Shown here: piece after piece, positions 1-64,000 of the stretch
Layout: each line of letters opens with the position of its first letter
How positions within the stretch are numbered: position 1 is the stretch's first letter
NCBI GenBank assembly: GCA_963839305.1
Contig: CAWIUL010000011.1
Span: 2,249,561-2,313,560, forward strand
Length of the DNA stretch: 64,000 nt
Direction of reading: 5' to 3'
Source of the DNA: an uncultured delta proteobacterium
Lineage (GTDB): Bacteria > Myxococcota_A > Polyangia > Polyangiales > Polyangiaceae
Translations under genes and position numbers: made by a program
Notes under the pieces: model-generated
Told to the model about the DNA's origin: nothing
Seen by the model: the letters and a program-made list of their open reading frames with translations, nothing else
Databases searched by the model: none

Positions 1-1050
1 GGCATTTCGGCGATCGGCATCGTGCTCGCGCTCGTCGCGCTCGGGCTCGCCGCGCGCGCGAGGATCTTTCCGTTCACGCCTTCGCGCGACGAGCCCGGTC
101 GCGCGCTCACCGCGTTCGCCGCGGTCGTGGTCGCGGCGCGATACGCCCTCGGCGAGCTCGCGCCGTCTTCCGCGCCCGCGGTCTCCGTGGCGCTCGCGGC
201 GTCTTCGGCGATCGCAGCGGCGGCCGCGCTCAAGGATCGCGACGCGCGCGCGCTCCTCGCGGCCGAGATTGGTTTCGCGGGGGCCGGAGTCATCGCGGGC
301 GCACCAGAGGCCGCGATCGTGCACGCAGCGCTCGCGGCTATCGCGTTCGCGCGGCCCCGCGGCGTGCACCCGGCGCTCCAGCTCGCGCTGCTGCCCACGC
401 GCGTCGCGATCGTCGCGGCGTGCGGCGCGCTTCGTTTCGGTGGCGTCGCGGCGGCGGTCGCGCTCGTCGCGACGTGGCTCGCGGCGTGCGCGCTCGCTCG
501 GCTCCCTGCCGCGCGCTCGCGAGGCGCCATGTTCGGTGCGCTCGGTGCGATCGCGGCCGCGTTCGTCCTCGTGGGCGACCCGCGCCTCCTCGGTGCAGCG
601 CGGGGGTCGCTCTCGCACGCGCTCTTCGAGACGAGCTTTCGCGCGCTCTCGCCCTCCGTCGCGCCGCCGCTCGCGCTCACGCTCCTCACGTGCGCGCTCG
701 TCGCCTTCGGTTTCCTCGCGTCGCGGACCACCGCGCTCGATCGCCTCGCGTCTTCTCCGCCCGTCGCGACCGCGTCCACGATCGCGCCGCTCGTCACGCG
801 CGCCTCCGCCGCGGTCGCGCTCGCGTCCGCGTCCGCCCTCTTCGAGCTCGAGGCGCGCCTCTCGGCCGTCGTCGCGTTCGTCGACCGCCTCGTGCGCGGC
901 GCCGCGACGCTCGCGTCCACGCTCGACGAGGTCCTCTTCGTTCGACTGCGCCTCTCCTTGCCGCTCCCGAGCGACCGCGCGACGCGGTTCATCCTGGTCC
1001 CCGCCGCGCTCGTCGCCGCCGGCGTATTCGCGTTGCCATGGCTAAACTAG
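1..1050 (+). CDS. Ala-rich polytopic membrane protein, 5' end truncated by window edge (frame continues from nt 1)
   Basis: ORF 22..1050 is open back to nt 1 in the same frame. Multiple hydrophobic Ala/Leu/Val segments. Its stop overlaps the start of the next gene. Confidence 0.4.
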   Translation, partial: GISAIGIVLALVALGLAARARIFPFTPSRDEPGRALTAFAAVVVAARYALGELAPSSAPAVSVALAASSAIAAAAALKDRDARALLAAEIGFAGAGVIAGAPEAAIVHAALAAIAFARPRGVHPALQLALLPTRVAIVAACGALRFGGVAAAVALVATWLAACALARLPAARSRGAMFGALGAIAAAFVLVGDPRLLGAARGSLSHALFETSFRALSPSVAPPLALTLLTCALVAFGFLASRTTALDRLASSPPVATASTIAPLVTRASAAVALASASALFELEARLSAVVAFVDRLVRGAATLASTLDEVLFVRLRLSLPLPSDRATRFILVPAALVAAGVFALPWLN

Positions 1051-3155
1051 GCGCCCTCTTCGCGTTCTTCATCGCGCTCCTCTTCGCGTGGCCCGCGTTT
1101 GCGGCAGGACACATCGTCGTCCCGCGCGGCGCGCCGCTCGAGCTCAGCCCCATCGTCGGAAACTACGAGGGCGCGTTCGACGTCAAGAACGACTCCGACG
1201 AGCCCCTCTTCGTCTCGCGCATCGCGCCGCGCACGGACACCGACGACGTGCGCCTCCCGCGCCGCGTCTTCGCGCGGTTCGAATCGGGCGCGACGAGCGG
1301 CACGATCCCGCCGCACGGAAGCGGCCGCGTGCGCGTCACGTGGACCCCCGAGCGAGACACGCACGTCCGAGCCTTCTACGGCCACGTGATGATCACGTCG
1401 ACCGACGAGGCCGCCGGAGAGATCGCGGTCGGCATCGCGGTCCACGCCGCGCCGCTCGGCGTCCTCGGCCGTCACCTCCTCTCGTCGATCGTCGCGCTCC
1501 CGCTCCTGGCGGCCGCGCTCCTCGCGCTCTTCGTGGTCGCCGCGGGCGGCGGTCGCACCGGTCGAAGGCCGCGCGTCGCCGCGCTCGTCGCGTCGGTCGC
1601 CGCTGCGCTCCTCGCGTGCGCCGCGTGGGCGATGTTCGACCCCGAGGTCTCGCGCGAGGCCGGCGGCGACGGCATTCAGCTCGTGGAGCGCGTGACGTTC
1701 GTGCGCGCGCTCGGCATCGAGATCTTCCTCGGCATCGACGGCGCGAGCCTTCCGCTCCTCGTCACGTGCGCGCTCGCGGCGCCGTGCGGCGTGCTCGCCT
1801 CGTGGGGACAGCGCAAAAACCCTGCGATTTTCTTTGCACTCTACATGCTCCTCGTCGGCGCGTGCCTCGGCGCGTTCGTCGCGCTCGACGCCGTCTTGTT
1901 CTCGTTCTGCCTCGCGCTCGCGCTCGGCGCCGCGTTCCTCCTCGTCGGTCTCTACGGCCACGGCGAGGCGCGCGTCGCGGCGGGTCGCATGCTCGTCCTC
2001 GCGGGCCTCGGCGTCGTGCTCCTCGCGGTCGCGCTCGGCGCGCTCCACGCCGCGTCCACGCGCACGTTCCTCGCGGACGGCTCGCCGGTGCCGCACGCGT
2101 GGGCGTTCCCGGAGCTCGCGCGCGTCGACTTCGTCTCGTCTCGCGCGCACCTCTTCGGGGCGCCGCTCGTGAAGAGCGCGTTCGTGCTCACGTTCATCGC
2201 GCTCGGACTCGTGGGCGCCGTGTTCCCGTTTCACGCGTGGCTCGCCCCCGTCGTTCGGTGCGCCCCGCCCGCGGCGTCCGCGTTGATCGCGGTGGGCCTC
2301 ACGCGCGTCGCGATGCTCGGGATCTTGCGCGTCGACGTCGCGCTTCTCCCCGAGTCGACGCGATGGGCCGCGCCCGTCCTCGGCGCGCTCGGCGCCGCGG
2401 GAGCGCTCTACGGCGCGCTCGTGGCGATGGGCGACCGCGATCTCGCGTCGATCGCGTCGTTCGGCCTCGTCTCTCTCGGCGGCGCTGCGCTCGTCGGCGT
2501 CGCCGCGAGCACGCCTCAAGGCCTGCTCGGCACGGTCACCGGCCTCGTTACCTCGGGCTGCGCGGTCGCCGCGGCGATGCTCGCGCTCGGCGCCCTCCGC
2601 GAGCGCACCGGCACGCTGGACTTGCGCGAGCTCCGCGGTCTCGGCCTCGAGGCTCCGCTCCTCGCGGGCGCGCTCGGCCTCGCGAGCGCCGCGGTCGGCG
2701 CGTTTCCTGGCACCGGCGGGTTCTGGAGCACATGGCTCGCGGGCGTGGGCGCGATCGTCCGCGAACCCGGCGTCGCGACGGCCGCGCTCGTCTCTGCGGT
2801 CCTCCTCGCGACGTCGCAGGCCATGCCGCTGCTCCGCGTCGTGCGCGGACGCCTGCCGGAGGCGCTCCGCGAGTCTCCCGCGCTCGCGCCCTTCGGCGGA
2901 CGCGTGCCCGATCTCAGGCCTCGCGAGCTCGCCGCGCTCGCGCCGCTCCTCGTCCTGCTCGTCGTGCTCGGCTTCTACCCCGCCGCGCTCACTGCCCGCG
3001 CCGCGAACACGGTCCGCGACTTGAACGAGAGCGTGAGCCCGCCCGGCCCCGATCAGATTTCGCTCGCTAGTCCTCTTCCACGAGCGCACGCAGACGCTCG
3101 ATCTTCTCGTCCCACTGACGAGAAATCCGATCGAGGTACCGTCGCGCTTCGCTGA
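1038..3155 (+). CDS. NuoM/MnhD-like antiporter-module membrane protein with ~150-aa N-terminal non-membrane domain
   Basis: ATG at 1038 (MAKLGALFAFF..) in the frame of ORF 420..3155. Motif GIDGASLPLLVTCALAAPCGVLASW matches the NuoM/NuoL/MnhD signature VDGLSLxxVLLT..xxSW. About 12-14 predicted TM segments follow. The N-terminal ~150 aa is hydrophilic. Confidence 0.55.
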   Translation: MAKLGALFAFFIALLFAWPAFAAGHIVVPRGAPLELSPIVGNYEGAFDVKNDSDEPLFVSRIAPRTDTDDVRLPRRVFARFESGATSGTIPPHGSGRVRVTWTPERDTHVRAFYGHVMITSTDEAAGEIAVGIAVHAAPLGVLGRHLLSSIVALPLLAAALLALFVVAAGGGRTGRRPRVAALVASVAAALLACAAWAMFDPEVSREAGGDGIQLVERVTFVRALGIEIFLGIDGASLPLLVTCALAAPCGVLASWGQRKNPAIFFALYMLLVGACLGAFVALDAVLFSFCLALALGAAFLLVGLYGHGEARVAAGRMLVLAGLGVVLLAVALGALHAASTRTFLADGSPVPHAWAFPELARVDFVSSRAHLFGAPLVKSAFVLTFIALGLVGAVFPFHAWLAPVVRCAPPAASALIAVGLTRVAMLGILRVDVALLPESTRWAAPVLGALGAAGALYGALVAMGDRDLASIASFGLVSLGGAALVGVAASTPQGLLGTVTGLVTSGCAVAAAMLALGALRERTGTLDLRELRGLGLEAPLLAGALGLASAAVGAFPGTGGFWSTWLAGVGAIVREPGVATAALVSAVLLATSQAMPLLRVVRGRLPEALRESPALAPFGGRVPDLRPRELAALAPLLVLLVVLGFYPAALTARAANTVRDLNESVSPPGPDQISLASPLPRAHADARSSRPTDEKSDRGTVALR

Positions 3156-3387
3156 GGCGCTTCGGGCGGATCTGCCAAATGCGCTCGCGCCCCTCGCGCG
3201 TGCTGCGCACGACCCCAGCGTCGGCGAGCGACTCGAGGTGCTTGGTGACCGCCTGCCGCGTGACGTCGAGCCCATCGGTCAGGCGCGCGATCGATTGCGG
3301 TCCCATCGCGCAGAGCCGCGCGACGAGCTCGAGCCGCGTCTCGTCCCCTAGCGCGGCGAAGATGGGAGCTGCGCTGTCGACCTTCAA
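3067..3387 (-). CDS. ArsR/SmtB-family transcriptional regulator
   Basis: 106 aa. Wing-helix region ..LGDETRLELVARLCAMGPQSIARLTDGLDVTRQAVTKHLESLADAGVV.. is typical ArsR HTH. Confidence 0.8.
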   Translation of the reverse strand: MKVDSAAPIFAALGDETRLELVARLCAMGPQSIARLTDGLDVTRQAVTKHLESLADAGVVRSTREGRERIWQIRPKRLSEARRYLDRISRQWDEKIERLRALVEED

Positions 3388-3454
3388 GCGACCTCCAGGT
3401 TGCCCGTACCGTAAGACCGCCCGCGTACAACTGCAACCATACAGTTGCGCTTCT

Positions 3455-4243
3455 TCAACTGCTCGCGGACGTGTAACGCGAGAGCGCGCGACGCCAGACC
3501 GCTCTGGACACGCCGAGCGCGATCACCGCGGCGGCAGCCGCGCCGGCGCTCTCGACCGGGGTCGTGCGGCCGAGGAGCGCGTTCGCCGGGAACGTGGTCA
3601 TGACCCCGAGCGGGATGACGAACGTGAATAGCAAGTGCACGAACCCGCGAAAGACGCTCGAGGGCCATCGCGCCGCGTCGAAGACCGCGCCGAAGAGGAC
3701 CGTCAGGTTGTCGACCTTCACCACGTAGAACGCGAGGCTCACGCCGAGCATCCAGAGCGAATAGAGGATCGCGATCGACGCCGAGAGCATCGCGATCGCG
3801 ATGACGACGTGCGACCCGGCGGGCGCGCGGCCGAGCTTGACGAACCCGTACGCGAAGAGCGCCGCGGCGGTGAGCAGGTTCACCGCGCGCCAGGGCATCA
3901 CGCGCGCCGTCGACACGAGAAATTGAGCGTCTTTTGGCTTGAGGAGGACGAAGTCGAACGTGCCCTTTCGGATCTGCTCGACGACGAGCGTCATGCTCGG
4001 GTTGATCGCGCCCTCGAGCACGCCTTGGAGGAGCGTGAAGAAGCCGGTCACCATGAGCGCCTCGCCGAAGCTCCAGCCGGCGACCGTCGCGCGCGCGCCG
4101 TAGACGACGAACAGCGGCACGAGCGCGGTGATCATCCAGAAGACCTCGACGAAGCCGTCGGTCACGAAGTCCGTGCGGTACTGCATCGCGAGCGCGAGCG
4201 ACGTTCGGAGCTGGAGCCAGAGGAGCTGGGCGTACGAGCGCAC
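3455..4243 (-). CDS. ABC-2 family transporter permease
   Basis: 262 aa with 6 predicted TM segments. Lies downstream of an ABC ATPase and a second permease in the same orientation. Confidence 0.7.
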   Translation of the reverse strand: MRSYAQLLWLQLRTSLALAMQYRTDFVTDGFVEVFWMITALVPLFVVYGARATVAGWSFGEALMVTGFFTLLQGVLEGAINPSMTLVVEQIRKGTFDFVLLKPKDAQFLVSTARVMPWRAVNLLTAAALFAYGFVKLGRAPAGSHVVIAIAMLSASIAILYSLWMLGVSLAFYVVKVDNLTVLFGAVFDAARWPSSVFRGFVHLLFTFVIPLGVMTTFPANALLGRTTPVESAGAAAAAVIALGVSRAVWRRALSRYTSASS

Positions 4244-4244
4244 G

Positions 4245-5048
4245 TCAGCCTCCGTAGGCCGCGAAGCGGCGGACGCCGCGCCGCCAGAGGAGGGTCACGA
4301 CGCCGAGCATCACCGCGGCCATCGCCCACTGACGCAAGACCATCGCGGCGGCGCGCGGCGCGTCGTAGGCGTTCGTCATGATCTCGACCGGCAAGCCCAG
4401 CTGGTACCTGAAAGGCAACCAATCGATTGCGTGTCGCATCGCGGGCGGAAAGAGGTCGACCGGAAAGAGGTAGCCACTGAAGACGAAGTAGAGCGCGAGC
4501 CACACGTCCATGATCTTCGTGCTGCTCTCCACGAAGAGGGCGAGGCAGCCGATCGCGAGGTTCGCGAGGAGCGTGATGAGCCAGCCTCCGAGGATCGACG
4601 CAGCCCACAGGACCCACAGCGCGGGGTCGCGCGTGAGCTGGTCTCCCGCGAACACGACGAGCGCGCAGCTCGCCGCGGGCACGGCGATGAGCCCGCGGAC
4701 CGGGAGCTCGGCTATGGCCGAGACCGCGTACGCGACGAGCGGGTGAAGGGGCCGGAGCATGCGCTGCGCGAGCGTGCCGTCGCGGATCTCCATGTTCATC
4801 AGCCACACTGCCCACGATCCCGTGAGCTGGCGCACGACGAACATGGCGAGGAAATAGCCGACCATCTGCGGCGCGCCGTAGCGCCCGATCGGCGCGTCCC
4901 GCGCGACGGCGTGCCAGAGCGAGAGCATGACGAGGGGCATCGTGGTCGCCGCGATCCACACGATCGTCTCCGCGCGGTACGCGACCGCCTCGGCGACTCC
5001 GACGCGAACGAGCGTCGGGAGCGCGCCGATCGTGCTGCGGAGGCTCAC
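4245..5048 (-). CDS. ABC-2 family transporter permease (GTG start overlapping ATPase stop)
   Basis: Hydrophobic portion of ORF 4245..5534. GTG (VSLRSTIG..) at 5048 overlaps the stop of the upstream ATPase. 6 TM segments. Confidence 0.65.
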   Translation of the reverse strand: MSLRSTIGALPTLVRVGVAEAVAYRAETIVWIAATTMPLVMLSLWHAVARDAPIGRYGAPQMVGYFLAMFVVRQLTGSWAVWLMNMEIRDGTLAQRMLRPLHPLVAYAVSAIAELPVRGLIAVPAASCALVVFAGDQLTRDPALWVLWAASILGGWLITLLANLAIGCLALFVESSTKIMDVWLALYFVFSGYLFPVDLFPPAMRHAIDWLPFRYQLGLPVEIMTNAYDAPRAAAMVLRQWAMAAVMLGVVTLLWRRGVRRFAAYGG

Positions 5049-6019
5049 GACGGCGTCCCCGTGAAGATGTCCGCCATGATCTCCTCGAGCGGCGGATCGG
5101 TCACGTTGAGATCCTCGACCGACATCGACGCGATGGCCTTCGCGACGACGCGGCTCACCTCCGACGCCGGGACCTGGAGCTCGGCGGTCTCGTCGTCGGC
5201 GCGCACGACCGCGCCGAGCGCGTCGAGCGCCGCGCGCTCCACCTTCTGGCCGAAGCGAAACGTGACGCGCTTGTCGGGGCGCGTGCGGTGAACGAGCTCG
5301 CGAAGCTCCCCGTCGAACGCGAGCTTGCCGTGGTTGATGAGGATGACGCGCGGGCAGAGCGCGGTCACGTCGGCCATGTTGTGGCTCGTGAGGATGACCG
5401 TGGCCTCGTGCTCCTCGTTGTAGCGGCGGATGAAGTCGCGAACGATCGACTGCATCGACACGTCGAGCCCGATCGTCGGCTCGTCGAGGAAGAGCACCTT
5501 CGGCCCGTGGATGAGCGACGCGGCGAGCTCGCATTTCATGCGCTCGCCGAGCGAGAGCTGCCGCGTGGGTCGCTTGATCACGTCGCCGATCTCGAGGAGA
5601 TCGACGATCTGGCGCTGCGACTTGTCGAACGACTCGCGAGGCAACCCGTAGATTGCGCGATTGAGCTCGAACGTCTCGGACGGCGGCAAATCCCAGATCA
5701 GCTGTTGCTTCTGCCCGAGGACCAGCGTGATCTTCCTGAGGAACGCCTCGTCGCGTTTGCGCGGCTCGTGCCCATCGACGCTGGCCTCGCCCGCGGTCGG
5801 ATGGAGCAGCCCCGCGAGCATCTTGAGCGTCGTCGTCTTCCCGGCGCCGTTCGGCCCGAGAAACCCCACGCGCTCGCCCGGCGCGATCTCGAAGTCGATC
5901 CCATCGACCGCGCGCACGTCGTCGTATCTCCGCCGCACGAGCGAAGACACCGCGGCCGCGAACCCCGGCTCCCGCCGGTGCACGCGGTAAATCTTCTGGA
6001 GCCCGCGGACCGAGATCAC
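5045..6019 (-). CDS. ABC transporter ATP-binding protein
   Basis: Walker A GPNGAGKTT, signature LSLGERMK, Walker B LFLDEPT, H-loop TSH. 324 aa. Confidence 0.9.
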   Translation of the reverse strand: MISVRGLQKIYRVHRREPGFAAAVSSLVRRRYDDVRAVDGIDFEIAPGERVGFLGPNGAGKTTTLKMLAGLLHPTAGEASVDGHEPRKRDEAFLRKITLVLGQKQQLIWDLPPSETFELNRAIYGLPRESFDKSQRQIVDLLEIGDVIKRPTRQLSLGERMKCELAASLIHGPKVLFLDEPTIGLDVSMQSIVRDFIRRYNEEHEATVILTSHNMADVTALCPRVILINHGKLAFDGELRELVHRTRPDKRVTFRFGQKVERAALDALGAVVRADDETAELQVPASEVSRVVAKAIASMSVEDLNVTDPPLEEIMADIFTGTPS

Positions 6020-6040
6020 GGGGTCAGGGCTCCCCCTTCG

Positions 6041-7003
6041 TCAATCCTTCAGAGCTTCCGCGCCGCCGATGATCTCCATGAGCTCCTTGGTGATCGCAGC
6101 TTGCCTGGCGCGGTTGTATTGGAGCGTGAGGCGCGCGATGGCGTCCTTCGCGTTGCGCGTCGCGGAGTCCATCGCGGTCATCTGCGCGCCGAAGAAGCCG
6201 GCTTGGCACTCGAGGAGCGCGCGGTAGATCGTGATCTCGAGGTACATCGGCGCGAGGCGGTCGAGGACGAGCGTCTTGTCGGGCTCGTAGATGTACTGGA
6301 CCGTGGTCGCCGCGGCCTCGTCGGCGCTCTTCGAGGACGATTCTTCTCCGAGCGGCAGGAGCCGATCGACGAGCGGCTTCTGCGTGATCGCGCTCTTGAA
6401 CTCGCTGAAGACGACGTACACGACGTCGTCCTGCGCGTTGCGGTAGCGGTCCGTCAGCCAGCGGGCGATGCTGCCCGCGTACTCGAGCGAGAGGTCCTCG
6501 CGCCCGCGGACGAAGTTGTGCACGATCTCGCCGCCGCGGCGCGCGATGTAGTCGCGGCCCTTGCGGCCGATCGTCGCGAACCGAACGTTCTTGCCGGCCG
6601 CGACCTGCTCGCGCCAGAGCGCCTCGGCGAGCTTCGAGATGTTCGTGTTGAACGCGCCGCACAGACCGCGGTCGCTCGTCACGAGGACGATGAGCACGTT
6701 CTTCTCGGGCGTGCGCTTGCGGAGCAGCGGGTGCATGCGCCGCGTGCGCTCGTGCTCGATCTGCTCGGTCGTGAGAGGGCGCGCGCCGTCGACGATGCCC
6801 TCGTCGACCACGGCCTCGTCCGCGAACGCGCGCGCGACGGAGCGGAGCATCTCCGCGTTCTTCACCGCGTAGGGACGCATCGCCGAGATGCGCTGCTGCG
6901 CGCGGTTGAGGCGCGCGCCAGCGACCATCTTCATCGCGCGCGTGATCTTCTGCGTCGATTTGACGCTCGAGATGCGCTTACGAATCGTCTTCAGAGACGG
7001 CAT
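6041..7003 (-). CDS. atpG: F0F1 ATP synthase subunit gamma
   Basis: [32 protein letters not shown].. is a canonical AtpG N-terminus. C-terminus ..[18 protein letters not shown]. 320 aa. Confidence 0.9.
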
Positions 7004-7006
7004 GGG

Positions 7007-8762
<1,756 letters not shown>

Positions 8763-8780
8763 GGCTTTCTTTTCTCAGTC

Positions 8781-9323
8781 TCAGTTCGGGAGCAGGGCGT
8801 GCTTGAGGCCGTCGAGGCGCGTCTTGAGCGAGCTGTCGAGGACGAGGTCGCCGATGCGCAGGACGACGCCGCCGATGAGGGCGGGATCGTGTTTCTTGTC
8901 GAGGACGACGCGTTTGTTCGAGAGCTTCTCGAGGGTCGCGAGGAGCTTTTGGTAGAAGCCTTCGCTCAGCGCGACCGCCGTGGTCACCTCGGCGCGGAGG
9001 ATCCCCTTCTTCGCGTCGTTCATCTCGCGGAGCAGCGTCGCGATCTCGGGAAGGAGTACGAGGCGGCGGCGATCTCCGAGGAGGAGCACCGTGTGCTTCG
9101 CGGTCTTGCCGACCCCGAGCTTCTCGCAGAGCTCGCTCACGATCGCCTTCTTCGACGGGAGCGGCACGAGCGGGTTGTCGACCGAGGCGCGCAGATCCGA
9201 GCTGCCCGTGTAGATGTCGGCGACCTTCGTGATGTCCGCGACGAGCGCGTCGAGGTTCTTCTCGGCCTCGCCGAGCTCGAGGAGAGCGCGCGCGTAGCGA
9301 CGGGAGACGTGCGCGGCGATCAC
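8781..9323 (-). CDS. atpH: F0F1 ATP synthase subunit delta (GTG start overlapping atpF stop)
   Basis: VIAAHVSRRYARALLELG... is a typical OSCP/delta N-terminus. 180 aa. GTGA overlap with the upstream gene. Confidence 0.8.
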   Translation of the reverse strand: MIAAHVSRRYARALLELGEAEKNLDALVADITKVADIYTGSSDLRASVDNPLVPLPSKKAIVSELCEKLGVGKTAKHTVLLLGDRRRLVLLPEIATLLREMNDAKKGILRAEVTTAVALSEGFYQKLLATLEKLSNKRVVLDKKHDPALIGGVVLRIGDLVLDSSLKTRLDGLKHALLPN

Positions 9324-10036
9324 TGTCCACCTCCGACCGGGAGGCCCTTTTCGTAGTCGGACGCGAGCCTCGCGATGAACTCTTCGGCGAGGCGCTCCTG
9401 GTCGGCCGTGCTCACGTTCTTCTTGAGCATGTCTTCGGCTTCCCTCGCGGCCTTCTCGACCGTCTCGCGAACGAGATCGATCTTCGTCTGCTTCTTCTCT
9501 TGCTCGAGGATGAAGTCGACGTCGCGCTTGAGGCGCGCGGCCTTCTCCTCGGCGTTGCGGACGATCGCCTCGGCGTCGCCCTTGCCGGTCGAGACCTGCG
9601 AGGCCTTCGCCTCTTCCGCGTCGCCCTCGACCTTCTCGAGCTTCGACCTGTAACGCTTCGCGCGCTGCCTGGCCTCGTTGAGGATCTTCTGCGCGTTCTC
9701 GATCGCGCCCGCGATCGAGAGCTTGCGGTTCTTGAGCCCCTCGGCCACCGGCTTCTTGCCGAAGCGGTAGTAGATGAACACGAGGAGCGCGAAGTTGAAG
9801 AGCATCGCGCCGTACGGCACGTGCGGGTTGTTCAGGAGCTTCGAGTCCCACCACACGATGGGGCCGGGCGGTCCCTCTTCTTCGGCTTCTGCCGGCTCCT
9901 TGCCCCGCTCTTCGTGAGCGATCGAGAGCGTCGGCGCGGGGACCGGATGGACGTTCTGCGGCCTGTGCGTCTGCGCCAGCGCGAGAGCCGGAACGAGCGC
10001 GATCGTGGCGACGAGGAGGTGACGGAGCTTCATCAC
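9320..10036 (-). CDS. atpF: F0F1 ATP synthase subunit b with cleavable signal peptide and N-terminal extension
   Basis: TM ..AMLFNFALLVFIYYRF.. is followed by a long charged coiled coil (ENAQKILNEARQRAKRY...). Preceded by MMKLRHLLVATIALVPALALA signal-like segment. Confidence 0.75.
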   Translation of the reverse strand: MMKLRHLLVATIALVPALALAQTHRPQNVHPVPAPTLSIAHEERGKEPAEAEEEGPPGPIVWWDSKLLNNPHVPYGAMLFNFALLVFIYYRFGKKPVAEGLKNRKLSIAGAIENAQKILNEARQRAKRYRSKLEKVEGDAEEAKASQVSTGKGDAEAIVRNAEEKAARLKRDVDFILEQEKKQTKIDLVRETVEKAAREAEDMLKKNVSTADQERLAEEFIARLASDYEKGLPVGGGQ

Positions 10037-10485
10037 GCCACCTCTCGGCCGAGCACGCGCTTGGCGAAATCCTTCGCGAGCGCCGTCGTGTGAGGGGCGA
10101 GGTCGCTCCGCGTCGCGGCGACTTCCTTCTGGATCGTCGCGCGCTCTGCGTCGACGCGCTTTTGCGTCTCGTTGCGCACCCTGGTGAGGAGGTCGTTCTC
10201 CTTGCGCAGGCCCTCGGCGCGGAGCTTCTCGCGCTCGGTCGCGCCCTCGGCGCGCGCCTTCGAGACGACCTCGTTGTATTGGGTCATCGCCTCGGCCGAC
10301 TCTTCGTCGATCTTGCGGGCGCGCTTGATCGCGCCCTCGATGCGTTTTTCACGCTCCTCGAAGAGCTTGAGCATCGGGTCGAAGAGGACGGGCTTGAGCA
10401 CGAGCCAGAGCACGATGATGAAGCCCACCTGGACGAGCAGGGTGGCGTCGAAATCGAGGTTCACACCGCCCGCAGCGGAGGACAT
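10033..10485 (-). CDS. F0F1 ATP synthase subunit b' (start uncertain: ATG at 10485 or 10548)
   Basis: TM LLVQVGFIIVLWLVLKPVLFDP then a coiled coil (LKLFEEREKRIEGAIKRARK..). It is a second b-type subunit adjacent to atpF. Confidence 0.7.
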   Translation of the reverse strand: MSSAAGGVNLDFDATLLVQVGFIIVLWLVLKPVLFDPMLKLFEEREKRIEGAIKRARKIDEESAEAMTQYNEVVSKARAEGATEREKLRAEGLRKENDLLTRVRNETQKRVDAERATIQKEVAATRSDLAPHTTALAKDFAKRVLGREVA

Positions 10486-10573
10486 AACGTGGCTGGACGT
10501 CAGCGAAAAAGTCGCAAGCATGGGGGACGCGTCGCGGCCAAGTACCACACCGCGCGTCGACTGGGTAGGGCCG

Positions 10574-11146
10574 TTATTTCCCTTGTGCCAGCTTCTTCAG
10601 CGACATGTTTGCGGCGCGCGACCGAGACGGAAGCACGCTCGGCGGCGCAGGCGGAATTCTGGCTGCAATCCGCGCGCGCGGCGGCGGAGGCAGCGGCGTG
10701 CGCGGCGGGATCATCACACCCGAAGACGTGATGGGCCGCTGGAGCTCGAGCGGAAACTCGGACGACGGCGGCGGCGGGATCGAGCTCGTCCGTGCCTGAT
10801 GGATCGGCGTGCGATCCTCGTCCGTGTCGAACTTCGACGCGAGCGGGCGGCGCATGGGCGCGCTTCGGCGATCTTCGAAGCGGAGCAGCGGCGGCGTGCG
10901 AACGAGCCGGACGCGACCCGTCACGGGATCGGTCGCCGCGAAGAGCATCGGGCAACCGACGCGCGGGAAATCCACGAGCGCGCCTTCCGCGTTCACGTCG
11001 AGCGTCGCCAAGTATTGGGCGCCGACGATCCGCTCGGGCACGCACTCGCCGGTTCGACCCGGGTGAGCGACCGCCCAACGGCACACCCCTTCGGCGTCGA
11101 GCATGAAGACGCCGGACTGCGTGTGCGCTGCGTACACGATCTCCAT
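10574..11146 (-). CDS. hypothetical protein with Pro-rich C-terminal region
   Basis: 190-aa ORF. C-terminus PPPPSSEFPLELQRP..PPRTPLPPPPRARIAARIPPAPPS. No recognizable family. Confidence 0.35.
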   Translation of the reverse strand: MEIVYAAHTQSGVFMLDAEGVCRWAVAHPGRTGECVPERIVGAQYLATLDVNAEGALVDFPRVGCPMLFAATDPVTGRVRLVRTPPLLRFEDRRSAPMRRPLASKFDTDEDRTPIHQARTSSIPPPPSSEFPLELQRPITSSGVMIPPRTPLPPPPRARIAARIPPAPPSVLPSRSRAANMSLKKLAQGK

Positions 11147-11191
11147 CGCGCGCGTGAGAGGTGCAAGCCGCGCGCCGCGCCTCAGGCGCGG

Positions 11192-11488
11192 TCAGCGCTT
11201 GTGTTTTCGGGGGTTTCCGCGCCCTTTGGGGGCGTTCGCCCGGGGTCCCGAAGATCCAGGGTTGGATCTCGCGTTCCCGTAAGGTTCTTGTTTGGCTGTA
11301 CGACTGACGACGAGCTGAGCACCCTCGGGACCCATCGCCGGGCGCACGCTCGCGAAGCCCTCGACCTTCGCGAAGCCGGCGAGATCGCCTTTGTGGCTCT
11401 CCATGTGCGCGCTGAAGCGCGCCCAAAAAGCGCGCGCTTCCTCTTCGGGCATCGGCACGCCGTCGACGACCACCGTGAGGCGCGCCAT
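11192..11488 (-). CDS. small hypothetical protein (98 aa)
   Basis: MARLTVVVDGVPMPEEEARAFWARFSAHMESHKG... in ORF 11192..12079. Basic C-terminus. Confidence 0.3.
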   Translation of the reverse strand: MARLTVVVDGVPMPEEEARAFWARFSAHMESHKGDLAGFAKVEGFASVRPAMGPEGAQLVVSRTAKQEPYGNARSNPGSSGPRANAPKGRGNPRKHKR

Positions 11489-11509
11489 CTTCAGGTGCAC
11501 CGCGCCGAG

Positions 11510-12000
11510 GACCGCGATTCGGCTCGATCTCCGCGACGTACTTCGTCGAGGATCGACGGTTCGCATGGATCTTCGGACGTTGCCGTCCTTTCGATGACGA
11601 TCGTCTCGCGCATCTCGATCGTCGCGCCGAGCTTGTCGATGTACTTCGACGCGCACGCCGAACTGGTTAGCGAGCTCGAGCTTCGAGATCGCTCGACGAG
11701 GTGAAACGGCAGCTTGTGGTGCTCGGCGAACGCGCGGTGCGAGTCGTCGTGTCGACCGAGCAGATACCCGAGTCGAGCACGACGCCGCTCTTCTGGTAGC
11801 GTGCCCCGCGTCGCGAGACGCGCTCGGCCTCGTCGCTGCAGCCCGCGGTCGCGTCGTTCGGATAGAAGTAGAGGACGACGGCTTGACGCGCTTGAGCGTC
11901 GCGCTGTCGGGCTTCGTGTCGGTCCGAGGCGACGATGGAGAACGTCGGGCGCGGCGCGTCGCCGACGGCGATCTGGCGCTCGCCGACGCGGGCTCGGCTC
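11510..12000 (-). pseudogene. bcp: Bcp-type peroxiredoxin (thiol peroxidase) remnant with >=3 frameshifts
   Basis: Frame 1: ..GDAPRPTFSIVASDRHEARQRDAQARQAVVLYFYPNDATAGCSDEAE.. (Bcp active site VLVYFYPKDxTPGCT). Frame 2: ..DDSHRAFAEHHKLPFHLV.. (Bcp ..KFAEKxxLPFPLLSD). Frame 3: ..ELANQFGV.. (Bcp ..VCEQFGVW). Back to frame 2: ..RETIVIER... Confidence 0.45.
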
Positions 12001-12085
12001 GTGCCTCGGGCTGCGAGCTCTCCGCGACGCCGCACGCGTGACGATCGGGACGAGCAGCGAGGAGCTGCCGCATGCGCACAACATG

Positions 12086-15000
12086 TCAGAGAATCCCGAA
12101 CTCCTTGAGGCGCCGGTAGAACGTGCGCCGCGGGATTCCGGTGAGCTCCGCGGCCTTCACGCGGTTCCAGTCGCAGGCAGCGAGCGCGCGCAAGATGCGC
12201 TCCTTCTCCGAGTCTTTGTACTCGGCCTCGTTGCGCGCGGGGCGCACGGCGGAGCGCGACGAGCCCGTCGACGAGATGGAGCGGCTGTCCATCGTCGGCA
12301 GCTGGATGTCGCCTTCGCCGAGCTCGCGCTCTTCGCCCATCAGCCACGCGTTCAAGAGGACGTGCTCGAGCTGACGCACGTTGCCGGGCCACTCGTACGC
12401 GCACATGCGGCGGAGCGCGTCGCGCGCGATCGTCTTTCGCTCGCGGCGATAGCGTGACGAGAACAGCGTGAGGAAGTGATCGATGAGCGGCGGGATGTCC
12501 TCGGTGCGCTCGCGAAGCGGCGGCACGCGCACCTCGACGACGTGCAGGCGGTAGTAGAGGTCCTCGCGAAACGTCCCGTCCTTCACCATTTGCTCGAGAT
12601 CGCGGTTGGTCGCCGCGATGATGCGCACGTCGACGGGCTCTTCGGCGGCGCCGCCGACGGGCCGCACCTTCTTCTCCTGGAGCACGCGGAGGAGGCTCGC
12701 TTGCATCTTGATCGGCATCTCGCCGATCTCGTCGAGCAACAGCGTTCCGCCCTCCGACTCGCGGAGGAGGCCCTTGCGATCGCGATCGGCGCCGGTGAAC
12801 GCGCCGCGCACGTGGCCGAAGAGCTCGCTCTCGAGGAGGTTCGCGGGGATCGCGCCGCAGTTGACGCCCGTGAACGATTTCTTCGCGCGCGCGCTCGCCA
12901 TGTGGATCGCGCGCGCGACGACCTCTTTGCCCGTGCCGCTCTCGCCGGTGATGAGCACGGGGACGTCGGCGTCCTTGATGCGATCGACGAGCGCGTACAC
13001 CTTGCGCATCGCGCCGCTCGTGCCGACGAGGCCCGCGTAGCCGAAGTGGCTCTTGAGGCCCGCGCGCGCGCGGCTCAGATCGCGACGAGCCTCTGCGAGC
13101 TGCTCGGTGCGGCGATCGAGCGTCCCCTCGAGGCGCGCGCGCGCTTGCTCGAGCTCCGCGTTCTTCACGGCGAGCTCCTTCACGAGGCGCGCGTTCTCGA
13201 TCGCGATCGCCGCTTGGTCGGCGAACGCGGCGAGGAGTGGGAGCTCTTGCTCGAAGCGCAGGCCGGGGCGGACGCGCGTCTCGACGTAGAGCGCGCCGAT
13301 GGGGCGACCGAGCGGCGGCGCGCCGCGCACCGGGACGCACGCGATCGACTGGATCGCGAGCTGGTGCACGCTCACGGCCTCGGCGAGGCGCGCGTCTTCG
13401 CGCGCGCGCATCGCGACCACGGGCTCGCCGGTCTCGACGACCTTCTCGGCGACCGAGCGCGAGAAGACCGCGTGCGGGTCGTCGCCCTTCCGATCGCGCG
13501 ACGCGTGCGCTTCGAGCGTACCGTCCTCGTTCTCGAGCAAGACGAAGCCTCGCTCTCCGCCGAGAAGGGCGATCGCGTGATCGGTGACCTTGGCGAGGAG
13601 GCGAGGCAGATCGTGCTCGGTCGCGAGCTCGCGCACGATCTCGAGCACGCGCGCGAGCTTGTCCTCGGGCGGCTTCGCGATCGAGAGGCTCGAGAGCGTC
13701 GGCGACTCGAGCTTCGGAGGGACTCGCACGCTCGGCGCCGTGACGTTCACGGCCGTGCGGAGCGCGGCGCGGCGCGGCTCGTCCCAGAAGACCTCGCGGA
13801 GATCGCGCGGGAGCTTCGACGCGGTCTCTTCGAGCATCGAGACGGCGCCTTCGATGTCGCGCCTCGCTTGGACGCGTAGGCCTTGAGCCCCGAGGACGCG
13901 CGCGCGCGCCTGGAGCGCCCAGACGCCGAGCTCTTGCTGCCCCGCGGACTTCGCGCTCGTGACGGCTTCGTCGAGCGCCGTCTTGGCCTTCTCGTCGTGG
14001 CCCGCGCGCGACTCGATCACGCCGCGGACGAGCAGCGCTAGCGCGCGGTGAGCATCGCCCGCGGCGCCCTCGACGGCGTCGAGATCGGCGAGCGAAGGCG
14101 GCTTGGGCTGCGTCGTGCGCATGAAGAGCGCCTCGAGCCGCGATTCGACCGCGTCGAGCGCGCGCCCCTGCTTTTCGTAGGCGATCGCGCACTCCTCGTA
14201 GAGTCGCGCGGACGACTCGACGTCGCCCGTGCGCGCCGCGAGCTCGGCGCGGCACCCGAGGAGCTGCGCGCCCGCGAAGCTCGACTCCGCGAGCGAGCCC
14301 AGGTTCGCGCGGAGCGCGTCGATCGCGGCGCGCGCGCGCGCGTGCCGGCCGAGGTATAGGTCGAGGTTCACGAGGTTCATGCGCGCCTGCTGGACCGCGA
14401 GCAAGCCGCCCGCGCGCTTTCCGAGATCGACGGTGGCCTCGAGGTGCTCGAGCGCGCGCGCGACGTCGCCCTCTTCGCGCGCGAGGCCCGCGAGGTTCAG
14501 CCGCGTCGCCGCCACGGTGCTCGCGTCCCGCGCGCGCTCGGAGAGCTCGAGCGCCTTCTCGTACGCGCCCTTCGCCTCGGACGAGCGGCCCGCGCGCTGG
14601 TGCACGAGGCCGAGCGATCCGAGCGCGAAGCCCTCGCCGCGCACGTCTGCGTTCTTGCGCGCGATCGTGAGCGCGCGCTCGAGGCTCGCCTGCGCCGCCG
14701 CGTCGTCTCCGAGATACGCCTGCGCGACGCCGATCGTCGCGACGGCCTCGATCGCCGCGCCGACGTCGAGCGCGTCTTCGTCGACGAGCGCCGCGCGCGC
14801 CGCTGCGATCGAGTCCGCGAAGCGGCCCGCGCGAAGGAGCGCTCGACTCATCGCGACGTTCCAGGCGCGCGCCTCCGCCCCCTTCGGTGCGGCGCGCTCG
14901 AGCACGGCGATCGCGAGCGACGGCTCGCCGCGCGCCGTGCGCACGCGAGCCTCGGCGATCGCCGCGCGCACCTTCATTTCACGGGAGGACCCGGTGAAAT

Positions 15001-16453
15001 CTGCGCCCGCGAGCTGCTCCTCGGCTTGCGAGACGCGCCCCAGCTCGATGAGCCTCTCGGCGCGCGCGAGCGCCTGCTCGGGCGTCTCGGCGATCGCCGG
15101 CGCGTCTTCCACCGCCTCGTCGATGTCGCTCTCCGAGACCACGGCGCGACCCGCGAGAGCGCGCACCGCCGCGCGCAGCGCGCCTGGCTTTCTTCCGGAG
15201 CGCTCCGCGAGGTGACGCGCGAGCGCGCGCGGGAGCGAGGGCATCGCGCGGAGCAAGAGATCGTCGGTCGTCGCGGCGTCGAGCGGCGGCACCTCGAACT
15301 TCGTGACGCGCCCGCCCCCGAGCGCCTTCACGGTCGCCTCGCTCGACGCGACGACGAGCCGCGCGCCGCCCTTCGTCGCCTCGCGCACGAGCACGCGCGC
15401 GCCCTCTTCGAGCGCGTCGCCGTCGTCGATCACGATCACGGTCTTCGGCGACGGCTTGCTCGCGACCTCGAGCGCGATCGCGTCGCGCCACGCGAGCTCG
15501 GTGCGCGGCTTCTCCGCGAGCACCACGTGCTTTCCCTCGATGCCGAGCGTCCACGCGACGCGCCGGAGGAGCGTGCTGCGCCCCGAGCCGCGCTCTCCCA
15601 CGACGACGAGCACGTCTCCGGCACCGAGCGCGCGCGCCGCGACCGCGAGCTTGTCCGAGACGCCGTCGATGCCTACGACGGGCCAAGCCTCCGCCTCGAC
15701 CGCGGGCGGAAGCTTCGCCGCGAGGCGGATCGCGCTCGCGATCTCGCCCGTGCTCGGGTAGCGCTTCTGCGGATCGTCGTCCTTGCCGCGCGCGGCGATC
15801 TTCGCGAGCGCCATGCGCGGCTCGTCGGGCAGATCCGATCCGCGCCGCGCGAGCCCTTCGGCGAGCGTCGCGGCGAGCGCGTAGACCTCCGCGCGCACCG
15901 TGAGCGGCTCGCCCGCAAGAAGCTCCGGAGCCGCGTATTTCGGCGTGAGCCCGCGCGCGCGCGTCCCGCCTTCGCGCAGCGGCGCCGCGAGCCCGAGATC
16001 GACGAGCGTCCCGCGATGATCCGCGGAGACGATCACGTTCGCGGGCTTCACGTCGCCGTGAAGAAGCCCCGCGCGATGGAGCGCCGTGAGCTGATCGGCC
16101 GCGTGCGCGAGCGGCTCGAGCCACTCGCGCTCGTCTCCCGTCATGACGCTCTGGTCGAAGATTTCGTCGAGGCTCCTGCCCTCGACGAGCTCGCGCACCA
16201 TGTACCTTCGCCCCGCGTTCTCGTCGCCGAGCGTCCCGAACGCGAGCACGCGCGGCACGCCGAGCCCCTCGAGCCCCGAGAGCGCGACGGCCTCACGCAC
16301 GAGCGCGACGAGCTCGAGCTCGCCCGCGTCCTTCGCGAGCACCTTCAGCGCGCAGCGCGTCCCGAGCACGCGATCGCGCACGGCCCACACTTCGCCTCCG
16401 CCGCCCTGACCGAGACGGTGGAGCGCTTCGTAACGCGGCGGAAGCCCCTTCAC
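12086..16453 (-). CDS. multidomain regulator: Ser/Thr protein kinase + P-loop ATPase + TPR + GAF + sigma-54 interaction (AAA+) + Fis-type HTH
   Basis: GTG at 16453. The kinase domain runs from YEALHRLGQGGGGEVWAV...HGDVKPANV...KYAAPE. A P-loop GERGSGRST follows, then TPR-like repeats. The GAF-like region is ..VTDHAIALLGGERGFVLL... The EBP core has GESGTGKE...GAFTGA...ESELFGH. The C-terminal HTH is ..AAELTGIPRRTFYRRLKEFGIL. Confidence 0.8.
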   Translation of the reverse strand: MKGLPPRYEALHRLGQGGGGEVWAVRDRVLGTRCALKVLAKDAGELELVALVREAVALSGLEGLGVPRVLAFGTLGDENAGRRYMVRELVEGRSLDEIFDQSVMTGDEREWLEPLAHAADQLTALHRAGLLHGDVKPANVIVSADHRGTLVDLGLAAPLREGGTRARGLTPKYAAPELLAGEPLTVRAEVYALAATLAEGLARRGSDLPDEPRMALAKIAARGKDDDPQKRYPSTGEIASAIRLAAKLPPAVEAEAWPVVGIDGVSDKLAVAARALGAGDVLVVVGERGSGRSTLLRRVAWTLGIEGKHVVLAEKPRTELAWRDAIALEVASKPSPKTVIVIDDGDALEEGARVLVREATKGGARLVVASSEATVKALGGGRVTKFEVPPLDAATTDDLLLRAMPSLPRALARHLAERSGRKPGALRAAVRALAGRAVVSESDIDEAVEDAPAIAETPEQALARAERLIELGRVSQAEEQLAGADFTGSSREMKVRAAIAEARVRTARGEPSLAIAVLERAAPKGAEARAWNVAMSRALLRAGRFADSIAAARAALVDEDALDVGAAIEAVATIGVAQAYLGDDAAAQASLERALTIARKNADVRGEGFALGSLGLVHQRAGRSSEAKGAYEKALELSERARDASTVAATRLNLAGLAREEGDVARALEHLEATVDLGKRAGGLLAVQQARMNLVNLDLYLGRHARARAAIDALRANLGSLAESSFAGAQLLGCRAELAARTGDVESSARLYEECAIAYEKQGRALDAVESRLEALFMRTTQPKPPSLADLDAVEGAAGDAHRALALLVRGVIESRAGHDEKAKTALDEAVTSAKSAGQQELGVWALQARARVLGAQGLRVQARRDIEGAVSMLEETASKLPRDLREVFWDEPRRAALRTAVNVTAPSVRVPPKLESPTLSSLSIAKPPEDKLARVLEIVRELATEHDLPRLLAKVTDHAIALLGGERGFVLLENEDGTLEAHASRDRKGDDPHAVFSRSVAEKVVETGEPVVAMRAREDARLAEAVSVHQLAIQSIACVPVRGAPPLGRPIGALYVETRVRPGLRFEQELPLLAAFADQAAIAIENARLVKELAVKNAELEQARARLEGTLDRRTEQLAEARRDLSRARAGLKSHFGYAGLVGTSGAMRKVYALVDRIKDADVPVLITGESGTGKEVVARAIHMASARAKKSFTGVNCGAIPANLLESELFGHVRGAFTGADRDRKGLLRESEGGTLLLDEIGEMPIKMQASLLRVLQEKKVRPVGGAAEEPVDVRIIAATNRDLEQMVKDGTFREDLYYRLHVVEVRVPPLRERTEDIPPLIDHFLTLFSSRYRRERKTIARDALRRMCAYEWPGNVRQLEHVLLNAWLMGEERELGEGDIQLPTMDSRSISSTGSSRSAVRPARNEAEYKDSEKERILRALAACDWNRVKAAELTGIPRRTFYRRLKEFGIL

Positions 16454-16457
16454 ATCC

Positions 16458-17363
16458 CTACTTCGGAGTCGACTTCGTGCTCTCGAAGCCGTAGTACGCC
16501 GCGAAGTTGAAGAAGAAGCCGGTGATCGAGAAGCCCGTCTGCAGGCGCATCTCGAGCTGCTTGATCGGCTTGAACCGCAAGCCCAAGATCGGGAGCTCGA
16601 TCCACGGCATGATGTTCGGCACGCTGCCGCTCGGCGAGTCGAACCACATCGGCTCGCGGTGGCCCTTGCCCGCGCCGACCTTGTCCACCGTCGAGTTCTG
16701 GTGCTGGTTCGCGTTGCAGCCGTTCGGTCCCGTCTGCACGCACTGGTAGTACGTCGTGCCGGCCTGGTCCTTGTAGACGTTGCCGCCCGTGTTCGTGTCG
16801 CTGACCCATGTATTATACAAGTCACCGAACACGCCGCCGACGCCGACGGCGAAGCCGAACTCGAAGTCGACCTGACCGGCCTTCGCGATCGGCACCGACC
16901 AGAGCAGGTCGACGGTGAGGTAGACGGCCTTCAGCTCCGAGCTCACGACCGTCGTGTTGCCGACGCCGCTCTTGCCCTTCTCGACGAAGATCGTCGGATC
17001 CATCTGGTAGTTCGTGAAGTTCAGGCCCGGCACGATCGAGAAGTGATCCTTGCGGTAGTCGAGGCTGATCCCGGCCGTGCTCGAGCCGACGAGGTTCGGT
17101 CCCTGGTCGACGAACAGTTGGATGATGAACGCCGGCACGAGCGTGAGCCGGTAGTTCGCGCCGAGGAAGTAGTAGCCGCGCCCCTTCTCTTCGAGGACGT
17201 CGGTGATCTTCTCTTCCGTCGTCGTCGGCGCCGTCGCGTTCGCGTTCGTGTTCGTCGCGCCGGTCGAGACGGTCGTCGTCGCGCCCGTGTCATCCGCGAA
17301 CGCTCGAGGCGCCGCGAGCCCAACCGTCAGAGCCACCAAGCAAGTCAAAGACAGACGTTTCAT
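16458..17363 (-). CDS. secreted / outer-membrane-like protein with signal peptide and Thr-rich linker
   Basis: MKRLSLTCLVALTVGLAAPRAFA signal peptide, then TTTVSTGATNTNANATAPTTTEE. The C-terminus ends in aromatic residues (..FNFAAYYGFESTKSTPK), typical of beta-barrel proteins. Confidence 0.55.
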   Translation of the reverse strand: MKRLSLTCLVALTVGLAAPRAFADDTGATTTVSTGATNTNANATAPTTTEEKITDVLEEKGRGYYFLGANYRLTLVPAFIIQLFVDQGPNLVGSSTAGISLDYRKDHFSIVPGLNFTNYQMDPTIFVEKGKSGVGNTTVVSSELKAVYLTVDLLWSVPIAKAGQVDFEFGFAVGVGGVFGDLYNTWVSDTNTGGNVYKDQAGTTYYQCVQTGPNGCNANQHQNSTVDKVGAGKGHREPMWFDSPSGSVPNIMPWIELPILGLRFKPIKQLEMRLQTGFSITGFFFNFAAYYGFESTKSTPK

Positions 17364-17546
17364 GTGCCATCGCCTCCACGCGCCAGCTCGTGCCACGCTT
17401 CGGTCGATGCTACACTAACGTTTAGCGGCGCACGCAATTTCGTTTTGATTCTCTTCGGTAGGAACGTCGACCAGACCATCGATCGCCACGAGCGGGAGAC
17501 GTTCGTGAAGGAGGTCGTCGTCACCCGTGGGGCCGTGCCGCTCGCG

Positions 17547-18461
17547 ATGGTCCGCAAACGCCTGGCGCGGAACGAGGGCGGGACACGCGGTCTCGTGCTC
17601 TTGGTCCACGGGTTCGGCCAGAACCGGTACGCGTGGCACCTGCCGTCGCGGAGCATGGCGAACTACCTGGCGAAGGCGGGTTACGACGTATTCAACCTGG
17701 ATTTGCGCGGGCACGGACGCTCGCGGCACTTCGGGTCGCGGCGGTCGAAGAGCGTGTGCGACTACGTCGAAGAGGATCTCCCGCGTGCGGTGGAAGAGGT
17801 TCGTGCGATCGCGGGCGATCGGCCCGTGTTCCTCGTGGGGCACTCGCTCGGCGGGCTCGTGAGCTACGCGGCCGCGCCGGGGCTCGCGGGTGCGATCGGC
17901 GGCGTCGCGTCCTTCGGAAGCCCGTACCACTTCGGCCGGGGCTCGACCTCGCTCACCGCGATCGCGACGTTCGTTCGCCTCGTTAACGTGCTGCGACTGA
18001 AGCCGAACCCGCCGGTGCCGCTCCGGCCCGTGGGCCTGACGATGGCCGCGTTCCGCGTGCTCGCCGAGAGCCCGCTCTACCCGATGCCCTGGCGCGGCTG
18101 GCACAAAGGCTCGATGGAGCCCAACGTGCTGAACGAGCATTTGAAGCTCGCGTTCGATCGCGCCGGCCTCGCCGAGCTCGCCGAGATGTTCGAGTGGGCC
18201 GCGCAGAAGCGATTCGGCGGCGACAAAGACTACGGCGAGCGCTTCGAGAAGCTCGACGTCCCGCTCCTCGTCGTCGCGGGGGCGCACGACGATCTCGCGC
18301 CGCCCGAAGGTGTGCAACCTGCCTACGCGCGGAGCCAATCGCGTGACAAAACGTATCGCACGCTGCCACTCGGCCACATCGACTTGTTGGTCGGCCGCGA
18401 AGCGCCGCAGACTACTTGGCCGATGCTCGCCAAATGGATCTCGGGTCGCGTCGAGCGCTGA
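17547..18461 (+). CDS. alpha/beta-fold hydrolase (start possibly upstream, GTG/TTG near 17470-17500)
   Basis: ..LVLLVHGFGQNRYAW...GHSLGG.. nucleophile elbow, ..AGAHDDL.., ..LGHIDLL... Confidence 0.75.
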   Translation: MVRKRLARNEGGTRGLVLLVHGFGQNRYAWHLPSRSMANYLAKAGYDVFNLDLRGHGRSRHFGSRRSKSVCDYVEEDLPRAVEEVRAIAGDRPVFLVGHSLGGLVSYAAAPGLAGAIGGVASFGSPYHFGRGSTSLTAIATFVRLVNVLRLKPNPPVPLRPVGLTMAAFRVLAESPLYPMPWRGWHKGSMEPNVLNEHLKLAFDRAGLAELAEMFEWAAQKRFGGDKDYGERFEKLDVPLLVVAGAHDDLAPPEGVQPAYARSQSRDKTYRTLPLGHIDLLVGREAPQTTWPMLAKWISGRVER

Positions 18462-18530
18462 GATCCCGAACCGCTGACCATTGCCCTTTGAAGAGGGTGA
18501 GCTATGGCTGAATACCTAGGGAGGACTTCT

Positions 18531-20410
18531 TGAACACGCTTAAATTCTCGGTGGCCCTCGTCATCGCGGCGGCCTTTGGTTGCACCACGCAAACGACCGT
18601 CGTCGATCCGCCGACGCCCGTGTCGCCCAATCAGCCCACCGTATTCGCGGGCGCGACGTTCCAGGCGGAGACGCCGCCTGCGCCGATCTCCGGCGGAACG
18701 CTCCTCGCGATCACGCGCCAAGACGGAACCGCCATCGCGCTCGCTTCGGATCCGGACGAGGACGTGGTGAACGTGGTCGCGCTCGGCGCGAATCCGCAGC
18801 TGCTCAACACCGTCGCGCTCCAGCCGGGCGATCAGCCCGGTCGCCTCGTCGTCGACGGTGCGGGTCGCGTGCACGTCGTCCTCCGCGAGGGCGGCGCGAT
18901 CGCGACGCTCGTCCTCGGCCAAAACGGCGCTTCGCTCTTGATGCGTCGATCGGTCTGCAACTCGCCGCGCGGCATCGACTACGACGCGTCGACGGACTCG
19001 ATCTGGGTCGCGTGCGCGACGGGCGAGCTCATGTCGCTCCCGGCGGCCGGCGGTCCCGCGACGATCAGCGTGCAGCTCGACCGCGATCTCCGCGATGTCG
19101 TCGTCGACGGCGACAACTTGTATGTTACACGCTTCCGCTCGGCGCAGGTCCTCACGGTCGACAAGACCGGCGCGGTCCTGAACACGGCGCTTCCGGCGAT
19201 GCCGTCGAGCGTGATGTCCGCGTCCGCTCCCGACGTCGCGTGGCGCGCGGGCAAGCTGCCGAACGGCGGCGTCCGCGTCCTTTATCAAGTGGCGTCCAAC
19301 ACGCCGATCGACGTGGCGCAGCCTCCGGGCGTGAGCTCGTACGGCGGCACGTCACAGAGCACGATCGTCCAAGGCGGCGCGGGCGGCGTCGTCACCGTCG
19401 CGGTCGCCTCGATGGGCGGCAACCAGGGCGCGGTCGCGCTCCACTCGAACCCCGTCGTCGACATGGCGACCTCGCCGCTCGGCGATTTCGAGACCGTGTC
19501 GATCAAGGGCGTCATCGAGACGAGCGGCAACGACGTCCTCGACCCGCAGTTCCAATCGGTGTTCGTCGTCGACGACGGCCTCAGCTCCGGCACGCCGGAC
19601 GAGTTCACCGCGATCGCCGACGCGCGCGGCGCGCAGGTCCCGACGCTCGTGCTTCAGCGTCGCGGCGCAAACCCGGGCCTCATCGTCCTTCGTGCGCCGC
19701 TCAATCAGTCGCTGCAGAGCGCGGCGCTCCTCGGGGTCGTGCAGTTCCACCAGAACAAATCGCACGTCGACACCGGCTTCGACGTGTTCCACATGCCGAC
19801 CGGCGTCGGCATCGCGTGCATGAACTGTCACCCCGAAGGCGGAGACGACAGCCACACGTGGCATTTCTCGCTCGCGAGCGGAGAGCGCGTGCGCCGCACG
19901 CAGTCGCTCCGCGGCGGCGTCGTGACGCCGAGCGCGCCTTATCACTGGGACGGCGACATGGCCGACCTGCAGACGCTCTGCGACGAGGTCTTCACGCACC
20001 GCATGGGCGGCATGGCGATCAGCGCCGCGCAGACGCCCGCGCTCGCGCGCTTCCTCAACTCGATGCCGCGCGTCCCCGTTCGTGCGACGCTCGATCAGAC
20101 GCGCGTCGCGGCAGGCAAGGCGCTCTTCGACGGCGCGGCCGCGTGCGGCACGTGCCACATCGCCGGCGCCGGCACCCGCCCGGACAACCAAGACATCGGC
20201 AAGACCGACTCGCTCGGCGCGACCCCGGCGCTCCAAGTTCCGATGCTCGTCGGCGTCGCGGATCGCGCGCCTTACATGCACGACGGCTGCGCGACCACGC
20301 TGATGGATCGCTTCACGGACCCGAGCTGCGCGGGCTCGAAGCACGGAAACACCGACGCCCTCACCGCGGACGACAAGCAGAACCTCGTCGAGTACCTCGA
20401 GAGCCTGTAG
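18531..20410 (+). CDS. lipoprotein with N-terminal beta-rich domain and C-terminal diheme c-type (cytochrome-c-peroxidase/MauG-like) domain
   Basis: TTG start with AGGGAGGA 6 nt upstream. Lipobox AAFGC. Two CxxCH motifs (CMNCH and CGTCH) about 130 aa apart, as in diheme CCPs. Confidence 0.65.
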
Positions 20411-20455
20411 CTCTTAATCTGCTCCGCGGCTTCGCCGCGATGGTAAAGACGCCGC

Positions 20456-21676
20456 ATGCCAGCGGCGTTCTCGCGCGGAGCACGGCTCGCGGTCATCGTC
20501 GCCGCGCTCGGCTATTTCGTCGACATCTACGACCTGCTCCTCTTCGGCATCGTCCGGAAGACGAGCTTGGAGAGCCTCGGCATCGCCGCGGACGCGCAGA
20601 TCGGTCCGACGCAGCTGCTCCTCAACGTGCAGATGATCGCGCTCCTCATCGGCGGCATCCTCTGGGGGACGCTCGGCGACAAGCGTGGGCGAATCTCGGT
20701 GCTCTTCGGCAGCATCATCCTCTACTCGCTCGCCAACATCGCGAACGGCTTCGTGCACACGGTCCCGCAGTACGCGGCCGCGCGATTCCTCGCGGGGCTC
20801 GGGCTCGCGGGCGAGCTCGGCGGCGGCATCACGCTCGTCAGCGAGTCGCTCGACGAGGAGTGGCGCGGCTACGGCACGACGATCGTCGCGAGCTTCGGCA
20901 TCCTCGGCGCGGTCGTCGGCGTCTTCGTCGCGAAGCTCACCGTCTGGCGCGTCTCGTACTTCATCGGCGGCGGCCTGGGCTTGGCGCTCCTGCTCCTGCG
21001 CGTGGGCGTGCTCGAGTCGGGCTTCTACGAGCGCGTGAAGAAGGACGTGTCGATCGAGCGCGGGAACTTCTTCGCGCTCTTCGCGACGCGCTCGCGCGTC
21101 CGCCGCTACGTCACCGTCATCCTCGTGGGCGTCCCCATCTGGTACGCCGTCGCCATCCTCGTGACGCTCTCGCCCGAGGTCGGCCGCGCGATGGGCCTCA
21201 AGCCCGCGCCGGACGCAGCGTTCGCGATCCTCGTGAACTACGCAGGCCTCGCGCTTGGCGGCTTCGCGAGCGGCCTCTTGAGTCAGCGGCTCAAGAGCCG
21301 AAAGCGCGCGCTGCTCGCGTTCATCCTGATCACGGCGGCGAGCTTGCCGATCTATTTCTTCCTCGGCCGCCACTCGCTCGCGCTCTTCTACGCCGCGAGC
21401 GTCGTGCTCGGATTCGGCACGGGCTACTGGTCGGTGTTCGTGACCGTGGCCGCGGAGCAGTTCGGCACGAACGTGCGCGCGACCGCGACGACCACCGCGC
21501 CGAACTTCGTCCGCGGCTCGGTCGTCCCCGTGACGCTCGCGTTCAACGCGCTGAAGGGCCCGCTCGGCGTCGTAGGCAGCGCCGCGGCCGTCGGCGCGAT
21601 CACGCTCGTCATCGCGCTCCTCGCGCTCCGCTCCCTCCCGGAGACGTACGGAAAGTCGCTCGACTTCGTGGAGTAG
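20456..21676 (+). CDS. MFS transporter
   Basis: 12 predicted TM segments. MFS motifs ..GTLGDKRGR.. (loop 2-3) and ..GLAGELGGG... Confidence 0.85.
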   Translation: MPAAFSRGARLAVIVAALGYFVDIYDLLLFGIVRKTSLESLGIAADAQIGPTQLLLNVQMIALLIGGILWGTLGDKRGRISVLFGSIILYSLANIANGFVHTVPQYAAARFLAGLGLAGELGGGITLVSESLDEEWRGYGTTIVASFGILGAVVGVFVAKLTVWRVSYFIGGGLGLALLLLRVGVLESGFYERVKKDVSIERGNFFALFATRSRVRRYVTVILVGVPIWYAVAILVTLSPEVGRAMGLKPAPDAAFAILVNYAGLALGGFASGLLSQRLKSRKRALLAFILITAASLPIYFFLGRHSLALFYAASVVLGFGTGYWSVFVTVAAEQFGTNVRATATTTAPNFVRGSVVPVTLAFNALKGPLGVVGSAAAVGAITLVIALLALRSLPETYGKSLDFVE

Positions 21677-21737
21677 CTCTCCGAGCTACCCGCGATCGGC
21701 CTGCGCGTAGCTCCAGGGTGGCGCGTTGCCGCGACGA

Positions 21738-22277
21738 TTACCGGAAGCGCTCGATGGCCATTTTCTGCCCGCTCGCGTCCACGTGGCAGAGGGCGTACTC
21801 GATCAGCTTCTGCGTGGTCCCGCTCGAGAGGAACGCGCTGAACGTCTTGTGGTCGCGTCCTTCGAGGCGCGCGTAGATCGCCCACGGGCTCCACGGAAGG
21901 CCGTTCGCGCGCGGGTCGGGCTTGGGCAAGCACATGAAGACGACGATTTGATCCGTGTCGGTCATCTCGACGGGGACCTCACCGCCGAGCACGTCGACGG
22001 GCGCGTCCGAGCCGATCCACGTCGGCGTCCCGAGCACGGCGCGCACGGCCGCAGCGCTGTCACCGGGATGGATGCGCGTGCGAAACGTAGCGAACGCGTC
22101 CGCGCACCGTTCGTCCATCGAGCGCCGTGGATCGTCGGCAATGGCGCGATGCGCCTGCGAGATTGCTGCGTCGCTCCGAGGAGGATCCCCAGCGTCGACG
22201 GGCGCAATCGCGACGGTCGCGGGCGAAGGAGTCGCCTGACACGCGCTGAGAAGGAGAGCGACCGAAGAGAGTCTCAC
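21738..22277 (-). CDS. lipoprotein, hypothetical
   Basis: GTG start giving (M)RLSSVALLLSAC lipobox. 179 aa. Confidence 0.5.
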   Translation of the reverse strand: MRLSSVALLLSACQATPSPATVAIAPVDAGDPPRSDAAISQAHRAIADDPRRSMDERCADAFATFRTRIHPGDSAAAVRAVLGTPTWIGSDAPVDVLGGEVPVEMTDTDQIVVFMCLPKPDPRANGLPWSPWAIYARLEGRDHKTFSAFLSSGTTQKLIEYALCHVDASGQKMAIERFR

Positions 22278-22507
22278 GAGGTCTTCTACGTACGAGGCGG
22301 CACAAATCATCTCTCGGTGTGACGTTCAGGCGGGGAGTATTTTTTTGTGGAGGGCCAATCTCTCGGTGGCCTGAGCTGCCGTCAATGATGGTGAGAACAA
22401 GTTCTTTGCGATGAATCGTTTACGCGCGCGGGCCGGGGCACGGGCTCACGTCCTGCGAGCGTGCCCGATGCGCATGCTGAAGACATTCAGAGCGCGGGGG
22501 TGACAAC

Positions 22508-22852
22508 TCAGTACGCGCAATAGAACCCGTTTGTGAGCCCGCCATCGCCGAAGTCAGTGAGGAACTGGCAATGGAAGAACGAGCAGCCGCCGGCTTTGTT
22601 GCAGTTGATGCCGCATGCTCCGCAATTCTCATTGTCGCTGAGCTTCGTGCATGTGCCATGTTGCGGATCACCGCAGCACGTTTCGCTGCAACACGACCCT
22701 CCACAGCAGTTTTGGTTGGGTCCACATTGTTCGTTGGACGTGCAGCCAGAGCATGCGGTGAGCGTCGATACGACCCGCAACGGCGAGCTGCCGGTCACGA
22801 CAAACACCACAATGAGCGTCGCGACGCCGACTGGCCCACGGCTGCGAAGCAT
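22508..22852 (-). CDS. small secreted cysteine-rich protein (22 Cys in ~75-aa mature part)
   Basis: Hydrophobic N-terminus VATLIVVFVV..STLTAC, then CSGCTSNEQCGPNQNCCGGSCCSETCCGDPQHGTCTKLSDNENCGACGINCNKAGGCSFFHCQF... Flanked by AT-richer non-coding DNA. Confidence 0.5.
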   Translation of the reverse strand: MLRSRGPVGVATLIVVFVVTGSSPLRVVSTLTACSGCTSNEQCGPNQNCCGGSCCSETCCGDPQHGTCTKLSDNENCGACGINCNKAGGCSFFHCQFLTDFGDGGLTNGFYCAY

Positions 22853-23138
22853 TCTGAACGTAGCTTAGCACCCGGTCTAAGGGCTCCAGTACCAAGCCGA
22901 ATCCCGTGTGCGACGGGAGCGCGAACGATGGTCCAACGAAGTTCACCGCACTCTTCACGAGCAGCCGCGAAACTTGATTCGGCAGTAATTCATGTGGCGC
23001 GTTTCGACTCCAGTGAACGCCACATTCGACCCACTCAACCGAAGTGCCGTGTGAGCCCGGCCCGTCAGGGCTGGGCTTACTGCTCCTTTCGCCCAGGCGT
23101 GTGCAAACCGCCACTGCGCTCCGCTGATCTCTCCATGG

Positions 23139-23158
23139 CCCCGGACTTCAGTCCGGGG
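23139..23158. terminator. GC hairpin ccccggac-ttca-gtccgggg immediately downstream of the minus-strand ABC-2 operon
   Basis: Perfect 8-bp stem with 4-nt loop, 50 nt after the stop at 23208. No clear U-tract. Confidence 0.25.
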
Positions 23159-23207
23159 TCACCCCACCACCCATTCTGATCTTCCCGATCTCCCTGTTCA
23201 TTCTCTC

Positions 23208-24803
23208 TCACCCCAGCGCCGCGATGAGCTTCTCCTTGCGGCGACGGAGCAAGTGCGTCGCGTGCGGCAAGAGCGCGCGCTGCGCGAAAACCGAAATCCC
23301 CAAGAGCGCCGCGGCGACGACCGGGCGCCAACCGGGCGCGCTCTTCGCGAGGACCGCGAACGCGACGCCCAGGATTCCGCCGAAGCCGAGCGACATGCCG
23401 AGCGCGATGAGCACCGCGCCGAGCGGGGTCGCGTTCGATTGCATGCGCTTGCGCGGCATCATGCGCGGCATGAGGACGCTCGTCGGACGACCCACGGCGT
23501 TTTGCACGGAGACCATCGCGAAGAAGACGAGCACGCCCGACGCGATCTCCACGATCGACGGGCGCTGGACGAGCACGAGGAAGATCGCGAGCGAAGCGGC
23601 TTGGAGCGTTTGATAGAGCAAGAGGCCGCGTGCCTTGCCACGCCAGATGTCGGCCTCCTCGATGGGCAAGAGCAGGAGCGCCTTCGTGCCGTGGGCGTCG
23701 AGGCCGAACTGATTGAGCTGGAATTGGCTTCCGAGGAGCGCGACGTAGATGAACGCGCCCGGGACGGCCCACGGCGCGCGGCCGACGAGCGCCGTGAGCG
23801 GGCCACGCACGAGGACAACGACCATGAGGGGAAAGACGAGCCCGAAGCGGCCGACGCGGCTGTCCAAGATGGTTGCAAACTGCAACCTTGCGACGCCCTG
23901 CGCGGCCGTGCGGAAGCTCCAGAGGCGCTCGCTCGGTTGATCGCCGGGGGCGTCGCCGGACACCTCGCGTTCGACGAGGTGCGCGGCGAGGCGCGCGAGC
24001 GCTGCGAGCGCCGCAATGGGGATCGCGTGGTACGCGAGCGCTGCGCCGATGCGGCCAGCCGCGAGAGCGCCGAGCGAGCGCGCGGTCCACGTCGTCGGCA
24101 GAAGGAAGGCGGCGCGCTCGAGCAGCCCACGCGCGCGTGACGCGTTCGTCAGCGCCGAGACCATCGGATCCGAAGACTGCGACGCGATAGGCACCATGGT
24201 CGCGAAGACGATGCCGATCGCGAGCACGATGACGAGCACGTTGAGCGCGAGGCGCAGGCGCCGGATGAGTCGCTCGGCGAGCGCGCCGACGAGGAGCTGC
24301 ACGACGAGCGCGGAGGCGACGCCCTCGATCACGACGAGCGGCAAGAGCGGCAAGAGCCGCCAGTTCGCGATGGCGAGGCCTCCGCAGAGCGCGATCGTCG
24401 CGACGCCGAGCACGATGGGCATGAGGTCGGCGGCGCTCGCGACGAGCTCGGCGAGGAAGATGGAGCGGAGCCTCACCGGATACGTTCGATACGACTCCCA
24501 CGTGAGCTGCTTGGCGCCGCTGATCGAGCCGCTCGTCGCGCCGCCGAGGTACGACATGCCGAAGAGGAGCGCGCCGAGGAGCGCCTCGGTGCTCGCGCCG
24601 GGGAGGCTCGCGCCGAACGCCCAACCGAGGCCGAGCATCGCGGCCCAGAGCGGCGCGAGGAACGTCGTGCCGATGAGCGCGAGGAACAACCCGAGCACCC
24701 ACACGCCCGATCGACCGAGCTCGCGCGTCGCGCGGTTGCGCGTCGCCTGGAGGTGAGCCGCGAGGAGCGCGAAGACCGGCCGCGGCGCGTTCACGCGAGC
24801 CAA
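23208..24803 (-). CDS. ABC-2-type exporter permease (polytopic, ~12 TM)
   Basis: 531 aa, highly hydrophobic. Overlaps the upstream ABC ATPase gene by 13 nt. Confidence 0.65.
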   Translation of the reverse strand: MARVNAPRPVFALLAAHLQATRNRATRELGRSGVWVLGLFLALIGTTFLAPLWAAMLGLGWAFGASLPGASTEALLGALLFGMSYLGGATSGSISGAKQLTWESYRTYPVRLRSIFLAELVASAADLMPIVLGVATIALCGGLAIANWRLLPLLPLVVIEGVASALVVQLLVGALAERLIRRLRLALNVLVIVLAIGIVFATMVPIASQSSDPMVSALTNASRARGLLERAAFLLPTTWTARSLGALAAGRIGAALAYHAIPIAALAALARLAAHLVEREVSGDAPGDQPSERLWSFRTAAQGVARLQFATILDSRVGRFGLVFPLMVVVLVRGPLTALVGRAPWAVPGAFIYVALLGSQFQLNQFGLDAHGTKALLLLPIEEADIWRGKARGLLLYQTLQAASLAIFLVLVQRPSIVEIASGVLVFFAMVSVQNAVGRPTSVLMPRMMPRKRMQSNATPLGAVLIALGMSLGFGGILGVAFAVLAKSAPGWRPVVAAALLGISVFAQRALLPHATHLLRRRKEKLIAALG

Positions 24804-25582
24804 GAGAGCTCCCCGACGCGCGCGCCGCCCACGAGCTCCACGAACGCCGCTTCGAGCGTCGTCCCTTTTCGCAGATCTTCGAGCGTCCCGAAGCCGAGGA
24901 GCTCGCCCTTCTCGAGGATCGCGATCTCCTCGCAGAGCTTCTCGACGATCTCGAGGATGTGGCTCGTCAGCAGGATCGTCGTGCCGCGCTTTCGCAGCGC
25001 CGCGAGGATGTCCTTGATCGTGCGGCTCGTGACGGGGTCGATGCCCTCGAACGGCTCGTCGAGGAAGACGATCTCGGGCGCGTGCACGAGCGCCGCGCAG
25101 AGCGCGACCTTCTTCTTCATGCCGAAGCTGTAGTCGGCGATGACCGTGCGCGCGCCTGGCACGAGATCGAGCTTCTCGAAGAGCTCCGCGCGGCGCGCGT
25201 CGACGACGTCGTCCTCGAGGCCGTACATGCGTCCGACGAAGCGCATGTACTGCGGGCCGGTGAGCATCTCGAGGAGCGCCATGTCCTCGGGCATCACGCC
25301 GATGCGGCGCTTCAGCGCGACCGCGTGCTCATCGAAGCTCTGATCGAGCAAGCGGATCGTCCCGCTCGTCGGCGCGAGCAGGCCCGTGAGCATCTTCAGC
25401 GTCGTCGACTTCCCCGCGCCGTTTCGACCGAGGAGCCCGACGAACGCGCCGGGCGCGATCGACAGCGAGAGATCGCGCACCGCGACCGTCTCGCCGAAGC
25501 GCTTGGTCACGTGATCGAGGACGATCGCCGGCGGGCGTGCAGGTAGCACGCCCGCATTCCCTCCCTCCGAGTCGGTCACCAT
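24791..25582 (-). CDS. ABC transporter ATP-binding protein
   Basis: MVTDSEGG.., Walker A GRNGAGKST, signature YSFGMKKK, Walker B VFLDEP, H-loop TSH. 263 aa. Confidence 0.9.
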   Translation of the reverse strand: MVTDSEGGNAGVLPARPPAIVLDHVTKRFGETVAVRDLSLSIAPGAFVGLLGRNGAGKSTTLKMLTGLLAPTSGTIRLLDQSFDEHAVALKRRIGVMPEDMALLEMLTGPQYMRFVGRMYGLEDDVVDARRAELFEKLDLVPGARTVIADYSFGMKKKVALCAALVHAPEIVFLDEPFEGIDPVTSRTIKDILAALRKRGTTILLTSHILEIVEKLCEEIAILEKGELLGFGTLEDLRKGTTLEAAFVELVGGARVGELSWLA

Positions 25583-26412
25583 TATGTGTAGTGTACAACG
25601 AGATCGAACAGCTCGTTCGGCGCGTCGACGTGGATCCAGTGGCCCGCGTTCGGCACGACATGGAGCCACGACGTGTCCGGCCACTGGACCGCGACGCGCT
25701 GCGCGCGCGCCCTCTCGCCGGTGTCGAGCACGTTCGATTTTCCGCCCACGACGAGGTGCACCTTCGTGGTGCGCGCCGGGTCCTCGAGGAGCGACCACAG
25801 ATCGCGCGCGAAATAATCGTCGAGGAGCGCGCGCAGCGCGGGCACGTCGACGCGCATGACGTAACCGTCGCCGTCGTCGGCCTGGCGCACGTTCATCGCG
25901 AGCCACATCGCCATCGAGCGCTCGACGCCTTGTTGCTCGACGTACGCGACGAACGCGTCGCGCGTCTCGAACCGCTCGGGGAGCGAGCCGATCATCTTCA
26001 CGATTTGCACCGTCGACTCGGACCCGCGCCGGTCCGGGCGAGCGCCGGGCGCGGAGTCGAGGATCCACGCGACGTCCAAATCCTTCCGCGCGAAGACGTG
26101 CTCGAGCGCGACCTTGCCGCCGAAGCTGTGGCCGAGGACGCCGTCGAACCGGCCGAGCTCCTCCTCGAGGGCGGCGAGGTCCGCGGCGCACGCCGCGAGC
26201 GTGTGGGGCGGCGGAAAATCTTGCGACGCGCCGTGCTTGCGCAAATCGATCAGCACGGCGCGCCAATCGGGCTTCGCCGCGACGAACCGCTTGGCGAACG
26301 TGCGCCAGTTCGACCCAGACCCGAGGATCCCGTGCAGGAACGCCATCGTCTTCGACGCGCCCCGCTCCTCCACGACCGTGTGGCCCAACATCACGGAACC
26401 TCCCGATTGCAT
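25582..26412 (-). CDS. alpha/beta-fold hydrolase
   Basis: FLHGILGSGSNW.., GHSFGG nucleophile elbow, ..NAGHWIHVD... TAATG overlap with the downstream ATPase start. Confidence 0.8.
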   Translation of the reverse strand: MQSGGSVMLGHTVVEERGASKTMAFLHGILGSGSNWRTFAKRFVAAKPDWRAVLIDLRKHGASQDFPPPHTLAACAADLAALEEELGRFDGVLGHSFGGKVALEHVFARKDLDVAWILDSAPGARPDRRGSESTVQIVKMIGSLPERFETRDAFVAYVEQQGVERSMAMWLAMNVRQADDGDGYVMRVDVPALRALLDDYFARDLWSLLEDPARTTKVHLVVGGKSNVLDTGERARAQRVAVQWPDTSWLHVVPNAGHWIHVDAPNELFDLVVHYT

Positions 26413-26467
26413 GGAGGGGAGCTCGAGGGGCTCGCCCCTCGAACATCAGCGGCCGAGCGAGAGATGG

Positions 26468-26752
26468 TCACTTCTTCTTGGTGCGTTCTTCGCGTTCCTT
26501 GCGCAAGTGCGCGACCTCTTCTTCGAGGGTGCGCACCGTACGCTTGAGGTCGTTCACCTCGTCCTCGGTCGCGAGCGCCATGGCTTTCGCGATCTTCTCG
26601 ACCTGCTCATTTCCGAAGGTCTGCACTTTCCCGGGCATGCTCATGGCCGTCATCACGGCCTTCATGACGCGCGGGTCCTGCATGAGCTTCATGACGCGCG
26701 GGTCGGTCATCAGCTTCATGCCACGATTCATCAGCGACTTTTTCAGGCTCAT
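26468..26752 (-). CDS. small protein with internal repeat and coiled-coil C-terminus, hypothetical
   Basis: MKLMTDPRVMKLMQDPRVMKAVM repeat. C-terminus EDEVNDLKRTVRTLEEEVAHLRKEREERTKKK. Confidence 0.45.
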   Translation of the reverse strand: MSLKKSLMNRGMKLMTDPRVMKLMQDPRVMKAVMTAMSMPGKVQTFGNEQVEKIAKAMALATEDEVNDLKRTVRTLEEEVAHLRKEREERTKKK

Positions 26753-26946
26753 CGATTTGTAAACTTACCCAAAAAACTTGCCAGCGGGCACGCTGCTACA
26801 CGATCGTTCGTTTTGAGAATGGCGAAGCCTGGTCTCAAGACTCGCGAGCGTCGCGCCGCCGTCGATCGGCGCAAGGGCGAGCGCAGGCAATTTCCGCCGC
26901 GTCCCGAGGGGCGAAGGCGCGGCGAAGGGCGTCGCGAGAAGGACGC

Positions 26947-28113
26947 GTGATGAGGCGAGTCGCGGCGCCCGACGTCGCAACCTCGTACCTTCGCTTCGCT
27001 CCGGCCTGCGAGGTTGCATTCGCGATCGCGCTGGTGCTCGGGTGTGGCAGCAAGGACGCCGCGCCGAGGAAACGTCCGCCTCCGCTCGTGGTCGTGGCGA
27101 AAGTGCAGAAGCGCGACGTGCCCGTCGAGGTGCGCGCGCCGGTCGACCTCCGGCCGCTCGCGCAGGCCGACGTCTCCTCCAAGACGCTCGGGTACCTCGA
27201 CGCGGTGCTCGTCGATCGCGGCGACGTGGTCAAGCGCGGGCAGCTCGTCGCGCTCGTGCGACCGAGCGATCTTCCCGATCAGCTCTCGACCGCGCGCGGC
27301 ACGCTCGCGCAGACGCAAGCCGCCGTGCAGCTCGCGCGCGCGAACCTCGAGCGCGCGCAGAAGCTCGCGCCGAGCGGCGTCATCTCGCAGCAAGATCTCC
27401 AGAGCGCGACGACCGCGCTCGCGACCGCAGAGGCTACGCAGTCCTCGGCGCAGGCCCAGGTCGGCGGGCTCGCGACGCGCCTCGGCGAGACGCGCATCGA
27501 GGCGCCGCTCGACGGCGTCGTCTCGGTGCGCAAGCTCGATCCGGGGGCGCTCGTCGGTCCGACGTCGGGTGGCACCGCGATCATGACGGTGGTCCGCGTC
27601 GACGTGCTCCGCGTCTTCATCGCGATCCCCGAGCGCGAGATCAGCGGCATCAGCATCGACAAGGAAGCGCACGTCGAGCTCGACGCGCTCCCCGGGAAAT
27701 CGCTGCAGGGCAAGGTCGTCCGCGTCGCGCCCGCGCTCGACCCGACGACGCGCACGCTCGACGCCGAGGTCCAGCTGAAGAACGACACGGGCGAGCTCCG
27801 CCCCGGGATGTACGGCATCGGCGCGATCGTGAAGGAGATCCACCACGACGTCCCCGTCGTGCCCGCGTCGAGCGTGCAGATCTCCGATCGCAAACACTAC
27901 GTCTACGTGCTCCTCGGCGACAAAGTGGATCGCCGCGAGATCCAGGTCGGCGTCGAGTTGGCCAACACGCTCGAGGTCCTCTCGGGCGTGACGTCGAACG
28001 ACGAGATCGTGACCGCCGGCATCGACGGCCTCTCGCCCGGCGCCGAGGTGCGCGTCACGCGCAACGTGGACCCCTTCACCAAAGCGTCCCTCGACGGCCC
28101 GGACGCGCACTAA
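26947..28113 (+). CDS. RND efflux periplasmic adaptor (membrane fusion protein), lipoprotein
   Basis: Lipobox LVLGC. Coiled-coil hairpin (QLARANLERAQKL...). Beta-barrel and membrane-proximal domains typical of the HlyD/AcrA family. Confidence 0.85.
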   Translation: MMRRVAAPDVATSYLRFAPACEVAFAIALVLGCGSKDAAPRKRPPPLVVVAKVQKRDVPVEVRAPVDLRPLAQADVSSKTLGYLDAVLVDRGDVVKRGQLVALVRPSDLPDQLSTARGTLAQTQAAVQLARANLERAQKLAPSGVISQQDLQSATTALATAEATQSSAQAQVGGLATRLGETRIEAPLDGVVSVRKLDPGALVGPTSGGTAIMTVVRVDVLRVFIAIPEREISGISIDKEAHVELDALPGKSLQGKVVRVAPALDPTTRTLDAEVQLKNDTGELRPGMYGIGAIVKEIHHDVPVVPASSVQISDRKHYVYVLLGDKVDRREIQVGVELANTLEVLSGVTSNDEIVTAGIDGLSPGAEVRVTRNVDPFTKASLDGPDAH

Positions 28114-28116
28114 GCC

Positions 28117-31100
28117 ATGTGGCTCACGCGGCTCGCGCTCCGGAATCCGATCCTCATCTTGATGATGTCGCTCATGGTGCTCGTCCTGGGCGCCGTGTCC
28201 GTGGATCGGCTCTCGGTCGATCTCTTCCCGTCGATCAACATCCCGGTCGTGCGCGTCGCGACCTTCTATACGGGCGCCGGACCTGCTGACATCGAGAAGT
28301 CGATCACGCAGCCCATCGAGCGCGCGGTCGCGGCGTCGCCCGGCGTCGATCGCGTCGAGAGCACGTCGAAGCAAGGCGTCTCGGTCGTCTCGGTCTGGTT
28401 CAACTACGACGTGAACCTCGACAACGCGCAGTTCGAGGTGCAGCAGCGCGTCGGCCAGATCATGAACACGCTGCCGCCGGGGATTCAGCAGCCGTTCATC
28501 CTCAAGTTCGACATCACGAACATCCCCGTCGTGCAGGTCGTCGTGCGCGGCGAGGGGCTCGACGAGCGCCAGCTCTACGATCTCTCGTACAACGTCATCG
28601 AGCCGCAGTTCGAGCGCCTCTCCGGCGTCGCGAGCGCGAGCGTCGGCGGCGGCAAGACGCGCGAGATCGAGGTCATGACGGACCGCGACAAGCTCCGCGC
28701 GCGAAACCTCGGCATCCTCGACGTCGTCAGCGCCGTGCGGAACACGAACCTCCTGCTCCCGAGCGGCGATTTGCGCACGGGCAACCTCGACTACAACGTC
28801 TTCACCAACACGCAGGTCGACTCGGCCAAGCCCCTCGAGGACGTCGTCGTGCAGGCCGCGAACCCGTCGCTCGCGGGCCAGACCGGCGCGTCCGTGCGCA
28901 TCGGCGACGTCGCGAACGTCGAGGACGCGACCGCCGATCAGTTCAACATCGTGCGCGTCAACGGCCAGCGCGGCGTCTACATCCGCGTGCTCAAGCAGCC
29001 CGGCGCGAACACGATCCAGGTCGTCGACGAGGTGCGCGACGCGATCAAGCACCTGCGCAACGTCCCGGCGAACGTGAAGTGCGACATCTCGTTCGACCAG
29101 TCGACGTACATCCGCGCCGCCGTGAAATCGCTCGAGCACGAGGCCGTCCAGGGCGGCGCGCTCGCGATCGCGGTCATCCTCATCTTCCTCTTGAGCGGGC
29201 GCGCGACCGCGATCGTGTCGGTCGCGATCCCGCTCTCGATCGTCGCGACGTTCGTTCCCCTCTATTTCACGGGGCAAACGCTCAACGTCTTCACGCTCGG
29301 CGGGCTCGCGCTCGCGGTCGGGCGGCTCGTCGACGACTCGATCGTCGAGCTCGAGAACATTCACCGGCACCTCGAGACGGATCCGAGCCGCAAGAACGCG
29401 GTGCTCAAGGCCGCGCAAGAAGTCGCGATGCCGATCCTCGTCTCGACGATCACGACGATCGTCGTCTTCTTCCCCGTGCTGTTCCTGCAGGGCGTCCAGC
29501 GGAATCTATTCTTGCCGTTCGCGATGACGATCAGCTTCTCGCTGATCGTGAGCTTCTTCGTCTCGCGCACGGTGACGCCGCTCCTTTGCTACTACGTGAT
29601 GAAATCGCACGTCGACCAGACGCGCTCGGGGATCACGGCTTTTCTCTCGCGCGCGTGGGATCGCATGGACGCGGTGTACGGACGCGCGCTCCGCTTCATC
29701 CTCCACCACCGCGCGATCTTGATCATCTCCGTGTTCGGCGCGTTCGGCGCGTCGTTCCTCTTGATGAAGAAGATCGGCACCGAGTTCTTCCCCGACAGCG
29801 ACGAAGGACAATTCCAGGTGATCTACCGCGCGCCGATCGGCACGCGCGTCGAGCGGACGGAGCAGATCGCCGAGCGCCTCGAGGCGACGGTGTCGAAGGC
29901 GCTCGAGAAGCCGCAAGGCGGCGAGAATTTCACGACGCTCCTCTCGGACAACGGCCTCCCCTACGGGCGCACGGCGATCTTCACGGCGAACACGGGCCCG
30001 CATTCGGGAAACCTCAACGTGAACCTCGTCGCCAAGTCCGAGCGATCCATCAGCGACGTCCAGGCGACCGAGAAGGTGCGCACCGCGCTCGGAAACGACT
30101 TCCCGGGGACGCAGATCTTCTTCTTCACCGGCGGCATCGTGAAGCGCATCTTGAATTTCGGGTCGCCCGCGCCGATCGACGTCGAGGTCGTCGGCTACGA
30201 TCTCGATCAAGCCTCGGTCTACGCGAAGCGGCTCAAGGGGCTCCTCCGGAACGCGACCGACGCGAGCGGAGCGCCGCTGATGGTCGACGTGGACGTGTCG
30301 CGCGAGGAGAACTACCCGGAGCTCGACGTCGTCGTCGATCGCGAGAAGGCCGGCGTGCTCGGGCTCTCCGAGCAGCAGGTCGCGCAGAGCGTCCTCGCGA
30401 CGCTCGCGGGGAGCACGCAGTTCTCGCCGGTTCCGTTCACCGATCCGAAGACCGGAAACGAGTACTACATCAACGTTCGCTCGGACGACTCGCATCGCTC
30501 GAACGTCGAAGATCTCGACGACGTGTTCCTGCGCAGCCCCTCGGGGAGCATCGTGCCGCTGTCGAACGTCTCGAAGGTCACGCGGTCGAGCGGGCCCGTC
30601 ACGATCGCGCGCAAATACCTCCAGCGCATCGTGGACGTGACCGCGAACGTCGCGCCCGGAAAGGACCTCGGCTCCGCGAGCGCGGCCGTGCAGAAGATCG
30701 TCGACGACAACCCACCGCCCGACGGCTTCACGGCGACGCTCGGCGGCCAAACGGCGGCGCAGAAGGCCGCGTTCGCCGGCATCGGCTTCGCGGGGCTCAT
30801 GGCGATCGCGCTCGTCTACATGGTGCTCGCGTCGCAGTTCAAATCGCTCGTCGACCCGCTCGTCATCATGTTCAGCGTCCCCATGGGCATCAGCGGCGTC
30901 ATGCTCACGCTCTTCGTCACGAAGACGACGCTCAGCGTGAACAGCGCGATGGGCATCATCATGATGGTCGGCATCGTCGTGTCCAACGGCGTTTTGCTCG
31001 TCGATTTCGCGAACGTGCTGCGAAGGCGCGGCATGCCGCTCTTCGAGGCCACGGTGCAAGCGGCGCAGACGCGCCTGCGCCCGATCCTCATGACCACGCT

Positions 31101-31299
31101 CGCGACGATCTTCGGCCTCTTGCCGATGGCGCTCGGCGTCGGCGAGGGCAGCGAGGCCAACCTGCCGCTCGCGCGCGCCGTCATCGGCGGCCTCGCCGTG
31201 TCGACCGTCGTCACGCTCTTCTTGATCCCCTCGCTCTACACGCTGCTCGATCGCTTCGCGCGACGCACGCAGCCCGACCAAGACGAGGCCGAGGCATGA
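28117..31299 (+). CDS. RND efflux transporter permease (AcrB/HAE1-like)
   Basis: 1060 aa. MWLTRLALRNPILILMMSLMVLVLGAVSV...; 12 TM plus two large periplasmic loops. Confidence 0.95.
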   Translation: MWLTRLALRNPILILMMSLMVLVLGAVSVDRLSVDLFPSINIPVVRVATFYTGAGPADIEKSITQPIERAVAASPGVDRVESTSKQGVSVVSVWFNYDVNLDNAQFEVQQRVGQIMNTLPPGIQQPFILKFDITNIPVVQVVVRGEGLDERQLYDLSYNVIEPQFERLSGVASASVGGGKTREIEVMTDRDKLRARNLGILDVVSAVRNTNLLLPSGDLRTGNLDYNVFTNTQVDSAKPLEDVVVQAANPSLAGQTGASVRIGDVANVEDATADQFNIVRVNGQRGVYIRVLKQPGANTIQVVDEVRDAIKHLRNVPANVKCDISFDQSTYIRAAVKSLEHEAVQGGALAIAVILIFLLSGRATAIVSVAIPLSIVATFVPLYFTGQTLNVFTLGGLALAVGRLVDDSIVELENIHRHLETDPSRKNAVLKAAQEVAMPILVSTITTIVVFFPVLFLQGVQRNLFLPFAMTISFSLIVSFFVSRTVTPLLCYYVMKSHVDQTRSGITAFLSRAWDRMDAVYGRALRFILHHRAILIISVFGAFGASFLLMKKIGTEFFPDSDEGQFQVIYRAPIGTRVERTEQIAERLEATVSKALEKPQGGENFTTLLSDNGLPYGRTAIFTANTGPHSGNLNVNLVAKSERSISDVQATEKVRTALGNDFPGTQIFFFTGGIVKRILNFGSPAPIDVEVVGYDLDQASVYAKRLKGLLRNATDASGAPLMVDVDVSREENYPELDVVVDREKAGVLGLSEQQVAQSVLATLAGSTQFSPVPFTDPKTGNEYYINVRSDDSHRSNVEDLDDVFLRSPSGSIVPLSNVSKVTRSSGPVTIARKYLQRIVDVTANVAPGKDLGSASAAVQKIVDDNPPPDGFTATLGGQTAAQKAAFAGIGFAGLMAIALVYMVLASQFKSLVDPLVIMFSVPMGISGVMLTLFVTKTTLSVNSAMGIIMMVGIVVSNGVLLVDFANVLRRRGMPLFEATVQAAQTRLRPILMTTLATIFGLLPMALGVGEGSEANLPLARAVIGGLAVSTVVTLFLIPSLYTLLDRFARRTQPDQDEAEA

Positions 31300-32561
31300 A
31301 GCGGCTCGTCGCGTTGGCCCTCGCGCTCGTCGCGCCCGCCGCGCACGCCGCGGAGATCCGCGCGATCTCGTTCGACGACGCGGTGAGGCTCGCGCGCGAG
31401 AACAACCCGAATTCGCAGAAGGCGAACGTCGAGGTGCGGCGCCTCCAGGCCGTCGTCGAGGAGACGCGCGCGGCCTCGCTCCCGACCCTCTCGTTCGGCG
31501 CGCAGTACACGCTGCTCGACGCGAACCGAACCCTCCCCGCGCCGTCGACGACGATCATCTCCGCGCAGAACCAGATCTTCGGAAACCTGCTCTTGAACGT
31601 TCCGATCGTGTCGGCGTCGAACTGGGCGCGGTGGTCGCACGCGGCGGAGAACGTCGACGTGCAGCGGCTCTCGGTGGCGGACACGAACCGCCAGGTGATC
31701 GTCGCGGCCGCGCACGCGTACCTCACCGTGTTCTCGCTCAAGCGCCTGCTCGAGGTCTCCATCACCGCGCGTGACAACGCCAAAGCGCACTACGACTACG
31801 CGCACACGCGCGTCACGGGGGGCGTCGGCAACAAGCTCGACGAGGCGCGCGCGATGAGCCAGCTCGGCTCGTCGGAGGTGCAGGTGCAGGCCGCGATCAT
31901 CGCGCGCGACCGGGCGCGCGAGGCGCTCGGCGTCCTCGTCGGCGTGAACGAGCCGCTCGACGTCAAAGAGGAGCCGCAGCTCGCGGAGCAGATGACGCTC
32001 CCCACGGCGCTCCGCGACGCGGACAGCCAGCGCGCCGACGTGCGCCTCGCGCGCGGACAGCTCACCGCCGCGCGGCACGTCGAGCGCGACAGCTGGACGG
32101 ACTACATGCCGCTCCTCGGCCTCGCGTTCGAGCCCTTCTACCAAAACCCTGCGTCGCTCACGTTCCCGACCACGGGCTGGCAGCTCCAGGCGCTCTTCAC
32201 GTTCCCGATTTACGACGGCGGCTTCCGCTACGGCACGCGCAAGGAGCGCACCGCGATCGTCGACGAGACGCGCATCGGCGTCGACGCGACGCTCCGGCAA
32301 GCGAGCTCCGAGGTGCGCGTCGCGTACTCCGAGGTGCGCACCGCGGAGGACGCCGTGAAGGCCGCGCACGAGGCCGAGTCCGCCGCGAACCACGCGCTCG
32401 AGCTCGCGACGCTCGCCTACCAAGCGGGCGCCATCACGAACCTCGACGTCATCGACGCCGAGCGCCAGGCGCGCGACGCCGCCACGCAAGCGACGATCGC
32501 CGAGGACACCTCGCGCCAGGCGCGGCTCGATCTCCTCGCGGCGACCGGCAAGTTTCCCTGA
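31296..32561 (+). CDS. TolC-family outer membrane efflux protein
   Basis: ATGA overlap with the RND gene. Signal peptide MKRLVALALALVAPAAHA. Two-repeat coiled-coil architecture. Confidence 0.85.
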   Translation: MKRLVALALALVAPAAHAAEIRAISFDDAVRLARENNPNSQKANVEVRRLQAVVEETRAASLPTLSFGAQYTLLDANRTLPAPSTTIISAQNQIFGNLLLNVPIVSASNWARWSHAAENVDVQRLSVADTNRQVIVAAAHAYLTVFSLKRLLEVSITARDNAKAHYDYAHTRVTGGVGNKLDEARAMSQLGSSEVQVQAAIIARDRAREALGVLVGVNEPLDVKEEPQLAEQMTLPTALRDADSQRADVRLARGQLTAARHVERDSWTDYMPLLGLAFEPFYQNPASLTFPTTGWQLQALFTFPIYDGGFRYGTRKERTAIVDETRIGVDATLRQASSEVRVAYSEVRTAEDAVKAAHEAESAANHALELATLAYQAGAITNLDVIDAERQARDAATQATIAEDTSRQARLDLLAATGKFP

Positions 32562-32662
32562 CACCGCGATCACGCGATCGGCCGCGGCACGATCTGACAC
32601 GCGCGGATCTCGCGTAAATCAGCCTATTTCGTGGTGGCGCGCGTCGTGCATTGGCCCGAGGC

Positions 32663-33682
32663 ATGCACGCTCATGGTCTCTCGGTCCTCCTTCGCCGCGC
32701 GATGATCGCGGCCCTCGCCACGCCGGCGCTCGCGTGCGGCGGCACCATCGACAACGGCGACGCGGGCGGCTCCGACGCCGGCTCGGACACGAGCATCGAC
32801 ACGGGCCTGCCCGGGTGCAACGCGCAGGTCATCGACCCCGGCACGGGGCCGTGCAGCAACAAGACCGTGCAGCTCTCGGGCGACATCTCGAAGTGCGCGC
32901 TCGATGGCGACGCCGGATACGTGCCGACCTCGTCGTGCCAGGCGCTCTGCGGCGGCACGCAGTGGGGCTTCTGCACGTTCGACTCGAGCACCGACGTGCT
33001 CACGTGCCAGGGGATGTGCACCGGGCGCCTGCCCGCGAATTTGTTGAACGCACCGACGGAGGAGACGCACGGCTCGGTGGGGGACTACCTCGCGCGCGCG
33101 GCGTACCTCGAGGCCGCAGCAGTGAGCGCGTTTTCAATCCTGGCCGCGGAGCTTCGTGCGCACGGCGCGCCGAGGTCGCTGACGCGGTCGGCGCATCGCG
33201 CTCGGGCCGACGAGGTACGTCACGCGCGCGAGGTCGGAGCGCTCGCGCGCGCGTTCGGCGGCGTCCCGCAGAAGCCCGAGGTGGGCACGGCGCGCGTTCG
33301 TCCCATCGTCGAGATCGCGATCGAAAACGCGGTCGAGGGGTGCGTGCGCGAGACGTTCGGCGCGCTCGTCGCGCAGTGGCAAGGCGAGCACGCGCGCGAC
33401 TTCCGCGTGCGCGCGACGATGAAGCGCATCGCGCGCGACGAGGTTCGACACGCCGCGCTCGGCTGGCGCGTCTTCGAGTGGGCGATGGCGCGGATCACGT
33501 CCGAAGAGCGCGCGCGCGTCGAGGCGGCGATGCTGCGTGCCATCGACGAGCTAGAGGCGTCTTCACACGTCGAGCCCGATCGCGCGCTCGCGCGGACGCT
33601 CGGCCTGCCGAACGCAGCTCAGGCGAGCGCGCTCGTCGCCGCGATGCGCGGCGAGGTGTGGACCTCCGAATTTGCCGCTTGA
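32663..33682 (+). CDS. lipoprotein with Cys-rich N-terminal region and ferritin-like C-terminal domain
   Basis: Lipobox PALAC. N-terminal Cys-rich stretch. C-terminal repeats ..EAAAVSAFSILAAEL.. and ..DEVRHAAL.. (ferritin-like EXXH pairs). Confidence 0.55.
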   Translation: MHAHGLSVLLRRAMIAALATPALACGGTIDNGDAGGSDAGSDTSIDTGLPGCNAQVIDPGTGPCSNKTVQLSGDISKCALDGDAGYVPTSSCQALCGGTQWGFCTFDSSTDVLTCQGMCTGRLPANLLNAPTEETHGSVGDYLARAAYLEAAAVSAFSILAAELRAHGAPRSLTRSAHRARADEVRHAREVGALARAFGGVPQKPEVGTARVRPIVEIAIENAVEGCVRETFGALVAQWQGEHARDFRVRATMKRIARDEVRHAALGWRVFEWAMARITSEERARVEAAMLRAIDELEASSHVEPDRALARTLGLPNAAQASALVAAMRGEVWTSEFAA

Positions 33683-33700
33683 GCGCTATCATCGCGCTCG

Positions 33701-34618
33701 ATGCACAAGCTCGGGCTAGCGCTCTTGTTGGTCGTGGGGTGCGGCGGCGGGACGGCGCAAAACGCTCCGCCGACGGTCGCCGTGCCCGTCCCCGATGGTC
33801 ACGTCCGCATCGTCGTCGGCGGTGACTCGCGTGACGACAGCGCGCACGTGCTCCCGTGGGCGTTTCGCGAAGCGAAGGCGCGCGGCGCGAGCGCGTTCCT
33901 CTTCCTCGGCGACATGGAGCTCACGCCCTCGTTCGACGCGCACTTCCGAAACGAGCTCGACGGCCTCGGCACGGTCTCGTTCTATCCCGTGCTCGGCAAC
34001 CACGAGGTGAAGCTCATCGGGTTCTTCAACCTCGGCGCCGAGGCCGCGCACAGGAGCTTCCGCGCGCACTTCCTCGAGAACGCGCGGACGCCCGTGCGGA
34101 GCACGCTCCGAGGCAAGATCGCGTACTCCGTGAACCTCCCCGGCCACGTCCATTTCGTCGCGCTCGACAACGTGAGCCAGGCCGGCTTCGGCGACGACCA
34201 GCTCGCGTGGCTCAAACGCGATCTCGACGAGGCGCGCTTCGACGCGAACGTGCGCCACATCTTCGTCGGCATGCACAAACCGCTCGCGCACAACGGCGTC
34301 TCGACGCACGGCATGGACGAAGACGGCGCGCGCGGCGAGAAGGACTCCGCCGCCGCGCTCGCGATGTTCCAAGAGGCGCACGTCGAGCTGATCCTCGCGA
34401 GCCACGTCCACCAGTTCATCCGCTTCTACCAAGGCGGCATCCGCAGCTACATCACCGGCGGCCTCGGCGCGCCGCTCAACAAGGCAACGCTCGATCACGC
34501 GTTCCACCACTTCCTCGTCGTCGACGTCGCGGGCGACGCGGTCGACGTGAACCTCGTGCGCTTCGATGGAACCCCGAGCGTGGAGCCGGACAACGTCGTG
34601 GAAGATCCGGGGGATTGA
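33701..34618 (+). CDS. metallophosphoesterase (calcineurin-like) lipoprotein
   Basis: Lipobox LLLVVGCGG. Motifs GDSRDD, FLGDMEL, GNHE, ..HVH. Confidence 0.8.
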   Translation: MHKLGLALLLVVGCGGGTAQNAPPTVAVPVPDGHVRIVVGGDSRDDSAHVLPWAFREAKARGASAFLFLGDMELTPSFDAHFRNELDGLGTVSFYPVLGNHEVKLIGFFNLGAEAAHRSFRAHFLENARTPVRSTLRGKIAYSVNLPGHVHFVALDNVSQAGFGDDQLAWLKRDLDEARFDANVRHIFVGMHKPLAHNGVSTHGMDEDGARGEKDSAAALAMFQEAHVELILASHVHQFIRFYQGGIRSYITGGLGAPLNKATLDHAFHHFLVVDVAGDAVDVNLVRFDGTPSVEPDNVVEDPGD

Positions 34619-34638
34619 TTTTTTTGTGCCCCCTCCCA

Positions 34639-34674
34639 GCCGTGCTCGGGCTCGTGCTCGGCCGTGCTCGCCGC
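34639..34674. repeat. left copy of 35-bp inverted repeat (gccgtgctcgggctcgtgctcggccgtgctcgccg)
   Basis: Reverse complement of 35893..35927 with one mismatch. Confidence 0.8.
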
Positions 34675-34972
34675 CAGTGCGCGGCGCTACACCACACTTC
34701 GGCTGCGCGCGGCTCTGCGCGCGAGCCCTGCGCGCGGCTGCCTCCCCCACGGCGTCGCTCCGCGCCGCCGGGGGAGGTGGGTACGGGAGGGATTGGGCCA
34801 CGACCTTGTAGCGATTCGTGATCGTGATCGGTGTCGAGTCCTGCTTCGCTCACGAGGACGAGCACGAATCCGCGAAGTCACAGCGTGAATCGGTAACCCA
34901 ACTCCACGCCTACGACGGGGCGCTTCGCTTCCGCGCGGGTATGCCAAGCTGAAAGATCAAATTCTCGTGCTC

Positions 34973-34992
34973 GATTCTCGTGCTCGTGCCTC
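34973..34992. repeat. direct repeat ctcgtgctcgtgcctcgtgc (copy 1), immediately 3' of gene 35001..35885
   Basis: Identical 20-mer also at 35862..35881. Confidence 0.8.
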
Positions 34993-35000
34993 GTGCTCGC

Positions 35001-35885
35001 CTACTGCCAATCGATCGTCGCGTTGTCGTATCGGATGCTCCACGCGCCCGTCGTCGGGTGGCCCGTGTAACCCGTCCCCACGCTGACGCGCACGGGGCCG
35101 GGCGCGTAGAGGTTCGATTCCAACGGTTGCTGCGCGGCGGGCTGGCCGTCGAGGGTGACCGTCAGCATGTGCGTCGAGCTCGCGAGATCGACGTCGACCT
35201 CCACGCGCGTCCACGCGTCGAAGCGTGACGTGCCAGAGAGCGGGACATCGTGCGAGGGAACGCCGCCGTCGGCGAGGTACGCCTCGCTCGTGATCGTGCT
35301 CGCCCCCGCGGTGTTGTAGACGCGCAGGTAGAAACCGAACTCGAGCCCGGGCGTGAAGAAATGGATGTAGTTGATCTCGGCGTAGCCGACGGCCGTGTCG
35401 CGCGCGTCGATGCGCATGTCGTACGCCGCGTGGACCTTGCTCTTCGTCGTGGTCGCCTCGAGGTAGACGGTGGCCTGAACGGACGACGACGAAGCGGGCG
35501 ACAGCGCGAGCAGCGCGTTGGGCGACGAACGAAACGCGCTCGTGTCGCGGCTCACGGATCCGCCGTTGCTCGTGAGCGTGTTCGTCCAGCGCGAGAAGAA
35601 ACCTTGATCGTCGAAGTCGTCGCAAAACATCGGCGCGGGCACGAGCGAATCGCACCACCGCCCGCCATCCGCGGCGTCCGCGGCGTCCGCCGCCGGCGCA
35701 TCCAAAACGGTTGGCGCATCCGAAGCGTCCGCAACCGAGCCGTCCGCGGTGCTCGCCCGAGAGCCCATCGAGCGACGGAAAGAGCCCGCACCGAACCACG
35801 ACGAGCGTCGCGAAGAGAAGCGATGCGCGGACGACCCTCGCCATGCCCCGATGCTACCCCAGCCTCGTGCTCGTGCCTCGTGCAC
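35001..35885 (-). CDS. hypothetical secreted protein (possible frameshift near 35760-35790 separating a signal peptide in another frame)
   Basis: Frame A encodes a beta-rich domain: ..WCDSLVPAPMFCDDFDD...YLRVYNTAG...WSIRYDNATIDWQ. Frame B (ORF 34957..35844) starts MARVVRASLLFATLVVVRCGLFPS, which is signal-peptide-like. Repeats bracket the gene at both ends. Confidence 0.45.
   Translation of the reverse strand: MHEARARGWGSIGAWRGSSAHRFSSRRSSWFGAGSFRRSMGSRASTADGSVADASDAPTVLDAPAADAADAADGGRWCDSLVPAPMFCDDFDDQGFFSRWTNTLTSNGGSVSRDTSAFRSSPNALLALSPASSSSVQATVYLEATTTKSKVHAAYDMRIDARDTAVGYAEINYIHFFTPGLEFGFYLRVYNTAGASTITSEAYLADGGVPSHDVPLSGTSRFDAWTRVEVDVDLASSTHMLTVTLDGQPAAQQPLESNLYAPGPVRVSVGTGYTGHPTTGAWSIRYDNATIDWQ
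35862..35881. repeat. direct repeat ctcgtgctcgtgcctcgtgc (copy 2) overlapping the first codons of gene 35001..35885
   Basis: Identical to 34973..34992. Confidence 0.8.
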
Positions 35886-35892
35886 TCAGTTG

Positions 35893-35927
35893 CCGGCGAG
35901 CACGGCCGAGCACCAGCCCGAGCACGG
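35893..35927. repeat. right copy of 35-bp inverted repeat
   Basis: gagcacggccgagcaccagcccgagcacggc is the reverse complement of 34639..34674, with 34/35 identical. Confidence 0.8.
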
Positions 35928-35936
35928 CCAAATGAC

Positions 35937-36770
35937 TTATTTCGCGCAGCGAATCCCGACCACCACGCTGCGATCGGTGATCAGGTTCCCGTTGCGCGTC
36001 GCGACCGCGGCGGTCTTCTCGGTGTACCAGCCGGCGCCGCGGTACATGCGGTACGTGCTCGGGCACTGGTGCTGCGGGTACGTGCAGTACGGGCTCGAGG
36101 TCCACTCGTAGACGTTGCCGGCGATGTCGAGGATCCCGAACGGCGACGCGCCGCGTGGATACGAGCCGACGGGCGACGTCTCGGGGTACCCGTCGCTCCC
36201 GGGGTACATCGCGTGCTTCACCTCGGGCGTCGGGAGCGACGCGGCGTACGAGACGCACTCGTCTCCGCACGCGTTGAGCAGGTGCGCGTTCGGCGGCTGG
36301 TTTCCCCACGGATACTTGCGCCCGTCGCTGCCGCGCGCGGCGTACTCCCACTCGGGCTCGGTCGGCAGGCGCGCGCCGATGTAGTTGCAGTACGTCATCG
36401 CCTGGTTCCAATCGACGCAGTTGATCGGGTGGTTCGCGCGGTTGACGTGCTGCGAGTTGCACTGCGACTCGGTGCCCGTGGGCGTGCAGCTTCCGGCGTT
36501 GATGCACGCCTCGTACTCCGCGACCGTGACCTCGAGGCGCTGCATGCAGAAGCCGGGGAGCGTGAGCGCGTGCTGCGGGTGCTCGTCGGCGTCTCCGTCG
36601 CCGAAGGGCGAGCCCATCATGAACGTGCCCGATGGGACGCGCACGAAGCCGGGCGGGCAGCTCGACGCGATGATGCCGTCGGCGTGGGCCTCGGGCGCGT
36701 GGCCGCGAAGCGCGACCGAGCCAGCGATGATTCCGATCCCCACAGCGAAGAGTTTTCTAGCCCGCGGCAT
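35937..36770 (-). CDS. formylglycine-generating enzyme (FGE/SUMF1)-family protein with signal peptide
   Basis: ..MGSPFGDGDADEHPQH..., EWEYAARG, GNVYEWT, RGGSW-like ..RGAGWY... Confidence 0.8.
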   Translation of the reverse strand: MPRARKLFAVGIGIIAGSVALRGHAPEAHADGIIASSCPPGFVRVPSGTFMMGSPFGDGDADEHPQHALTLPGFCMQRLEVTVAEYEACINAGSCTPTGTESQCNSQHVNRANHPINCVDWNQAMTYCNYIGARLPTEPEWEYAARGSDGRKYPWGNQPPNAHLLNACGDECVSYAASLPTPEVKHAMYPGSDGYPETSPVGSYPRGASPFGILDIAGNVYEWTSSPYCTYPQHQCPSTYRMYRGAGWYTEKTAAVATRNGNLITDRSVVVGIRCAK

Positions 36771-36831
36771 GAGGCCAAAACTATCGAACGACATCGCGGA
36801 CGGCTACGTAATCTTGGGCGCGGACCTTCCC

Positions 36832-38874
36832 TTATTTCAGATTGACCCCGTAGATCGTCGCGTCGCTCTGGCGCAGCTCGACGAAGTGGTTCGCGGGGAC
36901 GTTCGTCCACACGTCCTTCGAGAGCGCCTGGTTCGGCCAGCGCACCTCGATCTTGTCGACCGCGCCGCACGCGCCGAGGCCGAAGAAGAGCACGCCCGGG
37001 TCATCGCTCTCCGAGCCGATTCCGTGCTGCGCGATCATCTGCTGCGTCTGCGTGACGCCGTTCACCGTCACCGAGACCGTCGCGCCGAGGCCGAGCTTGT
37101 TCGTCGCGCCGTCCTGCGAGGCGAGTCGCACCTCGAGCCAGTGGCCGTTCTGCGACGCGTTGTTCGTGAAGATGTGGACCTCGGGGACCTTGTAGCCCGC
37201 GAAGCCCGGGTCCTTGTCTGCGATCGGCTTCCACCCCGTCGCGCAGTCGCGGAACAAGCTGCCGCGCACGATGACGTCGAGGTCGCCGTCGCGATCGTAG
37301 TCGGCGACCGCGAGACCATCCATGCACGGGAAGATCAAACCCCACTGCTGCGCGAGATCCTGGAACGTGCCATCCGTCTGCTGGATGAAGAGGTGACCGT
37401 ACTGGTACGCGTAGTCGCTCCCGCCGTTGAGCACGTCGACGCGGCCGTCGTTGTCCATGTCGACGAGCGACGTCTGCTGGATGCCTTCGTTCCACCCCTG
37501 CGGATCGAGGTGCGGATAGACGATGCCGCTGGTCTGGCTGTCGACGCGCTGGAGCGTGATGTCGCCGCCCGGCGTCGTCTTGTTGAGGAGGATCTGCGGC
37601 GGGTCCGTGGCGTTGCCCGCCCACCAGTGGCGGATGGTGCCCTGGAAGACGTCCGGCTTGCCGTCGCCGTCGATGTCGCGGCACGCGGCGGAGAAGTTAT
37701 TTCCGTTCGCGAGCGCCGGCGCGTCGCTGTAGCCGACGAACCACTGGCTGTCGGCGGGCGCCGGGCACATCACCGCGGGCTTCCCCGCGCCCGCGCAGTA
37801 CGCGTCCGCCGAGTGGAGGGTGCAGTAACAGAGGTAGTATTGGTTGTCTTTGTAGTCGACGATGGTGTCGCCGTCGAAGCCGCCGGGCTGGGGCGTGCGC
37901 GTGAAGCTCCCGGTGCCGTCGTTCTTGTAGAGGAGGTTCGACTGCCCGCCGTACGAGCTCACGAGGAGCTCGGGGTAACCGTCGCCGTCGAGATCGCACG
38001 CGGTCGCGCCGAACGACGGGCGCGAGCTCGTCCCGGCGAGGAGGCTCGCGTTCGTGCCCGTGTTGACCATCTGGAGGCCCGCGGCCTGCGTGATCGACGC
38101 GAACGTGCCGTCGCCGTTTCCGTGAAAGAGCTGCTGCTGCGAGCCGATCGCCGACGTGTTCGTATTTTTGTACCAATACGTGAGGAGCAGATCGAGCGAG
38201 CCGTCGTTGTCGATGTCCGTGTAGACCGCTTGATAACCGGACGACTCGAGGATGCCGCTCGGGTCCGACTGCGGCGCGAACGTGAAGTGGCCGTGGCCGT
38301 CGTTGAGCATGACCTCGTTGCGATCGAGGTTGAACGACGAGGTCTTGTCGGTGTTGTTCGGGTCGGGGTTGATGCCCGTGTAGACGTCGATGTTGCCGTC
38401 GCCGTTGACGTCCGCGAACGACGCGAGCGCCGCCATGCGGTACTCGGTCGTCGAGCCGTCGCGCGTCTGGAAGATGCCGCTCTCCTGGGTCGCGTCGACG
38501 AACGTGCGACCGCCGCCCGGCGCGGGTCGGTTCATGAGCACGAGCACGTCGGGCGACGTGCTGCCGACGGTGCCGCGCTTGTTCTGCGCGCCCGAGAGGA
38601 GCACGACGTCGGGGTAGCCGTCGTGATCGAGGTCGACCGAGTAGAAACCTCCGAGCGCGACGTTCGTGAGGCCGAACGCGGCGGTCGCGTCGGTGAACTG
38701 CGAGGGCGCGCTCGCGTGCGAGTCGCACGTGCCCGCCGTGACGGGCGCGAGCACCGTCAGCGTGTAGTTGCCTTCGTCGACGACGGTGCCCGGCGTGGGG
38801 CCGACCGGCGGCGGAGGCGCGCTGCTGCAACCAAGGGCAAGGATCGAAGCGAGGGCGGTGCGGCTGACGTGCAT
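36832..38874 (-). CDS. FG-GAP repeat / ASPIC-UnbV (CRTAC1-like) lipoprotein
   Basis: Lipobox ILALGC. Repeated DxDGDG / DxDxDG Ca-binding FG-GAP loops (DLDHDGYPD, DVNGDGNID, DIDNDGSLD, DLDGDGYPE, DIDGDGKPD, DMDNDGRVD, DYDRDGDLD). C-terminal UnbV_ASPIC-like region. Confidence 0.8.
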   Translation of the reverse strand: MHVSRTALASILALGCSSAPPPPVGPTPGTVVDEGNYTLTVLAPVTAGTCDSHASAPSQFTDATAAFGLTNVALGGFYSVDLDHDGYPDVVLLSGAQNKRGTVGSTSPDVLVLMNRPAPGGGRTFVDATQESGIFQTRDGSTTEYRMAALASFADVNGDGNIDVYTGINPDPNNTDKTSSFNLDRNEVMLNDGHGHFTFAPQSDPSGILESSGYQAVYTDIDNDGSLDLLLTYWYKNTNTSAIGSQQQLFHGNGDGTFASITQAAGLQMVNTGTNASLLAGTSSRPSFGATACDLDGDGYPELLVSSYGGQSNLLYKNDGTGSFTRTPQPGGFDGDTIVDYKDNQYYLCYCTLHSADAYCAGAGKPAVMCPAPADSQWFVGYSDAPALANGNNFSAACRDIDGDGKPDVFQGTIRHWWAGNATDPPQILLNKTTPGGDITLQRVDSQTSGIVYPHLDPQGWNEGIQQTSLVDMDNDGRVDVLNGGSDYAYQYGHLFIQQTDGTFQDLAQQWGLIFPCMDGLAVADYDRDGDLDVIVRGSLFRDCATGWKPIADKDPGFAGYKVPEVHIFTNNASQNGHWLEVRLASQDGATNKLGLGATVSVTVNGVTQTQQMIAQHGIGSESDDPGVLFFGLGACGAVDKIEVRWPNQALSKDVWTNVPANHFVELRQSDATIYGVNLK

Positions 38875-38909
38875 GATTCTATGTATTCCGAGGTCGGCGC
38901 CGAGGGTCG

Positions 38910-41809
38910 TTACACCGCGTTACTTGCGGTGGAAGCGTCGCAGACGAGCGTGAACGGCTCGTCTCCGAGCTCGTACGACGAGCCACCGAGGATGACGCGC
39001 TCGGGCTTTTTCGGGTCGCTTTCGACGAGCGCGCGGAGGCGGTGCAGCGTGACGCGGATGCGCGTGCCGTCGTTGAGCGGGTGGAAGTTCTTCCGCTGCC
39101 AGACCTCGCGCGCGAGGTCCTCGAACGACGCCGAGCCGTCGTGACGCGCGAGGACCTCGAGCACCTTCGCGAGGAGCGCGTGTCGCGCGAACGAGACGCG
39201 CGTTCCGTCGGGGAGCCACACCGCGCGGCGTCGCGCGTCGAGACCCCAGCCGCGTCGCGGCGCCTTCGAGACGCGAGCGCGCACCACGTCCACGCCGTCT
39301 CTCGCCGCCGCGAGGAGGCGCTCGTCGATCGCATCGAGCGGAGCCGCGCGGTCTCCGAGGATGGCCTTGGCGCGGCGCGCGGCGGTCGGCGAGACGTCCT
39401 CGGCGAAGGCGGCCTCCTCGAGCACGGCGAGATCGAGGCGCGGCTCGTCGAACAGCGCGACGAGCACGCGCGACTCCAAATCGAAGCGCGCCGAGGTCAT
39501 CGACGCGGCGCGCTTGCCGATGGCGCGGGCCTCCGAGAGCGCGTCGCGCGTGTGGCCCGCGACGAACAGCGCGCCCGCGAGGAGCTCGCGCGACTCGCAC
39601 TCGCGCACGCCCCAGCCGTGCGTCTGCGCGAGATCGACCGCGCGCCGCGCGTGCGTGATCGCCACGGACGCGCCTCCGCCCGCGAGCAGCGCGTCGGTTG
39701 CGAGCACGATTTCGCGCACGATCGAGCCCTCGATGTCGATCGCGTCGGGCACGTCGTGTGGCAAGCCGAAGCGCGCGTGGCGAAGGGCGCGGCGAAGCGC
39801 GAGGAGGCTCCGCGCGACAGAGCCGACGGGCGACCCGTCGAGATCGAGCGGCTCGTCGCCGCGGCTGGCGCGGACGAGATCGAGCCGCTCGTTCGTATCG
39901 AGGCACCACGCGTGGACGAGCGCGTTCTGCGCGCGCGTGTCGACCATGAGCTGCTCGAGATCGCGCGGGACGTCACGGAACGCTCCCGCCGCGACGCGCC
40001 GCTCGATGTCGAGCAGGCGCGCGATCGTGTGGTACGTGGATACTCCGCCGACGGGAGTCGCCCGCAACAGCCTCGAAAGGATTCGCTCGGCTTCGTCGAG
40101 CTTGCCGCGCGCGATCGAGAGGTTCGCGATGCCATCGAGCTGCACGTACGACGCGCGGAGGTGATCGTCGACGTCGAGGTCGTCGCGACCCGCGGTGAGC
40201 TCGTCGTGCGCGCGATCGAGGTGGCCGCACTCCATGAACGCGGCCATGCGGTAGTAGCGCACGAAGAAGTCGAGCGGCCCGCCGAGGATCTCGTCCGCGA
40301 GGGCGGTCTCGAGCGGCGCGCGTCGACCGTGTCCGGTGCGCTCGAGCGTGCGCACGGAGTCGTCGATGCGCCCGACCTCCGCGAGCCAGAACGCCGACAG
40401 CGCGACGACGAGCGCGCGTGTCCCGTCGTCGATCGGCTCCGCGGCCTCGAGGAGCGCGAGGCCTCGCGCGGGCCCCGCGTGGACGCGCGCGGCCATCGCG
40501 TGCTCGACCGCCGCCCAGAAGGCGATGCGCGAATCGCCGCTCTTCGCCGCGGCCAGGCAGAGCTTCTCGGCGGCCTTCACGGCCTCTGCGCCGCGCGACT
40601 CGACGAAGAGCGCGCGCACCCAGAGCAGCCGATCGCGGAGCGCGCTCGCCGGGGGCTCGTCGAGGAGCGTCGTGATCTTGATGTCCGCGAGCTGCATCGC
40701 AACGCGCAGCTTGTACGTGCTCCACGCGGCGCCCTCGCGCGTCGCGACGAGCTTCCACAGCGCGCTCGCGTGACCCGCGCGGAGCATCGCGTCGAACGAG
40801 GTCTCGCAGACCGCGAGCGCGCGCTTTTCGTCCTTCGTCTTGAGCGCGAGCCGGAGGCCCTCGAGCGCGTCCGCGTCGCCGCCCGCCGCGAGCGCCGCGA
40901 TCGTGCGGCCGCTCTCGGGCGAGGCCTCGTCGGCGTACGTGTCGACGAGCGGGCGCGCGGCCTCGTGGATGCGATACCCGCCCGCGACGGCTTCGACGAG
41001 CCCGCGGCGCACGAGGTCCGCCACGAGCGCGCGGACGTCCGCGTCGACCGTGCCGGCGAGGGCGCCGCCCGAGATGGGCCGCTCGACCGACGAGAGCGCC
41101 GCGAGGAGCGTCTTTCCCGTCTCGCCGACGTGCTCGCTGCGACCCACGATTTCGCGCACCTTCCACGGCGAGCCCGCGGCTTCCTTGGCGACGCGCGCGG
41201 CCTCGGCGCTCGTGAGCTTCCGATCGACGAGCTTCGCGAGCGACGCGAGGTGCTTCTCGGATAGCGGAACGAGCCGGATGATCTGCCCATCGAGCTCCTT
41301 GGGTATTCGCGACGTCCCGCCGGCGGCGGAATCCGTCGACCGCGGTCGGCGCTTCGCGGCTCGTCGCGAGCCACGAGGCCCGCCGCGCGTAACGCGCGAC
41401 CGCGACGAGCAGCGACGTCGCCTCGGGGAGCGCGTGGTGGATGTCGTCGAGCACGACGAGCGCGCGCTCGGCCTCCGCGAGGTCGATCGCGAGCATCGGC
41501 AAATCCGAGCCTTCGCGCGGCGCCACGTGGCCGAGCGCGCGCACGACGTCGACGAGCGTCTGCGAGAACGGCTCGTTGGGACGCACGCTCACCATCACGG
41601 CTCGAGACGCACGCTTGCCGAAGACGTCGCGCACCGCGGCCGACGCGAGCGCGGTCTTTCCGAGGCCGCCCGCTGCCGCAGAGCACGACGACGGGCCCGC
41701 GCTTCGCCGCCGCGGCGATCGCCTTCATCTCGTCGCGACGTCCGACGAACGTCGCGGGCGCGTTCGGAACGCGAAACGCGAGCGGAACGGCACGTGTCTT
41801 CGCGGACAT
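38910..41809 (-). CDS. P-loop NTPase (STAND-like) regulator with C-terminal OmpR/PhoB-type winged-helix domain; Walker A disrupted by apparent +1 frameshift near 41645
   Basis: The N-terminus MSAKTRAVPLAFRVPNAPATFVGRRDEMKAIAAAAKRGPVVVLCGSG.. changes frame into GGLGKTALASAAVRDVFGKR..LVVLDDIHH... (ORF 39973..41634 frame). Both frames join ORF 38910..41159, whose C-terminus ..VWQRKNFHPLNDGTRIRVTLHRLRALVESDPKKPERVILGGSSYELG.. resembles trans_reg_C. Confidence 0.6.
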
Positions 41810-41859
41810 GTAACGCAGTGTAACGACCTACGGGCCGCGGCGCGCGCTATCCGAACGTC

Positions 41860-42297
41860 ATGGCATTTCGCAGCTTCGCGCACTGGTCGGGCCGCTCCGA
41901 GGCGGCGCCTGCGCGCCGCGTGGTGTCGCGGCTCTGCTGCATCGGCGCGCTCTCGCCGTCCGACGTCGACGATCTGCGCCGAATGAGCGATCTCCGCGAT
42001 CTCACGCTCGAGGGCATCGAGACGTTCCCGCGCGCGCTCTGCGATCTCGTTCAGCTCCGTTCGCTCACGATCAACCGGCGCGGCGAGGATGGCGTGGCCG
42101 AGCTTCCGAGCGACATCGACAAGCTCGTCGCGCTCCGCACGCTGCGCGTCCGCGCCAAGCGCCTCGAGTCGCTGCCGGACTCGATCGCGGACCTCGACGC
42201 GTTGGTCGAGCTCGACCTCCGCCACAGCGGCGTTCAGCGCTTGCCGGCGCGCTTGATGGAGGTCCCGCGTCTACGGCGGATCTACGTCGCCCGCTAA
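41860..42297 (+). CDS. leucine-rich repeat (LRR) protein, small
   Basis: Tandem LxxLxxLxL repeats: ..LRSLTINRRGEDGVAELPSDIDKLVALRTLRVRAKRLESLPDSIADLDALVELDLRHSGVQRLPARL... Confidence 0.55.
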   Translation: MAFRSFAHWSGRSEAAPARRVVSRLCCIGALSPSDVDDLRRMSDLRDLTLEGIETFPRALCDLVQLRSLTINRRGEDGVAELPSDIDKLVALRTLRVRAKRLESLPDSIADLDALVELDLRHSGVQRLPARLMEVPRLRRIYVAR

Positions 42298-42323
42298 CCC
42301 TTCTTCTCGCGTAAAATGAAGCC

Positions 42324-42917
42324 GTGCGACCCCGAGCGCGTGACGCGACGCTGGCAGGCGCGGTCCTCGCGGCCGTGGCTGCGTCGTCGTGCTGCATCGG
42401 TCCGCTCGTCGTGGCCGCGCTCGGGATCGGCGGAGCCGGCGCATTCGCGGCGCTCGCCGCTTACCGTCCCTACGTCCTTGGTGCGACGGCGTCGCTCCTC
42501 GCGCTCGGATTTCATCTGACCTATCGCGCGCCGCGTGCGGCGGACGCGTGCGGCTGCCAACGACCACGGGCGAACCGCGCGGGCCGCATCGGGCTGTGGC
42601 TCGCGACGGCGCTCGTGGCGGGGCTCGCCGCTTCACCGACGCTCTTGGCGGCGATCTCCGCTCGACGGCCCGTCCCCGCAGCGGCCGGCGCCGAGCTCTC
42701 GCACGCGGTCCTCTTGGTGCGAGGGGTCGATTGTCAGGCGTGCGCGATGCCCATTCGCAGAGCGCTGACGAACGTCGGAGGTTTGCACGATGTCACGCTC
42801 GACGTGAGCGCACGAACCGTCGGCGTGACGTACGAGCCCGCTCGCGGCAGGCTCGACGCGTACGTCGCCGCGATCGACGCGCTCGGTTACGAAGCGAGCC
42901 TCGAGAGCTCGTTCTAG
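42324..42917 (+). CDS. merT: MerT-like heavy-metal transporter fused to C-terminal HMA (MerP-like) domain
   Basis: GTG start. TM1 ..AAVAASSCCIGPLVVAALG.. matches the MerT CC motif. C-terminal ..VRGVDCQACAMPIRRAL..VTLDVSARTVGVTYEP.. is an HMA fold with a CxxC pair. Confidence 0.75.
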   Translation: MRPRARDATLAGAVLAAVAASSCCIGPLVVAALGIGGAGAFAALAAYRPYVLGATASLLALGFHLTYRAPRAADACGCQRPRANRAGRIGLWLATALVAGLAASPTLLAAISARRPVPAAAGAELSHAVLLVRGVDCQACAMPIRRALTNVGGLHDVTLDVSARTVGVTYEPARGRLDAYVAAIDALGYEASLESSF

Positions 42918-44488
42918 ATCCCGAAGACGTCACCGTTGGCGTCGACGCCGATCGATTCTGCCCCTGGTTTTTCGGGCAATCCTGGCATCGTGAGCACGTG
43001 GCCCGCGAGCGCGAGCACGTAGCCCGCGCCCGCGTAGAGGCGCACGTCGTCGATCGGAAACGTGAAGCCCTCGGGGCGGTTCACGAGCTTGGGATCGTGG
43101 CTGAGCGACGCAGGCGTCTTCGCGATGCACACGGGGAGCGCGCCGAAGCCGCGTGCCTCGAGCGCGGCGAGCTTGCGCTGCGCGACCTCGCCGAGGTCGA
43201 CGCTCGCGGCCCCGTAGACGCGCGTCGCGACGGTCTCGAGCTTGCGACGCAGGTCCCACGCGAGCTCGTAGATCGGGATCGCCGGCTTCGCGATCGCGAG
43301 CGCGTCGAGCACCGCGCGCGCGAGCGCCTCGCCTCCCGCGCCGCCCTTTTCGTGGACCTCCGAGCGCGCGGTGGGAACGCCGATCGCGCGCGCGCAGTCG
43401 TCGAGCGCGGCGAGCTCGCTCGCGGAGTCGTCGCCGAAGACGTTGATCGCGATGACCGGCGTCACGCCGAAGAGCCGCGCGTTCTCGACGTGCTTCTCGA
43501 CGTTGCGGAACCCCACGCGCACGTCGCCCGCGCCGTGGAAACGGACGGCGCGCGTCGTCACGACGATCACGGCGACCTCGGGCGCGAAGCCCGCGTCGCG
43601 GCATTTCAAATCGACGAGCTTCTCGAGCCCGCAGTCCGTGCCGAAGCCCGCTTCGGTCACGACGACGTCCGCGTGCGCGAGCGCGACGCGATCGGCCACC
43701 ACCGACGAGTTTCCCGTCGCGACGTTCGCGAACGGTCCCGTGTGCACGAGCACCGCGTTGCCCTCGAGGGTCTGGACGACGTTCGGCGCGATCGCGTCGC
43801 GCAAGAGCGCCGCCATCGCGCCGTGCGCGTGAAGCTCGGCCGCGGTCACGAAGCTCGCGTCTTCTCTCGCGCGCGCTCCGACGACCGTGCGCGCGAGGCG
43901 CTGCTCGAGGTCTTCGAGATCGCGCGCGAGCGACAGCGTCGACATCGTCTCGCAGGCGGCCACGATGTCGAACGCGCCCTCGCGCGCGAGCTTCGTCCCC
44001 GCGTTCAGCACGATGCGGCGGAGAGCGCGGTCGTCCATGTCGATCGCGCGGCCGCACCAGACGTCGGCGATCCCGAGCGCGTTCTGGTGGAACACGTGGT
44101 TGTCGGTCATCGCCGCGAGGAGGTTCTGCGCCGCAGCGACCGCGTGAAAATCCCCCGTGAAGTGCAGGTTGATCTCGTCGCTCGGCACCATGCGCGCGAG
44201 ACCCGAGCCCGTCGCGCCGCCCTTCAAGCCGAAGATGGGTCCGAGCGAGGGCTGCCTCAGCGTCGCGAGCGCGCGCGTCCCGAGCCGCGCGAGCGCGTCC
44301 GTGAGCCCGAGCGCGGTCACGGTCTTCCCTTCCCCGTGCGGCGTCGGGTTGATCGACGTGACGCAGACGAGCCGCCCGCGCGCCGCTCCCGCCTCCGCGC
44401 CGCGGATCTTGGCCTTGAAGCGCCCGAGCGCCTCGACGCGATCGCGCGGGAAACCCGCGCTTTCAGCGACGTCTACGATCGGACGCAT
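42914..44488 (-). CDS. fhs: formate--tetrahydrofolate ligase
   Basis: ..MRPIVDVAESAGF..RFKAKI..VTSINPTPHGEGKTVTALGL.. (FTHFS P-loop PTPAGEGKTT). 524 aa. Confidence 0.9.
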   Translation of the reverse strand: MRPIVDVAESAGFPRDRVEALGRFKAKIRGAEAGAARGRLVCVTSINPTPHGEGKTVTALGLTDALARLGTRALATLRQPSLGPIFGLKGGATGSGLARMVPSDEINLHFTGDFHAVAAAQNLLAAMTDNHVFHQNALGIADVWCGRAIDMDDRALRRIVLNAGTKLAREGAFDIVAACETMSTLSLARDLEDLEQRLARTVVGARAREDASFVTAAELHAHGAMAALLRDAIAPNVVQTLEGNAVLVHTGPFANVATGNSSVVADRVALAHADVVVTEAGFGTDCGLEKLVDLKCRDAGFAPEVAVIVVTTRAVRFHGAGDVRVGFRNVEKHVENARLFGVTPVIAINVFGDDSASELAALDDCARAIGVPTARSEVHEKGGAGGEALARAVLDALAIAKPAIPIYELAWDLRRKLETVATRVYGAASVDLGEVAQRKLAALEARGFGALPVCIAKTPASLSHDPKLVNRPEGFTFPIDDVRLYAGAGYVLALAGHVLTMPGLPEKPGAESIGVDANGDVFGI

Positions 44489-44494
44489 GAGGAA

Positions 44495-44570
44495 TGGTGG
44501 GCGAACCGGGACTTGAACCCGGAGCCAACGGATTAAGAGTCCGCTGCTCTACCAATTGAGCTATTCGCCC
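44495..44570 (-). tRNA. tRNA-Lys (anticodon CTT)
   Basis: The reverse complement folds as a cloverleaf. Acceptor GGGCGAA/TTCGCCC, D-arm GCTC..GAGC, anticodon stem GCGGA/TCCGT with loop CTCTTAA, T-arm CCGGG-TTCAAGT-CCCGG. Discriminator A and an encoded CCA. 76 nt. Confidence 0.85.
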
Positions 44571-44652
44571 TGGAACGCCGCGTAGTTATATGTCGCTCGA
44601 AGCCCTGTCAAGCGACGCAGGATGATGACGGCCCGGCTAAGGTGAATCTGAC

Positions 44653-45366
44653 GTGAAGACGACCAGGCAAGCGGTGATTCTCGCGGGCGGGTTGGCGACG
44701 CGCATGCGCCCGCGAACGCTGACCATTCCGAAGCTCCTGCTCGAGGTGCAGACGAAGGACGGGCCGCGCCCATTCGCCGATTTGCAGCTCGAATTGCTTG
44801 CACAGTGCAAGTATCAGAGCGTCGTGATGTGCGTCGCGCACCTCGCCGATCAGGTTCGCGCGTACGTCGGAGACGGCAAACGCTGGGGTCTCGACGTCGA
44901 GTACTCGGACGAAGGAAAAGAGCTCCTCGGCACCGGCGGCGCGCTCCGCATGGCCGCCCCGCGCCTCGAGGACACGTTCCTCGTGACGTACGGCGACAGC
45001 TATTTGCCCTTCGATTACGCCGCACCGCTCGACGTGCTGCGCGCCCACGACGACTGCGACGGCGTCATGAGCGTCTTCGCGAACGCGGGGCTGTGGGACG
45101 CGTCCAACGTCCGCACCGACGGGACCTGGGTCCTCGCGTACGAGAAGGGGACGAAGGATCCGGCGTTCGACCACATCGACTACGGCGCGATCGCGCTCCG
45201 CAAGTCGACCACGCTCGAGCTCCCCGAACGGCAGCGCTGCGGCTTGGATGAGCTCCAAGCGAAGCTCGCCGCACGCGGCCGCTTGCGGGCGTGGGTCGCG
45301 CGTGAGAGGTTCTACGAGATTGGCTCTCCGGAGGGACTCGCCGCGCTCGAGCAGCGGCTTTCGTAA
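44653..45366 (+). CDS. sugar-phosphate nucleotidyltransferase (HddC/GmhD-like heptose-1-P NTase candidate)
   Basis: GTG start. ..AVILAGGLATRMRP.. NTP_transferase motif. 237 aa. Confidence 0.8.
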   Translation: MKTTRQAVILAGGLATRMRPRTLTIPKLLLEVQTKDGPRPFADLQLELLAQCKYQSVVMCVAHLADQVRAYVGDGKRWGLDVEYSDEGKELLGTGGALRMAAPRLEDTFLVTYGDSYLPFDYAAPLDVLRAHDDCDGVMSVFANAGLWDASNVRTDGTWVLAYEKGTKDPAFDHIDYGAIALRKSTTLELPERQRCGLDELQAKLAARGRLRAWVARERFYEIGSPEGLAALEQRLS

Positions 45367-45372
45367 CACCCC

Positions 45373-46368
45373 ATGATCGTCTCACGCGCTCCTGTTCGCT
45401 TTTCTTTGGGTGGTGGCGGCACCGACCTGCCGACGTATTCGCGAGAGCACGGCGGCTTCCTCGTCGCCGCGGCGATCGACAAGTACGTCAACCTCTGCGT
45501 CGCGCCACGCTTCCAGAACAACATCCGACTCGCGTACTCGAAGACCGAGCTCGTCGACTCGGTCGACCAAATCGAGCACCGCATCTTCCGCGAGGCGATG
45601 CGGTTCGTCGGCACGACGAACCCGATGGAGCTCCACAGCCTGGCGGACGTGCCGTCGAACACCGGGCTCGGATCGTCGTCGTCGTTCACGGTCGCGCTCA
45701 TCAACGGCCTCCACGCGTTCAAGCGCGAGTTCGTCGGCACCGAGCAGCTCGCGCACGAGGCCTGCCACATCGAGATCGACATCCTGAAGGAGCCGATCGG
45801 CAAGCAGGACCAGTACATCGCCGCGTACGGCGGGATCACCGCGTTCACGTTCGAGAAGGACGGCTCGGTCCACGCCGAGCGCCTGCCCGTGAAGGACGAC
45901 GTCATCGACGAGCTCGAGTCGAGCCTCCTCATCTTCTACTCGGGCGTCGAGCGCTCGGCGTCGGCGGTCCTCAGCGAGCAAGCCAAGACGGTGAAGGCGA
46001 ACAAGGACGACGCCGTCGCGCGCATGCACCGCATCAAAGAGATGGGCTACGAGACGAAGAAGCTCCTCCTCGAGGGCAACGTCGACCTCTACGGCGAGCT
46101 GCTCCACGAGCACTGGATGAACAAGCGGAAGCTCGCCGCCAACATGACCGACTCGGCCATCGACGAGCACTACGAGGCCGCGCGCAAGGCGGGAGCCATC
46201 GGCGGCAAGCTCATGGGCGCGGGCGGCGGCGGATTCTTCATGTTCTACGCGCGCGCGACCGAGCGCCGCAAAGTGTACGACACGCTCGTCAGCCGCGGTC
46301 TACGCCCCATGCGCTTCCGCTTCGATTTCGACGGCGCGCGCATCCTGGCTAATTTCCATCGTTCTTAG
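45373..46368 (+). CDS. GHMP-family sugar kinase (HddA-like D-glycero-D-manno-heptose-7-P kinase candidate)
   Basis: MIVSRAPVRFSLGGGGTDLP.. then GHMP motif ..PSNTGLGSSSS... Confidence 0.85.
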   Translation: MIVSRAPVRFSLGGGGTDLPTYSREHGGFLVAAAIDKYVNLCVAPRFQNNIRLAYSKTELVDSVDQIEHRIFREAMRFVGTTNPMELHSLADVPSNTGLGSSSSFTVALINGLHAFKREFVGTEQLAHEACHIEIDILKEPIGKQDQYIAAYGGITAFTFEKDGSVHAERLPVKDDVIDELESSLLIFYSGVERSASAVLSEQAKTVKANKDDAVARMHRIKEMGYETKKLLLEGNVDLYGELLHEHWMNKRKLAANMTDSAIDEHYEAARKAGAIGGKLMGAGGGGFFMFYARATERRKVYDTLVSRGLRPMRFRFDFDGARILANFHRS

Positions 46369-46416
46369 TGCTAAAGACATAAGTACAGAGCGACATTTCT
46401 TGGGAGGTTTCGTTTC

Positions 46417-47070
46417 ATGGCCATCTTCATCGACAGCTCCGACCCGAAAGAAATCAAGGACCTCTTCGGTTGGGGCGTGCTCTCGGGCGTCACCACGAAC
46501 CCGCTCATCATCTCGAAGGAGCGCCCCGGCGCGGACCTCGGCGAGGTCGTCCGCGAGGTGCTCGCGGTGAGCTGGGGCGACGTCTCGGTGGAGCTGACGA
46601 CGGAAACCGAGAAGGAGATGATCGAGGAGTCCGCGCAGTATCACGCGTGGGATCCGGCGCGCATCACGATCAAGGTCCCGATGAGCGAGACCGGCCTCCG
46701 CGTGCTCCACCAGCTCGCGAAGAAGGGCGTGAAGACGAACGTCACGTGCCTCATGTCGATGAACCAGGCGTACCTCGCGGCGCTCGCCGGCGCGACGTAC
46801 GTCAGCATCTTCAGCGGCCGCGTGCGCGACATGGGCTACGACGTGAAGCCGATCATCTCCGGCACGCGCAACATCCTCGATCGCGAGAACCTCCCGTCGA
46901 AGATCATCGTCGGCTCGATGCGCCACCTGATGGACGTGAACGAGGCGCTCGAGTGCGGCGCGCACTGCCCGACGATCACGCCCCCGATCCTCCGCAAGAT
47001 GGTGTGGAACCCGCGCACGATCGAGACGATCAACGAGTTCAACACCGCGTGGAAGAACCGCAAGAAGTAG
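46417..47070 (+). CDS. transaldolase / fructose-6-phosphate aldolase family protein
   Basis: MAIFIDSSDPKEIK..GVTTNPL.. is the classic Tal/Fsa N-terminus. Schiff-base Lys region ..ITIKVPM... 217 aa (Fsa/TalC-size). Confidence 0.85.
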   Translation: MAIFIDSSDPKEIKDLFGWGVLSGVTTNPLIISKERPGADLGEVVREVLAVSWGDVSVELTTETEKEMIEESAQYHAWDPARITIKVPMSETGLRVLHQLAKKGVKTNVTCLMSMNQAYLAALAGATYVSIFSGRVRDMGYDVKPIISGTRNILDRENLPSKIIVGSMRHLMDVNEALECGAHCPTITPPILRKMVWNPRTIETINEFNTAWKNRKK

Positions 47071-47283
47071 CGATTGTCCAGCGCTCGGCGTGAGCGATCT
47101 TGTCTTGAGCGCGAGTGGTGATGGAGATGCGGCAGCGTCGACGCCTCCGGCCGGACCGGCACGTGAACCCCGGTGCGCCACTCGCGCGTTGACGCGGCAG
47201 GTGGCGGCGCCGCCGCGAATTTCTCGCTGCCGCGTGTCGACGACAACGACAGCGTGGTCTGGTCGGCCGACGTGAGCTCCTGA

Positions 47284-48139
47284 CTAGTCTTTGACGGCGT
47301 AGGCGACCATGTCGCCCGTCGTGATCGGGAAGCCCGCGCGCATCACGGGCTGCGGCAGCACCTTGCTCGCGGTCCGCATGACGGGCGTGAAGAGCCAGTG
47401 CGGGAACTCGTCGAAGATGTGCGCCATGTAGCGGACGTTCATCGTCTTGAAGAGCGCGCGCGCGCGGTAGTCGTGGAAGCCGTTCTTCGCGAGCAGCGTC
47501 TCGAGATTCTTCTTCCCGAAGTAGAAGAGGTGCTCGACCTTGTAGTTCGTCCAGCGCATGCCCATCGTGCGCTGCGAGAGCGAGCCGACGTGGGGAACGG
47601 TGAGCGCGATCTTGCCGCCCGGCGCGAGGAGCTCGCGCGCCTTCGAGAGGACGCGCCCAGGGTCGCGAACGTGCTCGAGGAAGTCGCACATCGTGATCAC
47701 GTCGAAGGAGCCCTTCTCGAACGGCGCGTCCTCGAGGTGCCCGCGGAACGCGTGGTCCTTGCCGAAGCGCTCGGCGATTTTGTTCGCGCCGAACTCCGAG
47801 AGCTCGACGCCGTACGGGTCCCAGCCCATGTCCTTGGCGTCGCCCATCAGGAAGCCGGTCGCCGCGCCGCAGTCGAGGAGGCGCCCGCGCGGCGTGCCGG
47901 GGATGCCGCGCAGCACGCGGTGGAAGGTCGAGCGCTTCATCTGCTCGACGGCCTGCTTGTCCGTCTGCAGGCCCCACGCGTCGTAGTAGTGCTCGCCATA
48001 GATGCGATCGAGCGTCTCGTCCGTGGGCTGCGGGTCGATGCGCTCGAGCCCGCACTTCGCGCAGCGCACGAAGTGATGCTCGTCCTTCTCGCCGATCGGG
48101 CTGAAATCAGCCGCGCCGCACACTTCGCATGCTCTCATG
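47284..48139 (-). CDS. class I SAM-dependent methyltransferase with N-terminal Zn-ribbon
   Basis: MRACEVCGAADF..VRCAKCGL.. (CxxC..CxxC). ..LLDCGAATGFL.. motif I. ..PGGKIALTVP... Confidence 0.75.
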
Positions 48140-48229
48140 GCGGCGCGAGATAACCATGAGCGGTCTTTCCTGTCGAGCGGGCCTCGGTTGCTTGACGCGT
48201 TCGACCTCGCGAGGTTACCTCGCGGCATC

Positions 48230-50416
48230 ATGCGCTCCTCGCAGGCGAGCCCTGCAGTCGAACGGGCTTGCCGGGCCCTCGCGATGGTCGCGGGCGCGTG
48301 GTTCGTCTTCACGGCGTGGTGGGGCATGGACGCGATGCCCGCCGGCGGCCACCTCGGAAACGGCGCCGTGGGGCAAGCGCTCGCGGCCGAGAACGCCCTT
48401 CGCTGGCACTCGGTCTATCCGCTCTACGACTGGTACAAGCCGATCAACACGTATCCGGCGGGGTCGATCTGCCACCACCCGTTCGGCATTTACTGGCTGA
48501 GCGAGATCCTCGTCGCGCTCTTCGGCCACCGCGACTTCATCGTGAACCTGCCCGCCGTGCTGATGAGCACGGCGATCCCGTTCATCTTGTGGAAGCTCGG
48601 CAAGCACGCGTGGGGAGCGATCGGCGGCGCCGCAGCGGTGCTCGGGTTCTCGCTCCTGCCGATCGCCGTCGGCTACTCGATCTTCCACGGCCTCGAGAAC
48701 ACGACGATCTTCGGCGCGCTGCTCTTCTACATGGGGACGGCGCGCTTTCAGTCGCACGGCCGAAGGCGCGATCTCGCGTTCGCCGTGATCGGCGCGCTCT
48801 TCGCGACCTCGGGGGACTGGGCCGGTTACCTCGCGCTCGCGCCGACGCTCGGGTGGGCGTTCGTGCGCGCGTTCGTGCTCCCGAGCTGGGCGACCGCGCC
48901 GATCACCGCGCGCGTGCGGTACGACCGCTGGTGGGCGCTCTCGGTCGCCGCGGCGGTGTGCACGCTGATGCTCTGGGTCGTGCTCTTTCATCGCGCCGAC
49001 AAGATCAACGACTGGCTCGGCGCGGCGCTCACGCGCGGCGGCGGCAAGGACATCCCGCTGTCGGTCGTGCTCGAGTCGCGCCGCGCGTGGATCGAGTTCA
49101 GCTTCACGCCGCTCGCGATCGCGATCGGCAAGCTCGCCGCGCCGGTCGCGCTCGCGCGATTTTTGTGGAAGCGCGACGACACCGAGGGCTTCTCGCTCTC
49201 GATGCTGTTCGCCGCGACGGTTCAGTACGTGGTCTTCAAGCAAGGCGCCGACGTCCACATCTTCTGGCCGCACTACTTCTGCGCGTATTACGCGCTCGCG
49301 TTCGCGCAGCTCGTCCGCACGATTTGGGACGTGGTCGCGTGGATGACCTCGAGGATCGCGCCGAAGGCGACGCGCGTCGCGCCGGTCGTCGCGATGATCG
49401 CGACGTGCGCGCCCTCGCTGCTCCTCGCGCCCGACGCGTTCCACTCGCTCCGTGTGTGGCGCTCGACCGGCGGCCGCTACGACGACAAGGGCTCGCTCAT
49501 CCGGAGCGGCGCGGATCTCATCTTCGTGCTCCACGAGATCCTGCGCCCGCAGATGCAACCGAACGAGTCGCTCGCCTTCAACGCCGGCGCGCACGTGAGC
49601 TGGGAGCACAGCTGGGGGCTCTTCCGCGACATGGTCGAGAGCGACGGCCCGAGCCCCTCGTTCCCGTTCTGGGTCGCGCGCGCGAGCGCCCTCGGGGGCG
49701 ACCGAATGACCAAGCTCGCGGCGAGCTATCCGCTCTCGATCTACGGCGACGTCGTCGTGGTGAAGCGCGGCGCGCCGCAGGGCCCCACCCTCGCGTACTC
49801 GCTCGACGAGCACGAGCCGAACGTCTTCCAGTGGATGTTCACCAACAACGTCGAGCCCGTGCGCACCGTCCCGACGGCGCCGGATCCTTTTCGCACGTGG
49901 GAGTGGCGCTACCACCTCGGGCAAGCCGCGGAGGAGCCGACGGCGGCGCCGAAGACCCTCGACGAGATCCGCATCGCTCACAACGCCGCGCTCGCGCGCG
50001 GCGACGCGGCGACCGCCGAGCGCCTTCGCGAGCAGATCCTCGCGCAGATCACCCGCGAGCCCGAGGCCCACTTCGACGGTGGTCACGAGCTCATGGGCGT
50101 TCGGGTGACGCGCGGCGTCCAGCCGGTGCTCGAGAGCTGGTTCCAGGCCGGCGGCCCGACCACGACCGACCAGAATTTCCGCGTCCGCACGAAGATCGTC
50201 CGGCGCGGCCGGCTGAGCCTCATCCCGCCCGACGAGTACGATCGCGAGATGGCTTGGCCGCCGCCGCTGTCGACGAAGCTCTGGAAGACCGGGTTCATCT
50301 ACAAATTCGAGACGGTGATGAACCACCGGATCGGGCTCGAGCGGTACGTCGGGTTCTGGACGGGCGGTCCGCCCAAGCACGCGCCAGACGGGATCACCTT
50401 GGTGGAGGTGGAGTGA
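48230..50416 (+). CDS. polytopic membrane protein, GT-C-fold glycosyltransferase-like (ArnT/PMT-like)
   Basis: About 11 TM segments in the N-terminal ~480 aa, followed by a ~250-aa soluble C-terminal domain. Divergent from the MTase gene. Confidence 0.6.
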   Translation: MRSSQASPAVERACRALAMVAGAWFVFTAWWGMDAMPAGGHLGNGAVGQALAAENALRWHSVYPLYDWYKPINTYPAGSICHHPFGIYWLSEILVALFGHRDFIVNLPAVLMSTAIPFILWKLGKHAWGAIGGAAAVLGFSLLPIAVGYSIFHGLENTTIFGALLFYMGTARFQSHGRRRDLAFAVIGALFATSGDWAGYLALAPTLGWAFVRAFVLPSWATAPITARVRYDRWWALSVAAAVCTLMLWVVLFHRADKINDWLGAALTRGGGKDIPLSVVLESRRAWIEFSFTPLAIAIGKLAAPVALARFLWKRDDTEGFSLSMLFAATVQYVVFKQGADVHIFWPHYFCAYYALAFAQLVRTIWDVVAWMTSRIAPKATRVAPVVAMIATCAPSLLLAPDAFHSLRVWRSTGGRYDDKGSLIRSGADLIFVLHEILRPQMQPNESLAFNAGAHVSWEHSWGLFRDMVESDGPSPSFPFWVARASALGGDRMTKLAASYPLSIYGDVVVVKRGAPQGPTLAYSLDEHEPNVFQWMFTNNVEPVRTVPTAPDPFRTWEWRYHLGQAAEEPTAAPKTLDEIRIAHNAALARGDAATAERLREQILAQITREPEAHFDGGHELMGVRVTRGVQPVLESWFQAGGPTTTDQNFRVRTKIVRRGRLSLIPPDEYDREMAWPPPLSTKLWKTGFIYKFETVMNHRIGLERYVGFWTGGPPKHAPDGITLVEVE

Positions 50417-50478
50417 CCGTCGGCGACGGTCCGCCGGATTGATTTGTCGGGGCGAATGAGCTACCGCGAGCGCGACGA

Positions 50479-51333
50479 ATGAAGCTCACTGGCAAAGTCG
50501 TGGTCGTCACCGGCGGCTCGCGGGGGATCGGCTTCGCGATCGCGCGCGCCCTCGGCCGTGAAGGCGCGAAGGTCGCCATCGGCTCGCGCACGGCCAAGGA
50601 GGTCGACGAGGCGAAGGCGAAGCTCGAGGCCGACGCGATCGAGGTCCTCGCTCGTCCACTCGACGTCACCAATCTCGAGGACGTCACCGCGTTCGTCGGC
50701 GCGGTCGTCGCGCGCTTCGGCACGGTCGACGTGCTCGTGAACAACGCTGGCGTCGGCGGCGCGATCGGATTGCTCGAGGAGTGCGACCCGCGCGAGTGGA
50801 TGCGCACGATCGAGATCAACGTCTTCGGCACGATGAACGCGTGCCGCGCCGTCCTTCCGATCATGCGAAAGAACCGCCGCGGCAAGATCGTGAACCTCGC
50901 GGGCGGCGGCGTCGGCGGACCGGCCGTCGCCACGCGCCTCAGCGCCTACACGACGTCGAAGGCCGCCACGGTGCAGCTCACCGAGGCGCTCGCGAAGGAA
51001 GTCTCCGACGCCAACATCCAGGTGAACGCGATCTCGCCGGGCGCGGTCGTCACCGAGATGACCGCAGCGTTCGTCGCCGCAGGCCCCGAAAAGGCCGGAA
51101 AAGAGCTCTACGAGCGCACGCTGCAGCAGCGCCAGAGCGGCGGCGAGTCGCCCGAGATCGCCGCGCGCCTCGTCGTGTGGCTCGCGTCCGACGCGAGCAC
51201 CCTCACCGGCAAGATGCTCAGCGCGAAGTGGGACAAGGTCGAAGAGATCGATCAAGCCGCCGCGAACCGCTCGTCGCTCTTCACGCTGCGGCGCATCGAC
51301 AACGCCCTCTTCGCAGAGGTCCCCAAGAAATGA
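50479..51333 (+). CDS. SDR-family oxidoreductase
   Basis: TGGSRGIG. NNAG. Catalytic YxxxK as S..YTTSKAA. Confidence 0.9.
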   Translation: MKLTGKVVVVTGGSRGIGFAIARALGREGAKVAIGSRTAKEVDEAKAKLEADAIEVLARPLDVTNLEDVTAFVGAVVARFGTVDVLVNNAGVGGAIGLLEECDPREWMRTIEINVFGTMNACRAVLPIMRKNRRGKIVNLAGGGVGGPAVATRLSAYTTSKAATVQLTEALAKEVSDANIQVNAISPGAVVTEMTAAFVAAGPEKAGKELYERTLQQRQSGGESPEIAARLVVWLASDASTLTGKMLSAKWDKVEEIDQAAANRSSLFTLRRIDNALFAEVPKK

Positions 51334-52298
51334 ACGTCGGCATCATCGGCTGCGGGCTCATCGGCGGCAAACGCGCGGACGCACTGAAGGACACGGGCGA
51401 CAAGCTCGTCGCCACCTTCAATCTCGTCGCCGAGCGCGCGAAGGCGCTCGCGAACAAGCACGGCGCGCAGGCGTGCTCGAGCGCCGTGGAGCTCGTCGCG
51501 AAATCCGACGTGGTGGTCGTCGCGGCGACGAACGATCAGCTCGTCCCGCTGACGATGCTCGCGGTCACCGCGGGCAAGCACGCGGTCGTCGAGAAGCCCG
51601 CGGCGCGCCGCGCGAGCGAGCTCGCTCCGGTCGTCGAGACCGCGCGCGCGAAGAAGCTCGTCGTGAAGGTCGGCTTCAACCACCGCTTCCACCCCGGCGC
51701 GCAGAAGGCCCGCGCGATCCTCGACGAGGGCTCGTGCGGCGACGTCATGTTCATCCGCGGGCGCTACGGCCACGGCGGCCGCATCGGCTACGACAAAGAG
51801 TGGCGCGCCGACCCGGAAAAGTCCGGAGGCGGCGAGCTCATCGACCAGGGCGTGCACCTCATCGACCTCGCGCGCTGGTTCGTCGGCGACGAGTTCACCG
51901 ACGTCTTCGGCCGCGCGGAGACTTATTTCTGGAAGATGCCCGTCGACGACAACGCGTTCCTCACGCTCGCGACGCCGAAGCGCCAGGTCGCGCACCTCCA
52001 GGTCTCGTGCACCGAGTGGAAGAACATGTTCTCCCTCGAGATCTACGCGCGCCACGCGAAGCTCCACCTCGAGGGCCTCGGCGGCAGTTACGGCGTCGAG
52101 CGCCTCTACCACTATCAAATGCGCCCCGAGATGGGCCCGCCGGACACGGTCGTCTACGAGTACCCGCCGTTCGACAAATCCTGGGCGCTCGAGTGGGCCG
52201 ACTTCAAGAGCGCGGTGGCCAGCGGCAAGCGCGCGTGCGGCGACGTGATCGACGCGCTCGAGGCGCTCAAGATCGTCGACAAGGTCTACGGGCGCTGA
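51330..52298 (+). CDS. Gfo/Idh/MocA-family oxidoreductase
   Basis: ATGA overlap with the SDR gene. MNVGIIGCGLIGGKRA.. Rossmann N-terminus. ..EKP.. motif. Confidence 0.85.
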   Translation: MNVGIIGCGLIGGKRADALKDTGDKLVATFNLVAERAKALANKHGAQACSSAVELVAKSDVVVVAATNDQLVPLTMLAVTAGKHAVVEKPAARRASELAPVVETARAKKLVVKVGFNHRFHPGAQKARAILDEGSCGDVMFIRGRYGHGGRIGYDKEWRADPEKSGGGELIDQGVHLIDLARWFVGDEFTDVFGRAETYFWKMPVDDNAFLTLATPKRQVAHLQVSCTEWKNMFSLEIYARHAKLHLEGLGGSYGVERLYHYQMRPEMGPPDTVVYEYPPFDKSWALEWADFKSAVASGKRACGDVIDALEALKIVDKVYGR

Positions 52299-52304
52299 GG
52301 GAAC

Positions 52305-53327
52305 ATGGACACGACACGAGTTTTCACCGAAGAGGACGCGAAGAAGCGCTGGTTCGTCACGGGCGGCGCGGGCTTCATCGGGAGCCACGCCGTCGACCTC
52401 CTCGTCTCCGCGGGCTGCCGCGTCACGGTCTTCGACAACCTGAGCCTCTCGACGGACCAGTACATCGCCGAGCACGTCAAGAGCGGGAAGATCGACTTCA
52501 TCCGCCACGACCTCCTCAATCTCGAGGCCGTCACGAAGGCGATGGCGGGCCACGACATCGTCTGGCACCTCGCCGCGAACACCGACATCCCCTCCGGCTT
52601 CAAGAAGCACCGCATCGACCTCGACAACTCCGTCACCGCGACGTGGAACGTCCTCGAAGCGATGACGAAGACTGGCGTCAAGCAGCTGCTCTTCTCGTCG
52701 ACCGGCGCGGTCTACGGCGAGGCGATCGAGGGCACGTTCAAGGAGTCGTCGGGCCCGCTCACGCCGCTCTCGCTCTACGGCGCGGGGAAGATCGCGAGCG
52801 AGGCGTTCATCGCCGCGTACTGCAACCTCTTCGGCATCCAGGCGTGGGTCTATCGCTTCGGCAACGTCATCGGCGAGCGCACGAACCACGGCATCATCTA
52901 CGACTTCATCGCGAAGCTGAAGAAGAGCCCTGCGGAGCTCGAGGTCCTCGGCACGGGCAAGGGCGAGAAGAACTACTTCCTCGTCGAAGAGTGCATCCAC
53001 GGCATGCTGTACACGCACCACCGCATGCCGAACGGGCCGTTCCCGTATCTCGTGAACCTCGGCACCGACTCGACGTCGAAGATCATGGAGATCGCCGCGA
53101 TCATCGTCGAGGAGATGGGACTCGGCGACGTGAAGTACAAGTTCACGGGGACGCCGCGGGGGTGGCCGGGCGATCAACCCGTGGTGCTGCTCGACACGAC
53201 GAAGATCCACGAGCTCGGCTGGTGGGCGAAGCGCACGTCGAACGACGCCGTGCGCAGCGCGACGCGGCGCCTGCTCGGCACCGAGAAATTCATGCTCAAC
53301 ACGAGGACGCTCCATGGCGACGTTTAG
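52305..53327 (+). CDS. NAD-dependent epimerase/dehydratase
   Basis: VTGGAGFIGSH. Catalytic YGAGK. 340 aa. Confidence 0.9.
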   Translation: MDTTRVFTEEDAKKRWFVTGGAGFIGSHAVDLLVSAGCRVTVFDNLSLSTDQYIAEHVKSGKIDFIRHDLLNLEAVTKAMAGHDIVWHLAANTDIPSGFKKHRIDLDNSVTATWNVLEAMTKTGVKQLLFSSTGAVYGEAIEGTFKESSGPLTPLSLYGAGKIASEAFIAAYCNLFGIQAWVYRFGNVIGERTNHGIIYDFIAKLKKSPAELEVLGTGKGEKNYFLVEECIHGMLYTHHRMPNGPFPYLVNLGTDSTSKIMEIAAIIVEEMGLGDVKYKFTGTPRGWPGDQPVVLLDTTKIHELGWWAKRTSNDAVRSATRRLLGTEKFMLNTRTLHGDV

Positions 53328-53913
53328 CGAGACGTTTTTGCAAGAGAGCGCGGCGCTCATCCAAGGGCTCGACGCGCAGATGATCGAGAAGATGGCCGAG
53401 GGCCTCGGCGCGGTTCGCGACGGCGGCGGTCGCTTGTTCATCCTCGGCGTCGGCGGCTCCGCCGGCCACGCGAGCCACGCGGTGAACGACTTCCGGAAGA
53501 TCTGCGGCTTCGAGGCGTACGCACCGACCGACAACGTGTCGGAGCTCACCGCGCGCACGAACGACGAGGGCTGGGAGACGACGTTCATCGAGTGGCTCAA
53601 GACCTCGCGCCTCTCGAGCAAGGACGCGGTGCTCATCTTCTCCGTCGGCGGCGGCAACAAAGAGAAGAACGTGTCCGTGAACCTCGTACGCGCGCTCGAG
53701 CTCGCGAAGGAGCGCGGCGCCAAGGTGTTCGGCATCGTCGGCCGCGACGGCGGCTACACGAAGCAGGTCGCGGAGGCGTGCGTGCTCGTGCCGGTGGTCC
53801 ACAAGGACCGCGTCACGCCGCACACCGAGGGATTCGCGGCCGTCGTGTGGCACCTCCTCGTGAGCCATCCGCGGCTCCAGAAGGCCGCGACGAAGTGGGA
53901 ATCCACGAAGTGA
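53314..53913 (+). CDS. gmhA: SIS-domain sedoheptulose-7-phosphate isomerase
   Basis: ..LFILGVGGSAGHASHAVNDF.. and ..IFSVGGGN.. are GmhA-like. 199 aa. Confidence 0.8.
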   Translation: MATFSETFLQESAALIQGLDAQMIEKMAEGLGAVRDGGGRLFILGVGGSAGHASHAVNDFRKICGFEAYAPTDNVSELTARTNDEGWETTFIEWLKTSRLSSKDAVLIFSVGGGNKEKNVSVNLVRALELAKERGAKVFGIVGRDGGYTKQVAEACVLVPVVHKDRVTPHTEGFAAVVWHLLVSHPRLQKAATKWESTK

Positions 53914-53923
53914 GCTCCTCGCG

Positions 53924-54523
53924 ATGATGAAGGGCGTCGTCCTCGACCGCGACGGCACGCTCGTCGACGTCGTGCGCGACGAGGACACGGGAGTCATCAC
54001 GACGGCGTTTCATCCCTCGCAGCTGCGCATCCTTCCTGGGGTGATCGATGGCCTCAAGGCGCTCGCGGACGCGGGGTTCGTGCTGTCGATCGCGAGCAAC
54101 CAACCGGGCCCTGCGAAGGGACACTTCTCGCGCGACGCGGTCCAAAAGACCAACGACGCGCTCGTCGCGATGCTCGCGAAGGAGGGCGTCGCGATCGCGA
54201 AGGTGGTGGTCTGCATGCACCACCCCGACGGAGGTCCCGGCGGCGACCCGACGCTCGTCGGCCCGTGCGACTGTCGCAAGCCGATGCCAGGGATGTTCCG
54301 CGACATCATCGCGTCGCTCGGGCTCGACGCGGCTCGTTCGTGGGCGATCGGCGACACGACGTCGGACGTGGAGGCGGGACGCGCGGCCGGCTTGAAGACG
54401 GCGCTCTTGTTCGACACGAAGCGGTGCGAGCTGTGCCCGCTCCGAAACGGCCCAGCGTGCACGCCCGACGTCCACGCGGCGAAGTTCGAGGCGCTCGCGA
54501 AGGCGATCCTCGCGCAGGGCTAA
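53924..54523 (+). CDS. gmhB: HAD-family D,D-heptose 1,7-bisphosphate phosphatase
   Basis: VVLDRDGTL (DxDGT motif). Zn-binding CxH...C.C (CMHHPDG..CDCRKP) as in GmhB. ..GDTTSD... Confidence 0.8.
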   Translation: MMKGVVLDRDGTLVDVVRDEDTGVITTAFHPSQLRILPGVIDGLKALADAGFVLSIASNQPGPAKGHFSRDAVQKTNDALVAMLAKEGVAIAKVVVCMHHPDGGPGGDPTLVGPCDCRKPMPGMFRDIIASLGLDAARSWAIGDTTSDVEAGRAAGLKTALLFDTKRCELCPLRNGPACTPDVHAAKFEALAKAILAQG

Positions 54524-54528
54524 TTCGT

Positions 54529-55139
54529 TCACGGGCAGGACGACAGTCGGTACGTCGGGTTTCGGCCGTTCGGGCCCGGGACGTTGTCCGTGTAAGGACC
54601 GTCCGCGAGCCACAGCCCGAGCTCGCCGCCCGCGAAGTCGAATTCGTAAGGCGCGTCGCTCGCGAGGTTCGCGTTCACGCACGCGTCGAAGCTCGTGAAG
54701 CCGCCTTGGTTCGGGTAGAAGCCTACGGTGCCCGGCACCGGCGCGATCACCGTGTTGCCGCTCGTCACGAGGTAGAGCGTGTCAGGCCCGTTGGCGTACG
54801 CGTTCACGGTCCACGCCTGCGACGACGAGTACTTCATGCAGCCGTCGACGTAGGTCACGCGGTAGTGCCCGGCGGGAAGGGGCGCCCCGTTGTTCCAGCG
54901 CGTCGTCGCGCCGAGCGCATCGGCGACGAGCGTGCCGTAGTCGCAGAGGGGCAGTGGCGGGCTCACGTCGGGCGCCGAGTCGACGGCGGCGTCGTGGACG
55001 TCCGGAGCGCCTGCGTCGTGGACGTCCGGAACGCTCGAGTCGAACGAGGCTGCGTCGAGCTCGAGCACGTCGAGCTCGGTGCGCGCGCCGCACGCGCACG
55101 CGAAGCTCGCGACGAGCGTGAACACCTCGCGCCTCATCT
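54529..55139 (-). CDS. secreted hypothetical protein
   Basis: MRREVFTLVASFACACGA signal peptide, then acidic repeats (PDVHDAGAPDVHDAAVDSAPDV) and a ~130-aa domain with 6 Cys. Confidence 0.45.
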
Positions 55140-55235
55140 TGCGTATTCTACCGCCACGACATTGGGCATCGCCGACGTTTTCTTCCTGCGAAGCGCGCGT
55201 GAAAAAGTCCGCGCGCGCCCACCCGAGCGGCACGC

Positions 55236-56121
55236 GCTCGTGCGCCGCTGGTGGAGGGTCGCGCGCGAGCGCCTCCGCGTCGCGGAGCGGCTCGATCCGC
55301 AGCTCGAGAGCGCCGCGGCGTGGCCGCTCTATCGAGACGGCGTGCGCGCGCTGGCGTGCGCGGCGGTCGCTGCGGTCTCCGGCGAGGTGAACGAGGCGGA
55401 CGGCGCAGACGTCGAGTCGGCGTGGGCCGCGCTCGAGCGCGTCTGGCCAAAGCTCGACGCGCCCGCCGCGCTGGAGGCGTTCGCGGCTGGGCGTGAACTG
55501 CTCCGCGAGCGACCCACGCTCGACGCGCCGAGGCCCGATCGCGCGACCGCGACCGCCGCGTGTCAGGCGATCGATCGGCTCGCGCGGTGCGTCGAGCGCG
55601 CGATCGAGCCGCGCACGATGCGCCAGGTGCAGACCGCGAGCGTCCTTCGCGTCGCGCCGATCGTGATCGCGCCGATCGCGCTCGCGGCGTGGCTCGTCCC
55701 GCCGATGTTCGCGCCGAAGAGCCTCGCGCTCCACAAGCGCGTCGCCGTGAGCTCGAGCCGTGAGTCGGAGGCGCCGCCCGGCGGTGGCGACGTCGTCAAC
55801 GGCGTCATCGAGCACACGTACGGGATGCAGACGAACGAAGAGGACAACCCCTGGGTGCTCGTCGACCTCGAGCGGCCGACCTACGTCGCGCGCGTCGTCG
55901 TCTACAACCGCGGCGACGGTTGGTTCGACGACTGCTTGCCGCTCGTCGCCGAAGTGGGCAACGACGAGAAGGCGCTTCGCGTGATCGCGACGCGTGACAA
56001 GCCCTTCTCCCAGCACCGCCCGTGGGAGCTCCCGCTGCACGACACGATCCGCTTCATCCGCCTCTCGAAGAAGGGGCACGGCTACATCACGCTCGCCGAA
56101 ATCGCGGCGTACGCGAAGTAG
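55236..56121 (+). CDS. membrane-anchored discoidin (F5/8 type C)-domain protein, paralog 1 (start uncertain; TTG 55163 or GTG 55236)
   Basis: Helical cytoplasmic N-terminal region, a single TM LRVAPIVIAPIALAAWLVPP, then a C-terminal ..WVLVDLERPTYVARVVVYNRGDGWFDDCLPLVAEVGNDEKALRVIATRD...IRFIRLSKKGHGYITLAEIAAYAK. Confidence 0.55.
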
Positions 56122-56123
56122 AT

Positions 56124-57710
56124 CTAACGATCGCGCGCGAGGACGAGCGCGTTGAAGCGGCCGCCCCACATCGGCGTGATCGCGAAATTGTGCTCGTACG
56201 GGTTGCACTCGAAATACGCGACCGCGTGGTACCCGGGCACCTCACGGAACGGCCAGAGATCGCCCGCGTGGCCGAACACGTCCGGGTACGACGCGACGAG
56301 CACGTAGTCCGGGTGGCGTCGCGCCGCGTCGTCGGCGCTCGTGACGTCCGGTGTGAACACGAGGTGCGACCGATCGCGCGTCGGTCGTAGGTCTTGGCGA
56401 ATGCCCATGACGTCGGCGATGACCGTGTTCGTGCACGCCACGGTCGTGGTCTTCGAGACGCGCGCCGCGATCCAGTCGAGCGCGCGCGTTCGTGCGTCGA
56501 CCGAGAGCGTCTGCGCGCGCGCTGCCTGGACGATCGACACCACGACGAAGAGCCCGATGAACGCCGCGGCGAGGAGAGCACGCGCGCTCGTCGCGAGCCG
56601 AACGCGCGACGCCTCCGCGTGGAGCCACGCCATCGAGAACCCGATACCGATGCAGAGGATGGGCGCTGCGCCGAGGTAGTTGCGGAACAGGAACGCGCGG
56701 CTCGTGAACGCGAATCCGAGGAGCAAGAGCGCAGCCTGCGTCGTCCCGAGGACGACGATGACGCTTCGCTGACGCCACGCGAGCACCAAGCCCGAGACGG
56801 AGAGCGCTCCCGCGATGCCAGCCGCCCACGGCCACCGATGAAAGAGCTGAAAGAGGAGCGCGTGGGCCTCGCCGGCGAGGTGCTCTGGCCCTGGCCATCG
56901 GAGGAGGAGCTCCGGGACGCCGCCGTCGACGGTCTGGTTGACGCGCAGGCGGATGTCGCGGACCGCGAGGCTCGCGTGAAGGAGGAAGTGCGGGTTCAGC
57001 GCGTAGAACACGAACGCCGCGAGGGGTATGGCCCAAGCGAACCGAAGCGCGCGCTGGCGCCACGTGCCCGCCTTCAGAGCGAGCAGCACGATCGGGACGA
57101 GGAGCGTCAACGTCGCGGTCAGCTTGAAAGCCACCGCGAGCGCCGCGAACGTGACCGTCGCGATCGCCCACCGCGTGCGGCCGCCGCGGACGTACAGCGC
57201 GCCGAATGCGAGCGTCCACGCGCTCAACGCGACGAGGTTCGCGTCGGTCGCCGCGTATCGCCCGTGGGTGACGAGCTCCGCGCCCGCGGCGTACGCGAGC
57301 GCCGCGTAGATCGCGCGAGGACGCGCCCAGCGATCGCCGAGGGTCGCGAAGCGCGCGGCGACGTAGATCGCGAACGCCCCAGTCGACGAGATGATCGCCG
57401 TGACGTCACGACCGATGACGCGAAGGAGCACGCCGTCGGTCGTGTCGAACACGCGCTCCGGGTGCAGTGCGCGCAATGCCAGGATGACGAGCGCCGCGAT
57501 CGTCGAAGGGGGCGCGCCGTACTGATACGTCTGCGGCATCCACGCGCTCGTCTGAAGCATGTGGGCCGTGTTGTCGGTGACCCAGCCCTCGTCCCAGTGG
57601 TGGTAGTAGGGCAAGCCCAAGCGGATGCCGAGGTAGCGCAGCACGAACGCGAGCACGACGATCGCCGAGGCCGCGAGCCAGTCGACGCGATCGAACGCGT
57701 TCGCCCTCAT
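56124..57710 (-). CDS. GT-C-fold membrane glycosyltransferase-like protein (ArnT/PMT/GT39-83-like)
   Basis: MRANAFDRVDWLAASAIVVLAFVLRYLG.. About 12 TM segments and a C-terminal soluble domain. ATGA overlap with the upstream discoidin gene. Confidence 0.65.
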   Translation of the reverse strand: MRANAFDRVDWLAASAIVVLAFVLRYLGIRLGLPYYHHWDEGWVTDNTAHMLQTSAWMPQTYQYGAPPSTIAALVILALRALHPERVFDTTDGVLLRVIGRDVTAIISSTGAFAIYVAARFATLGDRWARPRAIYAALAYAAGAELVTHGRYAATDANLVALSAWTLAFGALYVRGGRTRWAIATVTFAALAVAFKLTATLTLLVPIVLLALKAGTWRQRALRFAWAIPLAAFVFYALNPHFLLHASLAVRDIRLRVNQTVDGGVPELLLRWPGPEHLAGEAHALLFQLFHRWPWAAGIAGALSVSGLVLAWRQRSVIVVLGTTQAALLLLGFAFTSRAFLFRNYLGAAPILCIGIGFSMAWLHAEASRVRLATSARALLAAAFIGLFVVVSIVQAARAQTLSVDARTRALDWIAARVSKTTTVACTNTVIADVMGIRQDLRPTRDRSHLVFTPDVTSADDAARRHPDYVLVASYPDVFGHAGDLWPFREVPGYHAVAYFECNPYEHNFAITPMWGGRFNALVLARDR

Positions 57711-58618
57711 CGGACGGGGCGCCCGCGGACCTCGAGCTCGTTCAGTCCGATCGCGCACGTCGCGTTGCAGCGAAGGCGCACGCCGCGCACCCACGCGCCC
57801 TTGTCCTTCGGCACGTCGTACGTCCACGTCCTGAAGTGATCGCGCCGCTTGACGACGGGCGTCCAGTGCTCGCCGTCGACGGTGAGCTCGATCCAGAACG
57901 GCAGCGCCGCGTCGAAGTTCTGGTCTTGGCGGTTCACGAGGCGGACGGTCGTCACTTGGTAGTTCGTTCCGAGATCCACCGCGAGCCACGAGCCTGCGCC
58001 GCTCGTCGTCGTCACGGCCTTGCGCGCCTCGGTCACGCCGTCGACGAGCGTCTCCGGGGTGGCCGAGTCGTACCCGAAGGCGCTCGCCGTCACGGGCCGG
58101 TGCAGCGCGACGTTCGGCGGCGTGATCACCTCGCGCGCGACGTGAAAGATCGCGAACGACACGAGCAGCGCGAGCGCCGCGTGGCGGAGCTGGCGCGTCA
58201 TCCGAATCACGGAGACGCTCCGCGACTCCACGGCGCGCGCACAAGCGCGCTCGACGCGCTCGAGCGAGTCGCGCATCGCCTCGAGCTCTTCGCGCGAGAG
58301 CGCTTCGAGCGCGGCGTCCTCAATCGCGAGGACGCGCTCGGCGCACGCCCGATCGGCCGCGGCTATCGGGAGGCCGTCCAGCGACGCGCGCGCGTCCTCG
58401 GCCTCGCCGCGCGCGACTCGACCCGCGCGCAAGCGAAGCTCGATTGCCTCGCGTAGCAGCGCGACCGCGCTCGCGTCGTCCCGCGGGGCGTGGAGCTCGC
58501 GCGCGACCTTGGCGCGCGATTGAGCCGCCGCGGCGAGCACGCCGATGCGCTCCGCCTGCTCCACGGTGTACTTCGCCGCGCGCTGCTCGGCCTCCGCCAG
58601 CAGAAGCCGCTCCCTCAA
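57707..58618 (-). CDS. membrane-anchored discoidin-domain protein, paralog 2
   Basis: Helical N-terminus, TM LRHAALALLVSFAIFHV, then a C-terminal ..WLAVDLGTNYQVTTVRLVNRQDQNFDAALPFWIELTVDGEHWTPV...VRGVRLRC..IGLNELEVRG. Confidence 0.6.
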   Translation of the reverse strand: MRERLLLAEAEQRAAKYTVEQAERIGVLAAAAQSRAKVARELHAPRDDASAVALLREAIELRLRAGRVARGEAEDARASLDGLPIAAADRACAERVLAIEDAALEALSREELEAMRDSLERVERACARAVESRSVSVIRMTRQLRHAALALLVSFAIFHVAREVITPPNVALHRPVTASAFGYDSATPETLVDGVTEARKAVTTTSGAGSWLAVDLGTNYQVTTVRLVNRQDQNFDAALPFWIELTVDGEHWTPVVKRRDHFRTWTYDVPKDKGAWVRGVRLRCNATCAIGLNELEVRGRPVR

Positions 58619-58700
58619 AGTGCGAGGGGGGGAGCACGGTGCTCACGTTCTTGCTGGTATTCCGTTTCGCGCGCGCTTGCAAACCGCAGCGCAAACACCG
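58619..58700. promoter_or_regulatory. divergent promoter region between two glycosylation operons
   Basis: 82-bp gap between divergently oriented starts (58618 minus strand, 58701 plus strand). Confidence 0.3.
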
Positions 58701-60008
58701 ATGCTGCCGCGGTTCATGACGCTCGAGCGCCTCCGCAAGCTCGCCGTGACGCTGCCGTTTCGCGCGATCGTGGCTTGCCTCTGCTTGTGGCTGCACCTCC
58801 AGGCGTTCGAGAAGCTCGGTCGCGAGCGTTTCGACTTCGAGGTTTTCCAAGCGCCGAACACCCACGCGCCGGGGTTCGTGACCGAGCGGGATCTCGTGCC
58901 GCGCGACTGGTCGCGCCTGCTCGTGTCGCGATGGGACGCGCAGCACTACATGGAGCTCGGCCTCCGCGGCTACAAGGAGTGCAAGAACAAGGCTGATCTC
59001 AAGCCCGACGAGTACCCGGACGACGAGCCGCGCTGCCAGCTCAACTTCTTCCCGACCTACGGCCTCATCGGCGCGTGGGTCGGCGAGAAGCTCGGGTGGG
59101 CCATCGACTGGTCGCTCTTCGCCGTTTCGATCGTCTCGAGCTTCGTCTTCCTCATGCTCTTCACGAGCCGCGTCGTGACGAAGCCGCTCGGCGTCGGCAC
59201 GACGTACCTCGCGCTCTTGCTCTTCAACACGTTCACGACGGGCTTCGCGCTCGTGACCGTGCAGACGGAGCCCATCTTCCTCGCGACGGCCATGGCGACC
59301 TACTACTGCTTCGCGAGGCGCTGGCTGCTGCCTGCGGCGATCCTCGCCGGGTTCGCGAGCGCGATCCGCATCACGGGCGTGGCGGTGGGATTCGCGTATT
59401 GCGTCGCGCTCTTGATGCTCACGCTCGCCGAGCGCCCGCGCGTTCGCGTTTGGGCGCTACGCGCCGTCTACGCGGCGATCTCGGGCTGGGGGATCCTCGT
59501 CTTGATGGCGTACTTCCAGCACAGGTTCGGCGATCCGCTGATCTACTCCCACGCCCACGGCCGCGCGTACCACCACGATCCGAACATCGACCTGATCATC
59601 CACCCCGACACGCGCCTGCTCATGCAGTCGATCTGGGGCGAGCCGCACGACGGCGTCTTCTTGGGCGGGAGCCTGCTCTGGTTCGGGCTCGGCCATCGCA
59701 AGGCGCTCGAGCGCTTCTCGATCCCGGCCCAGGCGTTCTTCTACGTGCTCTTCGTCTCCGTCATCGGCATCGCGATGATCGGCTCGTCCGAGTACGCCTA
59801 TGGCGGCCTGACCCGCTACCTCCTCGGCGCGCTCCCGCTGTTCTTCGCCATGGCGGCGATGATGCGCAATCGCCCGGTCGTGCTCGCCATGTGGCTCTAC
59901 ATGAGCCTCGCGCACTACTGGGGCGGAGATCTCTGCGATTACGTCGGACTGACCGAGGGCAGCCGCATCGAGCGGTGCGGGTTCGCTCGGCACTTTACGT
60001 CGAATTGA
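58701..60008 (+). CDS. polytopic membrane protein, GT-C-like (putative glycosyltransferase)
   Basis: About 10 TM segments. Conserved-looking acidic loop ..DEYPDDEPRC... Confidence 0.55.
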   Translation: MLPRFMTLERLRKLAVTLPFRAIVACLCLWLHLQAFEKLGRERFDFEVFQAPNTHAPGFVTERDLVPRDWSRLLVSRWDAQHYMELGLRGYKECKNKADLKPDEYPDDEPRCQLNFFPTYGLIGAWVGEKLGWAIDWSLFAVSIVSSFVFLMLFTSRVVTKPLGVGTTYLALLLFNTFTTGFALVTVQTEPIFLATAMATYYCFARRWLLPAAILAGFASAIRITGVAVGFAYCVALLMLTLAERPRVRVWALRAVYAAISGWGILVLMAYFQHRFGDPLIYSHAHGRAYHHDPNIDLIIHPDTRLLMQSIWGEPHDGVFLGGSLLWFGLGHRKALERFSIPAQAFFYVLFVSVIGIAMIGSSEYAYGGLTRYLLGALPLFFAMAAMMRNRPVVLAMWLYMSLAHYWGGDLCDYVGLTEGSRIERCGFARHFTSN

Positions 60009-60027
60009 CGGTCACCTACGTTGCCGC

Positions 60028-60928
60028 CATGTCGGCCGTGCGCGCGTTCTTCGTCGGCCTGCGCGAGGTCTTCACGCTCGAGCGAGCCGAGGCGCGAGCG
60101 CTCTCGCTCGACGACGCCGAGCGCGCGCGGCGAAAGCGCTTCGTCCGCGCGTCGCGTGACCGCTGGAACGCGGCGAACAAGCTCGCGAGCCCGATCGCGG
60201 CGATCGTCCTCTTGCGCGAGTCGCTCGCCCTCGCGCTCGAGGCCGCGAGCAACGCGCCGCTCGCAGACCTCGTCGCGGCGCACGTCGCCGACGAGGACAT
60301 CGCGCGTGCCGAGCGATTCCTCGCGCCGATCGCGCCGCTCTCCATCGACGAGCTCCCGTTCGCGGAGGTCGAGGCCGTGCGCCTCTCGCTCGAGCGCTGC
60401 GTCGCGGCGGTGCTCCGCGCGGTCGACACGCGCACGGTCGTCGCGGTGCGCGCGCTCCGCATCGCGCGGCCCATCGCGGTGCTCGCGTTCGTCGCGTGGC
60501 TCGTCGTGCCGTACGCGCGGACGCACTGGATGATCCACGACGTCGCGCTCGGCAAGGTCGTCACGAGCAGCCCGCTCCGCGGCGAGTCGCCGTCGGCCGA
60601 TCACGTCGTCGACGGCAAGACCCGCGGGACTTTCGACATCGCGACCGTGATCACGGATCACGCGTTCGTCATGGTCGACCTCGGCGAGACGTACGCGATC
60701 GACCACGTCCGCGTCGTGAACCGTGGAGACGGCTGGTTCGACGACATCCTGCCCGTCTCTCTGGAAATCTCCGAGGACGGCGCGCAGTTCACGAACGTGG
60801 CGCGCAAGGACGACCACTTCGAAACGTGGACCGTCGCGCTCGGCGGCCGCCGCGCTCGATTCGTTCGCTTGATCAAGCCGGACCACGGCTACATCGCGAT
60901 CAACGAGCTCGAGGTGTACGCGCGATGA
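60028..60928 (+). CDS. membrane-anchored discoidin-domain protein, paralog 3
   Basis: Helical N-terminus, TM LRIARPIAVLAFVAWLVVP, then a C-terminal ..FVMVDLGETYAIDHVRVVNRGDGWFDDILPVSLEISEDGAQFTNV...ARFVRLIKPDHGYIAINELEVYAR. Confidence 0.65.
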
Positions 60929-62757
60929 CCGACCCTCGCCGCGAGCCGCGCTGGCGTTTGTGGGTCAACCGCGGCCTCCTCGTCTTCTCGTTCATTCTCG
61001 TGATGGGGATGATCGCGCTCGTCACGGCGCCGATCTGGAGGCCGCTCGACACCTACGGCATCCACGACTGGGACGCGATGCAGGCGTACCGGTTCATCAC
61101 GGTCAAGACGCTCAAGGACTACCACCAGCTGCCGTTCTGGGACCCGTACAACTGCGGCGGCCACACGTGGTGGGCGGGCTACGAGAGCGGCTCGAACCTC
61201 GTCTCGCCGTGGCTGCTCGGGTACCTGCTGCTGCCGTTCCCGATCGCGCTGCGCGTCGAGGTCGCCGGCGCGGCGCTGCTCGGCGCGGCGGGCACGTGGG
61301 CGCTCGCGGGGCGCTTCACGAAGAGCCCGGGCGCGCGCCTCGCGTGCGCCGCGGTCTTCTTGAGCAGCCGCTGGGGCCTTCAGACCTCCGTCGGCCACAT
61401 GTGGCACTTGTATTATGCATGGACTCCGTGGGCGCTCTTCTTCCTCGATCGCGCGCTCGCGATGCGCCCGCCCGTGACCACTTCTCAGCGGCGCGACGTC
61501 ATCCTCCTCGGCGCGACGCTCGCGATGATGGTCTACACCGGCGGCATCTACCCGCTGCCGCACACGGTCATCCTCCTCGGGATCTACGCGGCGTACCACG
61601 CGATCGTCGCGCGCTCGTGGCGACCGATCTTGCTCCTCGGCGGCGCGGGCGTGCTCTCGGTCGCGTTCTCGGCGCCGCGTCTCCTTCCGCTGATCGACAT
61701 GCTCCGGCGCTTCCCTCGCCTCGTGAGCTCGACGGAGGCGCTCGATCTGACGGGGCTCGTGGGCGTCTTCACGTCGTCGTCGCCCGAGACTCGCCCGGCC
61801 GTGACGCCGTGGGGCTGGCACGAGTGGGGCATCTACACCGGGTGGTTGCCGTTCGTCGGCATGTTCGCCGCGATGATCTTCGCACGGCGCGTGCACGAGC
61901 GAGCGCTCGTCCTCGCGGGGGCGATTTGCATGCTCGTGGGCATGGGTCGATTCAGCCCGTACGCGCCGTGGGGGCTCATGCACGACTACATCCCGATCTT
62001 CGAGTCGCAGCACGTGCCCTCGCGCTGGCTGTACCCGGCGTCGATCGTCCTGTTCGTCGCGATGGTCGCGATCATCGAGCGCTGGCTCGCGCGCGTCGAG
62101 CGGCGCACGTGGCTCGAGGTCGCGTTTCTGTTCGTCGGTGCGTACATCGCGCTCGACATCGGGCTCGAGGCTCAGAAGCCTCTGGTCGGCTCGTTCGTGC
62201 GCCACCTGAACAACGTCCAGGACAGCACCGGCCCGTTCCACATGGAAAAGACGGCGCCACCGAACGCGCGCTACGACATGTCCGATTGGGCGGCGACGTC
62301 GATGCCGCCGATGCTCGTGAACGTCGGCACGAAGGACTGCGCGACCTTCCCGGGCCTCCACACCTACTTCTGGGATCGCAACGGCCACATGCCCGGCATC
62401 GGCGCGAAGGCCGTCGGCGAGCCGGACTACCGCGGCGAGGCGTACACCGCGAGCGGCACGGGCGTCGCGGACGTCATCGCGTGGTCGCCGAACGCCGTGA
62501 CGGTCAGCTACCGCGGCGCCAACCCGGGCGACGTGCTCGTGCTCAACCAGAACTGGGACCCCGGCTGGCGCGCGCAGGGCTCGGCCGTGGTGAACTTCCG
62601 CGACGCGGTCGGCACCACGATCAAGACGCGCGACGGCGAGGTCACGTTTCGCTACGTGCCGCGCTTCCTCTACGTCGGTTGCCTGATGTGCGCGGTGGCG
62701 ATCGCGGTGCTCGTGTGGATGTGGCGCGCGAAGGTCCGCGTGCTCAGTACGGCGTGA
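60925..62757 (+). CDS. YfhO-like / GT-C-fold membrane glycosyltransferase-like protein
   Basis: ATGA overlap with the discoidin paralog 3 gene. About 12 TM segments plus a C-terminal beta-rich extracytoplasmic domain and a final TM (..VGCLMCAVAIAVLVWMW). Confidence 0.65.
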   Translation: MTDPRREPRWRLWVNRGLLVFSFILVMGMIALVTAPIWRPLDTYGIHDWDAMQAYRFITVKTLKDYHQLPFWDPYNCGGHTWWAGYESGSNLVSPWLLGYLLLPFPIALRVEVAGAALLGAAGTWALAGRFTKSPGARLACAAVFLSSRWGLQTSVGHMWHLYYAWTPWALFFLDRALAMRPPVTTSQRRDVILLGATLAMMVYTGGIYPLPHTVILLGIYAAYHAIVARSWRPILLLGGAGVLSVAFSAPRLLPLIDMLRRFPRLVSSTEALDLTGLVGVFTSSSPETRPAVTPWGWHEWGIYTGWLPFVGMFAAMIFARRVHERALVLAGAICMLVGMGRFSPYAPWGLMHDYIPIFESQHVPSRWLYPASIVLFVAMVAIIERWLARVERRTWLEVAFLFVGAYIALDIGLEAQKPLVGSFVRHLNNVQDSTGPFHMEKTAPPNARYDMSDWAATSMPPMLVNVGTKDCATFPGLHTYFWDRNGHMPGIGAKAVGEPDYRGEAYTASGTGVADVIAWSPNAVTVSYRGANPGDVLVLNQNWDPGWRAQGSAVVNFRDAVGTTIKTRDGEVTFRYVPRFLYVGCLMCAVAIAVLVWMWRAKVRVLSTA

Positions 62758-64000
62758 CGACGACCGGGTTGCCCGAGGCGCGGTAGATCGCCCGGTCAGG
62801 GAAGCTCGCGCGGATGCACTGCGTGTACTCGGGCTTGCGCTCGATCGCGATGAGCACGTCCTGGTTCGGGTAGAGATCGATCGGGTAGTTCTCGGTGAGA
62901 TCCAGCGGGTCGAAGCCCGTCGCGCCGACCTGCGCCATGACGACCGCGTGGTGGATCCCCGTCTCGCGGATGCGCTCGTTCAGCGAAGCGTGCTGGTGCA
63001 CGTGCGCATAGATGCCCGGGTAGAGCAGCGGCCAGAGGCGCACCGTCGTGACGACCATCGTCGCGATCGCGACGGCGAGCGGCCCCCCCGCCCAGAACGC
63101 GCCGTTCGGCGAGCACCGCTTCATCGCGGACTGCGCGAGCGATCCGAACGCGACGCCCGCGCCGATCGCCATGAGGACGATGAACGGCGTCTCGTAGCGC
63201 GGGCCGTAGCCCCAGTCGAAGCCGCGGCCGAGCGCGAGGTACTGATAGTGAGCATCGAAGACGAACAGACCGATGAGCGTCATCACGATCACGCCTCGCG
63301 CGCCGCGGCGGAGCGAGACGACGCCGGCGAAGCCGACGGCGAGCGAGCACGGAAACCACGCGTAGCTGCCGGTCGCGAGCGGCATCGCGAACTTCCACTC
63401 GCTGGACCGCGGCCAGCCGTACTTCACCGTGTCCCAGGTGTGGATGAGCGAATAGATCGAGTAGCCCGTCTTGAACCACTCGCCGAGCTGCGCGCGCAGG
63501 ATGACGAGGCTGAGCACGCCCCAAAAGAGGAACGCGGCGAGCGCGCCGAAGAACGCGCGCTTGCCGATGCGCCGCTTGAACAGCGAGTACACGAAGTAGA
63601 CGGCGAGCCCGACGGAGAGCGTCGCGCCGTCGGCGGGACGCGCGGCGCCCATGAGCGCGATGAACGAGCCGAGCGCGACGCCCCACTTGAGCTCGTCGTG
63701 CGGCGAGGGGCGGCCTTTGCAGATCACGAGGAGCGCTTCGATCGACCACGCGAAGAGCGCCGCGACGAACACGTGCGCGTAGCGCGAGGCGCCGACGAGG
63801 AGCGTTGTGGTCGCGAACGTCGCGACGCCGGCCGCGATGAAGCCTGCAGCGGCCGCGCCCGCGCTGTTGCCGCGTCCGTCGAGCGCCATCGAGCGCCTCG
63901 CGACGCGCGCGACGCCGACCGCCATGAGGCCGTGCGACACGGGGCCCGCGAACCACGGCACGCCGAGCGCCACGAACGGCGTCATGAACAGCGGCCAACC
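62744..64000 (-). CDS. polytopic membrane protein (GT-C-like), N-terminus beyond window edge
   Basis: ORF open to the window end. Multiple TM segments plus a C-terminal soluble domain. Convergent with, and overlapping, the YfhO-like gene. Confidence 0.5.
   Translation of the reverse strand, partial: GWPLFMTPFVALGVPWFAGPVSHGLMAVGVARVARRSMALDGRGNSAGAAAAGFIAAGVATFATTTLLVGASRYAHVFVAALFAWSIEALLVICKGRPSPHDELKWGVALGSFIALMGAARPADGATLSVGLAVYFVYSLFKRRIGKRAFFGALAAFLFWGVLSLVILRAQLGEWFKTGYSIYSLIHTWDTVKYGWPRSSEWKFAMPLATGSYAWFPCSLAVGFAGVVSLRRGARGVIVMTLIGLFVFDAHYQYLALGRGFDWGYGPRYETPFIVLMAIGAGVAFGSLAQSAMKRCSPNGAFWAGGPLAVAIATMVVTTVRLWPLLYPGIYAHVHQHASLNERIRETGIHHAVVMAQVGATGFDPLDLTENYPIDLYPNQDVLIAIERKPEYTQCIRASFPDRAIYRASGNPVVVTPY

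Follow-up and report, generated by a model that had tools for sequence, protein, structure and literature searches.

The 64,000 nt of DNA analysed here (the window) come from an uncultured delta proteobacterium (Polyangiaceae; GCA_963839305.1, contig CAWIUL010000011.1, positions 2,249,561–2,313,560, forward strand), and the locus is a sugar-polymer gene cluster of a soil myxobacterium. It includes CDS for a sugar-1-phosphate nucleotidyltransferase (HddC/MurU-like; 44653..45366, + strand; Pfam NTP_transferase, E = 1.3e-13), a GHMP sugar kinase (45373..46368, +; Pfam GHMP_kinases_N and _C), and a transaldolase/fructose-6-P aldolase family enzyme (46417..47070, +; Pfam TAL_FSA, E = 2.6e-34) that possibly supplies sedoheptulose-7-P. 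Further along are genes for a short-chain dehydrogenase/reductase (50479..51333, +; Pfam adh_short, E = 1.3e-53), a Gfo/Idh/MocA sugar oxidoreductase (51333..52298, +; Pfam GFO_IDH_MocA and its C-terminal domains), an NAD-dependent nucleotide-sugar epimerase/dehydratase (52305..53327, +; Pfam Epimerase, E = 1.5e-41, and GDP_Man_Dehyd, E = 1.3e-36), a SIS-domain isomerase (53314..53913, +; Pfam SIS_2) and a HAD-IIIA phosphatase (53924..54523, +; Pfam Hydrolase_like, HAD_2). The original prediction placed nucleotide-heptose genes here, and heptose enzymes are indeed the best matches of the kinase (heptose-7-phosphate kinase HddA, 164.5 bits; cut-off 600), the isomerase (GmhA, 52 bits) and the phosphatase (GmhB, 119 bits; cut-off 178), but all of these scores, like those of the nucleotidyltransferase (MurU best, 96 bits; HddC, 52 bits) and the transaldolase-family product (fsa_talC_mipB, 161 bits), are below the NCBIfam cut-offs. 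A SAM-dependent methyltransferase gene (47284..48327, − strand; Pfam Methyltransf_23, E = 1.5e-21) has an uncertain start, and its ORF overlaps the possible 5′ end of the PMT759 gene described below.

Beyond these lie three paralogous genes, here designated lectin paralogs A (55162..56121, +; family HMM, 282 bits), B (57707..58618, −) and C (60029..60928, +). As predicted, the three translations share a single architecture, in which a helical domain, cytoplasmic and conserved, is followed by a single TM helix, about 135–150 residues from the N-terminus, and a periplasmic β-sandwich, and they align end to end through TM helix and C-terminal domain with identities of 24% (A-B), 30–33% (A-C) and 37% (C-B). 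The coordinates first given for B were correct, but those for A (55236–56121) and C (60028–60928) are not multiples of three and are out of frame by one base; for A, which ends at 56121, the most plausible start is TTG 55162, with GTG 55240 as an alternative. An AF2 model of a lectin-family protein (pLDDT 89) has a helical bundle (residues 2–131), a TM helix (137–166) and a β-sandwich (170–299). The cytoplasmic domain (~135 aa) is conserved as strongly as the lectin domain and carries the motif L-R-E-x-F-x-L-x-x-A-E; it has no match to a known fold or family. A, B and C are ancient subfamilies rather than local duplicates. Their triple occurrence is found only in this genome, the relatives carrying one copy (L001) or two (L004 and L005).

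The C-terminal domain had been described as discoidin-like, and its matches to the discoidin superfamily are significant: Pfam F5_F8_type_C or F5_F8_type_C_2 scores are above the gathering score for B (PF00754, 37.3 bits) and C (40.6 and 39.7 bits), with A slightly under it (PF22633, 26.7 bits against 27.8). It is, however, F-type-lectin-like with an altered sugar-binding triad rather than a generic discoidin domain. The best Foldseek matches are lectinolysin and SpX-3 (E ~1e-11), and when F-type lectin motifs are scored as previously defined (PMC5712786), the cation motif and R-x-D core are near-invariant in 145 family members (G, 145/145; R, 145/145; D, 142/145). Compared with F-type lectins (eel agglutinin AAA, striped-bass FBP32, S. 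pneumoniae SpX-3/CBM47 and lectinolysin), the basic, fucose-binding triad is incomplete, the His being present in 63% of the family and missing from A, B and C, and the last Arg/Lys giving way to Asp or Glu in 77%, while Gly-Trp takes the place of the Cys-Cys bridge in ~90% of members. The domain is also carried on a TM helix and cytoplasmic domain, beside glycosyltransferases, and not in toxins or hydrolases. Because the triad is incomplete, sugar binding is not assured, and the conserved surface of the domain could be a protein interface instead. The family has 879 representatives (E ≤ 1e-30) and no name, and no published description of it, or of its pairing with GT-C proteins, was found in the literature, in keeping with the earlier view that the unit might be undescribed.

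The neighbouring polytopic membrane proteins had all been labeled GT-C, which our results bear out to differing degrees. PMT759 (48137..50416, +; start at ATG 48137 or ATG 48230) is an ArnT/PMT-like member of the PMT_2 family (34.7 bits; Pfam cut-off 26.1), with orthologs in at least eight loci, often beside a lectin gene. M610 (60925..62757, +) is a GT-C-fold glycosyltransferase, distantly YfhO-like, with an invariant G-x-H-D-W-D after TM1 and, at its C-terminus, its own β-rich periplasmic domain and then a final TM helix. M528 (56124..57710, −) is below the PMT_2 cut-off at 20.7 bits, as are orthologs matching the same profile region (16.4 and 21.5 bits), and has an 'HHWDE' motif after TM1; judged by sequence, it is a probable GT-C enzyme. 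For M435 and M413p the label found no supporting match. M435 (58701..60008, +) has none in Pfam, NCBIfam or PDB; it carries 'SRWDAQHY' after TM1, has 147 homologs, all without a name, and is conserved in L002, L004, L005, L011, L012, L015 and L017. M413p (62744..64000, −) comprises the C-terminal ~415 residues of a polytopic protein that extends beyond the window edge; full-length proteins of this type are 576–649 aa, polytopic and, like M413p, without a Pfam match, and the orthologs carry a 'GSADEWAY' motif; those in L001 and L004 lie convergent to M610. The predicted layout is present in the sequence, with ATGA stop/start overlaps between B and M528 (57707–57710) and between C and M610 (60925–60928), and a divergent intergenic region of 82 nt (58619..58700) separating B from M435, in which a search for a sigma-70-like consensus found none.

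Gene linkage was surveyed in the window and 51 related loci, which contain 47 unique full-length family genes, 35 of them evaluable. Thirty of the 35 directly adjoin a large gene for a polytopic membrane protein; for the remaining five, one lies within 3.5 kb. The lectin/polytopic pairing is conserved in related genomes. For 25 of the 30, the neighbour is within 150 nt and belongs to one of four defined families (M610, 13; PMT759 family, 6; M528, 4; M435, 2), and the other five are ≤400 nt from a different polytopic ORF. ATGA overlaps as in the window are also found in L001, L002 and L004. The lectins group by partner family in an NJ tree: M610 is always downstream in the C-type clade (11 loci), the A-type clade (paralog A, L016 and L035) is always convergent with M528, and convergence with PMT759 occurs in two distinct clades. 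B-type partners vary (M528 in the window, M435 in L004, PMT759 in L005), and the B/M528 pair, although joined by an ATGA overlap as predicted, is coupled in this window only, the conserved partner of M528 being the convergent A-type gene. A soluble gene lies between lectin and GT-C in L003, L050 and L014, a methyltransferase-GT2 fusion is directly 3′ of the lectin gene in L014, and the visible lectin neighbour in L030 and L033 is a housekeeping gene. No natural lectin-GT-C fusion occurs among the protein sequences examined. The pairing of a TM-anchored lectin-like protein with a GT-C recurs as a unit across genomes; the original observation was essentially right, if partly confirmed, and its interpretation is partly supported.

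The recurrence of this pairing in dozens of related genomes suggests a separate sugar-recognition subunit. To our knowledge, bacterial GT-C enzymes are generally regarded as single-subunit. Drawing on genomics only, we tentatively propose, at a little under an even chance, that the ~300-aa lectin recognises glycan on behalf of the neighbouring GT-C, as its dedicated subunit without catalytic function. It would be a type-II (N-in) membrane protein, with its helical domain in the cytoplasm and an F-type-lectin-like, predicted cation-binding β-sandwich in the periplasm, and would form a complex with its partner, C-type proteins with the YfhO-like M610, A-type with M528 and further clades with PMT_2 enzymes. 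In the periplasm the lectin domain would bind the acceptor, which may be a glycoprotein or an envelope glycan still being extended, and hold or present it at the active site of the GT-C, which would transfer onto it a sugar from a polyprenyl-phosphate donor, probably derived from a heptose-like nucleotide sugar produced by the upstream genes. This would be the trans counterpart of the cis role of the CBMs fused to the GT-C enzymes EmbC, AftD and GT136 ORF12, which bind acceptor polysaccharide (PMC11127046). Whereas the CBM is fused in mycobacterial EmbA/B/C and AftD and in Citrobacter ORF12 (GT136), the module here is encoded by a gene of its own, has its own TM anchor, is F-type-lectin-like, adds the conserved ~135-aa cytoplasmic domain, and belongs to one family that would be shared among three or more unrelated GT-C families. 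The cluster resembles the three-component systems GtrA/GtrB/Gtr* and CsbB-GtcA-YfhO (teichoic acids) in its terminal, YfhO-like GT-C, presumably using a polyprenyl-phosphate sugar donor, and in the GT2 present in the clusters of relatives; however, neither a GT2 polyprenyl-phosphate-sugar synthase nor a flippase (GtrA-, GtcA-, MATE- or SMR-type) was found within the 64-kb window, and nothing in those described systems corresponds to the lectin-TM protein. Eukaryotic GT-C enzymes that are multi-subunit or helped by a lectin offer a further parallel, but their accessory parts (those of oligosaccharyltransferase and the MIR domain of PMTs) are not homologous to the lectin family.

Several points count against a subunit role: M610 has a β-rich periplasmic domain of its own, the triad is incomplete, fusions are absent, B-type partners are inconsistent, soluble or housekeeping genes adjoin some lectin genes, the window lacks the GT2 and flippase, and pure acceptor binding leaves the cytoplasmic domain unaccounted for. 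That domain, conserved but without known relatives, would be explained if the protein were a trans-membrane sensor or regulator, the lectin sensing the state of an envelope glycan or lipid-linked intermediate and the cytoplasmic helices relaying it inward, for example to modulate cytoplasmic donor-synthesis enzymes or sequester a regulator, in an anti-sigma-like or one-component-like architecture. The layout of cytoplasmic N-terminal domain, one TM helix and periplasmic ligand-binding domain is classic for signalling and common to anti-sigma factors and single-pass sensors, and the methyltransferase-GT2 fusion of L014 would be a candidate cytoplasmic target. We nevertheless consider such a role unlikely, as the family differs from anti-sigma factors in lacking the zinc-binding motif and any sequence or profile similarity, no sigma or transcription factor adjoins (ECF sigma genes are ~8 kb off in L001 and L004), no DNA-binding, kinase or cyclase domain was found, and three copies in one cluster, each matched to a different GT-C family and with translational coupling, are a better fit to stoichiometric subunits.

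Several different polytopic enzymes with several lectin paralogs are also what a multi-step periplasmic assembly line would require, and the lectin might recognise one particular residue at the end of the completed polymer (a methylated or 6-deoxy-heptose cap, for instance) and then halt elongation or pass the glycan on for export or to the following GT-C, like Wzz/PCP or the Wzt CBM. Terminal-residue recognition by the Wzt CBM is established (PMC11127046), the ligand of F-type lectins is a 6-deoxy sugar (PMC5712786), and methyltransferases recur in these clusters, but the lectin proteins do not resemble PCP/Wzz folds, the cluster yielded neither an ABC transporter nor a Wzx/Wzy gene, and clade-by-clade pairing with one GT-C family suits an enzyme-bound subunit equally or better, making this explanation distinctly unlikely. 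Linkage by itself is no proof of a complex, and the anchored lectins might act independently, holding or arranging completed glycan at the inner membrane, or be glycosylation substrates of the GT-C; the housekeeping neighbours in L030 and L033 and the intervening genes in L003 and L014 fit this. It is very unlikely, however, given that stop/start overlaps and partner-specific clades are retained down to ~35% identity and that a Ser/Thr-rich linker, as is typical for substrates of O-glycosylation, is missing from the alignments.

The original account of the module did not include a divergent gene for a putative lipoprotein (MRREVFTLVASFAC...; 54529..55137, −), recognised by translation and GC3 frame plot, which starts 24 nt from the proposed TTG start of paralog A. 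Its product has no match in Pfam or NCBIfam, and an ortholog adjoins the lectin gene in L001 (tblastn).

Since the window has a G+C content of about 69%, open reading frames were assessed by third-position GC together with homology. Three paralogous genes, A, B and C, specify proteins with a cytoplasmic helical domain, one transmembrane (TM) helix and a periplasmic F-lectin-like beta-sandwich, referred to here as lectin proteins. All three exist, as had been claimed, and the reading frame of B is clear, its coordinates (57707-58618, minus strand) being exactly those proposed, while the intervals proposed for A (55236-56121) and C (60028-60928) have lengths that are not multiples of three and give nonsense translations. 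Read in the frame of the originally chosen stop codon, C occupies 60029-60928 (plus strand), and A ends at 56121 (plus strand), with a TTG at 55162 as its likeliest start and a GTG at 55240 as the alternative. The original prediction that each protein has one TM helix and that the three are mutually alignable was borne out: a single hydrophobic helix follows after about 135-150 residues in each, and the full-length alignment gives 24-37% identity. The basic residues flanking the helix point to an N-in topology in B and C but show no bias in A. The translational coupling suggested for two of the genes is visible in the sequence as ATGA stop/start overlaps at B/M528 and C/M610 (M528 and M610 being polytopic membrane proteins), as is an 82 nt divergent gap, with no sigma-70-like consensus found in it, between B and the gene for the 435-aa membrane protein M435. 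The latter is spaced 20 nt from C, and the gene ends of A and M528, and of M610 and the membrane protein M413p, are convergent.

A putative lipoprotein gene of about 200 codons (54529-55137, minus strand), missing from the original gene list, is divergent from A and starts only 24 nt from TTG 55162. The protein has a lipobox-like LVASFAC sequence and a Cys-rich C-terminal part, and gave no matches to Pfam or NCBIfam. It adjoins a lectin gene divergently both in the window and in a related locus (L001 9329-9916, minus strand), and may belong to the module as another conserved part.

The C-terminal domains had been predicted to be of the F5/8 type C (discoidin) class. Against the Pfam profiles F5_F8_type_C and F5_F8_type_C_2 (PF00754 or PF22633), B (37.3 bits) and C (40.6 and 39.7 bits) score above the gathering threshold, but A falls marginally under it (26.7 bits versus a cut-off of 27.8); both domains are carried by 22 of 22 close homologs. 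An AlphaFold2 model of C, built with 23 family sequences (pLDDT 89), predicts that residues 2-131 form a helical bundle and residues 137-166 a long TM helix, followed by a beta-sandwich (170-299) that is an eight-stranded jelly roll of the galactose-binding-like superfamily. The closest structural class of this domain is the F-type fold, with lectinolysin matched by Foldseek at E ~1e-11 and CBM32 modules ranking after it.

F-type lectins carry a cation motif (h-h-D-G-x), a fucose motif (H...R-x-D-x4-(R/K)) and a Cys-Cys bridge (PMC5712786). Among 145 family members surveyed, the cation motif is retained (V or T at 194; D or N at 195 in 142; G at 196 in all 145) and the R-x-D core is near-invariant (R, 145/145; D, 142/145). 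The full basic triad for fucose binding is not preserved: its His is found in only 92 members (63%), and is replaced by Q in window paralog A, by T in B and by A in C, while the residue that closes the motif is D or E in 112 (77%) and R in just three. Adjacent cysteines, which would form the disulfide lining the fucose pocket, occur in only 12-16 of the 145; most members, including A and C of the window, have G-W at this position, and B has D-Q. The invariant cation motif and R-x-D core, taken with the altered His, last basic residue and Cys-Cys, indicate a scaffold like that of F-type lectins whose site, though altered, is strongly conserved, and to call these proteins fucose-binding lectins would be improper given the changes in the triad and the Cys-Cys pair.

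The neighboring membrane proteins had all been labeled GT-C (a membrane glycosyltransferase fold class), which holds for M610 by fold and for PMT759 by its Pfam PMT_2 match, but M528 reaches only a sub-threshold score, and M435 and M413p are without a match. M610 (60925-62757, plus strand) matches nothing in Pfam or NCBIfam, nor YfhO at E ≤ 1, and its AlphaFold2 model (pLDDT 85.8, pTM 0.88) has a polytopic N-terminal module with the GT-C fold. An invariant G-x-H-D-W-D motif directly follows TM1 in the M610 family (G45, D48, W49 and D50 are unvaried in 32 sequences), and the predicted first extracytoplasmic loop after TM1 would thereby hold the conserved acidic residues expected of GT-C enzymes. 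YfhO (PF09586) is matched by 11 of 32 family members (best E 4.8e-8), and a precomputed match is present for two of the 120 homologs listed (P0023-P0142). Applied to the family, the description "YfhO-like" is therefore fair. The modeled fold extends the GT-C assignment to at least 425 proteins, all unnamed "hypothetical" and mostly missed by Pfam, and makes this family, confidently folded as GT-C in prediction and almost invisible to Pfam, a candidate for a new family model. One homolog of 929 aa (P0129) was considered as a lectin-GT-C fusion and rejected, its N-terminal extension of about 318 aa being unrelated and not a lectin domain; the extension represents either a fusion or a mis-called start.

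With a PMT_2 cut-off of 26.1 bits, PMT759 (48137-50416, plus strand) scores 34.7 and M528 (56124-57710, minus strand) 20.7. Among M528 orthologs, two reach 16.4 and 21.5 bits and another is unmatched; those that score cover the same profile region, which is no more than suggestive of a PMT_2 relationship. M435 (58701-60008, plus strand) is polytopic, and M413p (62744 to the window end, minus strand) represents the C-terminal portion of a protein of 576-649 aa. Pfam, NCBIfam and PDB searches matched neither of them, hhalign against the other families was negative, and the only GT-C hint in them comes from the motifs RWDAQHY and ADEWAY after an early TM helix. Sequence-profile searches of the PDB returned nothing usable for M610, M528, PMT759 or M435, and hhalign found no relationship among the membrane families because the profiles were too shallow. 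The M435 family (147 matches; homologs listed as P0292-P0411) consists of polytopic proteins of about 430 aa that are restricted to Polyangia and have no Pfam domain and no name. The database contains the neighbors C and M610 at 100% identity, but for the window M435 protein its best match is at 90%, and the M435 gene may have been left uncalled in the source record.

A word-indexed search retrieved only 22 relatives of C. An exhaustive HMM search returned 879 family representatives at E ≤ 1e-30, and the lectin family is thus large; the top 150 matches are mostly single-stretch, full-length proteins of 285-350 aa. Fifty-one related loci were collected from neighborhood look-ups, GTDB species genomes and JGI metagenomes, the named records among them being Polyangiales, Polyangiaceae or Myxococcales MAGs and one Binatia MAG. 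HMM mapping identified 47 unique full-length lectin genes, of which 35 were evaluable; the contigs of the other 12 are too short for a judgment, and in L030 and L033 among them the visible side of the lectin gene shows only housekeeping genes. Within 150 nt of 25 of the 35 lies a gene of one of four defined membrane families (M610, 13; PMT759 family, 6; M528, 4; M435, 2), five others abut a different large polytopic ORF, one of which passes PMT_2 and PMT, and the last five have a large polytopic membrane gene no more than 3.5 kb away. The proposed pairing is therefore conserved in relatives, with 30 of 35 lectin genes abutting a membrane gene. These HMM-based counts replace a crude adjacency estimate from a GC3 gene-caller (13/22 versus a 29% background, p=0.007), which undercounts because real genes are dropped. 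In all 51 loci the lectin domain is a separate ORF, not a CBM on the same polypeptide, and no lectin-GT-C fusion was found among 411 proteins examined. On one MAG contig (L015 9986-12673), the lectin and M610 homologs are split into several frames, reflecting either assembly frameshifts or pseudogenisation.

A neighbor-joining tree groups the lectins by partner. In the C-type clade (11 loci), M610 is always the next gene downstream, and in several genomes the stop codon of one gene overlaps the start codon of the other. The A-type clade (the window, L016 and L035) is always convergent with M528, two further clades are convergent with PMT759-family genes, and the partners of B-type lectins vary. 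As the three paralogs fall into clades found in other genomes, A, B and C are ancient subfamilies, and their recent tandem duplication is ruled out by the low identity between them (24-37%) and by the presence of each clade elsewhere. The set of three is peculiar to this genome; L001 has only the pair C/M610, and both L004 and L005 carry types B and C. In L042 (5455-10139), a 543-aa 7-TM protein and an Acyl_transf_3 membrane acyltransferase are encoded between two lectin genes in convergent orientation, a layout implying that the family may also pair with envelope-modifying enzymes that are not GT-C.

Upstream of the lectin genes, Pfam identifies a nucleotidyltransferase, GHMP kinase, transaldolase-like enzyme, methyltransferase and PMT759, and in the same run an SDR, Gfo/Idh/MocA oxidoreductase, epimerase/dehydratase, SIS isomerase and HAD phosphatase. 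The adjacent nucleotide-heptose genes of the original prediction are supported in that the best NCBIfam matches are to HddA (kinase), GmhA (isomerase) and GmhB (phosphatase), but all are below the curated cut-offs. Judged from these matches, the run probably encodes a GDP-glycero-manno-heptose-like pathway with tailoring steps. Five related loci (L001, L004, L006, L014 and L051) carry a gene for a GT2, a candidate polyprenyl-phosphate-sugar synthase. In three of them (L001 4659-6143, L004 2213-3586, and L006) this gene encodes 457-494 aa and separates the PMT_2 gene from the SDR/Gfo genes; methyltransferase-GT2 fusions occur elsewhere. In the window, the PMT_2 and SDR genes are only 62 nt apart (50416-50479), and a homolog of the relatives' GT2 is absent throughout the 64 kb, so the donor synthase is either encoded elsewhere or dispensable. 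Three-component periplasmic glycosylation systems encode a GT2 synthase and a small flippase with the GT-C, whereas neither was found in the window: the scanned ORFs gave no GT2, GtrA or MATE matches and no flippase candidate.

Together, the data establish the folds and show that the gene linkage is conserved, that translational coupling exists and that lectin clades have diversified along with their partner families; the pairing is real, not due to chance, conserved, and involves a large uncharacterised protein family. The best-supported reading is that the lectin protein acts in trans as a subunit for the neighboring GT-C. We infer the complex itself, along with the sugar identity and the binding of acceptor glycan, which the lectin subunit would perform for the enzyme. 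CBMs fused to EmbC, AftD and GT136 ORF12 bind acceptor polysaccharide (PMC11127046). In those proteins the CBM is fused to the GT-C, whereas here the lectin domain is a separate protein for which an equal role is proposed, and we regard the pairing as a variation on the known theme of the "CBM-assisted GT-C", not as a system of a new kind.

A subunit role leaves unexplained the cytoplasmic domain, which is as conserved as the lectin domain (motif (A)FFxGLREvFxLxxAExRA), and this keeps alive a reading of the lectin protein as a sensor or regulator. The domain has no Pfam match and was unmatched in both fold searches; weak PDB sequence-profile matches to a 40-residue helix hairpin of allophycocyanin were judged compositional. 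An anti-sigma factor was dismissed for want of an anti-sigma motif or a sigma neighbor, no sigma gene adjoining any lectin copy in the window or the related loci examined. A role in chain length or hand-off is also possible. A more far-reaching form of the subunit reading, which we consider doubtful, is that at least three unrelated bacterial GT-C families (YfhO-like, PMT_2-like and M528-type) work obligately as holoenzymes of two subunits, one being a dedicated single-pass F-lectin-like protein, whose periplasmic domain would select the acceptor glycan and whose conserved cytoplasmic domain, of unknown fold, would link transfer in the periplasm to the making of the lipid-linked donor in the cytoplasm. 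If true, bacteria would have a counterpart to the multi-subunit GT-C machines of eukaryotes, and glycan specificity would be set by a new means.

To our knowledge, bacterial GT-C enzymes (ArnT, PglB, PMT, YfhO, Emb/Aft) are usually regarded as self-sufficient. Acceptor recognition by GT-C enzymes, where understood, is via fused CBMs. The pairing had been called undescribed, and a literature search of incomplete coverage found no paper on it or on this protein architecture. Separately encoded, membrane-anchored lectin partners would give a handle on the acceptor specificity of many orphan GT-C enzymes, and the family would define a new cytoplasmic domain tied to envelope glycosylation and open up the almost unknown envelope glycobiology of Polyangia myxobacteria.

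Several other genes near these clusters were recorded. FG-GAP/UnbV_ASPIC repeat proteins are encoded nearby in the window (36832-38919, minus strand), L003 (7489-9906), L050 (5495-7906) and L002 (17863-19755), and in L003 and L050 the gene is directly between the lectin and M610-like genes. These two loci hold the most divergent lectin clade, and in them the lectin gene heads an operon-like run (L003 10989-20987, L050 8990-16987) coding for a methyltransferase, ketosynthase, AMP-ligase, epimerase, acyl carrier protein, B12/radical-SAM enzyme and acyl-CoA dehydrogenase, a gene content that suggests a lipid- or acyl-modified glycan. The sugar cluster of the window is bordered by a formate-tetrahydrofolate ligase gene, just upstream of which are genes for a small leucine-rich-repeat protein (41824-42297, plus strand) and a MerT-HMA fusion protein (42315-42917, plus strand). 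Further away, at 12086-16930 (minus strand), is the gene for a 1614-aa regulator combining Ser/Thr kinase, STAND NTPase, TPR, GAF, sigma-54 activator AAA+ and Fis-type HTH domains, and such multidomain regulators are typical of myxobacteria.
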